A stretch of 64,000 bases of DNA from Candidatus Latescibacterota bacterium. Its GTDB lineage: Bacteria; Latescibacterota; UBA2968; UBA8231. The stretch's first letter is position 1; every line of letters begins with the position of its first letter. Below are positions 1 to 64,000 of this stretch, one piece after another. Under the pieces are notes generated by a model that worked only from the letters and a program-made list of their open reading frames with translations, was not told the DNA's origin and searched no databases. The position numbers and the translations under genes are program-made. The stretch spans positions 704,001 to 768,000 of the forward strand of contig CBDCSU010000005.1 of the NCBI GenBank assembly GCA_965221775.1, given 5' to 3'.

Positions 1-686
1 AGGCGGTAGCTGTAGTCGTGCAAGGGATGGAAGCCCACGATCTGACCGCGGAAGGGGGCGCCGTTGACGACTTTGCAGTACCCGGGATAGCCGTCGCCGC
101 ACTCGACCCGGTGCCGATCCACGGTGATCTCCTCTTCCGCGCCCGATGCTTCGGTCCTCGAGGTGATCTCACTCAGCACGTAGCGGCCATCGGAATACCT
201 GCCGGCCTCGAGGACGTAGTGGTAGCCGGCTTCGTATTCGAAGCTGGTGATCATGTCGTCGTACGGGGCGCCGTCCACCACCATGCAGAAGTCGTCGCTG
301 CGGTAGCAGATCACCCGCGCCGGGCCCACGGACAGGGTTGCAAGGGTGGATGGGGCCGGGGTCTTCTCCAGTTGCTCCAGCAGGCGGTATGCGTAGCGGC
401 CGGCGTCCTGGGGCGGTTCGCCGCCGCCCCAGGGGTCGTACTTGCCGATCCGCAGGCGATAGTCGTACCCGGGCTCGTACTCGAAGCCCTCGATGCCGTC
501 GTAGAAGAACTCGCCGTCCACCAACATGCAGGACTGCAGGCCCACGCCGTAGCACTTGGCCAGGGTGGGGCCGACGGTCACCTCCCGTGTCTCGAGGTAC
601 TCGCCTTCGTCCGGGTCCGTCGAACGGTCACAGCCGGCCAGGAGCAGGGCCGGCAGGAGGAGAGGGGTGATGCATCTGGTGGGCAT
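1..686 (-). CDS. DUF4377-repeat lipoprotein (partial, runs off left edge)
   Basis: Not in ORF track (no stop in window). ATG at 686 after AGGAGG; MPTRCITPLLLPALLLAGC lipobox; repeats such as C-YGVGLQSC...IEGFEYEPGYDYRLRI...PQDAGRYAYRL, three copies. Confidence 0.75.
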   Translation of the reverse strand, partial: MPTRCITPLLLPALLLAGCDRSTDPDEGEYLETREVTVGPTLAKCYGVGLQSCMLVDGEFFYDGIEGFEYEPGYDYRLRIGKYDPWGGGEPPQDAGRYAYRLLEQLEKTPAPSTLATLSVGPARVICYRSDDFCMVVDGAPYDDMITSFEYEAGYHYVLEAGRYSDGRYVLSEITSRTEASGAEEEITVDRHRVECGDGYPGYCKVVNGAPFRGQIVGFHPLHDYSYR

Positions 687-862
687 TGGGGCCTCCTATA
701 CTCACACTATGACTCTCACGGTGGATCAGGGCAAGCGGATGGCGCCATTTGCCACGACCGCAGGGCAGAGCCCGGTCCGAGGTTCTGTGTCCCTGCAATC
801 CATGAAGTTCCTTGACCAAGGACCCCGCACGGTGCTGATTCTTCCTCCCCGACCAAGCACAG

Positions 863-2503
863 TTGAACCCCTGCCCGCCCTTGGTCCAGGCCTGGCAGAG
901 AACCGGGATCCTCTCCGTGAAACCAAGCCCTGACCGCTGCCTCCAGGAGAAGCGGAGCATCTCTTCTCCCCCAGCCGAGGTCAGGACGAGGCGCCTGAAG
1001 CTCTACGCCATTGCGGCGGCTTGTCCCTGCCTCGCCTCCCTCTGTGGCTGCACCGACGGGAGCCTGTCTCCATCCCCCGAGTCTCCATACTCGCTGGAGA
1101 TCATCGCACCGGAGCGCGCCAGAGTCGGTGAATCCCTGCCGGTCGTAGTTCGGGCCACGGATGGCGAGGGCCGCCTCGACCCAGGGGTGAATGTCGAGGA
1201 TCGGATCCGCTCGGAAGGAGAGATCGAGGCCATTGCGTTGAAGAAAGGTCTGGGCTCGGCTTCCCTGGTAGCTCGCGACAACGGCACTGGACGCCTCTCC
1301 CTGGAAGTGGCGGGAACATCAAGAGTCGTCTCCATGCCGGATTCGATCCCCGTATTGGAGTACTCGGGACAGCTGGAGCCGGGCGACCATCAATGGGACC
1401 GGTCCAGGGACCGTTACGTTCCCGGACACCTGGTCGTCCCCGCCGGAGCCACCCTGTCCATAGACGAAGGAACGCGCATCCTCCTTGGCCCCCTGGCCAA
1501 TATCACCGTTCACGGCCGCTTGCTCGCCCGCGGAACCCTGAGGCGCCCCATCGTGTACCTGGCCAAGGAGCGGAACAGACCCTGGGGAGGCATCGAGGTG
1601 GACGAGGGAACCGCCGAATTCACCCATACCTTCTTTGTCAACGGCGGGGCAGATGCCGGGAGAGTCTTCGGCCATTCGAACAGTCAGCCCGTTCTCATGG
1701 CTCGGAGGGCGGAGGTAGCCCTGTCGGCCTGCTTCTTCCTCGACAACCCAGGCAAGGCCCTCGGGGCCTGGGAGAGTCACGTCACTGTCGACCGGTGCCT
1801 CATGACACGGTGCGACACCGGGGGGGAATTCTCCAGGAGTGTCGTCCTCATTTCCTCTTCCCACGTCATCGACATTCCCAACGGCGACGGCATCCCCGTG
1901 GATGACGACAATGACGGCCTCTACTTTCACTCCGTCCATCCCCATGATGCCACTCCCTCCATGGTGAGGGACTCCTTTCTCATCACCGGGAAGGACGACG
2001 CCATAGATCACAACGGCGCCCTTCTCGAAGTCCGCAACTGCTGGCTGGAAGGGTTTGCCAATGAGGGGCTGGCCGCATCCAACGCCAATTGGGTCAGGAT
2101 CTTCAACACCGTGGTCAGGGGATGCGGCCAGGGCATCGAAGCGGGCTACGGATCCCCCCGGGTCATGGTCGACCATTGCGTAGTCGTAGAGAACGAGGTG
2201 GGACTGCGCTTCGGAGACTCCTATGACTGGGGAGCCCAGGGCCGGATGGTCGTGTCGAACTCAATCGTCTACGACAATGCCGACAATGTCCTCAACCACG
2301 ACCGGAAGACCGGCCAGCCGGTGCCGGGGGGCATCACCATCACCTACAGCCTGGTGGAAGACGCCGAGCTCGATTCGTCGGCCACGGTCTGGCCGGAGAG
2401 GCCCATCTTCGACGAGGACTTCTTCCTTCTGCCATCCTCGCCAGGCAAGGGCCAAGGTATGGATGGCACGGATATCGGCCTGGTCGATCCCTCGGGTCCC
2501 TGA
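863..2503 (+). CDS. Secreted/lipoprotein with right-handed parallel beta-helix repeats
   Basis: Hydrophobic/Cys N-terminal segment (LYAIAAACPCLASLCGC), LVVPAGATLSIDEGT..PWGGI, DDDNDGLY, DDAIDHNG. True start uncertain (TTG 863, GTG 917 or later). Confidence 0.65.
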   Translation: MNPCPPLVQAWQRTGILSVKPSPDRCLQEKRSISSPPAEVRTRRLKLYAIAAACPCLASLCGCTDGSLSPSPESPYSLEIIAPERARVGESLPVVVRATDGEGRLDPGVNVEDRIRSEGEIEAIALKKGLGSASLVARDNGTGRLSLEVAGTSRVVSMPDSIPVLEYSGQLEPGDHQWDRSRDRYVPGHLVVPAGATLSIDEGTRILLGPLANITVHGRLLARGTLRRPIVYLAKERNRPWGGIEVDEGTAEFTHTFFVNGGADAGRVFGHSNSQPVLMARRAEVALSACFFLDNPGKALGAWESHVTVDRCLMTRCDTGGEFSRSVVLISSSHVIDIPNGDGIPVDDDNDGLYFHSVHPHDATPSMVRDSFLITGKDDAIDHNGALLEVRNCWLEGFANEGLAASNANWVRIFNTVVRGCGQGIEAGYGSPRVMVDHCVVVENEVGLRFGDSYDWGAQGRMVVSNSIVYDNADNVLNHDRKTGQPVPGGITITYSLVEDAELDSSATVWPERPIFDEDFFLLPSSPGKGQGMDGTDIGLVDPSGP

Positions 2504-2521
2504 ATCTCCACGCCCACCCGG

Positions 2522-4762
2522 ATGCCGGTTCGCCTGATTCAACAGCTCCGGGGCAAGGTGGGCCGCCCTGCTTCTTCCGTCCTGGGCGCCTTGCTGGCCC
2601 TTTCCACCAACCTTCCAGCGCCGGCCCAGGAGGGCGGGATCGAGGAGTACCACATAACCTGCGATCCCGACAGCTTCTCCTACATCTACGAGAACTGGAA
2701 GCGCGACCACTACGTCCCGATACACCTCACCCATCGCGGACGGACCTGGCGCGACGCGGAGATGCGAATCCGCGGCGACAGCTCCAGGGAGCTGCCCAAG
2801 AAATCACTCAAGATCCGCTTCCCCTCCACGCCCTTCCATGACGGCAATGACAGGATCAACTTCAACGCCGAATACCTGGACCCCAGCTATCTGCGAACGG
2901 TCCTGACCAGTCGCCTCTTCAGGGACACTCGACACCCGGCCTTCCTGGCCGAACATGCGCGCCTCTTCCTCAACGGAGCCTTTCTCGGCCTCTATGTGAA
3001 GGTTGAGAACATGGATGAGCACTTTCTCAGGCGCAATCGACTGCACAGGGGCGGCAATCTCTACAAGGCGACTCTCGATGGAGCCTGTCTGAGCACGATG
3101 GATGACGCCAACCACCATTGGGAGAAGAAAACCAATGAGAGTGAGGACCGCGAAGACCTGCGCAACTTGATCTTTCTCATCAACGCGGTCCCGGACAAGG
3201 AGTACCTGAACTTCTCGCACAGCTATCTCGCGTACGACGGGATGGTCAATATCATCGCCCTGAACATGCTCCTTTCCAACGGCAGCACCTACTACCACAA
3301 TTACTACATGTTCCATGACATCATGGGCACCGGGAAGTGGTCCATGTTTCCCTGGGACACGGACCGGACCTTCAGCCGCTACGGCTGGAACCTGCCATAC
3401 CATCAAAGCGGCCAGCCCCGGCACCTGCACCGTTGGGACAATCCCTTCCTCGAGCGGGCTCTTCAGGACGAGACGATACTTGGCGACATCAGGAGTCGCA
3501 TTGACCAGTTGAGCCTGACCTGGTTTTCTCCGGGGCACCTCTTCCCCATCATGGACAGCCTGGAGGTCCTCCTCGAGTCCACCATTCCTCTCGACAGGGC
3601 AGACGACGTGGCCGGCCTTGCGCAGTGGAGAAGCCACATGGCGGAGGACCGTGCGTACATCGAATCGCGTCATTCCCGTCTCGAGCGACAGTTCGAGGAT
3701 TGGCCGTCTCCCTTTGGCACCCTTCCCCTGCGCTGGATCGAGGATGACCCCTGGCTGGCGTGGCGGTCCTCCGAAGGGGCCTCCACCTACACCCTCAAGT
3801 ACGGCAAGGATCCGCAGTTCCTGGACAGCGACGTCCGGGTGGCAGAGGGCTTGACGGACACCGCTTTCGCCCTGCCCCCGGGATTGCCCCCAGGACGGTA
3901 CTTCTGGAACGTGGAGGCGATCAACAGTCACGGCTCCATGGTCGCCTTCGACAGCCGATCCACCTTTGCTCTGCCCCGGAGGCCGGTACCGGGTGAGCGC
4001 CCGGTGATGATCAACGAGCTCAACTATCACTCTGCCGACGACTTCGACCCGGGAGACTGGGTGGAATTGCACAACCCCCACGCCCGGTCTCTCGATCTCT
4101 CCGGGTGGTATCTCAAGGACGGCAGGGAAGATCATGTCTTCTTCCTTCCCCGTTCCACCTTCATCGTCGGAAAAGGCTACCTGGTCCTGTGCCAGGAGAA
4201 GGAGGACTTCCTGGCCCTCTTCCCCGAGGTGGAGGCCTGCCTGGGGGGGTGGGACTTCGGCCTCGGGCGCTACGCGGAATCGGTCCGGCTCTTCGACGCC
4301 GGCGGCAACCTTGTCGACTCTCTCACGTACGGCAGCGAGGCTCCCTGGCCGTCCGAAGCCAACGGGACAGGCTCCACCCTGCAACTCGTCGACCCCGGCC
4401 TGGACAACTCCCTCGCAGCCAACTGGGGGTTCTCCGGACCCTACGGGACCCCGGGAGCATCCAATGCTCCCGTCTCCCTGGAGCCGGGAGTGGCCCTGAG
4501 GAGCTATCCCAACCCCTTTGGCCGGTCGGTTACTCTCCTGTTTGCTCTCCAGGAGGGCGCACGATGCAGCGTCGCGATTGTTGACATCCGTGGAGCGGAG
4601 GTGGCCAAGTTGGTGGATGAGTGGAGGCCGGCAGGTCTTCATCAGGTCGACTGGGATGGATACGACGGGGAGGGGAAACGGGCGGCCAGCGGCGTGTATC
4701 TGGCGCGCCTGAGCCTGGCAACGGGAAGTGTCAAGAGCTCCAAGGTGGTCCTGCTGAGGTAG
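2522..4762 (+). CDS. CotH kinase family protein with lamin-tail domain and C-terminal FlgD-Ig/sorting domain
   Basis: Signal peptide; RIRGDSSR..KKSLKI, FNAEYLDPSYLR, HNYY, PWDTD; VMINELNY..DWVELHN (LTD); SYPNPF..WDG..ASGVY. Confidence 0.85.
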   Translation: MPVRLIQQLRGKVGRPASSVLGALLALSTNLPAPAQEGGIEEYHITCDPDSFSYIYENWKRDHYVPIHLTHRGRTWRDAEMRIRGDSSRELPKKSLKIRFPSTPFHDGNDRINFNAEYLDPSYLRTVLTSRLFRDTRHPAFLAEHARLFLNGAFLGLYVKVENMDEHFLRRNRLHRGGNLYKATLDGACLSTMDDANHHWEKKTNESEDREDLRNLIFLINAVPDKEYLNFSHSYLAYDGMVNIIALNMLLSNGSTYYHNYYMFHDIMGTGKWSMFPWDTDRTFSRYGWNLPYHQSGQPRHLHRWDNPFLERALQDETILGDIRSRIDQLSLTWFSPGHLFPIMDSLEVLLESTIPLDRADDVAGLAQWRSHMAEDRAYIESRHSRLERQFEDWPSPFGTLPLRWIEDDPWLAWRSSEGASTYTLKYGKDPQFLDSDVRVAEGLTDTAFALPPGLPPGRYFWNVEAINSHGSMVAFDSRSTFALPRRPVPGERPVMINELNYHSADDFDPGDWVELHNPHARSLDLSGWYLKDGREDHVFFLPRSTFIVGKGYLVLCQEKEDFLALFPEVEACLGGWDFGLGRYAESVRLFDAGGNLVDSLTYGSEAPWPSEANGTGSTLQLVDPGLDNSLAANWGFSGPYGTPGASNAPVSLEPGVALRSYPNPFGRSVTLLFALQEGARCSVAIVDIRGAEVAKLVDEWRPAGLHQVDWDGYDGEGKRAASGVYLARLSLATGSVKSSKVVLLR

Positions 4763-4864
4763 TGGCCGGCCTCCGGGTGGACGCCAAGGAGGTTCCATGG
4801 TACTCTTGAAGCGCCTTCCCTCCTTCCACGCCATAGCGAGCGGCCCTTAGGGAGTCATTGTCTG

Positions 4865-5545
4865 ATGGATAGCCTGTTGCTCGATTTCGGGACGATCAAG
4901 CTCCACTGGAACATGGTGCTGCTCTCTCTCGTTTTCGCTTTCTGCCTGTCGAGCGTCATCGCCCTTGTGTACGAGTGGACCTTCCAAGGCCTGTCCTGGT
5001 CCCGCGGTCTCATGCAGACCATGGTGCTGGGCAGCATCATCACTTGCCTGCTCATGATCGCCATCGGCGACAATGTGGCACGAGGCATCGGCATTGTCGG
5101 ATCCCTGGCCATCATCCGCTTCCGTACCAACCTTCGCGATCCCCGGGACCTGGTGTTCCTCTTCGCCGCCCTCGGCGCGGGCGTCGCCTGCGGGGTGCAG
5201 AGCTACCTGGCAGCGACCTTCGCAACGGTCCTGTTCTGCATGATCGCCGTAACCATGTACCTGTCTCGATTCGGTACTCGGATGAAGTACGATGGACTCG
5301 TGCGTTTCCAGATCCCGGCGGGACCGACCATTGCGGCCCAGGTGGCCGGGATCCTGCAGGAAATACCGAGGACCTTCGGCCTCGTCACGATGCGGGACGT
5401 CGCCCAGGGCGATCTCGTCGATTGCACCTACCAGGTAAAGCTCTCCGACGAAGCAGACTCCACGCGATTGATCGAGGCCCTCGGGCAGATCGAGGGCATC
5501 CGCGGGTTGTCCTTCATGAACCACACCTCCGCCCTGGAGGTGTAG
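4865..5545 (+). CDS. DUF4956 membrane protein
   Basis: Several TM helices; IGDNVARGIGIVGSLAIIRFRTNLRDPRD signature; soluble C-terminal domain. Confidence 0.85.
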   Translation: MDSLLLDFGTIKLHWNMVLLSLVFAFCLSSVIALVYEWTFQGLSWSRGLMQTMVLGSIITCLLMIAIGDNVARGIGIVGSLAIIRFRTNLRDPRDLVFLFAALGAGVACGVQSYLAATFATVLFCMIAVTMYLSRFGTRMKYDGLVRFQIPAGPTIAAQVAGILQEIPRTFGLVTMRDVAQGDLVDCTYQVKLSDEADSTRLIEALGQIEGIRGLSFMNHTSALEV

Positions 5546-5548
5546 TCC

Positions 5549-6574
5549 ATGAAGCGATGGCTGACGAGGAATGCCTTCCATGTTCTGTGGGTGGCGGCCC
5601 TTCTCACCGCAGCCTACGGCTACCGGAGATGGCAGGCCGATCCCTACCTGATCGGCACGGTCGTGGCGGGAGTGCAGTCGGTGGGCGCGCGCGAGGGAGG
5701 CACCATCCAGGAGGTTCTCGTCGTCGTCGGAGAGGAGGTGGCGGCGGGCCAGGTACTCGCTCGCCTGGACGCCTCCGACCTGCAGGCGGAACGCCGGCTC
5801 CGTGCGGAAGAGCTCGCCTCGCTGGAGTCGATCGCCGCTGCCGACCGCCGTCGGTACAGCGTCGAGTACGACCTGCTGCGCCTGCGCCTGTCCGAACAGT
5901 ACGCGGCCGTCCAGGCCGGCGAGGCCGAGCTCGACGCCCTCAGCCGGGAACTCGAGGCACTCGTGTCAGCGGAAAGCGCCGGCCTGGGACACGATCGCGA
6001 GTTGACCCGCATGTCGATTCGCCGCGACGCCCTGGCCCGCTCCGTAGCCGAGCAGTCGGCCCTGATGCGGCCCGAGGTGCTGAGGCTCGACACGGAAGAT
6101 TCGGATGCCTTCGGCGACAGCGTCATGGCCTCCCTTCTCGGCGACCGGGTAGAGCGCCTGCACGAGGTCCGCCAATCGCTCACCCTGATCGATCAGCGCA
6201 TCGAGTACCGGACGATCCGATCGCCCTGCGCGGGTCTTGTCTCCGAGATCCTGGCTCTTCAAGGCAGTACCGTGGAAGCCTTCATCCCCGTCGTCACCGT
6301 GGTGAGCCCCATCGTCAATTCGGTGCAGGTGTACGTTCCCGAGACGGACGACCGGCCGTTGGCCGTGGGACAGGAAGTGGAAGTGATGTCGAAGCGCTCG
6401 AGCCTCTTCGATGGCCGCGGCACGATCGACTTCGTGCATCCGGGGTACTCACCGATGCCGGAGAGGCTCTGGCTCCGCGGGCAGATGTTGTGGGCGAGGA
6501 AGGCCCGAGTGATCCTTGAGCCGGATCACCAACTGCTGCCGGGCGAATCCGTGCGCGTCCGTCTTGTTCGGTAG
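5549..6574 (+). CDS. HlyD-family membrane fusion protein (periplasmic adaptor)
   Basis: N-terminal anchor, lipoyl half-motifs (GTIQEVLVVVGEEVAAGQVLARLD; IRSPCAGLV), coiled-coil hairpin, LLPGESVRV end. Confidence 0.85.
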   Translation: MKRWLTRNAFHVLWVAALLTAAYGYRRWQADPYLIGTVVAGVQSVGAREGGTIQEVLVVVGEEVAAGQVLARLDASDLQAERRLRAEELASLESIAAADRRRYSVEYDLLRLRLSEQYAAVQAGEAELDALSRELEALVSAESAGLGHDRELTRMSIRRDALARSVAEQSALMRPEVLRLDTEDSDAFGDSVMASLLGDRVERLHEVRQSLTLIDQRIEYRTIRSPCAGLVSEILALQGSTVEAFIPVVTVVSPIVNSVQVYVPETDDRPLAVGQEVEVMSKRSSLFDGRGTIDFVHPGYSPMPERLWLRGQMLWARKARVILEPDHQLLPGESVRVRLVR

Positions 6575-6590
6575 GCGGGAGACGGGCGCC

Positions 6591-7886
6591 GTGAAGTCCG
6601 GCCGGCTCTTCCTCGCCCTGGCCCCTTTCGCCATGCCTCTCTGCACCGCCGCAGCTTCGGCCGAGTCCAGCGCCGAGAGCCCCGGGACTTCGGATGGCGA
6701 GTTGCGGCTTACCATCGAGCAGACGGTCGCCTTGGGCCTGGGCAACAACCCCCGCCTCGGTTCCCTCGACCTCGAGTCCGACATCCTGGCCCACCGCATG
6801 CGCTCTTTCGACTGGGTGGACAATCCCCAGATCCGTGTGCGCAACCTGTCCCATCGGTCCGACGCCGCCCCCTTCGACGAACTCGAGATCGGCCTCCGCT
6901 GGCGTCCTCCCGCCATTGGGGAGGCCAAGGTGCGCCGACAGCGGCGGACCGTTTCCTTCTGGGAGCTCAAGGTGGAGGCCATTCGGCAGCGGCACTGGCT
7001 GGCGTCGCGAGTGCGCCGGTCCTGCGCGGACGTCACCATGTACTCCCAGTTGGCCCGCCTCGCCTCCCAGCGGATTGAAGTCGAGACCCAGCGGATCGCC
7101 CAGATCGAGACGATGGTCGAGGTCGGACGCCGATCGATCGTCTACTTCACCAAGGCCAGGATGGCCGTCGCCGAAGCGCGCCAGAATCACCTTCGGATCC
7201 TGCACGCGCTGGGCGAGGAAAGGCGGAGATTGCGCCGGCTTACCGGGATCACCCGGCCGATCCGGGTCATCTCCGAGCCGGTCCCCGAAATCCTCCTGGA
7301 GGAAGATCAGCTCCTCGAGCTGGCCTTCGACAACCGGCCGGAGATCCGGCTGGCCGAGGAACAGCGACAGCTGGCCCTCGACCGCAAGGCGCTGGAACGC
7401 TGGCGACTGTTGCCGCAACTCTCCTTCCTCGAGGTGTCCCGCCACGTTGAGCGGTCCCGGGACGACTGGCACGAGTGGAGGTTCGGCCTGGAGCTGCCTC
7501 TCTTCAACCGCAATGCGGACAACCTGGCCGGCCTCTCCCTGGCCGTGTCGGGGAGCGAGCTCGGCGTCCTCGGCATTCGGGAGCGGATTACGGACGAAGT
7601 CCGGGAAACACTCTCCGACTACACCGAGGCATTGCTCGCGCGCAACCTCGCCCGCCGAGAGGGAGAGGCTCTCATCGAAGCCGCCTCCCGCGTCATCTCC
7701 GGCACACACGATCACGCCACCGTGCCCTCGGATGAAATCCTGGAACTCGAGCGAATGATCATGGCTGCCCGGGTGGCCATCACCGAGAGCGAGCGGGATC
7801 TGGCCCACGCTCTCTACTTCCTCCATTACGAGCTGGGCCTCGGAGATCCCGAGGTTCTCCTCCGGGAGCCCGGCCATGGCGAGTGA
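6591..7886 (+). CDS. TolC-family outer membrane efflux protein
   Basis: GTG start at 6591 gives a signal peptide; LTIEQTVALGLGNNPRL, AFDNRPEI, GLELPLF motifs. Confidence 0.8.
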   Translation: MKSGRLFLALAPFAMPLCTAAASAESSAESPGTSDGELRLTIEQTVALGLGNNPRLGSLDLESDILAHRMRSFDWVDNPQIRVRNLSHRSDAAPFDELEIGLRWRPPAIGEAKVRRQRRTVSFWELKVEAIRQRHWLASRVRRSCADVTMYSQLARLASQRIEVETQRIAQIETMVEVGRRSIVYFTKARMAVAEARQNHLRILHALGEERRRLRRLTGITRPIRVISEPVPEILLEEDQLLELAFDNRPEIRLAEEQRQLALDRKALERWRLLPQLSFLEVSRHVERSRDDWHEWRFGLELPLFNRNADNLAGLSLAVSGSELGVLGIRERITDEVRETLSDYTEALLARNLARREGEALIEAASRVISGTHDHATVPSDEILELERMIMAARVAITESERDLAHALYFLHYELGLGDPEVLLREPGHGE

Positions 7887-8646
7887 GCCAGCCGCGGCCC
7901 ACCGCTACGAGCTCAAGTACACGGTCACCGAGCACCAGGCGGCCGAGATTCGCGACTTCATTCGCCCCCTTTTCTCGCTCGACGGCAACGTTCCCCCCGA
8001 GCAGGGCAGCTACACCGTCAACAGTGTCTACATGGATACTCCCGGCCTGCGCTTCTACCACGACACTAGGCTCCGCCAGTTGCTGCGCTTCAAACCCCGG
8101 ATCCGCTACTACGGAACGAAGGAAGTGGACTCCCTCACCCTGGAGGTCAAGTACCGCCACCACCGCACCGTCTGGAAGGCCCGGCAGAGAATCGCAACGA
8201 CTCAGTGGCCCCAGGTGCTCGAGACCACCAGGAGCGACCGCATCTCTCCGAGATTCGGGACCTTGCCGGAATCCTTCGTCGAGGTACACCACCTGTACGG
8301 CACGGAGCCGGTGCTTCATCTGCGTTACCATCGCGAGCCCTTTGTGAGCGAAGTGGACACCTATGGACGCATCACCTTTGACCGCGCCATGCGCTACCGT
8401 CTCCTGCGTGGTTCCCATGACATCTTGTGCCACGATGGTGAGTTGACCTACTACGACGACGCCGTTACCGCCCAGTGGGGCGAATCCCCCGTGGTCCTGG
8501 AAATCAAGACGGAATCCCTCGTTCCCTTCTGGGCCCTGGATCTCATCAAGCGCTTCTCTCTCGTGCAGCGGGGATACTCCAAGTACCGTTACGTCATCGA
8601 CCATTGTCTCGAGCGAGCCGGAAGCGGCAACGACATGGGGCGTTGA
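7876..8646 (+). CDS. VTC-domain (CYTH-like polyphosphate polymerase domain) protein
   Basis: RYELKY, SVYMDT, KPRIRYY, LEVK, RITFD, VLEIK, SKY motifs; overlaps the TolC stop. Confidence 0.88.
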   Translation: MASEPAAAHRYELKYTVTEHQAAEIRDFIRPLFSLDGNVPPEQGSYTVNSVYMDTPGLRFYHDTRLRQLLRFKPRIRYYGTKEVDSLTLEVKYRHHRTVWKARQRIATTQWPQVLETTRSDRISPRFGTLPESFVEVHHLYGTEPVLHLRYHREPFVSEVDTYGRITFDRAMRYRLLRGSHDILCHDGELTYYDDAVTAQWGESPVVLEIKTESLVPFWALDLIKRFSLVQRGYSKYRYVIDHCLERAGSGNDMGR

Positions 8647-8659
8647 GGCGAGGCTCAAG

Positions 8660-11317
8660 GTGGCAAGATTGTGCGGCAATCTCCCTGACGGAAGGCATCG
8701 GGCTCGCGCCTTCTTCTTTTTCCTCACTCTTCAAGCCTCCATCCTTCCAGCTGCTGACCCACAACTCAGACTCCCGGTATATCATCTGACTATCGATCCC
8801 GCCGACCATGACGCCCTGGAAGAGTCCCCTTACAGCGACACCCGGTATCCCGCTCAGTTCACCTTCGGAGGACAGACCCACGAGTGCCGGGTACGATTCA
8901 GAGGCGCCACGGCCCGCAAGTACGACAAGAAGAGCTGGAAAGTCTGGTTCGAGGACCGCCGCAATCCGCTCGGAGTGAGGGAGATCAACCTCAATGCCGA
9001 GTATACCGATCTCTCCTTGATGCGCAACGCCCTGGCCATGGAGCTATTCGAGTCCCTGGGGCATCCAGCCCCTGCTACCCGGCACGTCAGCCTGATGGTC
9101 AACAAGCAGTTCAAGGGCGTCTTCGTTCACGTGGAGGAGATGGACCAGGATTTCCTGGAACGTTTCAACCTGGAGCCCGGCCACCTCTTCAAGTCCGAGA
9201 ACCACGGGGGCAACACGGCGCCGTTGCTGGACTTCGACAACTACGCCGCCTCCTGGAACAAGAAGGTAGGCGATGAGTCGGACTACACGGATCTGCAGCG
9301 CCTGTTCAATCAGCTGCTCTACCTGTCGCCCGAGGATCTGGAGGCGCGGCTCCCACATCTGGTGAACGTAGACGGCGCTCTACGCTACTTCGCCATCGCC
9401 TATGCGATCTCCAGCTTCGACTCGGTAACGAAGAATACCCTGCTCTATTTCAACCCGGAGGGACGGCTGGATCAGATGATGCCGTGGGATCATGACGCCT
9501 CTTTCGGCAACCATTGGACGGGGGAGTACCGATCCTATTTCGAGACCACCTACTTGTACTTCTCTTTCCGGTATCACCTTCTGTTCCAGAGGTTGATGGA
9601 GTACGACAGCTTCCGTCATGCCTTCTGGGAGATGGTCCATACGGTCATAGGCCGCGGTTTCCGTTCGTTGGAGGCTGAGATCGACTCGACGTACGAGACG
9701 ATCAGGTTCGACGTGTACCAGGATGACTCCAAGTTGGGCACGAATGACGACTTCGACCGGGAGATCTCCCGCCTCAAAGGGTTTCTGAGCGCAAGGAGGT
9801 CCTTTCTCACCGACTTTACCTTCTTTGAGAAGGAGCCCTTGTCGGATCTGTACTGCTCCACTCCCTTCCCCGGAGACCGTGGGGACACGGACGGCGTGGT
9901 TTTTCGAGCCCGTTCCCCCGTGCCCCAATCAGTATTCGTCAGGTACACCACGGACCTGACTTCCTACAGAACGCCGGGCCTGGAAATCACCGTGAGGAAG
10001 CTCGCCTTGTTCGATGACGGCCATCACGATGATCTGCAGGCGGGAGACGGGCTATACGGAAACCGCCTCGTGCTGCCGGCGGGGTTTACCGGCCTTGTCC
10101 CCTATGCCTTCGGGGCCGGAGAGTACAGCTATCCACCCAACGGGCTGTACTATGTGAATCACCGGGCCTCGAAGAGTTTTGCCCTGAATGCAAGCCGCGC
10201 CACCAGGCGGGACTATGAAGACTTGCGGATTGGAGAGGTCTATGCCCTGCGAGAGGCCTTCTTCGTCGACCTGGTCAATGAGGGCGAGGTGCCGCTGGAC
10301 CTTGCCTACTGCAGTTTTCAATCTGGTGACTATTCCAACCGTTTCATGTTTCCCCCGGAGACTCGTCTTGCCCCGGGGGACAGCCTGGTTCTCTCCTCGA
10401 ACAGAGACGTTGCCAAGGCCCTCTTTCCCCTCACCTCGGTCATTGGTAATCTCTTCTACGCCATTTCCCCCGGCGATACGATGAAGGTGCTGGATCCTTC
10501 CCTGGCAGCCCTGACATCTCGCGTGAACCGGGCTTACGGCAAGATCCATCTTCCCTCTCCCGCAATCGTCATGAACGAGATCAACTATCATTCCAGGGAT
10601 GACCTGGATACGGGGGATTGGGTCGAGCTCTACAATTCGGGTGACTACCCGGCCGATCTCTCCGGTTGGTCCTTCAAGGACGGAAACGACCAGCATTCCT
10701 TCGTGTTGCCCGATCCCACTCTTCTTCAGCCCCGGGGATTCCTGGTGTTGTGTCAGGATCGGAGGGCCTTGGAACTCATCTCCTAGGTCCCTTGTATCGG
10801 AGACTTCGACTTCGGATTGAGGAACAGCGGAGAGCTGATTCGCCTGTACGACCGTCATGGGTTGCTGGTCGATTCGGTCGTCTATGGGGATAGTCCACCG
10901 TGGCCGGAAGAGGCAGATGGCGACGGGCCCACACTGGAGCTGCGCCACCACGATCTGGACAACGCCAACCCCGAGAGCTGGATGGCCTCCCTCTCTGCGG
11001 GGGGGACCCCGGGCGCGATCAACAGTGCCGAGAACCCTCACGGTACGGTGCCCTTCACTCTCTCGGAGTCGACTCCCAATCCGTTCTCCTACACGGTCGC
11101 CTTCGACCTCGACCTCGGCAGGAATGCGCAGGTCACCCTTGCGGTCCATAACACCCTTGGCCAGCGTGAGGAGGTTCTGGTCGACAGGCTCGTCCCCGCC
11201 GGACGTAGCCACTTCACCTGGACCCCCGGGGAGAGGGGGGCTGGAGTCTACCTCTTCGCCCTTGAGTTGGACGGGCGGCTGGAAGCGGTGCGGAAGGCCG
11301 CATACCTGAGCAAGTGA
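8660..11317 (+). pseudogene. CotH kinase family protein with LTD and C-terminal sorting domain, interrupted by in-frame TAG at 10784-10786
   Basis: RFRGATAR..KKSWK, LNAEYTDLSLMRN, FDSVTKN, PWDHD; DDGHHDDLQAGDG motif; ORFs 8660-10786 and 10817-11317 share one frame and read ELIS*VPCIGDFDFGLRNSGE through the LTD. Confidence 0.8.
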
Positions 11318-11371
11318 GTCCGGCGGCGCAGGTCTCGACGCGCCGGGCCGGCCGCTTGGGAATTCCCCGCC

Positions 11372-13450
11372 CTATGATCCGAATCCGAGGGTGCCGCGGA
11401 GGCCAGGCTTGGCCTCGCACTCGGCGCGCAGCAATCCTGCCAATCCCTCGGGATCGCGCAGGTGGCCGAGGATCTCCGCCTTGCGGCGCACCACCGCGAA
11501 GTCCCCCGGCGTCAGGTTGACGAGGGCCTCGACCTCCGGCGGAGCTTCGAGGTCGAAGAAGGCGCGGAAGGCCGCTCTCGACTGGACGGGGGTGAGGTAG
11601 TCCAGGGAGACCTTGAAGGTGAAGCGCCGCAGGGTGGCGGGGTCGAGGTGCTCGCCGAAGTTGGTGGTGCACGCGAAGGGCAGGGGATGGCTCTCCATCC
11701 AGGTCAGCATCTCGTTGACCTGGCTCACCTCCCACGAGCGCACGGCGCCGCGGCGGTCGGCCAGCAGCGAGTCGGCCTCGTCGAAGACGAGGATCGACTC
11801 CTCGGCGCGGGCCTCGGCGAAGGCGGCGGCGATCTGCTGCTCGGTCCCCCCCACCCACATCGACATCAGGTCGGAGGCCCGCTTCTGGGTGACCTGGAGT
11901 CCAAGGCGTTCGGCCAGGTAGCGGACGAAGGCGCTCTTGCCGGTGCCGGGCGGGCCCTGCAGGCAGAGGGAGAACCGCTTGTCCCCGGTTGTTTCCAAGC
12001 GTCCGGCGAGCCCGGCGGGGTCCACGTCGGCCTGGATCAGACCGAGGTCGAACCTCTCCGGCGCTCCCTGCGCCGCGGGGGGTCTGTCGCCCGAGATCAC
12101 CCGGGACAGGCTGCGCACGCCGCGGCGCACGGCCGCCAGATCGCCCCCGCACAGGCCGGCCGCGGCCACGGCCCCGGAGGCCATGCCGGGCGCCATGTCG
12201 AACTCCCGCGCCAAGGAGCGCGCGTCATCTTCCGTCGCCTCGATGCCGTGACGGTCCAACTCGCGACTCCAGATTCGCGCCCGGGTCCGGCACGGCGGCG
12301 GGCTGAGCTCCAGGGCGAAGGTCATGCGGCGCAGGACGGTGGGACAGGTCTCCCGGGCGGAGTTCGAGGTCCACAAGGTGGGCACCGGCGCGCCTTCGAG
12401 GAGGCGGTTCATGTAGACCTTGGAACCCCGTGCCCGGAGCTTGGAGGAGCCGGCGGGGTGGAACGGCATCCAGCCCCCGTCCGGGTCGGAGAGCAGGTCC
12501 TCCATCTCGTCGAAGAGGAGGAGCGACCCCTTGCCACCTGCCAGCAGGCGCTGGGCGAAGCGCAGGTCCTGGAGGCGCTCGTGCCGGGCGGGCTCGTCGC
12601 CGTCCTCATCGGCCTCGCCGACATTGTAGAGGTTGGCCCCGGTCCGGGCGGCCAAGGTCCTGCAGAACTCGCTCTTGCCGGTCCCCGGCGGCCCGTAGAC
12701 CAGGACGTTCACCCCCCGCGCGCCGGAGCGCAGGGCGCCCTTCACGACCTCTTCGATATGGTCGCGCGCCTCCGCCACGTGATCGAAGTCCGACCACTCC
12801 AGCTCTCCCGGCGGCGCCGAGTCGAGCAGCAGGCCGCGTACATCCAGACCGCTTTCGTCGGGGAGGTGGACCAGCCGGTGCAGCCTCTTCACCGGCGCAA
12901 GGTCGCCGTCGTAGTCGACGGAGACGAGGCCGGCCTTCATGAGCGGCGCATCCGCCGTGAAGCGGGTCAGGAAGGCGCCGGAAGACAGGCCCGAGAGGTA
13001 GGCCAGGTAGGGGTTGGTGACGTTGAGAACCAACCTGTGGCGGCGGAGACCATCACCGACGGCATCGATCAGTGACTCCAGGGCCGGCTGCGAGCGGTAG
13101 CGCAACAACAACTCGAGGATGGCCACGTCCTCGGGCGCCAGGTTCATCTCCCGGCCGAGAAGGCGGAGCCGCTGCGCCGTCCGGTCGGGCGGCGCCCCTT
13201 CGCAAGCGGAGTGCTTCCGTTCGAGAGCCTTCCTCAGCCGCTTCCATTTCCGGGCGGTGAGTTTCTTCTCGAAGGGGTTCTCCTCGTCCTCCTGCCCTTG
13301 CCCACCGTCGTCGAGATCGAGCAGGTCCAGGTTCTCGCTGACCCACTCGGCCAGGCTCTTCGCGCCCGGAGTCCCGTGGTGAAGTCGCGAGGCGGCGTTG
13401 CTGAGGTAGGAGAACAGGAGCTGACGTTCGCAGGCGCTGAGCATGGGCAT
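11372..13450 (-). CDS. AAA+ ATPase with two AAA domains
   Basis: Two GPPGTGKS Walker A motifs; Walker B LLLFDEMED and ILVFDEADS; TTN..LDPATLRRF; AGGAGG before the ATG. Confidence 0.9.
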   Translation of the reverse strand: MPMLSACERQLLFSYLSNAASRLHHGTPGAKSLAEWVSENLDLLDLDDGGQGQEDEENPFEKKLTARKWKRLRKALERKHSACEGAPPDRTAQRLRLLGREMNLAPEDVAILELLLRYRSQPALESLIDAVGDGLRRHRLVLNVTNPYLAYLSGLSSGAFLTRFTADAPLMKAGLVSVDYDGDLAPVKRLHRLVHLPDESGLDVRGLLLDSAPPGELEWSDFDHVAEARDHIEEVVKGALRSGARGVNVLVYGPPGTGKSEFCRTLAARTGANLYNVGEADEDGDEPARHERLQDLRFAQRLLAGGKGSLLLFDEMEDLLSDPDGGWMPFHPAGSSKLRARGSKVYMNRLLEGAPVPTLWTSNSARETCPTVLRRMTFALELSPPPCRTRARIWSRELDRHGIEATEDDARSLAREFDMAPGMASGAVAAAGLCGGDLAAVRRGVRSLSRVISGDRPPAAQGAPERFDLGLIQADVDPAGLAGRLETTGDKRFSLCLQGPPGTGKSAFVRYLAERLGLQVTQKRASDLMSMWVGGTEQQIAAAFAEARAEESILVFDEADSLLADRRGAVRSWEVSQVNEMLTWMESHPLPFACTTNFGEHLDPATLRRFTFKVSLDYLTPVQSRAAFRAFFDLEAPPEVEALVNLTPGDFAVVRRKAEILGHLRDPEGLAGLLRAECEAKPGLRGTLGFGS

Positions 13451-13480
13451 CCTCCTGGGGATGGGGGCTGGGATATCTCC

Positions 13481-13514
13481 AACCTACCCAGGAGGTGCGA
13501 CGGATCGTGTCGCG
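13481..13514 (-). promoter_or_regulatory. Putative WYL-activator box and -10 element for the AAA gene
   Basis: Minus strand CGCGAC-ACGATCC-GTCGCA-CCTCCTGGG-TAGGTT: inverted repeat with N7 spacer, and CGTCGC-N10-TANNNT. Confidence 0.65.
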
Positions 13515-13613
13515 GCCTTCAGGTTTTTTTGGGGGTCGTCGCTATTGGCCGATGCTCAGGCAAAACCCCTGGTCGGCGAGTGCACCATCGACCAGGTACA
13601 GGGCAGCTCCATA

Positions 13614-13841
13614 TCAGCCGATTCTCTGGAGCGCCTTGATGGCGCGGAACATTTCGAGCTGCTGCCGTATCCTGAGCCATTCCCGACACGCGCTCGGCGG
13701 CGGGTCCCCGGAAGACTCCTCCAAGTCCGCCATCCTGCGGCGAGCTCGGTCCAGGAGTACTCGAAAGGCCATCTCGTCAATCTCCTGACTGGTCATGTGG
13801 ACGGGATCGTTATGTCCAGGAATCGGATAGTCCTCAGTCAT
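13614..13841 (-). CDS. Small hypothetical helical protein
   Basis: 75-aa ORF co-oriented with neighbours, amphipathic helical composition. Confidence 0.5.
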   Translation of the reverse strand: MTEDYPIPGHNDPVHMTSQEIDEMAFRVLLDRARRRMADLEESSGDPPPSACREWLRIRQQLEMFRAIKALQRIG

Positions 13842-13895
13842 CCTTCAAGCTCCAATGGTTGATCGCGTGGCGTTGCCTGTCGTCTCACGGATGTA

Positions 13896-14612
13896 CTATT
13901 CCGCGGAGTTGCGGTCGGTTCCGGGCCACGCCACATGGTCCATATCGCTCACGTCTATGAACACGTCCCTCACGCTCTCCGAGACCCACCTGGTATTGGG
14001 AATGCCGAGATGCTTGGTGGCGAGGGCGATGGCCGCCTCCCATCCTTCCCGTGAAACCGGAGCCCTGCCGCAGACCGTCGTGTCCCCTACGAAGTAGACG
14101 AACACCAGGTGGGCCGGAAGACCGTTCAGTTCCCTGAGCAGGTACAGGTGCGCCAACCTGTTGGTGTACTGGTAGAAGCACTGTGCCCAGTCCGTACCGG
14201 ACTTGACCTTCAGGAACTCCCTCGTCTCCACGAGGGACGCCTTGATTCTCTCGAGGGGAATTCCTGTGGCACCAGTGGGATCGGTATCGAACTCGGGTAT
14301 ATTCGCCTTCGCTTCCAGCAGCAGGAGACTTCCGCCGCTGGTCCGAGCTAGCCCGTCCCATCGTGGTCCACTCCTGGGCCAGAAGTCCCTGAGTTGCCGC
14401 TTGTCGAGGCACACCCCGAGACGCTCCAGGAATTCGTCATCCCTGTATTCGGCGAAGCCGTCGCCCTCCAACGGCGACAGCCACTCGATTTCTTCCCCTT
14501 GACAAAGGCCAGTCTCCTTGATGGCCTTGTCTAATCTGTGGAAACACCGGTTGACCGCGATCTGCAACCAACGCTGGCTGCCGTGCGGGGCTGCGGGATG
14601 CTCTGCCTTCAT
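13896..14612 (-). CDS. Hypothetical protein, putative PD-(D/E)XK nuclease fold
   Basis: FWP..GPRWDGLA....LLLLEAKAN and later YQYTNRL; AGGAGG RBS. Confidence 0.65.
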   Translation of the reverse strand: MKAEHPAAPHGSQRWLQIAVNRCFHRLDKAIKETGLCQGEEIEWLSPLEGDGFAEYRDDEFLERLGVCLDKRQLRDFWPRSGPRWDGLARTSGGSLLLLEAKANIPEFDTDPTGATGIPLERIKASLVETREFLKVKSGTDWAQCFYQYTNRLAHLYLLRELNGLPAHLVFVYFVGDTTVCGRAPVSREGWEAAIALATKHLGIPNTRWVSESVRDVFIDVSDMDHVAWPGTDRNSAE

Positions 14613-14708
14613 GGAGATCCTCCTTGATCGTAGCTGGACTTGGCCCTCTTCACGATAGCAGCAGGCCGTGGAGAGGAGCCACGAAGGGCAGAAAGGTCGC
14701 GAAGCCCA

Positions 14709-15248
14709 TCAAGCCGATCCCGCCCAGATCGCCCGGCGCAGCATCTCCACCGGATTGAAGATGGACCAGGCGCCGTATATGGCGGCGGCCCTTGCGGCTC
14801 CGCCAACGGTCAGCGTGTCAGCCAGTCTTCGGCCGGCCGTGGTGGCGTCCGCCACCGAGGAGTCTGCGGCGGCGTCCCCGATCGCCCTGGCCGCCTCCTT
14901 GGGGACCTCGGCCACGGTGGAGGCGGCGGCGAATGTGCGCCACCTGACCTTCAGTCCGGAAGAGCACTCGCCCCGGGCATCCTTCGCCCAGTAGACAGCC
15001 CACGCCGCGTCCTCGGCTGCCCGGAAGACGGCATGGCTCCCCGCACGTCTGGCAGCCCTTCCAGCAGCCTTGGCGGCGGCCATCCGGACCTCATCGCCGT
15101 CCCCATGGGCCGCACACATTTTCCTCCACTCGCCACGAATCCCCTCCGGTCGGCAAGACCTTGCAGGAAGGGAAGCACAGAGTTCCATGCCCAATCGAGC
15201 AGAGCGTTCAGACGTTCCCGCTTCCGGGGTCCAGATTGAGGTACTCAT
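14709..15248 (-). CDS. Ala-rich helical hypothetical protein
   Basis: ATG 15248 lies just downstream of the second WYL-type box; low-complexity AARA/AAWA segments. Confidence 0.45.
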   Translation of the reverse strand: MSTSIWTPEAGTSERSARLGMELCASLPARSCRPEGIRGEWRKMCAAHGDGDEVRMAAAKAAGRAARRAGSHAVFRAAEDAAWAVYWAKDARGECSSGLKVRWRTFAAASTVAEVPKEAARAIGDAAADSSVADATTAGRRLADTLTVGGAARAAAIYGAWSIFNPVEMLRRAIWAGSA

Positions 15249-15299
15249 GCCGTTCGCGTGACGCTTCTCCCGATTGACGCGTGCCCGACGCCTGAGGCG

Positions 15300-15333
15300 A
15301 ACTTGGTGCACCCCTGCGACAGATCACGTCGCA
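15300..15333 (-). promoter_or_regulatory. Putative WYL-activator box (perfect TGCGAC-N7-GTCGCA) overlapping the WYL stop codon
   Basis: 15315-15333 TGCGACAGATCACGTCGCA; minus strand TGTCGC-N10-CAAGTT. Confidence 0.6.
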
Positions 15334-16301
15334 CCCTCCTCCCCCAACGCGAGGGCCGCCCGTATCTCCGCCCGAACCGCCTCGCGCAGCTCCTCGGGCT
15401 CCAGCACCTCGGCGGCGGCGCCGAAGCTGAGCACCCAGCTCCGGATCTCGAAGAAGCCACCCGCCCGCAGGCTCAGGACCACGCGCCCGTCGGGCAGCTC
15501 CTCCAGTTTCTGGCTGGGGTGCCAGATGCGCTCCCGCACGTAGGGCGCCTGGTCCGCGGCGAAGCGGACCACCACGTCCATGGGCTCCTCGTACGAGACC
15601 CCGAAGGCGTCCCTCACGCGCTCGTCGATGGGCAGGTGGTCGGGGGGGTCGAACTTCTCCTCCGTCACCACCACCTTCTCGAAGCGCTCCACGGCCTGGG
15701 TGATCAAGCGGTCGTACCGGGGCACGCGGGAGATCACGTACAGGCCGCCGCGGTACGGCAGGAAGCGCAAGGGCTCGATTCCGTACTGTCCGGCCTTCGT
15801 GGCCCTGGGTGACCGGTAGCTCACCCGGCAGACGCGGCGCTTCAGCATGGCCTCGTCCAGTTTCTCCACGATCTCCCGGGCGTCCTCGTAGGGCTTGTAG
15901 CCCCGGGCCAAGGGCACGTACGCGTCGGAGGCCCGCTCGAGGAACCGCCGCATCTCCGGGGACATGGCCGCGGTGATGCGGCGGACCACCGACCGCAGAT
16001 GCTCGCCGAAGGGCGTCCCCGCCAATCCCAGGCCCGCCCGCTCGGCGAAGATCATGGCCGCCACCTCCATGACCGGGAAGTTGAAGGGCAGACCGGTCTC
16101 CTTCAGCAGGTTGTAATAGACGTGCTGATCGTCACGGCGCTCTTCGCCAAGCACGAACCCGGCCTCGCGCAGGTGCCAGATGTCACGCTGGATGGTGCGC
16201 CTGTTTACGCCGTATTCCTCCGCAAGCTCGGGAACGTTTGCCCCGAAGCGCCGGGCCTGCAGGGTCCTCAGAATGTCCAGCTGTCGAACGACCTGTCTCA
16301 T
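15324..16301 (-). CDS. HTH-WYL-WCX transcriptional regulator (PafBC/DriD-like)
   Basis: wHTH ELAEEYGVNRRTIQRDI; WYL region IEPLRF...GLYVI; WCX RERIWHPSQ..WVLSFGAAAEVLEPEELR. Confidence 0.9.
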   Translation of the reverse strand: MRQVVRQLDILRTLQARRFGANVPELAEEYGVNRRTIQRDIWHLREAGFVLGEERRDDQHVYYNLLKETGLPFNFPVMEVAAMIFAERAGLGLAGTPFGEHLRSVVRRITAAMSPEMRRFLERASDAYVPLARGYKPYEDAREIVEKLDEAMLKRRVCRVSYRSPRATKAGQYGIEPLRFLPYRGGLYVISRVPRYDRLITQAVERFEKVVVTEEKFDPPDHLPIDERVRDAFGVSYEEPMDVVVRFAADQAPYVRERIWHPSQKLEELPDGRVVLSLRAGGFFEIRSWVLSFGAAAEVLEPEELREAVRAEIRAALALGEEGAT

Positions 16302-16313
16302 TGCAGTCCTCCC

Positions 16314-18680
16314 TCACCTAAGCAACAGCATGCGCTTGTGGATGGCCCACTTCCGCGTCTCCAGGCGGTAGACGTAGACGCCGCTGCCGGCATCCCGTCC
16401 GAACTCGTCGCGGCCGTCCCAGGACAGGCGGTGCTCCCCGGCCCCTGGGGCCTGGACCTGAATCTCCCGCACCACCTGGCCCGACAGGTTGTAGATGCGC
16501 AGGCGCATCGACTCGCCCGCCAAGTCCACCGGCACCTGGAAGGGGATCACCGTGGAGGCGTTGAAGGGGTTGGGCGCGTTCTGCTGCAGCACCGGGCGGG
16601 CGGGGCCCACTCCCGGTCGGATCTCCCAGGCCTGGTCGTCCACCACCACCACCATGGCCTGACCCAGTTGCGCGAAGAGGGCCAGCTCCTCAGGCTGGCC
16701 GGCCAGCCCTTCGTAGAGTTGCCTCGGCATGAGCGGCCGGTAGGCCTGGTCCATCCACACGTCGTCGCGCAAGACGAAATCGCGGCCCATCCAGTGGGCC
16801 GTGGCGGCCGTCTCCTCCACGTCCGTCGTCGGCCCGAAGTCCTCGTCCCCATCGTCCGCGGCCCCATCGCAGGTCGCGCAGGTGTCCTCGGAGTCCGGGA
16901 AGGCGCCCCCGCCGGCAAGGTCGCGCGGCTCGGGGTTGACCTCCACGCCCTCGTCCGGGGCAAAGAGTGACGTGCGCCGGGTCACCAACCGGTAGTCGAG
17001 CCCCAGGGCCAGGATGTCGTCGAGCAGCTCCGGCTCGGGGCCGAAGCGGGCGATCTGCTCCTCCAGGGCCAGCACCTTCTGGTAGGCCCACAATCGAGGC
17101 AACAATTCCAGGGAGACGTCGGTATGGGTGAATTCCAGGGAAAAGTCCTTCGATACGTCCCGGTCCCCCACCTGGCCGCTCACGCTCAGGGTGAAGAGCC
17201 CGCCCTGCTGGTAGCGGCCCACCTGGAACAGTTCCCGCCCCGCGGCCAGGGCCTCCACGCCCCGGGGATGCACGTCGTGGATGTCCGCCGAGCCGAAGGA
17301 CAGCTCGTCCACCAGCAGCACCGGGAAGGTGAACTCCTCGAACAGCACCCGCAGCGCCTCCTCGATGTCCCCCTCCTCCGACAGGAAGTGCGCTTCGCCG
17401 CCGTGCTCCTCGGCCAGCGCCGTCAGGAAGTTCTGGTCCACGTCGCGGCCGACGCCGATGGTGAACAGCCGCGCTTTCCCTCCCGACCACTGCCCCACCA
17501 ACTCGCTCAGCGGCTCCAGCTCGATCTCGCCGATATTCGGCAGCCCGTCGGTGAGGAAGATCACGTGGTTCACGCGCCCGGCGGGGAAAGCCTGTTGCAT
17601 CGCCCTTCCGAGACCCGCCTCGAAGTTGCTCACCCCCAACGCGTCCTGCCGGTTGATGAAGGCCGCCGCCGACTCCCTGTTCGACGCGTTGGCCGGCACC
17701 GGCGCCGCGGCGAAGGCGTCGGCCCGGTGGCTGAAGACGACGATGTTGAACAGGTCCTTCTCCACCAGATTTTCCAGCGCCGCCACCAGCGCCCCCTTCA
17801 CCGCCCCCAGCTTGCCCCGCTGCATGCTCGAGGAGATGTCGATGACGAAGGTCAGGCTGCGCGGCAGCGGGCCCTCATCGGTCAGCTCCGGCAGCGGCGG
17901 CAGCCACAGGGCGTAGTAGCCCAGGGCCTCGTCCTCCTCCGGCGCGAAGCTGAGCACCGTCGGCAGCAGCAGATCCCCGGTCCGCTGCAGGCTGAGGGTG
18001 AAGTCCTCCCGCGGCGTCAGGTCCTCGTCGCCGTAGAACACGTTCGCCGTGTGCGCATCCGGCCGGTCCACCTCCGTGATCCGCGGCAGGCCTGAAGTGG
18101 TGGCCTCAAATGCGTGCTGACTGCGCACGTGGGCGCGCAGCACGAACAGCTCCATCTGCAGCGCCTGGTCGGTCTCCGGCGCCAGCGGGAAGGTGTAGTC
18201 GATGCGGCCGTTGCGCGCGTCGAGCAGCTGCATGTACTCGAACTCCACCCGGCGGCTGCCCTGGGCCGGGAAGGGGAAGATGCTCAGCCGGAACTGGTTC
18301 GGCGTCACCTGCTCGATCAGGGCCGGGTCGATGCGCTGGCGCACGATGTCGTCGTAGACCTGCCGCGCCTCCTCCTTCTCCATGATCAGCCCCTGCACCC
18401 GCTTGTCCCCGATCCACAGCACCAGGTCGGTGATGATCGCCCCCTCGGGCAGGGTGAACTCGTAGATCCCCTCCACCTCCCACTCCGCGTGGTTGGTGAA
18501 GATCTGGTCGGTGCGCGTGCGCGCCACCCGCTCGTCGATGCGCACCTCCACCGTGACCGACGACAACTCCAGGTGCTGGCGGCCGTCGTCGCCCACGCCG
18601 GTGTACACATAGCCGATGCCGAGGGCGGGCAGGGGGGTCAGTATCAGGGCGGAGGTGAGTAGAATGAGTCGAAGGTGCAT
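16314..18680 (-). CDS. Secreted VIT + vWA domain protein with C-terminal FlgD-Ig/sorting domain
   Basis: Signal peptide; VIT (EGIYEFTLP..DPALIE..IFPFP); MIDAS DISSS..FLTDG; NAPNPFN..WDGRD..SGVY. Confidence 0.88.
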   Translation of the reverse strand: MHLRLILLTSALILTPLPALGIGYVYTGVGDDGRQHLELSSVTVEVRIDERVARTRTDQIFTNHAEWEVEGIYEFTLPEGAIITDLVLWIGDKRVQGLIMEKEEARQVYDDIVRQRIDPALIEQVTPNQFRLSIFPFPAQGSRRVEFEYMQLLDARNGRIDYTFPLAPETDQALQMELFVLRAHVRSQHAFEATTSGLPRITEVDRPDAHTANVFYGDEDLTPREDFTLSLQRTGDLLLPTVLSFAPEEDEALGYYALWLPPLPELTDEGPLPRSLTFVIDISSSMQRGKLGAVKGALVAALENLVEKDLFNIVVFSHRADAFAAAPVPANASNRESAAAFINRQDALGVSNFEAGLGRAMQQAFPAGRVNHVIFLTDGLPNIGEIELEPLSELVGQWSGGKARLFTIGVGRDVDQNFLTALAEEHGGEAHFLSEEGDIEEALRVLFEEFTFPVLLVDELSFGSADIHDVHPRGVEALAAGRELFQVGRYQQGGLFTLSVSGQVGDRDVSKDFSLEFTHTDVSLELLPRLWAYQKVLALEEQIARFGPEPELLDDILALGLDYRLVTRRTSLFAPDEGVEVNPEPRDLAGGGAFPDSEDTCATCDGAADDGDEDFGPTTDVEETAATAHWMGRDFVLRDDVWMDQAYRPLMPRQLYEGLAGQPEELALFAQLGQAMVVVVDDQAWEIRPGVGPARPVLQQNAPNPFNASTVIPFQVPVDLAGESMRLRIYNLSGQVVREIQVQAPGAGEHRLSWDGRDEFGRDAGSGVYVYRLETRKWAIHKRMLLLR

Positions 18681-18721
18681 GGCGGGGCTCCTTTGGCAGG
18701 AGGGGGACGGCGGAGGTCGGG

Positions 18722-20122
18722 TCAGTACCGGACATCGACACCCCGTGCCTCAAGGGCGGGGATCTGTTCGTTGATGGCCTCCTCGCTGAGGGGGTTGCCG
18801 CTCAGATGTATTGTATCGCCTTCACCCAGGCCGGGGTTGGCGACTAGGGGACCGATGTCCTGGATCTGGTTGCCACCCAACCCAAGCCAGTTCAGATTGG
18901 TCAACGTGGCGAGAGGGCTTGTATCGACGATCTCGTTGTCCTCCAAACCCAAGTGTTGGAGGTTGGTCAAGGCGGCCAGAGGACTCACATCGCCGATCTC
19001 GTTGGAATCCATCCACAGCACTTCCAGGCTGATCAGGAGGCCCACGGAACTCACATCTCCCATCCGGCCCTTGCCGAGGGCCAGCGTCTTCAAGCGGGGC
19101 AAGGCGGCCAGAGCGCTCACATCAACGATCTCGTTGCCCTGCACATACAGGGCTTCCAGATTGGTCAGGGCGGCCAGAGGTCTTACGTCGACGACCTCGT
19201 TGAAGTTCAGCCCCAGCGACTCCAGGCGGGTCAGGGAGGCCAGAGGGCCCACATCAACGATCTTGTTGGAGAACAGCCCCAACCATTCAAGGCCGGTCAA
19301 TTGCCCGACACCCGCCAAGCTGTGGATGTTCCGCTTGTCTGCCCTCAGTGATCTCACCGAAGCAATCTTCTGTCGGGTCATCCGCCCATCCGGGAGGAAC
19401 AAGGCGTCCCTCACGGCTGCTTCCAGGTTCTCATCCTCGAACCACTCGGTCTGAAGAACTACCCCGCTGGATGGAAGCAGGTTGCTGCCCGGATAGACCG
19501 CCGCTCTGAAGGTGGGGGTCTTTGGGAGATGATCCGTGCGCCGCAGGTGCTCCATCAGTGTTTCCACGGCCTCTGCCTGGTCCATGTCGATCGTCAGGGC
19601 GCTGTCGTCGAGCCTGACGGCCACCACTCCCCCCTGACCGCTCCAGCTCCGGCCCAGGAATGCGGCTACGGCTTCCCAGCCCACCAGCCGGTCCGACTCG
19701 GACAGCCTTTCGACGCTCCGGTCAATCCGCCAGTCGATGGCGGCCAGTCCCGCCGGCAGGTCGACGGGATCCCCGGGCCTCATCGCCAGGCGCAGGGGGT
19801 CCCCTTCGGGGCGAGCCCACAGCAGCGTCTCCTGGAGCAGACCGGAGGGATCGACGCAGCGCAGGGCTACCAGGCTGTCCGGCCGGCCCTGGTACTCCAC
19901 TTGGATGCCGGCCAGCGCCTGTCCCGCTTCGTCTGCGAGATGCACCCATACGCCGCGAGGAAACTCCGGGGACTCGATCATCACCCGGCCAGCGGCATCG
20001 CTCACGGCCTGAGCGCGGCCGGAGGGATCGGTTCCTGCGGCGAAGGGGGACTCCGTCTCGGCCGGTGACGCGGAGGGTGTCAGCGCCAGGAGAAGTCCGG
20101 CTCGAAGGATTGCGCGGTACAT
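18722..20122 (-). CDS. Secreted internalin-like leucine-rich repeat protein
   Basis: Signal peptide at MYRAILRAG; 22-aa repeats LAALTNLxxLxLxxNEIxDVSP; FEDENLEAAVR cap; LSGNPLS C-cap. Confidence 0.85.
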   Translation of the reverse strand: MYRAILRAGLLLALTPSASPAETESPFAAGTDPSGRAQAVSDAAGRVMIESPEFPRGVWVHLADEAGQALAGIQVEYQGRPDSLVALRCVDPSGLLQETLLWARPEGDPLRLAMRPGDPVDLPAGLAAIDWRIDRSVERLSESDRLVGWEAVAAFLGRSWSGQGGVVAVRLDDSALTIDMDQAEAVETLMEHLRRTDHLPKTPTFRAAVYPGSNLLPSSGVVLQTEWFEDENLEAAVRDALFLPDGRMTRQKIASVRSLRADKRNIHSLAGVGQLTGLEWLGLFSNKIVDVGPLASLTRLESLGLNFNEVVDVRPLAALTNLEALYVQGNEIVDVSALAALPRLKTLALGKGRMGDVSSVGLLISLEVLWMDSNEIGDVSPLAALTNLQHLGLEDNEIVDTSPLATLTNLNWLGLGGNQIQDIGPLVANPGLGEGDTIHLSGNPLSEEAINEQIPALEARGVDVRY

Positions 20123-20215
20123 GGAGGGCCTTGGCAGGAATATACCACCCGGCAGCCGTGAAGCGATTCGGTTTCTCCCAGGCACGGAGGACCGATCTGC
20201 AGCCCGCCCGGAGGG

Positions 20216-22564
20216 CTACTCGCGAGCCACCGGCCTCAGCACCTGCACCGTCTCCGCTTCCGCCTCGATCCGCGGCCAGTCCCACAACTGCGGAATGTAC
20301 TCCAGGTCCGCCCACTTTCTCGCCTGGTCGGCGTAATGGGGGCTGCCGGGATGGCCGGAGGCCCCCAGGGGTACGATCCACAGGGAGCGGCTCCAGTCGG
20401 AGGGATCGTGGATGTAGCGGTTGACGGAGAGGCCGGTGACGGTGAAGGGGCCCTTGGGCGGGAAGCTCCCCGCCAGGGGCGTGTCGGAGTCGCCGTGGAC
20501 GGCCAGGGCCGGCGGGTCGAGCCATTCGGCGCAGTCGGGGAAAGTGTCGGACAGGGGATGCCGCGGCCGGGTGCGGTGCAGGCGGCCCCAGGTCCAGGTG
20601 GAGATCTCCTGCCCCAGCTCGGCGGATAGCGCGTCGACGGCTTTCTCCAGCGCCGGGACGACAAGGCGGCTCCAGTCGCCAACGGGGATCGGCAGCGCGG
20701 AGGGGTCGTTCCGCTCCATGGCCTGGTGCAGGGCCAGCACCGTCTCGCGCAGGACGGAGTCGGCACCGGCGGCGCCCGAGAGCACCTCCGTGGCCGCCTC
20801 GCCGAACAACTCCTTCACCACGCGCAGAACCATCTGTTTTCTCACTGACCCGTGGATGGTGGGCGCCACCCGGTCGCGGTCGACGCGGCCGTCCCACTCC
20901 ACCAGGACCTTCGCGGCCTCGGCGGCGCGGCCCTCCAGCCCTTCGACGGAGCCCAGCACCCCGCAGAACACGCGGGCGGGGTTGGAGATCATGTCGGCGT
21001 GGATCGCCGCCATGTCGTCGATGGCGGCGCCGCCGGGCCGCAGGTCGAGGAGGTGCGCCTGCACGCGGCGGGCCCGGAAGTCGTGGGAGAAGTTCAGGCC
21101 CACGTAGTAGGGATAGTCGTGGCCGGCGACGCGCTGGTTGCAGGTGACGGTGTACCCGCACTCCGGGTTGAGCGCCCTGGGCAGCTCGTCGTGCGGGATG
21201 TAGCCGTCCCACTCGTGGTCGCCGCTCCAGCCGGGCACGGCCCGCCAGCCGTTGGCCTCGCCCCGGACCGGGATCAAACCCTCGTGGAGATAGCCGAAGT
21301 TCCCCTCCACGTCGGCCACGGCGTAGTTGTTGACGCGGTCGGTCCAGTTGCGGAAGGCGTGGTGCAGACCGTCGACGCTCTCCGCCCTCATGGCGTCGCG
21401 GGCGGCGTCCAGCCACGGGGTGCCTTCCCGCAGGCCGGGGTCGCCGATGGCGATGCCGTACCCGGCGGCCGGGTCGCCGGCGATGACGGGTCCGTGATGG
21501 GTGATGGTGATCTCCACAGGCTCGGCGGAGCCGCCGCGGACGTCGATCGACTCGCGCAGGACCTCGGCGGGCACCCACTCGCCCTTGAACTCGTAGTCGC
21601 GGCCGTCGGCGGTCTCGCGGAAGCGCTCGATGAACAGGTCCTGCGTGTCGGCGCCGCCGTGGGTCATGCCCCAGGCGACGCGCTCGTTGTGGCAGAAATG
21701 GAGGGCCCCAGGCACCCCCGGCACCGAGTGGCCGATGACGTGAATGGTGGGACAGGAGAGGTGCACCTGGTAGTAGACGGAGGGCACGTCGAGGCCGCGG
21801 TGGGAGTCGCCGGCCACCAGGGGCGCGCCCGATTCGGTCAGCTCTCCGGAGATCGACCAGCCGTTGGAGCCGACCTCGATCTCGCCGAGCCAGTTGGCCT
21901 CGCGCACGGCGCCGTCGAGGGCCTCCAGGCCGTCGAGAAGGGGCCCCTCGTACTCCGCTCCGGGAGGCACGGTGAGCAGATTGCCGCGCGGATACCCCTT
22001 CATTAGCTTGGCGAGAGGTTCCGCCAGGCCCTTGGCCGCCAGCCGCGTGCGGAACAGCTTCGCCTCGAACGTCCCGAGCAGAGTGTTGCGGATCTTGTAC
22101 ACCGCCGCGCAGTGCCAGTCCTCCCACGGCTCCGGTTCCTTCTCAAGCAGCGAGTACTCCACCGGCAGGGCGCTGGTCGTCTCGATGAAGGCGTTGACCC
22201 CTTCGGCGTACGCCTGGACCATCTCGCGCGCCCGCGGACTGCTGGCCTCCAGATCACGCCGGGCGGCGCGTCCCATGCCGGCGGCGCGCAGCAGCCGGTC
22301 GCGCTCGAGGCCGGCGGCGCCGACGAACTCCGACCAGCGGCCGAGGGCCTGGTGGCGGTCGGCGTCCATGTGCCAGAGGCGGTCCTGGGCGGTGACGAAG
22401 CCCTGGGCGAAGAACAGGTCCCACTCGTCGGCGGCGCGGATGTGGGGGATGCCCCAGGGGTCGCGGAGGACTTCCACCGGCTCCCGCAGTCCGGGCAGGG
22501 ACAGGGGCGACGTCACGTCGGGCAGGGCGGCCTGCAGGTCGTCGCGGGTGATCTCTCTCGTCAT
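20216..22564 (-). CDS. Penicillin acylase family (Ntn-hydrolase)
   Basis: RDPWGIPHI, AQDRLW, GSNGW nucleophile site, GASGHPGSPHYADQ. Confidence 0.92.
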   Translation of the reverse strand: MTREITRDDLQAALPDVTSPLSLPGLREPVEVLRDPWGIPHIRAADEWDLFFAQGFVTAQDRLWHMDADRHQALGRWSEFVGAAGLERDRLLRAAGMGRAARRDLEASSPRAREMVQAYAEGVNAFIETTSALPVEYSLLEKEPEPWEDWHCAAVYKIRNTLLGTFEAKLFRTRLAAKGLAEPLAKLMKGYPRGNLLTVPPGAEYEGPLLDGLEALDGAVREANWLGEIEVGSNGWSISGELTESGAPLVAGDSHRGLDVPSVYYQVHLSCPTIHVIGHSVPGVPGALHFCHNERVAWGMTHGGADTQDLFIERFRETADGRDYEFKGEWVPAEVLRESIDVRGGSAEPVEITITHHGPVIAGDPAAGYGIAIGDPGLREGTPWLDAARDAMRAESVDGLHHAFRNWTDRVNNYAVADVEGNFGYLHEGLIPVRGEANGWRAVPGWSGDHEWDGYIPHDELPRALNPECGYTVTCNQRVAGHDYPYYVGLNFSHDFRARRVQAHLLDLRPGGAAIDDMAAIHADMISNPARVFCGVLGSVEGLEGRAAEAAKVLVEWDGRVDRDRVAPTIHGSVRKQMVLRVVKELFGEAATEVLSGAAGADSVLRETVLALHQAMERNDPSALPIPVGDWSRLVVPALEKAVDALSAELGQEISTWTWGRLHRTRPRHPLSDTFPDCAEWLDPPALAVHGDSDTPLAGSFPPKGPFTVTGLSVNRYIHDPSDWSRSLWIVPLGASGHPGSPHYADQARKWADLEYIPQLWDWPRIEAEAETVQVLRPVARE

Positions 22565-22603
22565 CTCTCTATCTCCCGTGCCTCACGGGGAGGACGGTTG
22601 CTG

Positions 22604-23368
22604 ATGGCAGGTATTACCCCCGAGGAGAGGTTCCAGTTCGATCTCGAAGGGTATCTCGTGGTGCCCGGCGTGCTCGACGGCCGGGAGGTGGCGCGGCTCA
22701 ACGAGCTGGCCGACGAGGTATGGGCCGGCGAGCCGGACGAGGGCGGCCTGCGGCGTACGAGCCGGGTCTCGCAATGGGGCCCTGACTTCCGCGACCTGAT
22801 CGATCATCCCCGCATCCTTCCGTACCTGGTGGAATGGCTGGGGCCGAAGTTCCGCATCGATCACGACTACTGCATCTTCATGAGCCCCGGCACCTCCCGG
22901 GGCAGCCTGCACGGCGGGCCGGCGCCCCAGTCGGGGGAGGGCGACCACTGGTACCGCTACTACCCCGACGGCACGATCCGCAACGGCCTCACCGTCTTCA
23001 CCTACAACCTGAGCGACTGCAATCCCGGCGACGGCGGCTTCGCCTGCATCCCGGGGAGCCACAAGACCAACCTGCGTTCCAGCGTGCCCCGGGAGGTGAT
23101 GCGCTTCGAGCGCCCCGCCCACTATGTGCGGCAGCCGCCGGCGAAGGCGGGGGACCTCCTCATCTTCACCGAAGCGCTGATCCACGGCACCCTCCCTTGG
23201 ACGGCCAGCCACGAACGCCGGGCCCTGCTCTACAAGTACAGCCCCGGCCACTCCGCCTGGAGCGACACCTGGTACGATCCCGCCGACTACCCGGGAGCGA
23301 CGGAGCAACAGATCCGCATCATGGCCCCACCCTCCGTGGGACGGCGGCCCGACTCGGTGCAGGCTTGA
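22604..23368 (+). CDS. PhyH-family Fe(II)/2-oxoglutarate oxygenase (HxG variant)
   Basis: FDLEGYLVV, LHGG, GGFACIPGSHK, AGDLLIF..LIHGT, RRAL. Confidence 0.85.
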   Translation: MAGITPEERFQFDLEGYLVVPGVLDGREVARLNELADEVWAGEPDEGGLRRTSRVSQWGPDFRDLIDHPRILPYLVEWLGPKFRIDHDYCIFMSPGTSRGSLHGGPAPQSGEGDHWYRYYPDGTIRNGLTVFTYNLSDCNPGDGGFACIPGSHKTNLRSSVPREVMRFERPAHYVRQPPAKAGDLLIFTEALIHGTLPWTASHERRALLYKYSPGHSAWSDTWYDPADYPGATEQQIRIMAPPSVGRRPDSVQA

Positions 23369-23520
23369 AGGGATTCCCCGACGGTATAGCGGACCCGCGC
23401 GACACGGATCCGGAGCGCCGCTACAAGATGCTCTGCCGGGACGGGACGGTAAAGCGGAAGCCGGGCGTCGGCCCCCGCGACCACGCAGGTCTCTCGTTTC
23501 CCATCGGCTGAGGATTCTCC

Positions 23521-26232
23521 ATGCCATCGCACGACCACGTCTGGGTCACCCGCGGCTTCGAGGCCTTCCGCCGTGGGACCTTCGGCAACGCCGGCCAGAA
23601 CCTCTACGTCTCGCGCGCCGGCGTGCTGCAGCGCATCCATCACCTCGACCTCGACCGCGACGGCTACGTGGACCTCGTGTTCTGCAACGCCCAGGTGCAC
23701 ATGGAGGCGCCGCCCGCCTACGTCTATCACGACGTCTTCGGCGAATGCCGACTCACCGAGCTGCCCGCCGGCGGCAGCCCGACCGCGGCGGTGGCCGACA
23801 TCAGCGGCGACGGCTACGCCGACCTGATCATCGGCAACGAGAAGAGCGGCAACGCCGGGCGCCTGAACGCCAACATCTACTTCGGCTCGCCCGAGGGGTT
23901 GAGCGAGCGCTACCAGAAGCTGCTGCCCGCCCACAAGTGCACCTCGGTGGCCGCCGGCGACTTCGACGGCGACGGACGGGTGGACCTGGCCTTCCTGACC
24001 GAGGGCCGCGTGCGGCTGTTCTGCCAGACCGAGCTGGGGATCGAGGCCAAGAGATACGTCGACACCGAGATCGAGGGGGTGCAGCTCGGGGCCGCCGACC
24101 TGGACGGCGACGGCTTCGACGAGCTGATCGTCACCGCCGACGACGGGCCGCCGCGGATCTACTGGGGCGGCGAGGGCGGGATCGACCCCGACCGCTGCAC
24201 GGAGGTGCCGCCCCCCGAGGGCTGGGAGCCGTCCGGCCTGGCCGAGACCGAGCTGCTCTCCGAGGAGGAGCGAGTGGGGCCGGTGGCGCCGCTGGCGACC
24301 GCCCTCGAGATCGGCGGCGAGCGGCTGCTCTTCGTGGCCGGCGGTCCCTCCCAGTTCCTGGTGCCTGTGGGCGATGACCGCGCCTTCGGCCGGCCCCTGA
24401 CCTTCGGCTGCCGCAACGCCCTCTCCGTGGCCGCCGGCGACTTCGACGGCGACGGACAGCTCGACCTCGCCTTCGCCTGCCGCGACGTGGACGGCGGCGA
24501 CGAGTGCAGCTGGCTCTACTTCGGCGGCAATGATGGGTTCTCCGAAGAGGCCCGCCTGGCCGTGCCGACCCACCGCGCCTGCGACGCGGTCCTGGCCGAC
24601 CTGAGCGGCGACGGCGCCAGCGACCTGGTGATCTGCCAGCAGCGCACGGCCCGGCTCTTCAGCGTCGACTCCCTGGCCTTTGCCGGCGGCGCCCGCCGCC
24701 TCGGCGAGCCGGTGCGGCTGCCCGCCCACGGCGCCCGGCGGGTGCTGGCGGCGCGGTTCTCCGACGATCCCCTGCCCCAGGTAGTCTTCGCCAACGCCGA
24801 GGGCCGGCGCGCCGACCAGGGCGTGGACAGCTACCTCTACTACGGCGGGCCGGACGGGTTCTCGCCCGAGAGACGCACGGAACTGCGCAGCCCCGGCACC
24901 GCCGGGGCCCTGGCCTGCGACATCGACGACGACGGCTGGGCGGACCTGCTGTTCATCAACAGCTGGGAGAACGCCATCCACCTCGACGCCGGCTCCTACC
25001 TCTACCGCGGCGGCCCGGAGGGCTTCCACAACGAGCCCGACCTGGTGATCCCCACGCGCTACGGCTGGTTCGCCGCCACGGCCGACCTCGACCGCGACGG
25101 CTACCTCGACCTCGTGGTCTCCCACTTCCACCGACCGGAGATCAACATCTACCGCGGCGTCCCCGGCGGCTTCGACCTGGAGTCGCCCGAGGTGTTCACG
25201 GTGCTGGATGGCCCCGGCGACTACATCCCGCCCCGGCGGCTGGCCCTGGCCGACTTCGACCGCGACGGGTGGCTGGACCTGGTCATCTCCGGCACCGGCC
25301 TGAACCGCCTGGTGATCCTGCGCGGCGGCCCCGACGGGTTCAGCCCCGAGCGGCGCTGGACGCTGCCCACCTCCAACATCTCCGGTTACCCCGTGGCCCA
25401 CGACCTCACCGGCAACGGCTGGCCCGACCTGCTCCTCGGCGGCGGCAAGCCGACCTTCGGCCAGCCCCACGACTCCTTCAACCACATCTTCTGGAACGGT
25501 CCCGAGGGCCTGCGCGCCGACCGCCAGACGCAGCTGCCCTGCAACACCGGGCACCGGGTGGCGGTGGCCGACTTCAACGGCGACGGCGTCCCCGACCTGC
25601 TGTGCTGCGGCTACACGAGCACCGTCGAGCGCGACATCGACGCCCTCATCTACTGGGGCAACCGCGAGACCGGCTTCCGCCCCGGCGACTTCACGCGGCT
25701 CCGGGCCCACTCCTCGGCCGGCTGCCTGGCGGCCGACTTCAACGGCAACGGCTACGTCGACATCGCCATCGCCAACCACAAGACCTTCGGCGATCACGTG
25801 GGCGAGTCCTTCGTCTACTGGAACGGCCCGGAGGGGTTCACCGAGGAGCGCTGCACCCGCCTGCCCACGTCGGGCCCCCACGACCTCGCCTTCGCCCAGA
25901 CCCGCAACATGACGGACAACTCCGAGCAGGAGTACTACGTCTCCGAGCCGCAGCACCTGCCCGAGGGGGCGCGGGTGCGGCGCCTGGACTGGGAGGCGGA
26001 GCTGGGGCCGAAGACCTGGGTGCGGGCCCAACTGCGCAGCGCCCCGTCGCCCGAGGGGCTGGAGGCGGCGCCGTGGACCACCGGCCGGGAGGAGGAGTGG
26101 CTGGAGCGGAGGGAGGCGGTGCCTGAGGAGGCTACCCAGGGGCGGTGGATCCAGTACCGGCTGGCCCTCGGGGCGGTCAGCGGCGGCTGCACCCCGAGGG
26201 TGACAGAGGTGCGGGTCGAGCACGGGAGTTGA
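23521..26232 (+). CDS. FG-GAP/VCBS repeat beta-propeller protein
   Basis: Many (A/G)D(F/L)(D/N)(G/R)DGxxDL repeats with Y(W/F)GGP.G motifs. Confidence 0.88.
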   Translation: MPSHDHVWVTRGFEAFRRGTFGNAGQNLYVSRAGVLQRIHHLDLDRDGYVDLVFCNAQVHMEAPPAYVYHDVFGECRLTELPAGGSPTAAVADISGDGYADLIIGNEKSGNAGRLNANIYFGSPEGLSERYQKLLPAHKCTSVAAGDFDGDGRVDLAFLTEGRVRLFCQTELGIEAKRYVDTEIEGVQLGAADLDGDGFDELIVTADDGPPRIYWGGEGGIDPDRCTEVPPPEGWEPSGLAETELLSEEERVGPVAPLATALEIGGERLLFVAGGPSQFLVPVGDDRAFGRPLTFGCRNALSVAAGDFDGDGQLDLAFACRDVDGGDECSWLYFGGNDGFSEEARLAVPTHRACDAVLADLSGDGASDLVICQQRTARLFSVDSLAFAGGARRLGEPVRLPAHGARRVLAARFSDDPLPQVVFANAEGRRADQGVDSYLYYGGPDGFSPERRTELRSPGTAGALACDIDDDGWADLLFINSWENAIHLDAGSYLYRGGPEGFHNEPDLVIPTRYGWFAATADLDRDGYLDLVVSHFHRPEINIYRGVPGGFDLESPEVFTVLDGPGDYIPPRRLALADFDRDGWLDLVISGTGLNRLVILRGGPDGFSPERRWTLPTSNISGYPVAHDLTGNGWPDLLLGGGKPTFGQPHDSFNHIFWNGPEGLRADRQTQLPCNTGHRVAVADFNGDGVPDLLCCGYTSTVERDIDALIYWGNRETGFRPGDFTRLRAHSSAGCLAADFNGNGYVDIAIANHKTFGDHVGESFVYWNGPEGFTEERCTRLPTSGPHDLAFAQTRNMTDNSEQEYYVSEPQHLPEGARVRRLDWEAELGPKTWVRAQLRSAPSPEGLEAAPWTTGREEEWLERREAVPEEATQGRWIQYRLALGAVSGGCTPRVTEVRVEHGS

Positions 26233-26640
26233 GGGCCGGCCCGGGCAGGATGCCGGCGGCTTGGTGACATCCCGAGCTTGCGCGAGAGCCGGGTGCCGCT
26301 GAGGATCTGCGCGGGGCTGGGGCCGAGGTGGCTGGACCCCGCGCGTTTCGGAGATGCGGGCGGGTCGAGCAAGGCCGCTGAAGGCCAGGAGCTCTGCGCC
26401 GGCGTAGCGGCACCCCGCGCGTGCGCGAAGGAAGAAGGGCTCGAGCCGACCGCTGAGGACCTGCGGGCCGGTTGCCGCGCCACGGTTATACCGCGGTTGT
26501 GCGCGACAGGTCGAGCAAGAGGCCGCTGAGGGCCAGCGAGGACTGCTGCCGCGCAGGCGTGACACCCTCGCGGGCGCCGGGTGCGGTCGAGCGCAGCGCT
26601 GAAGATTCGCGCCGGCAGGATGCCGCGCGCCCGCTGCTTC
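26214..26640 (+). repeat. Degenerate ~70-79 bp tandem repeat array between convergent genes
   Basis: Core (GTC)GAGC-N5-8-GCTGA(A/G)G; CGCTGA at 26297, 26376, 26451, 26524, 26597; GGCAGGATGCCG at 26244 and 26614. Confidence 0.6.
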
Positions 26641-27889
26641 AGATCACTCCCGACAGATCCGCCACGAAGAGCTGGCGCACGCCCTCCGGGCACGCCTGCA
26701 AGCAGACCTTGCGGTAGTCGCGGCTCCAGACCGGGTGGCCGTCCAGGCGCAGGGGCCGCTGCTCCAGGGAGCGCTGGTCGATCGTCGGCAGGGAGCACAG
26801 GCCGCGCTGCTCCTGCGCGTGGAGATCGGCCAGGCGCAGCACCACCTCCTGGCCACCGTTGCCGGCGAGGTAGTCCGTGATCAGCCAGCGGCCCGAGGGC
26901 TCGACGCTCGGGTGGCCCCCGCCCTCCAGGGTGTGGCTCAGCAGCCGCCGGCCGGTGCCGTCGCGGCGCACCTGGCAGTAGCGGATCCCGCCCTCCTCCT
27001 CCACGTTGCGCACCAAGTGCTCGCCGTCGCCGTGCCAGTTCGGATGCCCTCCCCCGGCGTTCCAGGGGGAGTCGAAGGGCAGGAAGCACAGGTTGCCGCC
27101 GTCGGGGTCCATGGCGAAGGTGGCGGGGTTCCGCCCCCCGGTGCCGTCCGGGAAGAGACAGCGCAGGACCTGCATGATGCCGGTGCCCTGGCGGTTGAAC
27201 TTGGAGTGCCAGAAGTAGAAGGTGCCGTCCCCCCGGGGCAGGGGGCGCGGCAGGTGGGCGGCAGCCTCGGCCAGGCTCAGCAGCAGGGTGCGCTCGCCGG
27301 TGGTTAGATCCGTGCGCCAGATGCCCTCGTCCTCGGCGGCACCGGGCGGCAGCAGGCGGGGCCGGGCGGAGGCGGCGCAGGGCACGCCGTACCCCGGCTG
27401 GGTGGCGTCCAGCAGTTCCAGCGGAAAACCGATGACGCAGGACTCGTCAGGGGAAATGTGGTACATCGGCCCGGCGAAGACGGTACTCTGCCCGGTGGCG
27501 AGATCGATGCGCACGCAGCGGGCCTCGCCGTCGACGACGTCGTTGGTGTAGAGGTGACGGTCCGTGGCTCCCCAGTTGAGCAGCGCCCCGGTCTGGAACC
27601 CCCAGCAACGGGTGGTGTACACGGTGCGGAGCGCCTGCTCCTGCAGGTCGATGACACAGACCTGCGCCGTGTCGCCCAGGACCGCCGTCCGGTCCTCGAA
27701 GGGCAGGCGGGTCACGGCGAGGTAGCGCTGGGAGGGGCTGAAGGGGCAGACGTCGTAGTAGGTGTGGACGTACGGGGCGTCCCGAGGTGTCACCCGCGTC
27801 ACGGGGACCTCGAAGGCGCCGGGGCGGAAGGGGTCGAAGTCGAAGCGGGACTCCCCCGCCGGGCCGCCCTTCTCCGACTGACGGGTCAG
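26639..27889 (-). CDS. Beta-propeller protein (oligogalacturonate lyase/TolB-like)
   Basis: TYYDVCPFSPS, WGFQTGA, GGGHPNW, RLDGHPVWSRD. Start uncertain (CTG overlapping the upstream TGA, or a downstream GTG). Confidence 0.65.
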   Translation of the reverse strand: MTRQSEKGGPAGESRFDFDPFRPGAFEVPVTRVTPRDAPYVHTYYDVCPFSPSQRYLAVTRLPFEDRTAVLGDTAQVCVIDLQEQALRTVYTTRCWGFQTGALLNWGATDRHLYTNDVVDGEARCVRIDLATGQSTVFAGPMYHISPDESCVIGFPLELLDATQPGYGVPCAASARPRLLPPGAAEDEGIWRTDLTTGERTLLLSLAEAAAHLPRPLPRGDGTFYFWHSKFNRQGTGIMQVLRCLFPDGTGGRNPATFAMDPDGGNLCFLPFDSPWNAGGGHPNWHGDGEHLVRNVEEEGGIRYCQVRRDGTGRRLLSHTLEGGGHPSVEPSGRWLITDYLAGNGGQEVVLRLADLHAQEQRGLCSLPTIDQRSLEQRPLRLDGHPVWSRDYRKVCLQACPEGVRQLFVADLSGVI

Positions 27890-28830
27890 GGGGTCCAGGT
27901 CCCGGCCAGCCCGGAGTACTCCCGAGCCTGGCCGGCGATGTCGACGCCCACCTCCGCGGACCAGGCGTCGAGGATCTCCCGGAACACCGGGCCGGGGCGG
28001 CCGTCGCCGATGGGGCGGAAGTCGAAGCGCGTCACCGGCACCATGCAGATGGAGGTGCTCGTGAACCATGCCTCTTCGGCGCCGCGCACATCGTAGGGCT
28101 CCAGGTCGGCCTCGATCACGGGACGGCCGAGCTTCTCCGCCAGCTCCATGCAGGCGGCCCGGGAGACGCCGCGCAGGATGTCGTGGGGATGGGGCGTCAG
28201 GATCTGCCCTTCCTTCACCATGAAGAAGTTGTTGCCCGTGCCTTCGGTGACGAAGCCGCGCTCGTCGGTGAGCAGGGCCATGGCCCCCTCCTCCATGCGG
28301 CTCACCTGCAGGTCGGCGCGCTTGTAGAAGATGCGGCTGCGGCTCTTCACCTTCGGGTCGATGTAGCGCGCCGGCACCGACTGCTGCTGGGGGACGATGA
28401 AGTGGGCCCCCGACTCGTACTTGTCGGCCATGCCGCCGATGTGGCGCACCAGGGGGATGACGTTGATCGTCACGATGGGACTCTCCCCCTCGGGCACCAG
28501 CTCGGCATAGAGCCCCAGGGCCCCGCGCGTGACGTCGTGCATGATCTGGTAGTCGTAGTCGCCGAGGGCCTCGCGGTTGCGCTCGATGGTGGCGTACGTG
28601 GCCTCCTCCATCTCGTCGATGGTCATCTCCAGGTCGATCTCGGCGTAGTCGATGGAGGCGTAGAGGCGATCGAGGTGGTCGCGCAGGCGGTAGGGCTTCT
28701 GCCCGAAGGAACGCGTCATCTCGAAGACCATGTCGCCGTACATCAGGGCCGAGTCGAAGATGGAGATGCGGGCTTCGCTCTCGGGGATGAACTCCCCGTT
28801 GAAGTAGACCCGGCGGCTCGACATGAACAT
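27886..28830 (-). CDS. Class IV PLP aminotransferase (branched-chain/D-amino acid type)
   Basis: YGDMVFE, KVKSRSR, TEGTGNNFF, ILRGVSR, EEAWFTST. Confidence 0.9.
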   Translation of the reverse strand: MFMSSRRVYFNGEFIPESEARISIFDSALMYGDMVFEMTRSFGQKPYRLRDHLDRLYASIDYAEIDLEMTIDEMEEATYATIERNREALGDYDYQIMHDVTRGALGLYAELVPEGESPIVTINVIPLVRHIGGMADKYESGAHFIVPQQQSVPARYIDPKVKSRSRIFYKRADLQVSRMEEGAMALLTDERGFVTEGTGNNFFMVKEGQILTPHPHDILRGVSRAACMELAEKLGRPVIEADLEPYDVRGAEEAWFTSTSICMVPVTRFDFRPIGDGRPGPVFREILDAWSAEVGVDIAGQAREYSGLAGTWTP

Positions 28831-28879
28831 CCTCCCCTTTGCGTGGATCTCCCGGCGGGCGCCGGGAAGGGGACCCGCG

Positions 28880-29872
28880 TCAGCCGCGGATCCCTCTCAT
28901 GAGGGTTTCCTGCACCAGCAGCTCGTGCTCGTACGGCCGATCCGGCTCCTGGTCGCCGGCGATCGTCGCCAGGAAGGCGGCCAGCTCCGCGTCGTAGCAG
29001 CTCTGGCGGTCGCGGCCCTCGACCTCGAGGAGCTGCTCGCCCTTGCGGTAACCGCCGCGGTCCTCGTCGAGGCAGAGCCGCACGGTGTGGGCGGGCTCGA
29101 AAGGCTCCACGATGATGGCGCTGCCTTTGGTGCCGTAGACCTCGAAGCGGCGCGCCATGGGCGCCGTCTCCATGGCGGCGATGTCGACGATCGCCATGGC
29201 CCGGTCGAACTCGTAGACCCCGAGGGTGTTGTCGCTGAAGGCGGGAACCTGCCCCGTGTCGTTGCGCAGGAAGGCGGTGACCCGCGTGGGCCGGCCCAGC
29301 ATCCACACGATCAGGTCGAGCATGTGGCCGGCGAGGTCGTAGTGAACGCCGCCGGCGTGGGCCTCGGCGATGCGCGCACGGGCCTCGGCGGGGACACTGG
29401 TCGACATGTGGGCGCGCACGGCGAAGACGTCGCCGAGAAACCCCGAACGCGCCCATTCCATCACCTGGGCGAAGACCGGGTTGTAGCGCAGCATGTAGCC
29501 CATCTGCACGAGCAGGCCCTGCTCGCGGGCGCGGGCGAGGACGCGCTCCCACTGCCCGTAGTCGTCTCCTGCGGGCTTGTCGTACCACACATGCTTGCCC
29601 GCGGCGACGACCTGCTCGGTCTGGTCGAGACTCTGCGAGTTGCGCCCCTCCGAGGCGACGGCGGCGATGCTGTCGTCGCCGAGCATTTCCTCGGCGGTTT
29701 CGTACCAATGCAGGCCCTCGTACACGGCATCGTCAGCGGCCCGGCGGCGCTCCTCGGCGTCGGGCTCGCAGATGCCGGCCACCTCGACGCCCCGGTTGCT
29801 CCTCATGGAGCGCATCTTGCCCGCGGCGTGGCCGTGGCCGGTGCCGATCTGGGCCATGCGCACTTTGTTCAT
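28880..29872 (-). CDS. Gfo/Idh/MocA oxidoreductase
   Basis: IGTGHGH, AGKHVWYDKP, GYMLRY, DLAGH. Confidence 0.88.
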   Translation of the reverse strand: MNKVRMAQIGTGHGHAAGKMRSMRSNRGVEVAGICEPDAEERRRAADDAVYEGLHWYETAEEMLGDDSIAAVASEGRNSQSLDQTEQVVAAGKHVWYDKPAGDDYGQWERVLARAREQGLLVQMGYMLRYNPVFAQVMEWARSGFLGDVFAVRAHMSTSVPAEARARIAEAHAGGVHYDLAGHMLDLIVWMLGRPTRVTAFLRNDTGQVPAFSDNTLGVYEFDRAMAIVDIAAMETAPMARRFEVYGTKGSAIIVEPFEPAHTVRLCLDEDRGGYRKGEQLLEVEGRDRQSCYDAELAAFLATIAGDQEPDRPYEHELLVQETLMRGIRG

Positions 29873-29967
29873 CGATCTGATCTCCCTTGCGGTCCTGAAG
29901 CGGGCAAGAGTATCCCGGGGCGGGCGGGCGTGCAAGGGCCGGCTTTGCCTGGCTCCCGGGGACCGGG

Positions 29968-29996
29968 TTGACTATGTGTCTCGGCGGCCCATTATA
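29968..29996 (+). promoter_or_regulatory. Putative sigma70 promoter of the hsd locus
   Basis: TTGACT at 29968 followed 16-17 nt later by CATTAT/ATTATA, ~45 nt upstream of the hsdR ATG. Confidence 0.45.
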
Positions 29997-30041
29997 GGAC
30001 CACCGGAACTCGGAGACCTTACGACAACCCGGCCTTGTGAG

Positions 30042-32882
30042 ATGAGCGAGACTCCCGAGCAACGCGCCCGCCGCGACATCGACGCGAACCTGGAGGCGGC
30101 TGGGTGGCTGGTCCAGGACAAGGATGAGGTCGATCTCTCCTCGGGCCTCGGCGTCGCCGTGCGCGAGTTCCCCATGAAGCGCGGCTTCGGCACCGCCGAC
30201 TACCTGCTCTACGTCGACCGCACGATCGCCGGCGCCATCGAAGCCAAGGCGGAGGGAACCCTGACCGGCGTGGAGGCGCAGTCGGCGAAGTATGCCGAGG
30301 GCGTCGCCGACGATCTCAACGCCTATCGCATCCCCCTGCCCTTCCTGTTCGAGGCCAACGGCTCCGTAGCCTACTTCACCAACGGGCTCGACCCGGTGCC
30401 GAGGAGCCGCCCGGTCTTCAACTTCCCGAGGCCCCAGACGCTTCGGGCATGGATGGACCAGCCCTCGTCCCTGCGCGCTCGGCTGAGAGAGCTGCCGCCC
30501 CTGGACGAATCCCGCCTGTGGTCGGTCCAGGCCCGCGCCATCCGCAACCTCGAACAGTCCTTTGCCAAGGCCGATCCTCGTGCGTTGATCCAGATGGCGA
30601 CGGGGTCAGGCAAGACCTTCGCCGCCGTCAACGTCGTCTATCGCCTGCTCAAGCACGGTGGGGCCCGGCGCATCCTTTTCCTGGTGGACCGCACCAATCT
30701 CGGCAAGCAGGCCGAGGACGAGTTCGCCAACTTCACACCGCCGGACGACGCCCGGAAGTTCCCGGAGCTCTATACCGTCCACCGCCTCACGGCCAACTCG
30801 ATCAACCCCGCGGCCAACGTGGTCATCACCACCATCCAGCGGCTCTATTCGATGCTGCGAGGCGAACCCGACTACGACCCCGGCAACGAGGAAGGCTCGG
30901 GCTTCGAGTCCGCGGGGCGATGGCGCGGAGACCCACCCGAGGTGTCCTACAACGCCACCGTACCGCCGGAATTCTACGATTTCGTCATCGTCGACGAGTG
31001 CCACCGCTCCATCTACGACCTCTGGAGCCAAGTGCTCCTCTACTTCGACTCCTTCCTCATCGGCCTGACCGCCACGCCCGCCGGGCGCACCATCGGCTTC
31101 TTCAACCAGAACCTCGTCATGCAGTACGGCCACGACGAGGCGGTGGTGGACGGCGTCAACGTCGACTTCGACGTGTACCGCATCCAGACGGCGGTCACCG
31201 AGCAGGGCGCGACCATCGTGGCCGACGACACCGGCGTCTACGTGGACATGCGCAACAGGCTGACACGCAGAGAACGGCTGCAGCTGCTCAACCAGGATCT
31301 CACCTATACGGCCAACCAGCTAGACCGCGACGTGGTCTCGGAAAGCCAGATCCGCACCGTGCTGCGGGAGTTTCGCGACAAGGTGCTGCCCGAGGCCTTC
31401 CCGGACCGGGACGAAGTGCCAAAGACCCTGATCTTCGCCAAGGACGATTCCCACGCCGACGACATCGTCCGCATCGCCCGCGAGGAGTTCGGCGAGGGCA
31501 ACGACTTCTGTCAGAAGATCACCTACCGGACCGGCTTCACCCGGGTCACGAAGCCGGTGACCGACGAGGATGGAACCGAGAGGGAGGTGACGGAATGGGT
31601 GAAGACCGCCTCTCTCACCCCGGACGAGATCCTGGCCAACTTCCGCAACAGCTTCTTCCCGCGCATCGCCGTCACCGTGGACATGATCTCCACAGGCACC
31701 GACGTGCGGCCCATCGAGTGCGTGTTCTTCATGCGCAACGTGAGGTCGGCCGGCTTCTTCGAGCAGATGAAGGGCCGCGGCGTCCGCGTCATCTCGCCGG
31801 ACAAGCTGCGCGCAGTCACCCCCAGCGCCAATGGCAAGGACCGCTTCATCGTCGTCGACGCGGTGGGCGTGTGCGAGGAGGACAAGACCGATTCCCGGAC
31901 CCTGAACCGCCAGCCGTCGAGAACCCTCGAACAGGTGCTCAGCTACATCGCACGGGGCGGCATCGATCCCGAGGCCCTGACCACCCTCGCCGGCCGGCTC
32001 GGCCGCCTGCAGCGGGAGTTCACCCCGCCCCAACTCGCCGAACTGAAGGACATGGCGGACGGCAAGTCCTTCCCCGATCTCGCCCGCGATCTGCTCAACG
32101 CCTGTGATCCCGACGCCCAGCTCAAGGCCGCCCAAGAGCAGTTCGCGACAAGAAGCCCCACCGAGGAGGAGATCGAGCAGGCCGGCAAGCAGCTCGCCCG
32201 GGAGGCGGTGACGCCCTTCCTCAACGCCGCCTTCCGCCGCCGCATCCTTGAGATCCGCCAGCAGAACGAGCAGACCATCGACCGCCACACCATCGACGAT
32301 GTGCTCTACTCCGGCTTCGACGCCGCCGCCGTCGAGAAGGCGCGGGCCAAGGTGCAGGACTTCCGCGCCTGGATCGAGGACCACAAGGACGAACTCATGG
32401 CTCTCCAAGTGCTATACGCCGGGACCCGTCCGCTCAGGCTGTCCCTCAGGGACCTGCGCGAGTTGAGAGATGCCCTGAGCCGGCCGCCCATTTCCGCCAG
32501 TCCGGTCCAGTTGTGGCGCGCCTTCGAGGCGGTAGAGGCGGACAAGGTCGAGGGGCAAGGCGGATTCCAACTGGCGGATCTCGTCAACCTCGTGCGTCAC
32601 GCCCTGGTCCCGAGCCGGACACTGGCCCCGTATCGGGAGGAGTTGGACCAGCGCTACCAGGCGTGGCTGCGGGAACGGGACGCCGACAACGCCTTCACCC
32701 CCGAGCAGCGGCAGTGGCTCGACCGCATGGCCGAGCACATCGCCACGAGCCTGGCCATCGAGCGGGAAGACTTCGAGACAGGATGGTTCGGACAGCAGGG
32801 CAGCCTCGGGCGGGCGCACGCGCTGTTCGGCGAGGAACTGAAACCGCTGATGACGGAGTTGAACGAGAGGCTGGCGGCGTGA
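30042..32882 (+). CDS. hsdR: Type I restriction enzyme R subunit
   Basis: ADYLL..IEAK nuclease motif; MATGSGKT, DECH, LTAT, TGTD, QMKGRG helicase motifs; EcoEI-type C-terminus. Confidence 0.93.
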   Translation: MSETPEQRARRDIDANLEAAGWLVQDKDEVDLSSGLGVAVREFPMKRGFGTADYLLYVDRTIAGAIEAKAEGTLTGVEAQSAKYAEGVADDLNAYRIPLPFLFEANGSVAYFTNGLDPVPRSRPVFNFPRPQTLRAWMDQPSSLRARLRELPPLDESRLWSVQARAIRNLEQSFAKADPRALIQMATGSGKTFAAVNVVYRLLKHGGARRILFLVDRTNLGKQAEDEFANFTPPDDARKFPELYTVHRLTANSINPAANVVITTIQRLYSMLRGEPDYDPGNEEGSGFESAGRWRGDPPEVSYNATVPPEFYDFVIVDECHRSIYDLWSQVLLYFDSFLIGLTATPAGRTIGFFNQNLVMQYGHDEAVVDGVNVDFDVYRIQTAVTEQGATIVADDTGVYVDMRNRLTRRERLQLLNQDLTYTANQLDRDVVSESQIRTVLREFRDKVLPEAFPDRDEVPKTLIFAKDDSHADDIVRIAREEFGEGNDFCQKITYRTGFTRVTKPVTDEDGTEREVTEWVKTASLTPDEILANFRNSFFPRIAVTVDMISTGTDVRPIECVFFMRNVRSAGFFEQMKGRGVRVISPDKLRAVTPSANGKDRFIVVDAVGVCEEDKTDSRTLNRQPSRTLEQVLSYIARGGIDPEALTTLAGRLGRLQREFTPPQLAELKDMADGKSFPDLARDLLNACDPDAQLKAAQEQFATRSPTEEEIEQAGKQLAREAVTPFLNAAFRRRILEIRQQNEQTIDRHTIDDVLYSGFDAAAVEKARAKVQDFRAWIEDHKDELMALQVLYAGTRPLRLSLRDLRELRDALSRPPISASPVQLWRAFEAVEADKVEGQGGFQLADLVNLVRHALVPSRTLAPYREELDQRYQAWLRERDADNAFTPEQRQWLDRMAEHIATSLAIEREDFETGWFGQQGSLGRAHALFGEELKPLMTELNERLAA

Positions 32883-32894
32883 GCCTGCTACCCG

Positions 32895-32900
32895 TATAAT
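32895..32900 (+). promoter_or_regulatory. Consensus -10 hexamer upstream of the DUF433 gene
   Basis: TATAAT in GC-rich DNA, 24 nt before the ATG; no clear -35. Confidence 0.45.
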
Positions 32901-32923
32901 CCTTCCGCGCAAAAGGAAGATAT

Positions 32924-33535
32924 ATGGTCACGGCGAAAGAACTGACGGATTCCTGGTCGGCGAACGAAGCGGCCTGCGTCACCGGCGTCCCCCTGAAGCA
33001 GGTGCACCGCATCATCGACACCGGTCTATTGGCTGACGCGGTCGAGATCCGCAACGGTGCGCGCTTTGTCCTCGGCGCCGGCCTCGTCGGCCTGAAGCTG
33101 GCCCATCAGATGGGTCCCGTCCTGACCCGCGAAGGGCGGCGGCGGCTGATCCGGCACCTCATCGACAAGCCGGCTGCCGAGGCCGTGCGCGACGAAGCCC
33201 TTTCCATCGACGTGCGGCCCATGGCGGAGGAGGTGCGCCGTGGTATCGCCAAGCTGGCACGGGCGAAGCAGATGGCCGAGGTCGACGACCGGGTCCTTGG
33301 CGGCACGCCCTGCTTCAAGGGGACGCGCATCCCGATTCACGATATCGCCGCGATGCTCACCAACGGCGACACCGTGGCTGAACTCCAGGCCGCCTACCCA
33401 AGGTTGACCGAGGCGCAGATCACGGCCGCGCCCCTGTATGCCCAAGCCTATCCGCGCCGCGGCCGTCGTCCGCAGGCACTCCCGTGGAGAGGGAAGCGCC
33501 CTGTCTCCTCGTCGGTGATCGGCTTCGACGATTGA
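32924..33535 (+). CDS. DUF433-domain antitoxin-like protein with N-terminal HTH
   Basis: LGGTPCFKGTRIPI..GDT..ELQAAYPRLT..QI.AA..Y; N-terminal EAACVTGV.LKQV.R. Confidence 0.85.
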   Translation: MVTAKELTDSWSANEAACVTGVPLKQVHRIIDTGLLADAVEIRNGARFVLGAGLVGLKLAHQMGPVLTREGRRRLIRHLIDKPAAEAVRDEALSIDVRPMAEEVRRGIAKLARAKQMAEVDDRVLGGTPCFKGTRIPIHDIAAMLTNGDTVAELQAAYPRLTEAQITAAPLYAQAYPRRGRRPQALPWRGKRPVSSSVIGFDD

Positions 33536-33564
33536 TGACGGAACTTAGCGAAAGGAGGGACCGC

Positions 33565-35289
33565 GTGAGCGAGGGTCCGGGACTTCCGGCGGGATGGTCG
33601 GCTACTCCCCTTGGTGAAGTCGCAACTATCAATCCTCCGTTTGACCGGAGCACCATCGACGATGATACAGAGGTGTGTTTTGTCCCCATGCGTGCGGTGG
33701 CAGCCGAAGGTGCCGGTTTGGTCTCCCCAGAGACACGCCAGTACCGCGATGTGAGAAAGGGCTACACCGCGTTCTTGTCCGGCGATGTAATCATGGCGAA
33801 GATCACACCGTGCGCGGAGAACGGCAAGACGACCGTTGTGCCTGACGTCCCCGGCGAGGTGTGTTTCGGCTCAACGGAGTTCCATACGATCCGACCGGAA
33901 CGGGGCGTGCAGGCGGAGTGGATAGAGCAGTTTCTCTTGCAGCACGAGACCCGTCGGAACGCCCAGCGGGCAATGACAGGTGGTGTAGGACAAATGCGAG
34001 TGCCCGCGGCATTTCTCAAGACTGCCACAATTCCGCTCGCACCGACGGCCGAGCAATCCCGCATCGGCGAAGCACTCGACGAACTGTTCTCCGATCTGCA
34101 CGCCGGCGTCACGGCGCTGCAACGGGCACGGGAGAAGCTGAGTCTCTATCGCGCCGCGGTGCTGAAGGCCGCGGTGGAAGGATCGCTCACCGCCGAGTGG
34201 CGACAGCGGAATCCACCGATCGAATCGGGCGGCGAACTCCTGAAGCGAATCCTCGTGGAACGCCGGCGGCGCTGGGAGAAGGATCAGATCCGCAAGTTTC
34301 ACGAGAAGGGGAAGACGCCGCCGAGGAACTGGAAGGCTAGGTACAAGGAACCGGTCGCGCCCGATGTTGCAGAGTTGCCGGCGCTGCCCCCGGGGTGGTG
34401 CTGGGCGAGTTTCGATCAGATTGGTAGTGTACAAGGAGGCATTCAGAAGACGCCTGCTCGTGCACCCAGAGAGACCCATTACCCCTATCTTCGGGTCGCG
34501 AACGTCCATCGAGGTTCATTGGACCTCTCCAATCTACATCGCTTCGAGATGACGACGGAGGAGCTTGGTAGACTGCGACTGGAGCCGGGAGACATCCTTG
34601 TCGTGGAGGGAAATGGAAGCCGCACCGAGATTGGCAGGTGTGCGATTTGGTCCGGCGAGGTCGCAGACTGCGTTCATCAGAATCACATCATCCGGGTTCG
34701 TCCATTCGACGGATCTCTTCCAAGGTATCTTGACATCTTTCTGAATTCGCCTACGGGGCAGCTAGCGATTCAGAATGTGGCAAGTTCTACAAGTGGCCTT
34801 TACACGCTCAGCATTACCAAGATCAAGAGACTGCCACTCCCACTCCCCTCGATGACCGAACAGGAGGTCGTCGTTGAAGCTGTCGAAGACCAGCTCTCCA
34901 CCATCGAGCACCTCGAAGCCGACATCGAGACCAAGCTGGAGAGCGCCCAAGCCCTCCGCCAAGCCATTCTGAAGCACGCCTTCAGCGGCAAGCTGGTGCC
35001 CCAGGATCCAAACGATCAACCCGCCTCCGAGATCTTGGAGCGAATCGCCGCGGAGCGGGAAGCACACGAGGAAAAAGCCGCCTCGGCAAAGCGACCGGCA
35101 GGGGCCGCCGGCAAGGCGCGCCGGCGCCGGCGCTCCCGGACTCCGCAACGGCGTGGCGGCATCGACTTCGACAAGCTGGAGACCGAGCGCCGTCCTCTCG
35201 GAATCAAGGGAGACGAAGAGAGGTGGCCCAAGGAATTCGACGATCCGACGTTCAGCCGCCAAGTGCTGGGACTCGAGGAAGAGGAATAG
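33565..35289 (+). CDS. hsdS: Type I RM specificity subunit with a Phd-like C-terminal extension
   Basis: LPAGW, AKITPC.ENGK, PLAPTAEQ, LPPGWCW, YLRVANV, LKHAFSGKLVPQDP; GTG after AGGAGG (alternative ATG 33535); lower-GC TRD regions. Confidence 0.9.
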   Translation: MSEGPGLPAGWSATPLGEVATINPPFDRSTIDDDTEVCFVPMRAVAAEGAGLVSPETRQYRDVRKGYTAFLSGDVIMAKITPCAENGKTTVVPDVPGEVCFGSTEFHTIRPERGVQAEWIEQFLLQHETRRNAQRAMTGGVGQMRVPAAFLKTATIPLAPTAEQSRIGEALDELFSDLHAGVTALQRAREKLSLYRAAVLKAAVEGSLTAEWRQRNPPIESGGELLKRILVERRRRWEKDQIRKFHEKGKTPPRNWKARYKEPVAPDVAELPALPPGWCWASFDQIGSVQGGIQKTPARAPRETHYPYLRVANVHRGSLDLSNLHRFEMTTEELGRLRLEPGDILVVEGNGSRTEIGRCAIWSGEVADCVHQNHIIRVRPFDGSLPRYLDIFLNSPTGQLAIQNVASSTSGLYTLSITKIKRLPLPLPSMTEQEVVVEAVEDQLSTIEHLEADIETKLESAQALRQAILKHAFSGKLVPQDPNDQPASEILERIAAEREAHEEKAASAKRPAGAAGKARRRRRSRTPQRRGGIDFDKLETERRPLGIKGDEERWPKEFDDPTFSRQVLGLEEEE

Positions 35290-35332
35290 GCAGCCGACCA
35301 GCACCGACATCACACTCAGGAACATCGCTTCC

Positions 35333-35614
35333 ATGGAACTATCCTTGCAGGAGGCCGAGACCCGTCTCGCGGAGTTGGTCGCCGCAGCCCAAAAGGGCGA
35401 ACGTGTGGTCATTACGAAGGACGGTGAGCCCGCCGTTCAACTCGTGCGCTGTGAAAAAGAGCAGCGGCGCGGTTTCGACTGGGACCGGCTGAACGAGATC
35501 CGTCGCCGACTCGGGATCAAGGACGCCCCCACGGAAGAAGCAGAGGCGATGATAGCCGCCTTTCACGACTCCGCCCTCAGCCGCCGCGTGCTGGGACTTG
35601 AGGACGAGGAATAG
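35333..35614 (+). CDS. Phd/YefM-family antitoxin-like protein (copy 1)
   Basis: LQEAETRLAELV..AQKGERVVITKDGEPAVQLV. Confidence 0.85.
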   Translation: MELSLQEAETRLAELVAAAQKGERVVITKDGEPAVQLVRCEKEQRRGFDWDRLNEIRRRLGIKDAPTEEAEAMIAAFHDSALSRRVLGLEDEE

Positions 35615-35800
35615 GCTGACGGCCATGCAACATTGTCCGGGAGCGCCACGCAGAGTACAAACCGAAGCACGGTATGATGAGGACCCACCACGGGCGGCGT
35701 GCCTCAGACGTGGCGGCAAACGGTAGATCGATGCGGCGCCTGGATTCAACGAGGAATGAAGGCCACCTGTGAACCCTTCCCACGGACAAGGCAAAGGCAA

Positions 35801-36016
35801 GTGCTTCAACGTACTTATGTAGACTTGCCGTGCCCTGTTTGCAGTTACACCATGTCTGTTCAGATCAGATCAATCTGCCTTGAGGAATTAGTGTTCTGTC
35901 CCTGCTGTAAGGTGCAGGTAGATTTGATAGACGAGAGTGGCGGGATACAGCGAGCCTGTGACAATCTGTCATCGTCCCTATCGGGAATAGGCCAACCTCT
36001 GACGCTTGAATTGTAG
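35801..36016 (+). CDS. Small zinc-ribbon-like protein
   Basis: CPVC-x17-CPCC in lower-GC DNA; start uncertain (35699, 35756 or 35801). Confidence 0.5.
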   Translation: MLQRTYVDLPCPVCSYTMSVQIRSICLEELVFCPCCKVQVDLIDESGGIQRACDNLSSSLSGIGQPLTLEL

Positions 36017-36026
36017 AGGATTCTCT

Positions 36027-36995
36027 GTGCTCTACCTTCGTAATCTTCGAGTGAAGTTGCAGGAGAAAAGTAATCGGGTTCGCCGGACCGCATACCAGTC
36101 CTATAGGGTGGAACTCCGTTTCTTTCTGGAATTCCTCCAGTCGAATCCCTACACGAAGTCTCTGTTGGAGACTTTGCCTGAGATCAACTATAACGACCTC
36201 TGTAAGAACCTTCCGGAGCAAGGCATAGGCGGTGGGTACTTTGAGTTCACCCAGTCAGAAGCGGAGAGGGCGAAGTTCTTCTATTTGATCCTATCTGACT
36301 GCATTGAAGACTCAGATCGTCCAATCAGATGGGCTCACCGGTTCAGTAACGAACAGCAGTTTGACGCCATGCTTCAGGACTTTAATGAAGCGGTTCTTGA
36401 TCCTCTCGTGAGCTATTTGCACGAGAGGATTGAAGATTCTGGCAACCTGCTGTATGTGCTTGAGCGGTTCAAGATGAAGGTGGAGTGGTTTCGAGCACAG
36501 GAGTATTACGAACTCTACGAGGCTGGTGGAGAAGCCGCCATGAACCGTGCTCTTCGGGAATCTCTCTTTGATGGCGGTGTTGAGTATCCTTTCTCTGAGC
36601 CTGTTTCCCCATCAGGGAAGACAGATGTTCTATCCCTGCTTGATTCAGAAGATCCCTTGGTTCTTGAGGTCAAAGTCTTCGATGGTCAGAGTAGGCGTGT
36701 GAGCGGTGTGTCTCAGGGGTTTCATCAATTGACGCGGTACGCTCATGACTTTAATCAGAGTGTGGGATACCTGGTTGTGTTCAACTGTTCGGATGTGCCA
36801 TTGATTCTCCCGTCAGATCAGCCGTCGGACCAACTTGAATTCCCTCCTCGTATCTTGCATGAGGGTAATACTTACTTCCTCTTGCCTATTGATATAGGGC
36901 CAAATCGACCTAGTGCGAGTAAAGAGAAGCCTGGAGATCGACAGGTAGTTACCCGCGAGATGCTCTTCGCTGCCAAAGAGGAGGAGGCTCTATGA
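36027..36995 (+). CDS. Lower-GC hypothetical protein with C-terminal PD-(D/E)XK nuclease-like domain
   Basis: SGKTDV...LVLEVK...GFHQLTRY...GYLVVF; helical N-terminal part; AT-richer codon usage than flanks. Start 36006 or 36027. Confidence 0.7.
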   Translation: MLYLRNLRVKLQEKSNRVRRTAYQSYRVELRFFLEFLQSNPYTKSLLETLPEINYNDLCKNLPEQGIGGGYFEFTQSEAERAKFFYLILSDCIEDSDRPIRWAHRFSNEQQFDAMLQDFNEAVLDPLVSYLHERIEDSGNLLYVLERFKMKVEWFRAQEYYELYEAGGEAAMNRALRESLFDGGVEYPFSEPVSPSGKTDVLSLLDSEDPLVLEVKVFDGQSRRVSGVSQGFHQLTRYAHDFNQSVGYLVVFNCSDVPLILPSDQPSDQLEFPPRILHEGNTYFLLPIDIGPNRPSASKEKPGDRQVVTREMLFAAKEEEAL

Positions 36996-37056
36996 AGGTC
37001 GACGACTGTTCAGAAGGCCCGGCTGCACCTGCATCACACATTCAGGAGCATGGACC

Positions 37057-37344
37057 ATGGAACTGTCCCTGCATGAGGCGGAGACCCGCCTCGCCGAGTT
37101 AGTGACCGCCGCCGAAAACGGCGAACGGGTGGTGATTACGAAGGGCGGGGAGCCGGCCGTTCAACTCGTGCGCTGTCAACGAACGCAGCGCCGCGGTATT
37201 GACTGGGACCGGCTGAACGACATCCGTCGCGAACTCGGGATCAAGGACGCCTCTCCGGAAGAGGTGGCCGCCTGGAAGGCGGACTTCGAAGACGCGGCCT
37301 TCAGCCGTCGAGTGCTCGGTCTCGACGGTGAGGAAACGGCATAG
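37057..37344 (+). CDS. Phd/YefM-family antitoxin-like protein (copy 2)
   Basis: Close paralogue of 35333-35614 (MELSLHEAETRLAELV..GERVVITKGGEPAVQLV). Confidence 0.85.
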   Translation: MELSLHEAETRLAELVTAAENGERVVITKGGEPAVQLVRCQRTQRRGIDWDRLNDIRRELGIKDASPEEVAAWKADFEDAAFSRRVLGLDGEETA

Positions 37345-37350
37345 GGACGC

Positions 37351-38856
37351 ATGGACGCATCCCAGATCGGCCAGCGAGCCTGGAACTACGCCGGCGTCCT
37401 GCGGGACGACGGGCTCTCCTGCTTCGAGTACGTCGAGCAGCTGACCCTGCTGCTCTTCCTCAAGATGGCGGACCAGCTCACCGAGCCCCCCCACGACCGC
37501 TCAGCCCTCGTGCCCCCGGAGGTCGGCTGGAAAGCGCTGCTGCCGCTCGACGGCGCGGCCTTGGAGGACCAGTATCGCAAGAGCCTGGAGATGCTGGGAG
37601 CCGAGGACGGAATGCTCGGAGTCATCTTCCGGGGGGCCCGCTGCGAGATCCGCAACCCGGCACGGCTCAAGCAGCTCATCGCGAACCTGATCGATCAGGT
37701 GGACTGGCTGTCCCTGCCCGTGGACGTGAAGGGCACGATCTACGAGGAGCTGCTCTCCCGCTCGGCGCAGGAGTCCTCGCGCGGCGCCGGCCAGTACTTC
37801 ACCCCGCGCCCAGTCATCCAGGCCATGTGCGAGGTCATGCAGCCGACCCCCGAGGACCGCATCTGCGATCCGGCCTCGGGCACGGGCGGCTTCCTGTGCA
37901 ACGCCTATCAGTACGTCCTGGACCGGCACGGAAGCGGACTCGACCGCGACGAGAAGCGGGCGCTCCAGACTGATCTTGTCGAGGGCATGGAGATCTCGCC
38001 CAAGGTCGGTCGCATGTGCGCGATGAACCTCTACCTGCACGGCATCGGCGGCGAGAAGGTGGTCGTGCATACCGGCCACGACAGTCTCTTGGCGCCGTGG
38101 GGAAGCGAGTACTCGATGGTCCTCGCCAATCCGCCCTTCGGCAAGAAGCAGAGCCTGCTCTTCGTCAACGAGGAAGGAGACACGGAGAAGGAGGACTCGG
38201 TCGTCGTGCGCGAGGACTTCTGGACCTCCACCAGCAACAAGCAGCTCAACTTCGTGCAGCACATCTACAGCCTGCTGAAGATCGACGGCCGCGGCGCCGT
38301 GGTGCTCCCGGACAATGTGCTCTTCGAGGGCGGCGCGGGGGAGAGGGTGCGCCGCAACCTGCTGGAGAAGTGCCGCGTCCACACCTTGCTGCGCCTGCCC
38401 ACCGGCATCTGGTACTCCCCCGGCGTCAAGGCCAACGTGGTCTTCTTCGACAAGAAGGAGGGCCGGGCCGAGGCCTGGACCGACCGCCTGTGGGTCTACG
38501 ACCTGCGCACCAACCTGCACTTCACGCTGAAGCAGAAACCGATCCAGCGGCAGGACTTCGATAACTTCGTCGAGTGCTACAAGCCAGGGGCGCTGCACGA
38601 GCGGGCGGAGACCTGGAGCGAAGACAACCCGGACGGCCGCTGGCGCTACTATGACTACGGGGACCTGCTGAAGCGGGACAAGCTGAGCCTCGACCTGTTC
38701 TGGATCAAGGACGAGAGCCTGACCGACACCGACTCGCTGCCGGCGCCCGACGTCATCGCCGCGGAGATCGCCGACGACCTCGAGGCGGCCCTGGAGCAGT
38801 TCACCCGGATCTCGGAGCGGTTGGGCGAGATCGAGACGGACACGGGGCGAGGGTAG
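37351..38856 (+). CDS. hsdM: Type I RM N6-adenine methyltransferase
   Basis: YVEQLT.LLFLKM, GQYFTPR, DPASGTGG, NPPF, LRLPTG. Confidence 0.95.
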   Translation: MDASQIGQRAWNYAGVLRDDGLSCFEYVEQLTLLLFLKMADQLTEPPHDRSALVPPEVGWKALLPLDGAALEDQYRKSLEMLGAEDGMLGVIFRGARCEIRNPARLKQLIANLIDQVDWLSLPVDVKGTIYEELLSRSAQESSRGAGQYFTPRPVIQAMCEVMQPTPEDRICDPASGTGGFLCNAYQYVLDRHGSGLDRDEKRALQTDLVEGMEISPKVGRMCAMNLYLHGIGGEKVVVHTGHDSLLAPWGSEYSMVLANPPFGKKQSLLFVNEEGDTEKEDSVVVREDFWTSTSNKQLNFVQHIYSLLKIDGRGAVVLPDNVLFEGGAGERVRRNLLEKCRVHTLLRLPTGIWYSPGVKANVVFFDKKEGRAEAWTDRLWVYDLRTNLHFTLKQKPIQRQDFDNFVECYKPGALHERAETWSEDNPDGRWRYYDYGDLLKRDKLSLDLFWIKDESLTDTDSLPAPDVIAAEIADDLEAALEQFTRISERLGEIETDTGRG

Positions 38857-38981
38857 AGGCCGGGCCGGGCACACTTCCGGCCTTGGGCATCACCAGCAAC
38901 TGGCAGGCACGGCTGGAGGCTGCTACCGAAGTCTTAGAGAGTTCAAGTAGTTTCGTAAACGGAAAGGGAGGGCTTACCCCA

Positions 38982-39287
38982 ATGGGTTTGATTGAGAAAC
39001 TCCTGCGGCTCTTCAAGCAGCAGGACGCAAAGGAGAAGCAGGGAGACGCACAGGAATTGACGGAAGCAGGGGATTTGACCGAAGAGGTTCTGGAGCTTCT
39101 CAAGCAGTGGGACGCCGAGGGAAAGCCCTTTCCTCACAAGACGAAGATAGCAGCGGATACCGGGCATACCGTAGAGGCTGTAGAAGAAGCCGTAAGGGAA
39201 ATATCCCGAAGTCGGCTACTGCGGAGTCCTCAGAGAACGGACCAATTCTCCGTTAGGGAATGGGCTGATATGGGGATAAGCGAATGA
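38982..39287 (+). CDS. Small lower-GC hypothetical protein, possible winged HTH
   Basis: GGGAGG upstream; VLELL...HKTKIAADTGHTVEAVEEAVREI resembles an HTH. Confidence 0.5.
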   Translation: MGLIEKLLRLFKQQDAKEKQGDAQELTEAGDLTEEVLELLKQWDAEGKPFPHKTKIAADTGHTVEAVEEAVREISRSRLLRSPQRTDQFSVREWADMGISE

Positions 39288-39334
39288 CCATCTCTTTCGC
39301 CCCTGTGGGGCTGTCTGGCAATCCGTGAGGCCCG

Positions 39335-39397
39335 GCAGCGCTGGCGCAGTTCACGCGGGTCGCGGAGCGGCTGGGCGAGACCGCCTCCGCACCGTGA
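39335..39397 (+). repeat. Orphan copy of an hsdM 3' end
   Basis: 39335-39380 matches 38785-38830 at 39/46 nt; AALAQFTRVAERLGETASAP* versus AALEQFTRISERLGEIETDTGRG*. Confidence 0.8.
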
Positions 39398-39446
39398 CCG
39401 GCGCCGTTCTCGGCACACACCACAACCCACAATGAGGAGGTGCACC

Positions 39447-40040
39447 ATGCCCGCTCGTATCACCAGTCCCCGGCAGGCCCTGCACGCAAGGCCCTTGTTG
39501 CGGCTGCCGCTGATCGGAGTCTCCATGGCTCTGATGGCTTGCGGCGAAGACGCAGACCCGGTCTCCCCGAGTCCCGGTCCGGCCGTCGCCGTCGCCGCCA
39601 TGGAGCCGGCCAACGACAGCGGCATGACCGGAAGGGTGACCTTCACCCAGAGGGGCGATGCCATCGAGTTCCTCATCGAGGTGGAGAACGTCGCTCCGGG
39701 CGAACACGCCGTTCACATCCACGAGAAAGGGGATTGCAGCGCCGCGGACGGGACCTCGGCCGGCGGCCACTGGAACCCAACCGACGTCGCCCACGGGAAG
39801 TGGGGGGAAGGCGAGTTCCATCTCGGGGACATCGGCAATATGACCGTCGGCGACGATGGCAAGGGCGCCCTTGGACTGACGACGGACCTCTGGGAGCTGG
39901 ACACGGGGTCCGACCGGGATGTCCTGGGCAAGGCCATGATCGTCCATGAGGGAGCCGACGATTTCACCTCGCAGCCTTCGGGCGCCGCGGGGCCGCGAAT
40001 CGGCTGCGGTGTGATCGCGCTGCACACCGGCGGCAGTTGA
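39447..40040 (+). CDS. sodC: Cu/Zn superoxide dismutase, lipoprotein
   Basis: LMAC lipobox; HAVHIH, GGHWNP, HLGDIGN, IVHEGADD, RIGCG. Confidence 0.9.
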   Translation: MPARITSPRQALHARPLLRLPLIGVSMALMACGEDADPVSPSPGPAVAVAAMEPANDSGMTGRVTFTQRGDAIEFLIEVENVAPGEHAVHIHEKGDCSAADGTSAGGHWNPTDVAHGKWGEGEFHLGDIGNMTVGDDGKGALGLTTDLWELDTGSDRDVLGKAMIVHEGADDFTSQPSGAAGPRIGCGVIALHTGGS

Positions 40041-40076
40041 TCTCTGGCTCTTCCGGGAATCGGCCGCGGGAGCCCG

Positions 40077-41282
40077 TCAGCCCGTTGCAGGTGCTGCCGG
40101 CAGGCCGCCGAGGGCGCGGTCCCTGATCGGCAGGTGGACCACCGCGGCCGCAACCCCCAGCACCACAGCCCCGACCCAGACGGCGTCGTACGACCCGGTG
40201 GCGTCGTAGATGCGGCCCCCGAGCCAGACCCCGAGGAAGCCGCCGACCTGGTGGCTGAAGAAGACGATGCCGTAGAGGGAGGAGAGCCTGGCCGGGCCGA
40301 AGATCTGGGCCACCATGCCGCTGGTGAGGGGCACCGTCGCCAGCCACAGGAAGCCGATGGCGCAGGCGAAGACCAGGGCGGTGGCGGTGGTGACGGGCAC
40401 GACCAGGAAGCCGCTGATGACGACGGCCCGGGCGAGGTAGAGGAAGCTGAGGAGGTACTTCTTGCGGTAGCGGTCGCCGAGGCGGCCGAAGAGCCACGAT
40501 CCCCCCATGTTGAACAGCCCCACGAGGGCGAGGGCCGTGGCCGCGACCATCTCGGGGAGCCCGTGGTCGCCGAGGTAGGGCGGCAGGTGTGTGGCGATGA
40601 AGGCGACGTGGAAGCCGCAGACGAAGAAGCCGGCGTTGAGGAACAGGTAACCCGAATGCCGGCCGGCGCGGGACAACTGGCGGGAGAAGCTGTCCTCGAG
40701 GTCGGAGGCGTGGGTACCCTCGGTGGCCTGCGATGCTCGCGGGAACCCGAGGGCGAAGGGGGCGATGACGGCGACCACGGCGGCGCCGTAGAGCAGGGTC
40801 GCCTGCCAGGATACGGTCTGGATCAGCCACTGGACCAGCGGCACGACAGCGAAGGTGCCGAAGGAGCCGGCGGCGGTGACGATGCCGAAGGACGAGGCCC
40901 TCTTCTCCGCGGGCACGACGCGGGCCACGGCGCCGAGAAGGACGACGTACGAGGTGGCGCTGAGAGCCAGGCCGACCAGGGCCCCGAGGGAGAGGAAGGT
41001 GAGCCAGGGAGCGCTGGCGACGGCGAGGAGGGCGAAGCCGGCGGCGTACAGGAGGGCTCCCCCGGCCACCACCCGGCGCGGGCCGATGCGGTCGGCGAGG
41101 ATCCCGGCGATGGGCAGCCCGAAGAGGATGTTCTGCAGGGCCATGGCGAGGCTGAAGGTCTCGCGGCCCGTGGACAGCGCTTCCGTCACCGGCTGCAGGA
41201 ACAGGCCGAAGGACTGTCGCGCGCCCATGGAGACGGCGACGATGACCGCGCTGACCAGGATGACGAGGGTGGACTGCTTCAA
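40077..41282 (-). CDS. MFS transporter
   Basis: About 12 TM helices; GILADRIGPR and GRLGDRYRK motif A; GFFVCGFH. Confidence 0.9.
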   Translation of the reverse strand: MKQSTLVILVSAVIVAVSMGARQSFGLFLQPVTEALSTGRETFSLAMALQNILFGLPIAGILADRIGPRRVVAGGALLYAAGFALLAVASAPWLTFLSLGALVGLALSATSYVVLLGAVARVVPAEKRASSFGIVTAAGSFGTFAVVPLVQWLIQTVSWQATLLYGAAVVAVIAPFALGFPRASQATEGTHASDLEDSFSRQLSRAGRHSGYLFLNAGFFVCGFHVAFIATHLPPYLGDHGLPEMVAATALALVGLFNMGGSWLFGRLGDRYRKKYLLSFLYLARAVVISGFLVVPVTTATALVFACAIGFLWLATVPLTSGMVAQIFGPARLSSLYGIVFFSHQVGGFLGVWLGGRIYDATGSYDAVWVGAVVLGVAAAVVHLPIRDRALGGLPAAPATG

Positions 41283-41372
41283 GACGGAGGCGTGGGGGCC
41301 GGCCGGAGCTCAGGCGCGGCGGCTCCGATGGACAACGGGGAATCGGTGGCTGGCCCCGGTCAGGGGTTGGCT

Positions 41373-41974
41373 CTAGCTGCCGCCAAGCCGGGTGCCGAGC
41401 CCGAGGACGAGGGAGAAGACGTCAGCTTCGGCATCGAGCCATCGTCGATATTGCCCTTCCATTCGCAGCAGGAGGGCAGGCCCGATGCGCCATTGGTAAC
41501 CAACCCGGCGCTGTAATCGGTCTCGGACGCATCATTCCTGGAGACACGGTCATCCCAGTCATACCAACTCAGGGAGCCTTGCCCCAACAGGTAGATGCCG
41601 GGCATTGAGCTGCCTCCCGGAAAGAAGGCGGCCCGGCCTCCCAGCCAGAGTTCATTGAACGTTGCGTCGAAACTCTCTCCTACATACTCAAAGTCCGACG
41701 AAGTCCTCCGAAAAGCGAACTCCGGACCAATAGCCAATCGCTCACCTGCAAGCCAGGAAACATGCAGCGAGGGCAGAGACCGGCCAGGCCCTGCACTCTC
41801 CCCCCCCGGCAACTCAATCAAAGTCCCACCCCCCGTATCGTCTGCGCCACGGCTGACCACCCCGAACAGCATCCCCACTTCCGTTCGAAGGCTTCCCTCC
41901 TTGGCCTGGAGGGCCGTGGCCTGCGAGACCAGCATGAGAGCCAACAGACAGGCCAGCATCGGACGAAGCTGCAT
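41373..41974 (-). pseudogene. Small outer-membrane beta-barrel protein, frameshifted near 41503
   Basis: Signal peptide and amphipathic strands to DYSAG; the natural continuation GYQWRIGPALLLRMEGQYRRW...FSLVLGLGTRLGGS* is in another frame. Confidence 0.65.
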
Positions 41975-42082
41975 GATTCCTTCTCCTCTCATCCCGCGCT
42001 CATCGAGCGGTGCCCGAGCCGCGCTCCTGCAGCAGTCCTCGTCACCGCCGGGCGCAGGAACACCCACCCCCGGGTGAAGTCC

Positions 42083-42946
42083 TCAGGCCGCTTCCGGCAG
42101 GTTCTCCGGCATGTTCTCGAGCCGCGTCAGCCAGTAGTGGGCGTCGAAGTTGTCGTCGCCCGTGAGGAAGCGCCACAGCTTGATCCGGTTGACGATCTCC
42201 AGGCGCCCGTCGGCGGCCTCGAACCAGGGCTCCTGCTGGTTGAGGATCGTGGCGACGCCCTGCTGGTGGCTCGACCCGCCGTAGATGATCTCGGGGCTGC
42301 CGCCCTCCTCCAGGTCGTCGGTGTTCCACAGGCGCAGCTGCCGCACCGCGGGATTGAGGCGGATCTTGAACATGTAGCGGACGCGGTCGGTCTCGTTCCG
42401 GCGGCCGCAGTGCCAGATGCCGTGGTGGACCACCGCCAGGGTGCCGGCCTTGCAGACCATGGGCAGCTGGCCGAGGAAGTTCTGGTAGCGGCCCACGTCG
42501 AGCTCGTTGACGCGGCGGAAGTGGCTCCCCGGCAGGAGCATGGTGCCGCCCATCTCCAGGGGCACGTCGTGGGGGAAGTACATGAGCTGGATGTCGAAGT
42601 GCATGCGCGTGTCGATGATCGAGTCGCCGTGCAGCCCCTGGGCGTGGCCCTCGTTGGGCTGGCGCACGTGGACGGCCTGGTGATCGAAGAGCGGGTCGGC
42701 GCCGACCAGGCTCCGGATGATGCCGTGGACCTCCGGCATCCGGAGCATGCGCCCGATGGGGGCCGGGTGGGGATAGCACTTCGAGAAGGGCGTGCCCGCG
42801 GGCTGGCTGGCGATGCCGTCGCCGTCGATCTCGGCGATGACGGCGCGGTTGATTTCCTCCGGCACGATCTCGTCGAACCGCAGGACGCCGCGGGCCACGA
42901 ACTCGGCCATCTGTCTCGAGTCGAGCAGGTGTTGCTTGTCCACCAT
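42083..42946 (-). CDS. PhyH-family Fe(II)/2-oxoglutarate dioxygenase
   Basis: LHGD, GGTMLLPGSH, IWHCG..N...RYM. Confidence 0.85.
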   Translation of the reverse strand: MVDKQHLLDSRQMAEFVARGVLRFDEIVPEEINRAVIAEIDGDGIASQPAGTPFSKCYPHPAPIGRMLRMPEVHGIIRSLVGADPLFDHQAVHVRQPNEGHAQGLHGDSIIDTRMHFDIQLMYFPHDVPLEMGGTMLLPGSHFRRVNELDVGRYQNFLGQLPMVCKAGTLAVVHHGIWHCGRRNETDRVRYMFKIRLNPAVRQLRLWNTDDLEEGGSPEIIYGGSSHQQGVATILNQQEPWFEAADGRLEIVNRIKLWRFLTGDDNFDAHYWLTRLENMPENLPEAA

Positions 42947-43224
42947 CAGTCGATCTCCTCCAGCTTTTCGAAGATGAACTCGTTCTTCTGGAACGAGGTG
43001 GTGTACTCGGTGCCCGGGTAGGGCGGGTTCAGCTGCGGGAACTGGATCACCCGCCAGCCGTCGAGCAGGGCGTCGAGGCCGGTGGCGTACGGGGGCTCGG
43101 TGCTGTCGCCGGTGGTGTGGTGCTCCCGGCCGGTGCCGTCGTAGAAGGTCCAGCCCTTGACCGGGCTGTCGAGGGCGGAGTAGGACAGGTAGAGGATCAT
43201 CACTTTCTGTCGGCGCTGCGGCAT
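42946..43224 (-). CDS. Small hypothetical protein coupled to PhyH
   Basis: 92 aa, AGGAG RBS, TGATG overlap; PPY.TG.DAL.DGWRVIQFP. Confidence 0.7.
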   Translation of the reverse strand: MPQRRQKVMILYLSYSALDSPVKGWTFYDGTGREHHTTGDSTEPPYATGLDALLDGWRVIQFPQLNPPYPGTEYTTSFQKNEFIFEKLEEID

Positions 43225-43326
43225 CTCCTGGATCCGTCCTTGGCAAGGGGTCCCTGGCGTCTCCTGATGATAGGGACTCCCCGGCGCCGGCGTCAGGCCT
43301 GGCCCGCGAGGCTCCCCTCTTCACGC

Positions 43327-43360
43327 AAAAAGGCCGCCGGGGCCCGAGGCCCGGCGGCCT
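43327..43360 (-). terminator. Intrinsic terminator
   Basis: AGGCCGCCGGG/CCCGGCGGCCT 11-bp stem followed by a T run on the minus strand, just after 43399-43722. Confidence 0.7.
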
Positions 43361-43398
43361 GTATTCCGCGGCGGCCCGCGCTCAGGCGCCCGCCGTCT

Positions 43399-43722
43399 CT
43401 AACCCTTGAGACGGTTGATCGCCCTCTGGCAGAGGATGGTGACGGCGCCGCTGAACAGGGCGAGGCTCACCTGGTCGAGGATGGCATCCAGGTAATCGCC
43501 GACGGCGGGGATGTTGCTCAGCACGCTCATGCCCGCCGCCCCTCCGACGGCGAGGGTGACAACCAGGTAGGCGGTGGCGTCCTCCGCGTCGACCGCCATG
43601 GCCCCGTACACCAGGCCCAGGATGACCAGGATGAGCGGCATGAAGTCGCCCACCGAGTCGGCAGCCAAGCCTTGCACGATGGCTGCCAGTGTGATCAGGC
43701 CTACCAGGATTCGAGTTGCCAT
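43399..43722 (-). CDS. Small integral membrane protein
   Basis: 107 aa, 3-4 hydrophobic helices, GGAGG RBS, own terminator. Confidence 0.75.
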   Translation of the reverse strand: MATRILVGLITLAAIVQGLAADSVGDFMPLILVILGLVYGAMAVDAEDATAYLVVTLAVGGAAGMSVLSNIPAVGDYLDAILDQVSLALFSGAVTILCQRAINRLKG

Positions 43723-43998
43723 TTCTTCCTCCCTGAGAAATCGGCGTCACGCCCTGGGCTTCACCTCCCGTGACGATCACCGGCGGCGGAACCGCCGGAC
43801 GTGTACACCAGTGGCAAAGAATCGTCTCGAAGAATCGGTTTTGCTTGACTTGGCACCGTCGAATTGCGGACCTCGGCGCCGGACAGGCCGGCGCCGGGTG
43901 GGAGACACCAACTGTCGAGGATCCCCGGGGAACTGGGGCCGCCGATATGATGGTACCTCAGAGGCCGAATCACAAGGAAATTCGGGCGGGGGCGCTGC

Positions 43999-45654
43999 TC
44001 ACCCGGGCACCTCCTCCAGCCGGAAGCGGTAGCCCCTCACGTAGCAGTTGCGGCCGCGGTCCGGCTGCAGCCAGGCCAGGGACGGGAAGCCCACGGGCAT
44101 GCCGTTGCCGAAGTAGTCGACGACGAAGCACTCGCCGTCGGGGAAGACCACCGGTACCGGCTTGCCCCAGTCGCCGGCGTCGACACAGTGCTCCAGCTCC
44201 AGGAGGCGGTCCTCCTGCCAGGCGTCGGGGAGACCGTCCCGGTCGTGGCGCCAGCGGTAGCGGTGGTCGGGCAGCCAGCGGTTGCCGGTGATGTCGAGGC
44301 TCACCGAGCGCCACTGGCTGCGGCCGGCGTTGGAGGGTTGGACGTACCGGGGCAGCCGCACCCGCATCGGGTAGAGCTCCGGGCGCGGAAGCTCCCGGTG
44401 GTCGAACTTGCAGCCGAAGGCGTTGCACGGCGCGTGGCTCACCGGCGCCAGGTCGATGGCGGGACAGGCGAGGACCTGGCGGCCGTCCACCCATACGCGA
44501 AGCACCCCCCGCTCCAGCTCCAGGCGGTAGCGGTGCCACTGGTCGCCGGTCACCGCCACGCGGCTGTGCCCGGGGATGTGCTCCAGGTCGATGTGGTCCG
44601 GGAAGATGCGCAGCCATCCGGCGCCCCTCAGGCCGAGGCTGCAGGCCTGCCCGGCGTTGGCCAGGCAGCGGACCTCGGCCTCTAGGACCACCGTCGCGGC
44701 CGGATCGTCGGCCGGCATCAGGAAGAACTGGGCGAAGGCGCCGGGGTCGTCGTCGGTCCGCAGCAGCAGGCCCTCGTCGGCCAGCCGCACCGGCGAGGCC
44801 CCGGCCGCCGGATAGCGGCAAGACGACACCCGGTACCCCGGCAGGTCTCCAAGATCGCCGCGCCACACGACGCTGTTGGCGCGGCCGCCGACGTTGCGGT
44901 AGGCCAGCAGGTGGGTCCCGTCGCCGAGGTCGAAAGCCGCCGGCCAGTGGCCGATGAAGGGGGTCGGCCGCGGCCGGCTCCAGGTGCGGCCGCCGTCCTC
45001 GGAGTCGGCTGCGAACATGGGGAAGTTGGCGTAGTGGTTCTCGCGCATGAGGATCGCCAGGCGGCCGGCGGCGGTCTCGGCCAGGCAGACCTCGCCCAGC
45101 TGCAGGGGGCAGTCCTCCGGCACCACGGGATCTCCGAAGGGCTCCCACGTGAGCCCGCGGTCCAGGGAGCGCAGCACCCGGTTGAGGCCGGTGTAGACCA
45201 GCAGCTCGCCGCTGCGGGCCTCCAGAATGGCGCCGTCCTGGCGGAACTCCAGGCCGGGGGCCATGGTCCGCTCCGGGGACCAGGTCCGGCCGGCGTCGTC
45301 GCTGATGCGCAGCAGGGGGGTGGTGGGACGGCGCTCCGGCCAGCCCTCGGAGAAGTAGTGCATGAGCACGCGGCCATCGCCCAGGGCGGTCAGGTAGAGG
45401 CCGCCGGTGGCGACGAAGGGCAGGCCGCGGTCGAAGTCGCCCTCGGCCAGGGTCTCCGGCGGCGTCCAGGTGCGGCCGCGGTCGCCGCTGGTCACGGCCA
45501 CGACCCGCTGCCAGCGCGAGGCGCCGTGGCCGTAGGCCTGCTTGACGCCCAGCACGAGGCGGCCTCCGGGGGTCAGGCAGAGGCCGGCGAAGCCCTGCCA
45601 CATGGCCGGGTCGCGGGCCACGAAGACGGTCTGGTTGGGGGGGACGGTTCTCAT
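43999..45654 (-). CDS. Sialidase-like (BNR/Asp-box) protein
   Basis: SGDRGRTW, SDDAGRTW, SLDRGLTW, SEDGGRTW; inserted lectin-like segment; DWGKP C-terminal motif. Confidence 0.8.
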   Translation of the reverse strand: MRTVPPNQTVFVARDPAMWQGFAGLCLTPGGRLVLGVKQAYGHGASRWQRVVAVTSGDRGRTWTPPETLAEGDFDRGLPFVATGGLYLTALGDGRVLMHYFSEGWPERRPTTPLLRISDDAGRTWSPERTMAPGLEFRQDGAILEARSGELLVYTGLNRVLRSLDRGLTWEPFGDPVVPEDCPLQLGEVCLAETAAGRLAILMRENHYANFPMFAADSEDGGRTWSRPRPTPFIGHWPAAFDLGDGTHLLAYRNVGGRANSVVWRGDLGDLPGYRVSSCRYPAAGASPVRLADEGLLLRTDDDPGAFAQFFLMPADDPAATVVLEAEVRCLANAGQACSLGLRGAGWLRIFPDHIDLEHIPGHSRVAVTGDQWHRYRLELERGVLRVWVDGRQVLACPAIDLAPVSHAPCNAFGCKFDHRELPRPELYPMRVRLPRYVQPSNAGRSQWRSVSLDITGNRWLPDHRYRWRHDRDGLPDAWQEDRLLELEHCVDAGDWGKPVPVVFPDGECFVVDYFGNGMPVGFPSLAWLQPDRGRNCYVRGYRFRLEEVPG

Positions 45655-45879
45655 CGGGCGGCTCCCGGGGCTGGCGGTGTCACGCCAAAGGAAAGCGGAA
45701 GGAGGGCTCGCCGGGTATCCCGGGGCGGCAGGGAACCAGGCCCGGATCCCGGAGGAACCACTCTCCCGGCGGCACGTCCCTGCCGCTGGAAACGCTTCCT
45801 GTCCGCCGCGGCGCGCAGGTGGACGCGGTCCGGCGCGGATACGAAGCTCTATCCGAGCCCAGGCCGAGGAGAACCGCCG

Positions 45880-47451
45880 ATGACCGACTCCAGCCGTTAC
45901 ACCGCCGACCAGCCGGCCGACAACCGGGTCCTGCACGCGGCCCGGGAGCTGCGCTACCGCATGCTCGCCGACCCGCACCGGCCCGGGTACCACTTCACCA
46001 TCCCCGAGGACAACGGCCACCCGGGGGACCCGAACGGCGCCTTCTGGGCCAACGGCCGCTACCACCTGATGTACCTCTACAACCACGCCGATCTCGGCTT
46101 CGTCTGGGGCCACGTCTCCAGCGCCGACCTGCTGCACTGGCGCCACCACCCGTACGCCATCGGTCCCGGCGAGGGCGACGTGGGCTGCTTCAGCGGCGGC
46201 GCCTTCGTCGACGGCGACGGCCGCGCCGTGCTCTCCTACTGGGGGCTCTGGGAAGAGCGCGGCATCTGCCTCGCCTTCTCCGAAGACGAGCACTACGACA
46301 TCTGGACCAAGAGCGCCGCCAACCCGGTGATCCGCTCCACCGGCCGCGGCTTCACCGAGACCGTGGACGACCGCGGCCAGCCGCTGGTGTACGGCTCCTC
46401 CGACCCCTCGCAGATCTGGAGGAAGGGCGGCCGCTACTACCTGCTCACCGGCAACCTGCAGGTCCTCGACAAGCTCGGCCGCGCCGACGACTCCCCGCCG
46501 GAGCAGCAGGGGGACCGTCTCTACCTGTTCGTCTCCGACGACCTGGAGCGCTGGGACTACCTGCACCCCTTTTACGAGTCCCACCGGGATTGGACGGACC
46601 GCAGCGAGGACAACATGTGCCCCAGCTTCCTGCCCCTGCCGTCGTGCGAGAGCGGCGGCGAGCCGAGCGGCCGGCACCTGCTGCTGTTCATCTCCCACAA
46701 CAAGGGATGCCAGTACTACATCGGCACCTACGACACCGCCGGCGACCGCTTCCGGCCGGAGCGCCACGGCCGCATGAGCTGGTGCGACAACGCCTACTTC
46801 GCCCCGGAAGCCCTCATCGACGGGCAGGGCCGGCAGATCATGTGGGCCTGGATCTTCGACGACCGTCCCGAGGAGGTGTGGCGGCCCAGCGGCTGGAACG
46901 GCATGTACGGGCTGCCGCGCTCCCTGTGGCTCGGCGACGACGGCGGCCTGCGCATGGCCCCGGTGGAGGAGCTGGCCCTGCTGCGCCAGGGACACCGCTC
47001 CAGGGGCGCTTTCACCGTCCCCGCCGGCGGAGAGGTCGAGCTGGAGGACTTCGGCCGCGAGCTGATGGAGCTGGAGATCACCATCGATCCGGGATCGGCC
47101 CGGCGCTGCGGCGTCCGCGTCTGCTGCTCGGAGGACGGCCGCGAGCAGACCACCCTGCTCTACGACGCGGAAGCCGGGGAGCTTCAGTGCGACACCACCC
47201 GCAGCAGTCTCGGCTTCGGCCGCAAGGTGGTGGAGGCCGGCCCCCTGGAGCTGGCGCCGGGAGAGCCCCTGCGCCTGCGGGTCTTCGTGGACCGCTCCAT
47301 CGTCGAGGTCTACGCCAACGAGCGCCAGGCCCTGGCCCGCGCCGTGTACCCCACTCTCGGGGGCCGCAGCGTGCGCGTCATCGCCGAGGAAGGCGAGGCC
47401 CGCGCGACCAGCGTCAACGCCTGGGAGTTGATGCCCTCCAACCCCTGTTAG
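45880..47451 (+). CDS. Glycoside hydrolase family 32-like protein (non-canonical motifs)
   Basis: RPGYHF, GDPNG, WGH.SS.DLLHW, FSG, SDP, MCP, LPRSL, FVDRSIVEVYAN. Confidence 0.85.
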   Translation: MTDSSRYTADQPADNRVLHAARELRYRMLADPHRPGYHFTIPEDNGHPGDPNGAFWANGRYHLMYLYNHADLGFVWGHVSSADLLHWRHHPYAIGPGEGDVGCFSGGAFVDGDGRAVLSYWGLWEERGICLAFSEDEHYDIWTKSAANPVIRSTGRGFTETVDDRGQPLVYGSSDPSQIWRKGGRYYLLTGNLQVLDKLGRADDSPPEQQGDRLYLFVSDDLERWDYLHPFYESHRDWTDRSEDNMCPSFLPLPSCESGGEPSGRHLLLFISHNKGCQYYIGTYDTAGDRFRPERHGRMSWCDNAYFAPEALIDGQGRQIMWAWIFDDRPEEVWRPSGWNGMYGLPRSLWLGDDGGLRMAPVEELALLRQGHRSRGAFTVPAGGEVELEDFGRELMELEITIDPGSARRCGVRVCCSEDGREQTTLLYDAEAGELQCDTTRSSLGFGRKVVEAGPLELAPGEPLRLRVFVDRSIVEVYANERQALARAVYPTLGGRSVRVIAEEGEARATSVNAWELMPSNPC

Positions 47452-47494
47452 CAACACTCATCCCTCAACCCCTCTGCAAGGAGAGCCATTCGCC

Positions 47495-47977
47495 ATGAGC
47501 TTTCGCAAAGCGGCCGCATGCGCGGCCGCCATCTGCCTGTCCACCGTCGCCGTGCTCGAATCGCAGCCGCCGGGTGGTCCCGGATTCCCGGGCGGCGGCA
47601 TGATGCAGACGCTCTCGAAGGCGGCGGCCGCATCCCCGGACCAGGTCTTCGCCATGTTGGCCTTCGACGAGAAGTTCAACGTGACCGACGAACAACTGCC
47701 GGGGCTGCGCGAGGCCCTGCGGCCGCTGTATGGCGAGCAGCGCCAGTCGATGGCGCAACTCGCCCTCGGCGGCGGCGCCGGCAACCCTCAGGCCATGATC
47801 CAGGCCCTGGTGCAGCAGCAGAACAAGATGCGCGACAAGGTCCTGGCCGCGGTCGCCGAAACCTTGACCGCCGACCAGATGACCGCCCTGAAGGCGGCGC
47901 TGAATAAGCCGCCGCTCCCGCCCGGGATGGGCCAAGGGGGTGCAGGGCCGCGCGGGGAGCCCCCGCGGGGCTACTAG
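47495..47977 (+). CDS. Secreted Spy/CpxP-like helical protein
   Basis: Signal peptide; VTDEQ and LTADQ (LTxxQ) motifs; Gly/Pro-rich ends. Confidence 0.55.
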   Translation: MSFRKAAACAAAICLSTVAVLESQPPGGPGFPGGGMMQTLSKAAAASPDQVFAMLAFDEKFNVTDEQLPGLREALRPLYGEQRQSMAQLALGGGAGNPQAMIQALVQQQNKMRDKVLAAVAETLTADQMTALKAALNKPPLPPGMGQGGAGPRGEPPRGY

Positions 47978-48182
47978 ATTTGGCGCCCAGCTGCTCCAGG
48001 ATGGGCCCGCGCAAGGGACCGGCGTCAGGGAGATGGCCTGCGCCGGAGGGCCGCGGTCGGCGGCCGGTCCCCTGCCGGGCCCGTTCGCTGGACCGCCCCC
48101 ACCTTCGGGGGGCGTGCGCGTGACTGCAGGGGAGGCGAGGCCCGGCTCCCCAACCCGTGGCGGGGCCCGGCGGTCTGCGGAC

Positions 48183-49067
48183 CTACCGCCAGTGCGGCGG
48201 CACGATGGGAGCGTCGAACCCGAGCTTCTCGGCCACCCAGCTCTCCTCGTACAGGCCGTCCTTGTAGCCGGAGCGCTCAGAGGCGTGGACCGTGGTCTCG
48301 CCGCGGATGGCCCCGGTGAGCGGACGGATCGCTTCCGGCGCCAGGATCGAGCCTTCCGGACCCGCCATGATGAGTGTGGTCGCCCCTACCTTGGGGGCGA
48401 AGGCCCGCAGGTCGAAGTGGGACAGCGTCGCCGCCACTGAACTCCGCGCTGACGGATTGCTCCTCAGAAGGTCGTTGTACTCTTCCAGAGGGTAGGCCCG
48501 GCTGCGTTGGGCGAGACCGAGGGGATCGTAGAACAGCTCGGGGGTGCACACCAGGTGAGTGGCCAGCGGCCGCAGCGCCAGGCTCTGCATGGCCACATCG
48601 TTGCCGATGGCCACAACCCGCGTCCTGTCGATGCACTCGAGGGAGTTCAGGAACTCCAGGCCGCGCACCGCGTCGGCGGCGATCCCCCGGAAGATGTAGC
48701 TGCCCGGCGATTCGATCCCCTCGGTGAGCAGGCCGGGGAACATCGCCGCGAAGGGCTTGTCCGAGTTGCGCTGGCCCCTGCCGGCCAGGGAGAAGGTCAC
48801 GAACCGGCTGCGGATGGCAGCCGCCGATCCCTGGGGGATCATCTGATGCACGCTCATGTACTTCGGCGGCCAGTAGAGCGCCGGAAACGGCCCGTCTCCC
48901 TTCGGGACGTTCAGGTATCCGAACAACCGGTACGGCCCGATGCTGGTGAGGCGGATGCCGCTCATGGTGGCGAATTCCGTCTCCCGCAGCGGGATCGCCT
49001 CGACCTCGGGCTCCGCCGGCACGGAGTCCAGCTCCGCGAGAACGTCGTCCCAGTATGCGTCAGGCAT
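48183..49067 (-). CDS. Acetylxylan esterase (AXE1/CE7) paralogue lacking the GxSxG nucleophile
   Basis: PGLLTEGIESP.SY.FRG...DAVRG.EFL like its neighbour, but IGNDVA in place of GSSQGG. Confidence 0.75.
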   Translation of the reverse strand: MPDAYWDDVLAELDSVPAEPEVEAIPLRETEFATMSGIRLTSIGPYRLFGYLNVPKGDGPFPALYWPPKYMSVHQMIPQGSAAAIRSRFVTFSLAGRGQRNSDKPFAAMFPGLLTEGIESPGSYIFRGIAADAVRGLEFLNSLECIDRTRVVAIGNDVAMQSLALRPLATHLVCTPELFYDPLGLAQRSRAYPLEEYNDLLRSNPSARSSVAATLSHFDLRAFAPKVGATTLIMAGPEGSILAPEAIRPLTGAIRGETTVHASERSGYKDGLYEESWVAEKLGFDAPIVPPHWR

Positions 49068-50001
49068 CCGAGCCCTCCAGACCGAGATGACGGGCGAAGA
49101 ACTCGCCCTCGATCGCCCCGTGTTCGTGACTGCCGGCGTCGTGTCCCGCCCCGTCGTAGGCGTACAGCCGCTTCTCTTCACTCGCGATCTCGCGGAACAG
49201 GGCGTACCCCGTCTCGGGGGGACAGATGTTGTCCTGAAGTCCGATGTTGACGACGATCGGGCAGGTGATCCGGTCCGCGAAGTTGATGCAGTCGAAGTAG
49301 TTCAGCGTCCGCTCCACCCGCTCCCGGCTCGACGGATGCAGCCTGAGGTAGTCGTTGATCTCCTGGTACGGGTAGGTGCCGGTCAGCTCGATGGAGTCCA
49401 TGAACCCGGTCAGGTACGGCGCTCCCGCGGCGGCGGCCCTGACTTCGCCGCGCATGGCGGCGGTGCACAGGGCCAGCCCGCCTCCCTGGCTGCTCCCCCT
49501 CACCCCGATCCTGTCGGAGTCCACCTCGTCCCGGGAGAGCAGGAAGTCGATGCCGCGCCATGTGTCGACGTAGAAGCCCCGGTACGAGTACACGTTGCGG
49601 TCGACGATCCCGTAGGTCAGAAGACCCGGGTACCCGGGGTTGAACTGGGCGTTGGAGCGCAGCTTGCCCCGCGGCGCCACACACAGCGTGGCGTAGCCCC
49701 CTTGCGCCCACCCTTTGGGGATGGCCGGATCGCCCAGGTACCCGGGGCCGATCAGGATCGCCGGCAGCGGCCCTCGCCTCTCCCTCGGCAGACAGTACCA
49801 GGCCGCGACTCTCACGTGGTCGATGCTGTCGTAGAAGACCTGGAAGACCTCCACCTCGTCGTCCGAGCGCAGCGGGTCCGGCTCGACCTCGGGGTTGAGG
49901 TCGACGCGCGCGGCCTGGGCCATCACGTCCGCCCAGAAGGCGTCGAAGTCGTCGGGCTTGCGCGCCTTGCTCTGGTAGTTCTCCTCTACTCTGCAGGCCA
50001 T
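49060..50001 (-). CDS. Acetylxylan esterase/cephalosporin-C deacetylase (AXE1/CE7)
   Basis: KPDDFDAFW, GSSQGGG, GLQDNICPPET, GH. Confidence 0.9.
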   Translation of the reverse strand: MACRVEENYQSKARKPDDFDAFWADVMAQAARVDLNPEVEPDPLRSDDEVEVFQVFYDSIDHVRVAAWYCLPRERRGPLPAILIGPGYLGDPAIPKGWAQGGYATLCVAPRGKLRSNAQFNPGYPGLLTYGIVDRNVYSYRGFYVDTWRGIDFLLSRDEVDSDRIGVRGSSQGGGLALCTAAMRGEVRAAAAGAPYLTGFMDSIELTGTYPYQEINDYLRLHPSSRERVERTLNYFDCINFADRITCPIVVNIGLQDNICPPETGYALFREIASEEKRLYAYDGAGHDAGSHEHGAIEGEFFARHLGLEGSDA

Positions 50002-50555
50002 CACAGCTTCGTCACGGCGTCTCCAACCCGTATCGCGCCCGGGCGGACGACCTTGGCGTTGACGCCGCGAAGCTGAAGCCGTCTGCCCTCGGGAGTGCTG
50101 ATGAACTTGAGGGCCTCCAGCCCAAAGCGGGCGGCGTACTTCTTGCAGCCCGTGTGGGGCGGCTCGGTGATCTGGATCACGGCCTCGCCGATGGACAGGC
50201 GGGTCCCTGGCGGAATGTTGTCCACGCTCAGGTCGAAGTCGACGTAGAGCTGGTCCCCCGCCAGGGGCCAACGCTGCCTGTCCGGCGCCACCAAGGCCAT
50301 CAGGCGCACGCCGGTCAGCGTGATCTGCGTCTCCGGGTGCGCCGATCCATCCGCCGTCCGGGAGCTGCCGCGCTGCTTCCAGTTGTCGCCCACCAGTCCT
50401 TCGGCCGGATCGAGTTCGCCCTCGTCGAGGACCTCCCGCGTCTCCGTTTGCGGCCTGCGCACGATCAGCTCCAGTACACCTTTGGTCTTTGGCGACTGAC
50501 GAATGTCGGCCAGTCCCGCCTGCAGCTCTTCCATGGTCTGTTCCGCCTCGGTCAA
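50001..50555 (-). CDS. MOSC domain protein
   Basis: GLVGD, AGDQLYVD, PHTGC.KY..RFG, RGVNAKV. Confidence 0.88.
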   Translation of the reverse strand: MTEAEQTMEELQAGLADIRQSPKTKGVLELIVRRPQTETREVLDEGELDPAEGLVGDNWKQRGSSRTADGSAHPETQITLTGVRLMALVAPDRQRWPLAGDQLYVDFDLSVDNIPPGTRLSIGEAVIQITEPPHTGCKKYAARFGLEALKFISTPEGRRLQLRGVNAKVVRPGAIRVGDAVTKL

Positions 50556-50583
50556 GGTTCGTCTCCTGAGTGTTCGGCCACTT

Positions 50584-52566
50584 CTACTTGATGTGCACCA
50601 GCGGCCGGCGGTGCCGTTGTCCGCCGACGCTCAGACTCGCCCAGTAGAGCCCCGGGGCCACCGGGTTCCCCCGGTCGTTGCGCGCGTCCCACCCGGCCAG
50701 GTGGCGGCCCACCCCCCGGCCGGCGGCCAGCCGGCGCACCAACTGGCCATCGACCCCGTAGATCCCCAAGGCATACTCCGCCTCCACCGGCAGGAAAAAG
50801 GGGACTCTCGTGAAACTGTTGAACGGATTCGGGTAGTTGGCCCACAGGGCCGGCCGGCCGGGGGCGGTCTGGTCCACCTCCTCCCCGGCGGTGGTGCCGA
50901 CCACCGCGGGCAGGTACCCGGAGAGCACGGCGCCGCTGATGATGTGGGCCTCCCCCGCGTTGTCGCGTTGGTTGTCGGGGCCGTCGCCGGCCATGCCGTT
51001 GGGGATGGCGTCGATCCGTCCGTCGCCGTCCATGTCGCCGCTGGCCCCCCAATAGGCCGAGTAGTCGACCGGGTCGGGCCCCTGGATCCACACGACGGGT
51101 ACCGCGGGATCGGCCAGGTCGATCTCCCGGGGCAGGTCCGGGCCGCCGGCCAGGACCGCGAAACCGCCCGCCCGCCGGCGCTTCAGCGGCCCCTCGTCTC
51201 CGGGCACGCCGACGAAGAGGTCGTCGTAGCCGTCGCCGTGGATGTCGCCGGCCGCCACGGCGTCCCCCGTGATCGCCTTGGGGCGGGCCCCGTAGATGAC
51301 CGTCATGTCCTCCGTCGGCGCGGCCATGTCCAGCCGCTGTCCGCGCCGCCGGGGACCGCCGTACACCACGTACACCTCGCCGGCGTCGGGGCGCATGTTG
51401 CCCGGACCGTCGGCCCGGTACGCGCCGATGAACAGGTCCTGAATCCCATCGCCGTCGATATCGGCCAGGACGATCTCCTCCCCCAGGCGATCGGGCGAGT
51501 CGTCATCGCCGCCGTCGGCGCCGTAGACGATGGTCAGATCGGCGGGCGGGTCCCCTGCCAGGTCGATGGCCGGCGGACGCCGGGGACCGCCGTAGACCAC
51601 GTACATCTCGCCGGCGTTCTTCCGCTGGTTCCGCGGGCCGTCGCCGGCGCCGCCCCTGCGCCGGTAGGCGTTGCGCAGGGTACCGAGAGCCGCCGCGCCA
51701 ATGGCGATGTCGTCGTATCCGTCGCCGTCGAAGTCGCCGGCGGCCACGGTCGAGCCGGCGTGATCCAGGGCATCGATGCCGTAAATGATGGTATGGGGGT
51801 GTTCCGCGGCCGCCAGATCGATGGCGGCGTCCGCATCCAGGGGGCCGTAGAGGACGTAGACCCGTCCCGCCTCGACCTCCCCCCTCATCCCCGAGGCCTG
51901 GTCGGCCCCCACCACCGCATCCCGGTGGCCATCGCCGTCGAAGTCGCCCGCTGTCATCCAGACACCCAGACGGCCGTTGCCCTCGGCGCCGGTGACGACG
52001 CTCACCCCCTCGGGCCAGGGGCGTCGGGCCAGGTCCAGGCGCCTGCCGGCGCCGCGCAGCCGGGCGATGAGCTCGGCCGAGAACAGATAGAGCCTGCCGG
52101 CGTCGGCGCGCTCGGGGGCATCGGCGTAGAAGGCGCCCACCAGAAGGTCCGCCCGTCCGTCGCCCACGAGATCCTCCACATGGGTCTTGATGCCGAAGAG
52201 GTCGCGGCTGGCCTCGCCATGGAGGGTGATCACATCGTCCGGGTCGGCGGCCAGGTCGAGCCCTCCCCCCGATGGCAGGGTGCGGAAGCAGATGGCCACC
52301 TCGCCGGAGTGGTGGCGATCGTTGGCGGGGCCGTCGCCGGCCATGGCCGAGATCACCAGGTCGTCGCGCCCGTCGCCATCGAGGTCTCCGGCGGTGATGG
52401 GGGTCCCGAACTCGGCATCGTTGACGTCGGGGTTGTACACCGTGAACTGCCCCGCCCGGGCGGTATCGGCCAGGTCCCACACATGGACTATCTGGGAGGA
52501 TACCGGCATGGCCGTACAGCACCACAGGGCCCAGGACAGGAGGGCCGCGCGCTTCACGGACCACAC
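50584..52566 (-). CDS. Secreted integrin-alpha-like FG-GAP protein with C-terminal FlgD-Ig/sorting domain
   Basis: GD.DGDG..DL.VGA..AG.VYV.YG repeats; NYPNPFN..WDARND.G..VAPGLY. Confidence 0.85.
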   Translation of the reverse strand: MWSVKRAALLSWALWCCTAMPVSSQIVHVWDLADTARAGQFTVYNPDVNDAEFGTPITAGDLDGDGRDDLVISAMAGDGPANDRHHSGEVAICFRTLPSGGGLDLAADPDDVITLHGEASRDLFGIKTHVEDLVGDGRADLLVGAFYADAPERADAGRLYLFSAELIARLRGAGRRLDLARRPWPEGVSVVTGAEGNGRLGVWMTAGDFDGDGHRDAVVGADQASGMRGEVEAGRVYVLYGPLDADAAIDLAAAEHPHTIIYGIDALDHAGSTVAAGDFDGDGYDDIAIGAAALGTLRNAYRRRGGAGDGPRNQRKNAGEMYVVYGGPRRPPAIDLAGDPPADLTIVYGADGGDDDSPDRLGEEIVLADIDGDGIQDLFIGAYRADGPGNMRPDAGEVYVVYGGPRRRGQRLDMAAPTEDMTVIYGARPKAITGDAVAAGDIHGDGYDDLFVGVPGDEGPLKRRRAGGFAVLAGGPDLPREIDLADPAVPVVWIQGPDPVDYSAYWGASGDMDGDGRIDAIPNGMAGDGPDNQRDNAGEAHIISGAVLSGYLPAVVGTTAGEEVDQTAPGRPALWANYPNPFNSFTRVPFFLPVEAEYALGIYGVDGQLVRRLAAGRGVGRHLAGWDARNDRGNPVAPGLYWASLSVGGQRHRRPLVHIK

Positions 52567-53345
52567 TTCATGTCAACCCTCTCGACCGACTGGAGGAAGT
52601 CGACGTTCGATGCGCTGAAGCCGTACTGCTGCTCCACTTCCCGGATGGAGATCTCCGTCGTGAGCAGGTCGTCGTAGGTATCGGGAAACTCCACGCCTGT
52701 CGTGGCATCGCGGAGCAGCACCATGTTGTAGCCGTACCTCGCCATGGAGCGGATGCCGTAGTCCCTGCCCAGCACGCACCAGTTCGTCGCGAAACCGGCA
52801 TACAACAGATGCAGGATCCGCCTTTCCTCCAGCAGCTCATGCAGCTGCTGTCCCGTGGCGATGACGAACTCCTCGGGCTGCACATCGATGGCGGGGGAGA
52901 CGGAGAGCCGCGGGGCCAGCGCGTCCCAGTGCACGCCGATCCCCGGCGGCTGACTGCGGGGACCTCGGTAGACGGCATGATCGCCCTCCCGGTTGCGGAA
53001 GGCGGCGGGCGGCCACGTGGGCTCGGCCGACGGTTCGGGCGGCTTGTGCCGTTGCAGCTGCCGATACTGCTCCGCCACCGGCGGCGAGGGGGCGTGTACG
53101 ATCGTCAGTCCCGTGCGCCGTGCCGCGTCGAGCACCGGCACGATGCAGTCGGCCGTGATCTGCGCGGCTCGTTCGATCCAGCTCTCGATGAAGTGGACGT
53201 TCCAGACGTCGACGAGGACCAGCGACGTCTCCTCGATGGGCAGCCGCATGTCGAGCTCGCGGCGGATGAAAGCCGTCTCCCGGCACGGCACATCGGCGGG
53301 TGTGCTGTCCTGGAAGTAGCGGACGCGTAGATTCAGACTCTTCAT
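52554..53345 (-). CDS. Isochorismatase-like cysteine hydrolase
   Basis: LVLVDVWN, GFATNWCV, LLRDAT. Confidence 0.8.
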   Translation of the reverse strand: MKSLNLRVRYFQDSTPADVPCRETAFIRRELDMRLPIEETSLVLVDVWNVHFIESWIERAAQITADCIVPVLDAARRTGLTIVHAPSPPVAEQYRQLQRHKPPEPSAEPTWPPAAFRNREGDHAVYRGPRSQPPGIGVHWDALAPRLSVSPAIDVQPEEFVIATGQQLHELLEERRILHLLYAGFATNWCVLGRDYGIRSMARYGYNMVLLRDATTGVEFPDTYDDLLTTEISIREVEQQYGFSASNVDFLQSVERVDMKCGP

Positions 53346-53375
53346 GGCGCCTGAACATAGGCAGATTGGTGAACC

Positions 53376-54566
53376 ATGGCCCATACCCTTGAGTCCGTGA
53401 GTGCCCGCGCCGGGTCGTTGATCCGCTGTCTCGCCCTGCTGGCGTCGGCCGCCTGCGCCTGCCAGGCGCCCTCGGGAACCGGGGACGGGCCGGGCCCGGC
53501 GGTGGTGGAGCCGCTACCGCCGCCCCCACTCGAAGACCAGCGCCTCGCCCGCATCGAGCTGCCCAGGGGATTCCACATCCGCGTCTTCGCCGCGGGGGTG
53601 GACGGCGCCCGTTCCCTGAGCCTGGGAGCGGAGGGCACCCTGTTCGCCGGCACCCGCTCCCACGGCCGGGTGTACGCGCTCCGCGACGAGGACGGCGACC
53701 ACAAGGCGGAGCGGGTCATCACCCTGGCCCGCGGCCTGCGCTCGCCCAACGGGGTCGCCTTCAAGGACGGCGACCTGTACGTGGCCGAGATCAACCGCGT
53801 CCTGCGCTATCCCGACATCGAAGCGAACCTCGACAACCCGCCCCGGCCCGAGGTCGTCAACGACGGGTTCCCCACGGACGGCCATCACGGCTGGAAGTTC
53901 ATCCGCTTCGGACCCGATGGCCTGCTCTACGTACCGGTCGGGGCGCCGTGCAACATCTGCGATTCAGGCGATCCCTACGCGTCCATCGGAAGGTTGGAAT
54001 CAGGTGGAGGCTTCACCATCCTGGCGCGGGGGGTCCGCAATACCGTCGGCTTCGACTGGCACCCGGAAACCGGGGAGATGTGGTTCACCGAGAACGGCAG
54101 GGACTGGCTGGGTGACGACTCTCCTCCCGACGAGCTGAACAGACTGGGCGCCGAAGGAGAGCACTTCGGCTATCCCTACTGCCACGGCAGCGACATCGCC
54201 GATCCCCGCTTCGGCGGCGAGCGCGGCTGCGACGAGTTCGTGGCGCCGGTGCAGAATCTCGGCCCCCACGTAGCGGCCCTGGGAATGCGCTTCTACACCG
54301 GCTCCATGTTCCCGGAGGAATACCGCAATCAGATCTTCATCGCCGAGCACGGATCCTGGAACCGCAGCCGCAAGATCGGCTACCGGCTCACTCTGGTGCG
54401 TCTGGAAGGCGACGAGGCCGTCGGCTACGAGCCTTTCGCCGAAGGCTGGCTCCAGGGGGAATCGAGCTGGGGTCGGCCGGTGGACGTTCTCGTCATGCCC
54501 GACGGTTCTCTGCTGGTCTCGGACGACCAGGCCGGGCTCGTCTACCGTATCAGCTATTCCCCCTGA
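53376..54566 (+). CDS. Glucose/sorbosone dehydrogenase family lipoprotein
   Basis: LPRGF, FGPDG.LYV.VGAPCN, GVRN.VG, HGSWNR, GRPVDV..DGSLLVSDD. Confidence 0.9.
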   Translation: MAHTLESVSARAGSLIRCLALLASAACACQAPSGTGDGPGPAVVEPLPPPPLEDQRLARIELPRGFHIRVFAAGVDGARSLSLGAEGTLFAGTRSHGRVYALRDEDGDHKAERVITLARGLRSPNGVAFKDGDLYVAEINRVLRYPDIEANLDNPPRPEVVNDGFPTDGHHGWKFIRFGPDGLLYVPVGAPCNICDSGDPYASIGRLESGGGFTILARGVRNTVGFDWHPETGEMWFTENGRDWLGDDSPPDELNRLGAEGEHFGYPYCHGSDIADPRFGGERGCDEFVAPVQNLGPHVAALGMRFYTGSMFPEEYRNQIFIAEHGSWNRSRKIGYRLTLVRLEGDEAVGYEPFAEGWLQGESSWGRPVDVLVMPDGSLLVSDDQAGLVYRISYSP

Positions 54567-54575
54567 CAGGCTGCT

Positions 54576-56069
54576 TCAGCCCTCGATCCTCTCGAACAGC
54601 GCCGCCACCTCCGCCTCCTTCTCCTCGCTGCGCCTGGAGAGATAGCCCTCGCCGAAGTAGATGGTCAACGCCACCAGGAGCTCCGCCCCCGTGTAGATCG
54701 CGAACTCATCGGTGAACTGTCTCATGATGAAATAGGTGGCGACACCACCGATGAACGACAGGATCGCCCCCCGGGCGGTCGGGCGCTTCCAAATCATCCC
54801 GAACATCAAGGGGATGGCGATCGGTGACAGGAGGCCGCCGAAGAGCTCTATGGTCATCTTGAAGACCTTGTTCATTCCCGGACTCTGGGAGATCACCACG
54901 GCGGTCACCACGACAGCCAGACCGAAGATGGCGGTCATGGCCATTCCCGCCCTGAACAACGCCCGGTCGTCGATCTCACGTCTGAAGTTGCGCTGGTAGA
55001 AGTCCTTGGTGAAGACCGCGGCCAGGGCGTTGATGTCGCTGTCGATCATGGACATGGTCGCCGCGAACATGGAGCATACCAGCAGTCCGATCAGGCCCGG
55101 GGCGAGGGCCGAGAGGATCTTCTGTGTGACCAGGATATATGTCTGATCGAGATCGAACCCGGCCACCGGCTGCAGGGTGGCGGGATCGAAGTGCTCGGGC
55201 AGCAGCAGCGGCGCCGCCCACGCCGGGACGAAGATGACGATGGGATAGAACAGGTAGAGGATCGACGACAGGAGCGCCGCCTTCTGGGCGTTCCTCGGCT
55301 TTTCCACGGACACGAACCGCTGTGCCAGCCCCCAAGTGCCGCCGTTGTAGCTGAGAATGATCACCACCAGGTACACGAGCCAGAAGCTCACGCTGATACC
55401 CTCGGAGGGGTTGAAGAACCCGGCGCGCTCCGGGGGCAGACTGTCCCACATGGCGTTCCAGCCTCCCACCATGTCCAGGGCGATGAACAGCACGGCCAGA
55501 CTCATGACGAGCTGCACGACGAACTGCACCAGGTCCGTGAGTACCGTGGCCCACAGCCCGCCGATGAAGACGTAGGCGATGGTGATCAGACCCGAGACGA
55601 TGATGACCGGCAGCACCTCCCAGCCGGTGACCACGTGGACGATGATCGAGATCGCGAAGAGCTTGAGGCCGAGGTCGATGAACTTGAGGAGAATGCCGGC
55701 GACCGCAATCAGGCCCCTCACGGAATTGCCGTAGCGCTCTTCCAGGTATTCTACCGGCGTCAGGACCTGCAGCCGGGACCATCTCGGCGCCCAGATGAGG
55801 CATCCGATCACCAGCGCCACGAACACGCCAAGGGAGAAGAAGGTCCACATGCTGAACCCCGTGACCGCCGCGCGGCCGGCAAAGCCCACGAATACGACCG
55901 CGCTGTACCCCGACACGTGGTGAGAGATGGCCGCCATCCACCAGGGCAACCCGTGGCCCGCGGCGAAGTACTGCTCCACGTTGCTTGACTTCCGCCTCGC
56001 CACGATGCCGATCCAGGCCATCAATGCGGCGTACACGGCAATCACGACATAGTCGATCTGTGTGAGCAT
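54576..56069 (-). CDS. Sodium:solute symporter
   Basis: YF.AG..LPWW, EYLEERY, GG..A...TD.VQ, AATMS..DS. Confidence 0.92.
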   Translation of the reverse strand: MLTQIDYVVIAVYAALMAWIGIVARRKSSNVEQYFAAGHGLPWWMAAISHHVSGYSAVVFVGFAGRAAVTGFSMWTFFSLGVFVALVIGCLIWAPRWSRLQVLTPVEYLEERYGNSVRGLIAVAGILLKFIDLGLKLFAISIIVHVVTGWEVLPVIIVSGLITIAYVFIGGLWATVLTDLVQFVVQLVMSLAVLFIALDMVGGWNAMWDSLPPERAGFFNPSEGISVSFWLVYLVVIILSYNGGTWGLAQRFVSVEKPRNAQKAALLSSILYLFYPIVIFVPAWAAPLLLPEHFDPATLQPVAGFDLDQTYILVTQKILSALAPGLIGLLVCSMFAATMSMIDSDINALAAVFTKDFYQRNFRREIDDRALFRAGMAMTAIFGLAVVVTAVVISQSPGMNKVFKMTIELFGGLLSPIAIPLMFGMIWKRPTARGAILSFIGGVATYFIMRQFTDEFAIYTGAELLVALTIYFGEGYLSRRSEEKEAEVAALFERIEG

Positions 56070-56278
56070 GTGCCTTTCCTGTTGGAGGCCGAACTTTTGT
56101 TGGGAGTCCCCGCAGGGGACGGATAAGAGGGCTCTTGCCGGGTACCCTGTCAAGACGCCAGGGCGGAACCCGTTGTGAAGCCTGAGCGCGGGTCACCCGC
56201 CACCCGAGCCGGCAGGCCGCGCGCCCCGACGACCTTCCGCTATTGCTGGCGCACCCACTCGCCCCTGAGGAAGTACGG

Positions 56279-57976
56279 CTATGGCTGCCGAAGCCGCTCG
56301 CTCACCTGCCCCAGGTAGTAGCGGGCCTGCGCGTGGTCGGGATCCGCTTCGAGGGCCTGGCGAAAGGCCCGCGCCGCCTCCTTCAGCTTCCCCTGGCGAA
56401 TACGGACCACGCCGACGCCGTTCCAGGCGCCGGCATTCTCCGGGTCCAGGGCCAGCATCTGCTCGAACGCCTTCAGTGCCCCGGGCCACGAACCCCGCTG
56501 CAGATGGACCCCGCCCAAGTTGTACCAGGCCTTCAGGTACGCCGGCTCGAGCGCCACCGCCTGCTCGAATGAATGGCGGGCCTCGTCCCAGTCCCGTTGC
56601 CGGACCTGCACGAGCCCCAGGTTGTGCCAGGCCATCGCGTAGTCGGGGTAGATCTCGAGAGCGGAACGGTTGAACGCCTCGGCACTGTCGAGACGCCCGG
56701 CCTCCGCGTGCATCCGTCCCATCCCCAGGTGCGCCCGGGCGCTGCGGGGGGCGGACTGGTGCTGCGCCCGGTAGAAGCTCTCGCCGTCGGCCCAGGTAGA
56801 GTTGCGCGCCACCGTCAGAACCACATAGGCGCACAGCAGTACCAGGCCTCCTGCCCAGACTCCCCGGCCGCAGCGCTGTGCCAGCCGCCAGATACCCCAA
56901 CCCAGCAGCACGCAGAACACGGCGGATGGGACGTAGATCAGCCGTTCCGCCATGATCGTCGGCACCAGCACCAGGAAGTTGCTCGTCGGCGCCGCCAGGA
57001 TCGCATAGCTCCCCACCCCGAAGGCGACCATCGGCGACCGGTGCCGCAGGCGCCAGGCCGCTGCGGCGGCGATGAGCACCGCCGCCAGGAAGCCGGCCGC
57101 TCCCCCGTCCAGCGGACCGCTCACCAGCGGGATCTGCGCATGGGAGTAGTCCGAGGAGAGCCCCAGGGGCCAGACCAGCAGCCGCAGGTAGGCGAACTGC
57201 ACGGAGGCCGCCGTCAGCACCCGCTCGTGCGGTGCGGCATCCACCAGGGGATTGTCCAGCGCATGGATCTGGCTGTCGGTGGGCCCGAGGACCGCATGGC
57301 GAAGAACCAGCCAGCCCACCAGGACCAGGACGTATCCGCCATAGACACGCCAGCGCGCCTTCAGCGGCTGACCGGTGCGGAAGTCCAGCCACAGGGCGAC
57401 GAAGAGCCAGGCGGCGGCCGACTCCTTGCCAAGCAGGGAGAGCCCGTAGAGCGCGCCGGCCCCGATCCACTTCCCGCGGCGGTGCAGGAGCAGGAAGGAC
57501 GCGCCCAGCAACATGGCGAGGGGCTCGGCTCGGCCGGTGATGAAGGCCACGGCCTCGGTGTGGACCGGATGGGCGGCAAAGAGCAGAGCCGCGGCGAGAG
57601 CGGCGGGAAGGGCCAGGCCCAGCCGCAGTACCAGGAGAAGGAGCGCACAACTGGCGCCCGCGTGCAGCGCCACATTGACCAGATGGAACCCGACGGCGTG
57701 CGCGCCGGGCAGCCTCAGGGACTCGTTGGCCCGGTAGTTGAGCGCCAGGGTCCAGACCGTGAGAGGGCGGTAGTGGTGGGAGTGGAGGACCTCGCCCCAG
57801 TAGCGGCCGGCCAGGATCCGGTCCAGCCGCCACGGGTCGTGCATCAGCTCGTTGGCGGGGATCAGCTTGCGGTCGTCGTAGACCAGCTCGTTGCCCAGCG
57901 AGTTGACGTACACCCCGCAGGCAACGAGGGCCGCCAAGGTGAGGGCCATCCACCGGCGGCGGTCGGCGTCAGCCAC
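56279..57976 (-). CDS. TMTC-like membrane glycosyltransferase with C-terminal TPR repeats
   Basis: NSL.N..VYDD, YRPL, HPVHTEAV..I.GR, KE, AERLIY.P, RN..W and TPRs; start GTG 57976 assumed. Confidence 0.8.
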   Translation of the reverse strand: MADADRRRWMALTLAALVACGVYVNSLGNELVYDDRKLIPANELMHDPWRLDRILAGRYWGEVLHSHHYRPLTVWTLALNYRANESLRLPGAHAVGFHLVNVALHAGASCALLLLVLRLGLALPAALAAALLFAAHPVHTEAVAFITGRAEPLAMLLGASFLLLHRRGKWIGAGALYGLSLLGKESAAAWLFVALWLDFRTGQPLKARWRVYGGYVLVLVGWLVLRHAVLGPTDSQIHALDNPLVDAAPHERVLTAASVQFAYLRLLVWPLGLSSDYSHAQIPLVSGPLDGGAAGFLAAVLIAAAAAWRLRHRSPMVAFGVGSYAILAAPTSNFLVLVPTIMAERLIYVPSAVFCVLLGWGIWRLAQRCGRGVWAGGLVLLCAYVVLTVARNSTWADGESFYRAQHQSAPRSARAHLGMGRMHAEAGRLDSAEAFNRSALEIYPDYAMAWHNLGLVQVRQRDWDEARHSFEQAVALEPAYLKAWYNLGGVHLQRGSWPGALKAFEQMLALDPENAGAWNGVGVVRIRQGKLKEAARAFRQALEADPDHAQARYYLGQVSERLRQP

Positions 57977-58199
57977 CCCTATGTGCCAGCGGATCGCCAG
58001 GATGCTCCTTGATGGAGTCGGACACTCTCGGGCACGGGGTGTCAGATCGGGACTTGCGGTGGTCGGCAGGAGGAGCGGGGGTTCGACCGTTCGGGCAGCG
58101 TGTTGTACCGGCTGACCAGTCTTGAAGAGAGGGCTTGGAATGTATCGGGCTGCCTGCGAACCGTCCAGCCTTCGGGAAGGGAGCAGACAGCGCGTCGAG

Positions 58200-58428
58200 T
58201 CCCGGTGGACACTACATTCTGCATCTTGGAGGTGAGCATACGACACGCACGTCGATGGTGCGTTCCACCGACGGCGGGGAGACCTGGCACTCGCAGGTAA
58301 CGCCTCACCCGTACGCCGGGAACGGTTGCGCCATCGCCCAGACCGCCGACGACGGCCTGGACCACGACATGGGCTACCCGAGCTCGGTGCAGTTGCCGGA
58401 CGGATCGATCTTCACCAGGTACGACTGA
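58200..58428 (+). pseudogene. Remnant of a BNR/sialidase-like gene
   Basis: RSTDGGETW Asp-box joined almost directly to the C-terminal DMGYPSSVQLPDGSIFT motif; no credible start. Confidence 0.6.
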
Positions 58429-58433
58429 TCACA

Positions 58434-59444
58434 GTGCCGAAGAAGCGGATAGCGATTGTGGGGGCCGGGAACATGGCGCGGACACGGGGCCAGGCGTTTC
58501 TGGACACCGGCCGTGCCGAGATCTGCGGTGTCGCCGCCCGCCGCGCAGAGCGCGCCGGGAGCTGCGCCGCCGAGTTGGGGTGCGACGTCTTCTGCGACGA
58601 CTTTCGCCGTTTGGCAGAGACCGCACCGGACGCGATCCTGATCGAGGTTCCCCATCGCGTGCAGGACGAGGTCTCCCTGTGGGCGCTGGATGCCGGTTTC
58701 GACCTGCTCGTGGGCGGATCTCTGGCTTCGAGTGTAGAGAGTGGGCGCCGCATCGTCGCAGCAGCCACGCGGTACCGCCGGGTCGTGGAGGCCGGGTTCC
58801 AGCGCCGTTACGACCCCGCCTGGGAGGAGATCCGGCGCCTGGTGACGGGAGGGGAACTGGGCCCCCCGGTGATGGCCGTCACCATGGCCCTCTGGAACGC
58901 GGACCCGGGCGCCTGGTACTACGATCAGGAGGCGAGCGGCGGGATGCCCCTGACCCACATGAGCTACTGCTATCTGAATGCGGTCCGCTGGATCCTCGGC
59001 CGGCCGACCACCGTTTCCGCCCTGGCCAACCGCGTGCGGAACACGGCTCCCGGCCACGTCGCGGAAGAGACCTGCGGGGCCCTCATCGCCTTCGAGAACG
59101 GCGCCTTCGTGTCAGCGACGGCAAGCTACATCGGCCCGCAGGGCATGCCCGACCCGCAGCCGCGGTTCATCTGCGCCGACGGCGGCGTCCTGCCCAATGG
59201 CGACAGCCCTCCCGGCAAAGACTCCATCACCCTCTTCCGCGGGGGCCGCTCCGAGGTCCGCTCCTTCGCGAGCGAGCCCTCCCCCTTTGTCCGGCAGGCA
59301 TCCGCATTTCTCGATGCCCTCGAGAACCGCCGCGAGGCCCGCAATCCGCCGCAAGATGCCCTGCTGGACGTGGAGATCGCCGCAGCCGTCTCGGTCTCGG
59401 CCAGGGAGCACAGGACGGTCTCCCTGGTGGAAGCAACCGCCTAA
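58434..59444 (+). CDS. Gfo/Idh/MocA oxidoreductase
   Basis: IAIVGAGNMA, GFQRRY, SGG; the usual EKP motif is replaced by GGS. Confidence 0.82.
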   Translation: MPKKRIAIVGAGNMARTRGQAFLDTGRAEICGVAARRAERAGSCAAELGCDVFCDDFRRLAETAPDAILIEVPHRVQDEVSLWALDAGFDLLVGGSLASSVESGRRIVAAATRYRRVVEAGFQRRYDPAWEEIRRLVTGGELGPPVMAVTMALWNADPGAWYYDQEASGGMPLTHMSYCYLNAVRWILGRPTTVSALANRVRNTAPGHVAEETCGALIAFENGAFVSATASYIGPQGMPDPQPRFICADGGVLPNGDSPPGKDSITLFRGGRSEVRSFASEPSPFVRQASAFLDALENRREARNPPQDALLDVEIAAAVSVSAREHRTVSLVEATA

Positions 59445-60388
59445 GCGTCCGCCCACTTCCGGTACTCCTCCAAGGCGTCTTCACGGCCCACAAAGGGCTT
59501 GAAGACCACGCGGGCACTGTAGCCATACTCGGTCAGCGGTCGACAGTCCCTGATGAGGATGGAGAAGTCCCACGCCGGATTGTTCAGGCCTCCCCCTCCT
59601 GGCGCGACCGCGAACCGAAGGGACTCGGTGCTCCTGAACATCATCTGGAGCATCATGTTGCGCCAGCGTCCGTAGAAGAACGGATCGATGTATCGAGCAG
59701 GCCGGATGTTGTGGAACAACCGGCCCCGTGGATCGGGTTCGCCTTCGACCAGGGCATCCGCTTCACTCGCGAAGACCGGCCCGTGCGCCGGTTGCTCCGC
59801 CAACGATTCGACCCACTCCTCCGGGCCACTGCTGTCCCTGCGACCGAGGAAGCAGGTGTTCTTGTCCTCGGGCTCGTGGATGTAGCTCGCCCAGAACAGC
59901 CCCAGCCAGTCCCCCTCGAAGGAGCCGGGATGAGCGACGTACGTGGTTTCCAGATCGATGTAGTGAGGTGGAACGAGGGTGAAGATCGTGCTGACCTCGA
60001 TGCGGTGCGGTTCGGGGATGGAGGTCGTCAGCTGCACCGAGTTGTCGTCGAGCCGGGTGAGTCGGCTCGGCGTCGGCGGGGTCCCGAGCTTGCCCCCGAG
60101 CCAACGGGGGATCATCGACCGGCCGTTCCGGTCATAGATGAACTCGAAGTTGAGGCTGCTGGAGTACGATGACCGGAAGATGTTCTCCTCGGGGCCGCGG
60201 CGGCTGTAGAGCTGACGCACCCCGTTGTAGCCGTTCGCCCGTTCGAAGGGGAAAGCGACGTCGTCGAATCGCCCTTGCTTGTTCGCTCGATAGAGCTCGT
60301 CAACCCGCCTTTGCGGAATACCTCCGCCGTCGTCGTTGTCCACCACTTCGACGAAGAGGTCGCCGTCGATGAGAAACTGACTTGCCAT
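59441..60388 (-). CDS. Conserved-type hypothetical protein (beta-rich)
   Basis: GAGGAGG RBS; GYNG, LNFE, LFWASY, GGG..NPAWDF. Confidence 0.7.
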   Translation of the reverse strand: MASQFLIDGDLFVEVVDNDDGGGIPQRRVDELYRANKQGRFDDVAFPFERANGYNGVRQLYSRRGPEENIFRSSYSSSLNFEFIYDRNGRSMIPRWLGGKLGTPPTPSRLTRLDDNSVQLTTSIPEPHRIEVSTIFTLVPPHYIDLETTYVAHPGSFEGDWLGLFWASYIHEPEDKNTCFLGRRDSSGPEEWVESLAEQPAHGPVFASEADALVEGEPDPRGRLFHNIRPARYIDPFFYGRWRNMMLQMMFRSTESLRFAVAPGGGGLNNPAWDFSILIRDCRPLTEYGYSARVVFKPFVGREDALEEYRKWADA

Positions 60389-60478
60389 GCAGGAGTCCTC
60401 CTCAGCCCACGTCGCCGCGTCGGGGGAAATTCCCCGCTTCGGCGACAGTGATTCGTCCGTCACGCTCCAGTCTTCCCA

Positions 60479-61576
60479 TCACTGTTCCTCTGCGATGCGC
60501 TTCACCAGCGACTGCATGTCGAGGCGCCCGTCCCTGTTGGTCTGCACGGCGATCGTCACCCCCGAAGATGCGTGGTGAGTCACGTGGGTGCGGTAGCCGG
60601 GCCACAGGCCACCGTGGCCGAAGCTCGTCCCGCCGTCGTACACGAAGAGACCGAAGCCATAGTGCCAGCCGGGCGTGGCCGGGTCGCGCCAGCCGCCGTG
60701 CAGCATCCGGGCGAGGCTCTCCGGCTTCACGATGCGGCCCTCGGTCAGGGCGCCGTAGAACTCGACGAGCATCGTCGGATTCGTGGTGAGCCCGCCTCCG
60801 GTCCACTCGGAAGAGGGATCGATCTTCATGGTGCCGTCCTTCCTCAGGTTACGGGCCCCTCCCATGTAGCCGGGCGTGATGTCGGGCAGGACCGACCGGT
60901 CCTGGAGCCCGATCTGGTGCAGGCCCTGGGGCTCGAGGATGCGCTCCCGGAGCAGATCGTAACAGGCGCGGCCCGTGGCCGCCTCGATCAGACGTCCGAG
61001 GACGAGGTATCCGGAGTCCGTGTACGAGAATCCCTCTCCCGCCGCGAACAGGGGTTTGCGTCCGGCGAAGGCGATCAGCTCCTCCGGCTCGAAGCGGATC
61101 GTGCCGTGGCGGATCGCGCGATAGATCGATTTCAACCGGTAGCGGGCCGATCGCGGGTAATCGCCGATCCCGGCGGAATGCGACAGCAAGTGTCGGACGC
61201 GGATGTCGTCCGCGTTGGGCACCTTCCTGTACCACGACTCGCCGTCCAGCCACTTCGAGGCCGGATCGTCGAGGGTCAGCACGCCGTCCTCCACCAGCAA
61301 CATCGTCAGCGCCGCGACGAAGGTCTTGCCCGTGCTCCCGCCCGGCATGCGCACCGTGTCGTCGAGTGGGATCTCCTCTTCCACGTCGGCGAGGCCCACG
61401 GAGGCGCGCACGATGCGGCCGTCGGCAAAGCGCACGGCGGCCCTCAGGCCGGGCATCTTCATCTCGGCGCGCGCGTCCTCGAGCAGCGCCGCGAGGGCAG
61501 CCTGGTCCAGCGCGAAGGCGGGCGGGCAGCAGGCGAGCAGGGCGATGGACAGGTATTTCCCCATGGCCTTGGGCAT
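60479..61576 (-). CDS. Serine hydrolase, beta-lactamase/D-Ala-D-Ala peptidase family
   Basis: Signal peptide; GSTGK (SxxK), LLSHSAG, FSYTD, GHGG. Confidence 0.88.
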   Translation of the reverse strand: MPKAMGKYLSIALLACCPPAFALDQAALAALLEDARAEMKMPGLRAAVRFADGRIVRASVGLADVEEEIPLDDTVRMPGGSTGKTFVAALTMLLVEDGVLTLDDPASKWLDGESWYRKVPNADDIRVRHLLSHSAGIGDYPRSARYRLKSIYRAIRHGTIRFEPEELIAFAGRKPLFAAGEGFSYTDSGYLVLGRLIEAATGRACYDLLRERILEPQGLHQIGLQDRSVLPDITPGYMGGARNLRKDGTMKIDPSSEWTGGGLTTNPTMLVEFYGALTEGRIVKPESLARMLHGGWRDPATPGWHYGFGLFVYDGGTSFGHGGLWPGYRTHVTHHASSGVTIAVQTNRDGRLDMQSLVKRIAEEQ

Positions 61577-61653
61577 GCGAGATACAGAGGGTTCTATCTT
61601 GATTCCCTGTCAAGCCGATCCCGCGCCCAGGCCACGCCAACCTGGAGGATGTC

Positions 61654-63693
61654 ATGAACGGACAGAGCCGGCCCGTATCCCCGCCGGAATACGAGGTGAG
61701 ACTGGAACGCCGGGTGCGCATGCCCATGGGCGACGGGGTCGAGCTGGCGGCCGTGGTCGCCCGCCCCGACACGTCCGGGGAGTTTCCGGCGATCGTCGCG
61801 TACAACCCCTACCGCCGGCTGCCCGGTATCGAGGCCCACGTCTCCGAGAGCGGCTACGACCACCGCCGGCACGGACCCGCCTGGTTCGCCCGCCGCGGCT
61901 ACGCCGTCGTCTCCTTCGACGCCCGCGGCACCGGGAACTCGGGGGGCTCCACGACCGACATCTACTCGGAGCGGGAACGGCGGGACGGGTACGAGGCGGT
62001 GGAGTGGGCCGCCGCCCAGCCGTGGTGCAGCGGCGCCGTGGGCATGTGGGGCATGTCCTTCGGCGGCGTCGTGCAGTGGCAGGTGGCGGCCCAAAGGCCG
62101 CCCCATCTCAGGACCCTGGTGATGGGCTCCTCGAACACCGACGTCTACCTCGACTGGACCCATCCCGGCGGCTCGATCCGCCCCTACATGTTCGACAGCT
62201 ACTCGCCGTTGATGACGGCCTACAACTTCGCTCCCCCCGACGTGGAGATCGCCGGGCCCCTGTGGGAGGAGCTGTGGCATGAGCGCCTGGAGAGCAACGT
62301 CCCCTGGGGCATCGGCTACATCACCCATCCGCTGCAGGGACCGTACTGGCAGGAGCGTTCCCTGGAGCCGGACTACAGCCGCGTCGAGGTGCCGGTGCTG
62401 TTCTGGTGCGGCTGGGCCGATCCCTACCCCACCCCGATCCTGCGGGCGTTCTCCCGGCTCGACGTCCCGAAGAAGATCCTGCTGGGGCCGTGGGGCCACT
62501 ACTGGCCCGAAGAGGCCCTGCCCGGTCCCCGGATCGACTTCCGCCACGAGATGCTGAAGTGGTACGACCGCTGGCTGAAGGGGGAGGAGACCGGCGTGAT
62601 CGATGAGCCCGCCGTCTCCCTCTTCGTGCGCAAATACAAGGAGCCGGCGGCGCACATGTACCTCGAGGACGCCGGGTTCTGGAGATCGGAGGAGGAGTGG
62701 CCCCCGGCGCGAAACCGGGATACCCCCTTCTACTTCCACGCCGGGGGAGAGCTCGGCCGCGAGGCTCCGGACTGCGAGAGTTCCGCGAGGGAGTACACAT
62801 ACAACCCGGCTGTCGGCATCACCGCCGGCATCTACTGGGGCGGCGGCATCATGCCCTGGGCCATGCCGGTCGACCAGCGCCTGGACGAGGCCCTGTCGCT
62901 GACCTGGAGCACTCTCCCGCTGGACGGGGATCTGGAGGTCACCGGAATTCCGGTGGCCATGCTGCACGTCTCATCCAGCGCCGAGACCGCGTACTTCCAC
63001 GTGAAGCTCACCGCCGTCGCCCCGGACGGTACCTCCAAGTGGCTGACCGACGGCGGCCTGCTGGGGACCCACCGAGGCTCGCATTCGAGTCCCGAGCCGA
63101 TGGAGCCGGGGAAGGTCTACGAGCTGCGCATCGAGATGAAGTACGTCTCCTACCTCTTCGAGAAGGGCCACCGCATCCGCCTGAGCGTGGCCGGCGCTGA
63201 CTTCCAGAACGCCTGGCCCACCCCGCTGGCGGCGGTCAACAGCGTGCACTGCAGCCGGGACTGTCCGTCGAGGGTTGTTCTGCCGGTGACGCCGGCGCGA
63301 GACCGATCGCTGCCGGAGCCCGCATTTCACGCCTCGCCGCGGACCCCGGCGGCGATGGAGGACCTGCCCCCCAGCCGGCACGAGATCACCCACGACCACG
63401 TGGCCGGCACGGTGACCGCCGAACTGGCGCGGGGCAGCACCGGGAGCGCGGTGGCCGGGCGGGCCTGGTCGAGATATACGGTGTCGCCGACGAATCCGGC
63501 CGAGACGGTGCTGAAGGCGGGATACGTGTACGAGCCGCCCCATCCGGAGAAGCGGATCGTCGTCGAGGCGAAGGAGGTCCTGCGAAGCGACGCGGAGTCG
63601 TACCACTTCTCGACGGAGGTGGTGGTGACCGTCGACGGGGAACGCTACTTCGACAAGAGCTGGAGCGTCACCGTGCCCAGGGAGCTGGGGTGA
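61654..63693 (+). CDS. CocE/NonD family hydrolase
   Basis: M.DGV.L, D.RG.G.S.G, GMSFGG, GWAD, GPWGH. Confidence 0.9.
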   Translation: MNGQSRPVSPPEYEVRLERRVRMPMGDGVELAAVVARPDTSGEFPAIVAYNPYRRLPGIEAHVSESGYDHRRHGPAWFARRGYAVVSFDARGTGNSGGSTTDIYSERERRDGYEAVEWAAAQPWCSGAVGMWGMSFGGVVQWQVAAQRPPHLRTLVMGSSNTDVYLDWTHPGGSIRPYMFDSYSPLMTAYNFAPPDVEIAGPLWEELWHERLESNVPWGIGYITHPLQGPYWQERSLEPDYSRVEVPVLFWCGWADPYPTPILRAFSRLDVPKKILLGPWGHYWPEEALPGPRIDFRHEMLKWYDRWLKGEETGVIDEPAVSLFVRKYKEPAAHMYLEDAGFWRSEEEWPPARNRDTPFYFHAGGELGREAPDCESSAREYTYNPAVGITAGIYWGGGIMPWAMPVDQRLDEALSLTWSTLPLDGDLEVTGIPVAMLHVSSSAETAYFHVKLTAVAPDGTSKWLTDGGLLGTHRGSHSSPEPMEPGKVYELRIEMKYVSYLFEKGHRIRLSVAGADFQNAWPTPLAAVNSVHCSRDCPSRVVLPVTPARDRSLPEPAFHASPRTPAAMEDLPPSRHEITHDHVAGTVTAELARGSTGSAVAGRAWSRYTVSPTNPAETVLKAGYVYEPPHPEKRIVVEAKEVLRSDAESYHFSTEVVVTVDGERYFDKSWSVTVPRELG

Positions 63694-63696
63694 GGG

Positions 63697-64000
63697 TCAA
63701 TAGAGGCCGGTATGGAAGTTCAGATCGCGGATCAGCGCGAAGGTGTTTATGCACCGGACATTGAATTCACGACTTACGTCAGGCAACCTCCGGTTTGCCC
63801 GGGTTCGGCTTGGCCTGGAATGCTCGGTAGTTACGACGCATCTCTTCTGGATGTCCACGAGAGCGTAGGCAACCAGAAACGGGTCGCGTCCAATCTCCTC
63901 AACCTCCTCATCGGTCAGATCCCTGCCATACCCCTGCTCGGTGATGCAGGCCACCAAGTCCACCCCAGCCTCTTCATCAAGTACGATGGCATTCCTGTTT
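63697..64000 (-). CDS. DUF4411-like PIN-fold protein (partial, runs off right edge)
   Basis: DPFLVAYA..VVTTE..LPDV...FNV.CI..F..IR.L.F; frame open to the window end; lower GC. Confidence 0.7.
   Translation of the reverse strand, partial: NRNAIVLDEEAGVDLVACITEQGYGRDLTDEEVEEIGRDPFLVAYALVDIQKRCVVTTEHSRPSRTRANRRLPDVSREFNVRCINTFALIRDLNFHTGLY

Follow-up and report, generated by a model that had tools for sequence, protein, structure and literature searches.

A seven-gene operon that joins DUF4956 and a VTC tunnel enzyme to a HlyD/TolC duct: a candidate polyphosphate export system with putatively secreted CotH proteins

The window analysed here is a 64,000-nucleotide stretch of a Candidatus Latescibacterota genome. 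Its ORF list contains one run of seven co-oriented genes, from 863 to 11317, in which the gaps between successive ORFs are 18, 102, 3, -59, -11 and 13 nt. The features are given below, with the evidence for each in brackets.

863..2503, + strand, beta-helix protein (Pfam Beta_helix, E 6e-8)
2522..4762, + strand, CotH1 (Pfam CotH, LTD and FlgD_ig; signal peptide)
4865..5545, + strand, DUF4956 (Pfam; structure model)
5549..6574, + strand, HlyD/EmrA-type periplasmic adaptor (Pfam/NCBIfam)
6516..7886, + strand, TolC-family outer-membrane duct (Pfam OEP above cut-off; divergent)
7876..8646, + strand, stand-alone VTC tunnel enzyme (Pfam VTC, E 3e-29)
8660..11317, + strand, CotH2 (Pfam CotH and LTD; split by TAG)
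10784..10786, + strand, in-frame TAG at codon 709 of 885 of CotH2

The Pfam families along the run are, in order, beta-helix; CotH with LTD and FlgD_ig; DUF4956; HlyD_3/HlyD_D23; OEP; VTC; and CotH with LTD. These matches and the ORF coordinates bear out the tight, co-oriented packing described in the first-pass annotation. The true starts of the beta-helix protein and of TolC probably lie near 995 and at 6591, respectively. No sigma-70-like promoter, no excess of terminator signal and no Rfam match was found at the operon.

The HlyD/TolC pair had been described as lacking an ABC, RND or MFS partner, and this was confirmed for the operon and the genes adjoining it; the sole MFS match among the 30 other proteins of the window lies at 40080-41282. 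Among the operon proteins, DUF4956 alone has multiple hydrophobic segments (four peaks above 1.5), which, together with the helices of its model, agrees with its earlier designation as the single polytopic member. A second cassette, of five genes in the order DUF4956-HlyD-TolC-VTC-CotH, is present on contig C4 of the same genome. It is 57-86% identical to the window copy, its CotH is intact (895 aa), and all three CotH genes of the genome sit inside the two cassettes. The same gene order is found again in tens of genomes from several phyla, which is far beyond chance. The operon is real, its core is DUF4956-HlyD-TolC-VTC without a pump gene, and the genome holds two copies. Near-identical DNA is present in sponge metagenomes among the public runs; none of the listed runs with such DNA is an RNA run.

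The trio of CotH, VTC and DUF4956 is already in print without an assigned function (10.1101/768473; PMC12345266; PMC2879425), and the pel and NELoc-2 loci, as described in the available text of those papers, match the earlier statement that the three co-occur with no settled role. There the same three families form one operon, and in Gram-positive pel loci the trio is accessory (cotH-PPP-DUF4956: 10.1101/768473; PMC12345266). The published loci differ from the present one, as far as that text goes, in being monoderm, in lacking an adaptor or TolC and in lying among polysaccharide synthases. One pel-locus paper, in its available text, did not find the trio outside pel loci, whereas it is common outside them in the present locus sample. 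An adaptor/TolC duct joined to this known trio was not found in the literature searched (main texts outside subscription journals).

The adaptor carries its membrane anchor at the N-terminus and lacks a lipobox, and its best PDB match is EmrA (4tko, E 6e-29). A hydrophobic anchor was found in 78 of 83 adaptor relatives, and two relatives are lipobox-like. Adaptor-TolC ducts are efflux devices, and the operon resembles EmrAB-TolC and type I secretion in its membrane-anchored adaptor, nearest EmrA, and its TolC-family duct. It is unlike them in encoding an MgtC-fold protein and a polymerase-like enzyme, and no pump. Of the OEP matches listed for the genome, those of the cassette TolC proteins score lowest, and by a crude test the TolC proteins of the cassette family are not more basic than the other TolC proteins of the genome. 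Across the genome there are 15 adaptor-like ORFs and about 10 other TolC genes.

DUF4956 (226 aa) was modelled as five membrane helices followed by a cytoplasmic ACT domain. Between predicted models, its membrane part gave a TM of 0.76 to MgtC clusters; the ACT-like C-terminus matched 7qa5 with Z 8.7, and the Pfam MgtC match had E 5e-4 (20.8 bits, short of the gathering score of 31.4). As modelled, DUF4956 has an MgtC/SapB fold, with which it would share both the membrane part and the C-terminal ACT-like domain. It differs from MgtC/SapB in that sub-threshold score, in its fixed partnership with VTC and in an RFR motif, R85-F86-R87, which lies at the end of helix 3 and is invariant in 164 DUF4956 sequences. 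A PDB search, in which the membrane part was barely covered, returned ACT matches only, with no Vtc1 listed.

According to the available text of PMC6658541, MgtC acts by binding PhoR and not as a channel, and promotes phosphate uptake through PhoR. DUF4956 might likewise be an MgtC-like regulator or scaffold, with VTC working in the cytoplasm and HlyD/TolC serving a pump encoded elsewhere. The fold with its ACT domain would suit a protein-binding regulator of this kind, the genome has adaptor and TolC genes to spare, and many loci have OmpR-type two-component genes nearby. We nevertheless regard this as improbable. The adaptor is in the DUF4956 chain at 77 of 80 loci, nearly always as the next gene, no pump co-occurs, the arginines at the membrane edge are invariant, and the distances of DUF4956, VTC and HlyD correlate (rho 0.75-0.81 in 136 sets, without species-tree control). 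Prediction of a complex of two DUF4956 chains with the adaptor, run without folded controls, scored 0.07 and 0.02 against a mark of 0.32, a result that counts neither for nor against contact. Inter-protein mutual information from 84 paired rows (effective 46-61, a shallow alignment) was below the shuffled maxima for DUF4956-HlyD and, at the same shallow depth, marginally above them for the other two pairs, and was given no weight. Among 7998 scored candidates there was one apparent DUF4956-adaptor fusion, which was rejected as a frameshift artefact, as its ACT region is read in the wrong frame.

The VTC protein has 256 residues, stands alone, contains VTC as its sole Pfam domain and shows no hydrophobic segment. 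Its profile matched 3g3q with E 3e-17, and the significant PDB matches were to Vtc4, Vtc2 and Vtc3 only. The model aligned with Vtc4 at Z 19.4 (rmsd 4.0, 225 residues), compared to Z <=13.2 for other tunnel enzymes. The catalytic set of Vtc4 comprises K200, R264, R266, K281, Y359, R361, E426, S457 and K458 (10.1101/2023.01.27.525886). All nine have equivalents in the window protein (K14, R75, R77, K92, Y151, R153, E209, S235 and K236, respectively), and each is kept in 175-177 of 177 sequences. The yeast complex (Vtc4/Vtc3/Vtc1; 3g3q, 3g3r, 7ytj, 8i6v) is therefore alike in tunnel fold and catalytic residues and, by analogy, may be alike in coupling synthesis to passage through the membrane, as is proposed here. 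Unlike the catalytic yeast subunit, the window protein lacks an SPX domain and fused membrane helices; it also differs in its MgtC-fold partner and an extra glutamate, E12, and the cassette adds a periplasmic adaptor and TolC.

The TTM/CYTH hydrolases carry an acidic patch of four glutamates with an ExExK start (PMC4641920). They (ygiF, AtTTM3, SaTTM) share the tunnel fold but gave no sequence match, and in the window protein two of the patch positions are basic, R10 and K211, as in Vtc4. A third patch glutamate, judging from the alignment, is probably also replaced by a basic residue, K101 or R103. The start reads RxExK, and its E12 corresponds to one patch glutamate, a hydrolase-type residue that is missing from Vtc4 and is E or D in 176 of the 177 sequences. 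In residues and modelled fold, the protein is closer to a polymerase than to a triphosphatase. This favours the earlier view of VTC as more than a triphosphatase, although E12 is retained. Reviews, in their available text, assign polyphosphate synthesis to VTC in eukaryotes and to PPK in prokaryotes. PPK1 and PPK2 are also encoded in this genome, so storage polyphosphate need not depend on VTC. VTC genes filled 177 of 354 genome slots (19/61, 65/113, 74/151 and 19/29) in groups that were picked because one member carried VTC.

Conservation was followed in 80 loci selected by DUF4956 and 119 diderm loci selected by VTC, sets that include kin, so that the loci are not independent. In the former, HlyD and TolC were both in the gene chain at 63-71 loci, the upper figure including eight where TolC was scored by position from a gene without a family match. 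The gene so scored is the one that in Bdellovibrio lies between HlyD and VTC, has 383 aa and gave no Pfam or NCBIfam match. In the latter, VTC and DUF4956 shared a chain at 114 loci, and the duct genes were HlyD with TolC at 47, HlyD only at 38, TolC only at 2, a phosphate-porin family at 6 and none at 26. The claim that HlyD/TolC is conserved beside DUF4956/VTC thus holds for most of the first set, but diderms can do without the duct, HlyD being missing from 34 of the 119 loci. In line with the prediction that it would be confined to diderms, the duct was absent from all five monoderm loci examined and does not appear in the available NELoc-2 gene table of C. perfringens (PMC2879425), a comparison of five loci and two papers. 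No pump family recurred in the related chains.

Other genes are found with the core in relatives. Porin_O_P-family genes are present in six HlyD-less chains (three verified by Pfam), and at locus L240 the same CotH pair occurs together with a porin. An N-terminally anchored CotH-beta-helix protein is encoded in 15 of 34 HlyD-less chains compared to 0 of 85 with HlyD; as few as 2-3 changes on the DUF4956 tree account for this split. At 68 of 97 HlyD+TolC loci, propellers (SdiA-regulated, phytase-like and DUF6929 matches) are fused to HlyD or lie beside it. The porins, the propellers and the effect of MgtC on phosphate uptake would all be expected if the cassette scavenged phosphate, that is, if phosphate or short polyphosphate entered via the duct or porin and DUF4956, to be trapped or cleaved by VTC. 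Such a role is unlikely, as adaptor-TolC ducts work in efflux, VTC is polymerase-like, and secreted kinases use up a phosphodonor and do not free phosphate. Moreover, no homologue of the porin or fused propeller of the cassette-family type was found in this genome.

Modification of a surface glycan was also considered, with VTC making or cleaving a short phosphoanhydride (PPi, PPPi or a phosphorylated intermediate) and CotH phosphorylating a polysaccharide. The trio lies beside pel genes, beside GT2/HEAT genes and inside a glycosyltransferase cluster, E12 is kept, and beta-helix and Cthe_2159 partners occur. In S. intermedius, knockouts of the DUF4956-like and CotH genes lose more than 50% of aggregation and have a changed Pel level; no loss was reported for the VTC knockout. 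We assign a low probability to this role, since no glycosyltransferase family recurs near diderm cassettes and none is found in the window, and since VTC retains K236 and the basic residues at the exit. The glycan role and polyphosphate export differ mainly in chain length and acceptor.

CotH was present in 18 of 19 VTC-positive relatives and in 5 of 42 VTC-negative ones, in line with the proposed linkage. Next to the cassette the linkage was only partly upheld, with CotH at most 7 kb away in 30 of 80 and 52 of 119 loci. Among metagenome loci selected by CotH2, VTC and DUF4956 were found in 3 of 22, or 3 of 12 when longer than 9 kb. The kinase domain matched Bacillus cereus CotH (5jd9) with E 1e-22. 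The catalytic Asp228 of B. subtilis CotH and D251, the PWD Asp (PMC7821199), were located by carrying the numbering over from the B. cereus alignment via the 23-residue spacing. CotH2 keeps both, whereas CotH1 has the PWD Asp but Ser in place of D228 and, on that residue, is a possible pseudokinase. The Ser-motif CotH1 was paired with the CotH2 type in all seven loci bearing the motif. Unlike the Bacillus protein, the window forms are multidomain and probably secreted, and come from a non-sporulating diderm.

CotH1 consists of a signal peptide, a CotH domain, an LTD and a FlgD/T9SS-like C-terminal sorting domain (FlgD_ig match; TIGR04183 at 22.6 bits, cut-off 23), and CotH2 of a signal peptide, a CotH domain, LTDs and a sorting domain. 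The sorting domain of both is common to 102 ORFs in the genome, which also encodes SprA (SprA_N match). Export of CotH by HlyD/TolC, in a type I-like secretion minus the ABC transporter, would explain their co-location, and adaptor and TolC do match TIGR01843/TIGR01844, weakly and far under cut-off. With N-terminal signal-like sequences and this sorting domain on both CotH proteins, SprA in the genome and no CotH near most cassettes, this route is very improbable. The TAG cuts the sorting domain off CotH2. A separate contig assembly from public run X1, possibly the source sample, has 0 differences in this region, and since its letters are the same the TAG is probably a real nonsense change. 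Read-through was ruled out, as there is no tRNA-Pyl among 56 tRNAs and close orthologues have Q or G at this codon. Three relatives likewise have a broken CotH2, and in them as here the core genes are intact. The beta-helix protein is probably a lipoprotein, to judge from a lipobox-like LCGC, and its gene accompanies the Ser-type CotH, adjacent in L031 and L045 and fused in L148; its Atlas leads were all under 0.9.

The best explanation of the cassette, to which we give an even chance, is a synthase-coupled exporter of inorganic polyphosphate. The cytoplasmic VTC enzyme, from its fold and residues, would polymerise ATP-derived phosphate. It would dock on a DUF4956 oligomer, whose invariant arginines may lead the anionic polymer through the inner membrane, by analogy with the basic rings of the non-homologous yeast channel. 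The anchored adaptor and its own TolC could then assemble and deliver the product through periplasm and outer membrane, the drive coming from polymerisation instead of a pump. In relatives the same core may use other exits, namely the anchored CotH-like enzyme, the phosphate-porin-family gene or monoderm wall-side machinery; these porin genes and anchored CotH point to a phosphate cargo and a user outside the cell. OprO/OprP porins are uptake channels, and this was counted against export, as were the retained E12, the MgtC fold with MgtC acting as a PhoR binder, the 38 of 119 loci with HlyD and no adjacent TolC, the 26 without any duct gene, the ordinary basicity of the family TolC, and the broken CotH2 beside an intact core, here and in the three relatives.

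The weakest step is use of the product at the cell surface, in this genome most likely by the CotH pair, which would itself be exported separately by a type IX system. That CotH consumes exported polyphosphate is a doubtful proposal, weakened because CotH is often apart from the cassette and because the streptococcal VTC knockout is unlike the CotH knockout. Equally tentative is the suggestion that secreted CotH kinases, which here would be paired as kinase and pseudokinase, take their phosphoryl groups from secreted polyphosphate. If the export reading holds, it gives DUF4956 and bacterial VTC proteins a function, describes a tripartite exporter powered by a polymerase and not a pump, and suggests a source of phosphoryl donor for the secreted CotH kinases of non-sporulating bacteria. 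Were the donor proposal true, extracellular phosphorylation would be fuelled without ATP export, and the eukaryotic VTC enzyme would have a counterpart or forerunner in prokaryotes. The near-identical DNA comes from sponge metagenomes, a setting in which the polyphosphate of symbionts matters to phosphorus cycling (PMC12993501).

The seven genes of the operon (863..11317, + strand) were recovered with Pfam and NCBIfam profiles where the first-pass annotation had placed them, in the families it had named. Profile annotation of the operon and window agreed that no pump gene lies inside the operon or adjoins it. The four core genes (DUF4956, HlyD adaptor, TolC and VTC) are coupled, with one 3-nt gap and otherwise overlaps. 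The source genome, G000, carries a second, intact cassette.

G000:C4:705422-712061 (L001:5423-12062): five genes, DUF4956-HlyD-TolC-VTC-CotH2

In the window, codon 709 of CotH2 is an in-frame TAG. A contig from X1, a public run possibly of the source sample, spans 5140-11400 with 0 differences to the window, and CotH2 orthologues have Q or G at this codon. It is therefore probable that the window carries a genuine nonsense allele, deprived of its sorting domain. In three related genomes (L045, L050, L229) the cassette-adjacent CotH2 orthologues are frameshifted, stopped or truncated, by either decay or long-read error, and the core genes are intact. The window VTC matches the copy in another genome, G002, at 93% compared to 76% for its own C4 paralogue, even though the G002 copy sits at a C4-type locus, which hints at transfer or recombination. 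The G+C content of the operon is 0.58-0.67 compared to about 0.70 for the genome, and sponge metagenomes contain near-identical DNA. Upstream of the C4 cassette (L001:12400-17681), a surface protein of 1227 aa with BNR/Ig/FlgD domains is encoded, as is a PorV-like protein.

The arrangement is real and widespread. The best 80 of 147 DUF4956 relatives from a GTDB genome scan, a few of whose genomes also belong to the kin set, were scored for chain content (the run of adjoining genes) with profiles built from the loci. HlyD and TolC were both present at 71/80, given here as 63-71 because eight Bdellovibrionota loci rely on position only for TolC. HlyD alone was found at six, mostly at contig ends, and neither gene at three. 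VTC was in the chain at 66/80 and CotH within 7 kb at 30/80 of these DUF4956-selected loci, which span Latescibacterota, Myxococcota, KSB1, Calditrichota, Ignavibacteria, Marinimicrobia and Bdellovibrionota. A propeller domain is fused to the adaptor or flanks it at 68 of 97 HlyD+TolC loci; clustering of neighbour genes at cassette loci gave no recurring pump among the remainder. In one Bdellovibrio locus (L117:12462-13613) a 383-aa gene between adaptor and VTC, without Pfam or NCBIfam match, is perhaps a very divergent TolC. Large PPDK_N (ATP-grasp) proteins (13 profile matches) recur near myxobacterial cassettes, eg L093:15042-18158.

So as not to select for the cassette, Pfam VTC was also used as query and long flanks were fetched. 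The 119 loci counted (22/27 kin matches, and 40/82, 40/89 and 17/19 from three phyla) are assumed to be diderm, two phyla resembling Calditrichota and Myxococcota (shared contigs) and the third having TolC throughout. DUF4956 is in the chain at 114 of them. The exits vary: HlyD+TolC 47, HlyD only 38, TolC only 2, Porin_O_P 6, none 26. The proposed retention of HlyD/TolC beside DUF4956/VTC holds for loci selected by DUF4956; at those selected by VTC the duct is optional. No duct (adaptor plus TolC) occurs in the six plasmid-collection records fetched of nine; five are monoderm, two of these lying among glycosyltransferase genes. The monoderm count (0/5) is in line with the expectation of a duct in diderms only. 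Given the linkage at 114/119, the varying exits and the ductless monoderms, VTC+DUF4956 is the fixed unit and the duct a diderm add-on. At L029, L030, L042, L175 and L240 the chain combines a Porin_O_P-family gene with CotH, VTC and DUF4956; in four of them a 200-aa protein without Pfam match precedes VTC. OprO/OprP porins are uptake channels, and adaptor-TolC ducts work in the efflux direction.

A CotH-beta-helix protein lacking the sorting domain occurs at 15/34 HlyD-less loci compared to 0/85 with HlyD. The split hints that DUF4956 offers its outer face either to an adaptor or to a locally acting enzyme, but as few as 2-3 changes on the tree would account for it. A hydrophobic segment (anchor or signal peptide) precedes the kinase domain in 17/17 such proteins, and in most of them the catalytic position is occupied by His or Glu. 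Those with His for Asp (L159, L161-L164, L171, L174, L203, L209, L213) possibly use a different phosphotransfer chemistry.

A VTC profile of 84 sequences matched Vtc4, Vtc2 and Vtc3 in the PDB, and no hydrolase there. The predicted model (pLDDT 88) gave Z 19.4 to Vtc4, other tunnel enzymes reaching at most 13.2. The nine Vtc4 residues described in the available text of 10.1101/2023.01.27.525886 as binding triphosphate and Mn2+ are all present, and nearly invariant among 177 sequences. Four glutamates set hydrolases apart from Vtc4, according to the accessible part of PMC4641920; at these positions two residues are basic, one is probably basic and one glutamate (E12) is kept. The kept glutamate counts against a polymerase, but on profile, predicted fold and residues polymerase is the better, not certain, guess. 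PPK1 and PPK2 are both encoded in the genome. Open frames of about 1150 aa contain VTC at L102:3043-6482 and in another genome (G085:C161); their extra part has no Pfam match at E 1e-4.

DUF4956 is modelled as five helices and an ACT domain, its membrane part resembling MgtC models (TM 0.76). MgtC itself works through PhoR binding (PMC6658541, in the part available). R85 and R87 are invariant across all locus classes and by analogy may resemble the basic-residue rings that line the yeast VTC channel, as outlined in 10.1101/2023.01.27.525886. The adaptor is membrane-anchored, with EmrA its closest match; TolC has no unusual net charge. The cassette VTC lacks SPX and a fused membrane part, and the cassette has no pump, so it belongs neither with VTC complexes nor with tripartite pumps; by analogy, it most likely works like the former through the hardware of the latter. 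VTC would polymerise, DUF4956 would form a channel assembled with the duct, and the product would move outwards. We give polyphosphate export an even chance; export with CotH as user, a polyphosphate-fed kinase, is unlikely.

Both CotH proteins have a signal-like N-terminus, and their C-terminal domain is common to 102 ORFs of a genome that encodes SprA, making type IX a likelier export route than TolC. CotH1 has Ser at the position of B. subtilis catalytic D228. This type co-occurs with the CotH2 type at 7/7 loci, and Ser- and Asp-type domains are fused in one 1400-aa protein at two similar loci (L031:3901-8121, L236:2651-6892), which suggests a kinase/pseudokinase pair. At L240 a Ser/Asp pair comes after porin-VTC-DUF4956. 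Co-occurrence of CotH with VTC, noted at first pass, is strong at the level of whole genomes (CotH in 18/19 VTC-positive but 5/42 VTC-negative relatives, three of the five nearly closed), and all 3 CotH genes of this genome belong to the two cassettes; between genes it is loose, with VTC+DUF4956 at 3/22 CotH2-selected loci.

The available text of 10.1101/768473 describes cotH-PPP-DUF4956 (PPP being the VTC-family member) as accessory to Gram-positive pel operons; the trio also lies in C. perfringens NELoc-2. In S. intermedius, deletion of the MgtC/ACT gene or cotH lowers aggregation by >50% in sputum medium and shifts Pel level in opposite directions, and the accessible part of PMC12345266 reports no decrease for the polymerase-gene deletion. 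This difference from the cotH deletion argues against strict dependence of CotH on VTC there. The adaptor-TolC form was not found in the literature searched and is apparently undescribed.

Convergent with the operon is a two-domain AAA ATPase (11372-13450, -), whose best NCBIfam match, anti-phage ATPase IteA, is far under cut-off. With a 238-aa protein without Pfam match and an HTH-WYL-WCX regulator (13896-16301, -) it is a possible small defence island. Type I restriction-modification R, S and M genes over 9 kb and a DUF433 gene (29577-38853, +) lie in a stretch of lower G+C. VIT-vWA-FlgD, leucine-rich-repeat and FG-GAP repeat proteins (16314-26229 and 50587-52566) are of a kind frequent in host-associated bacteria.
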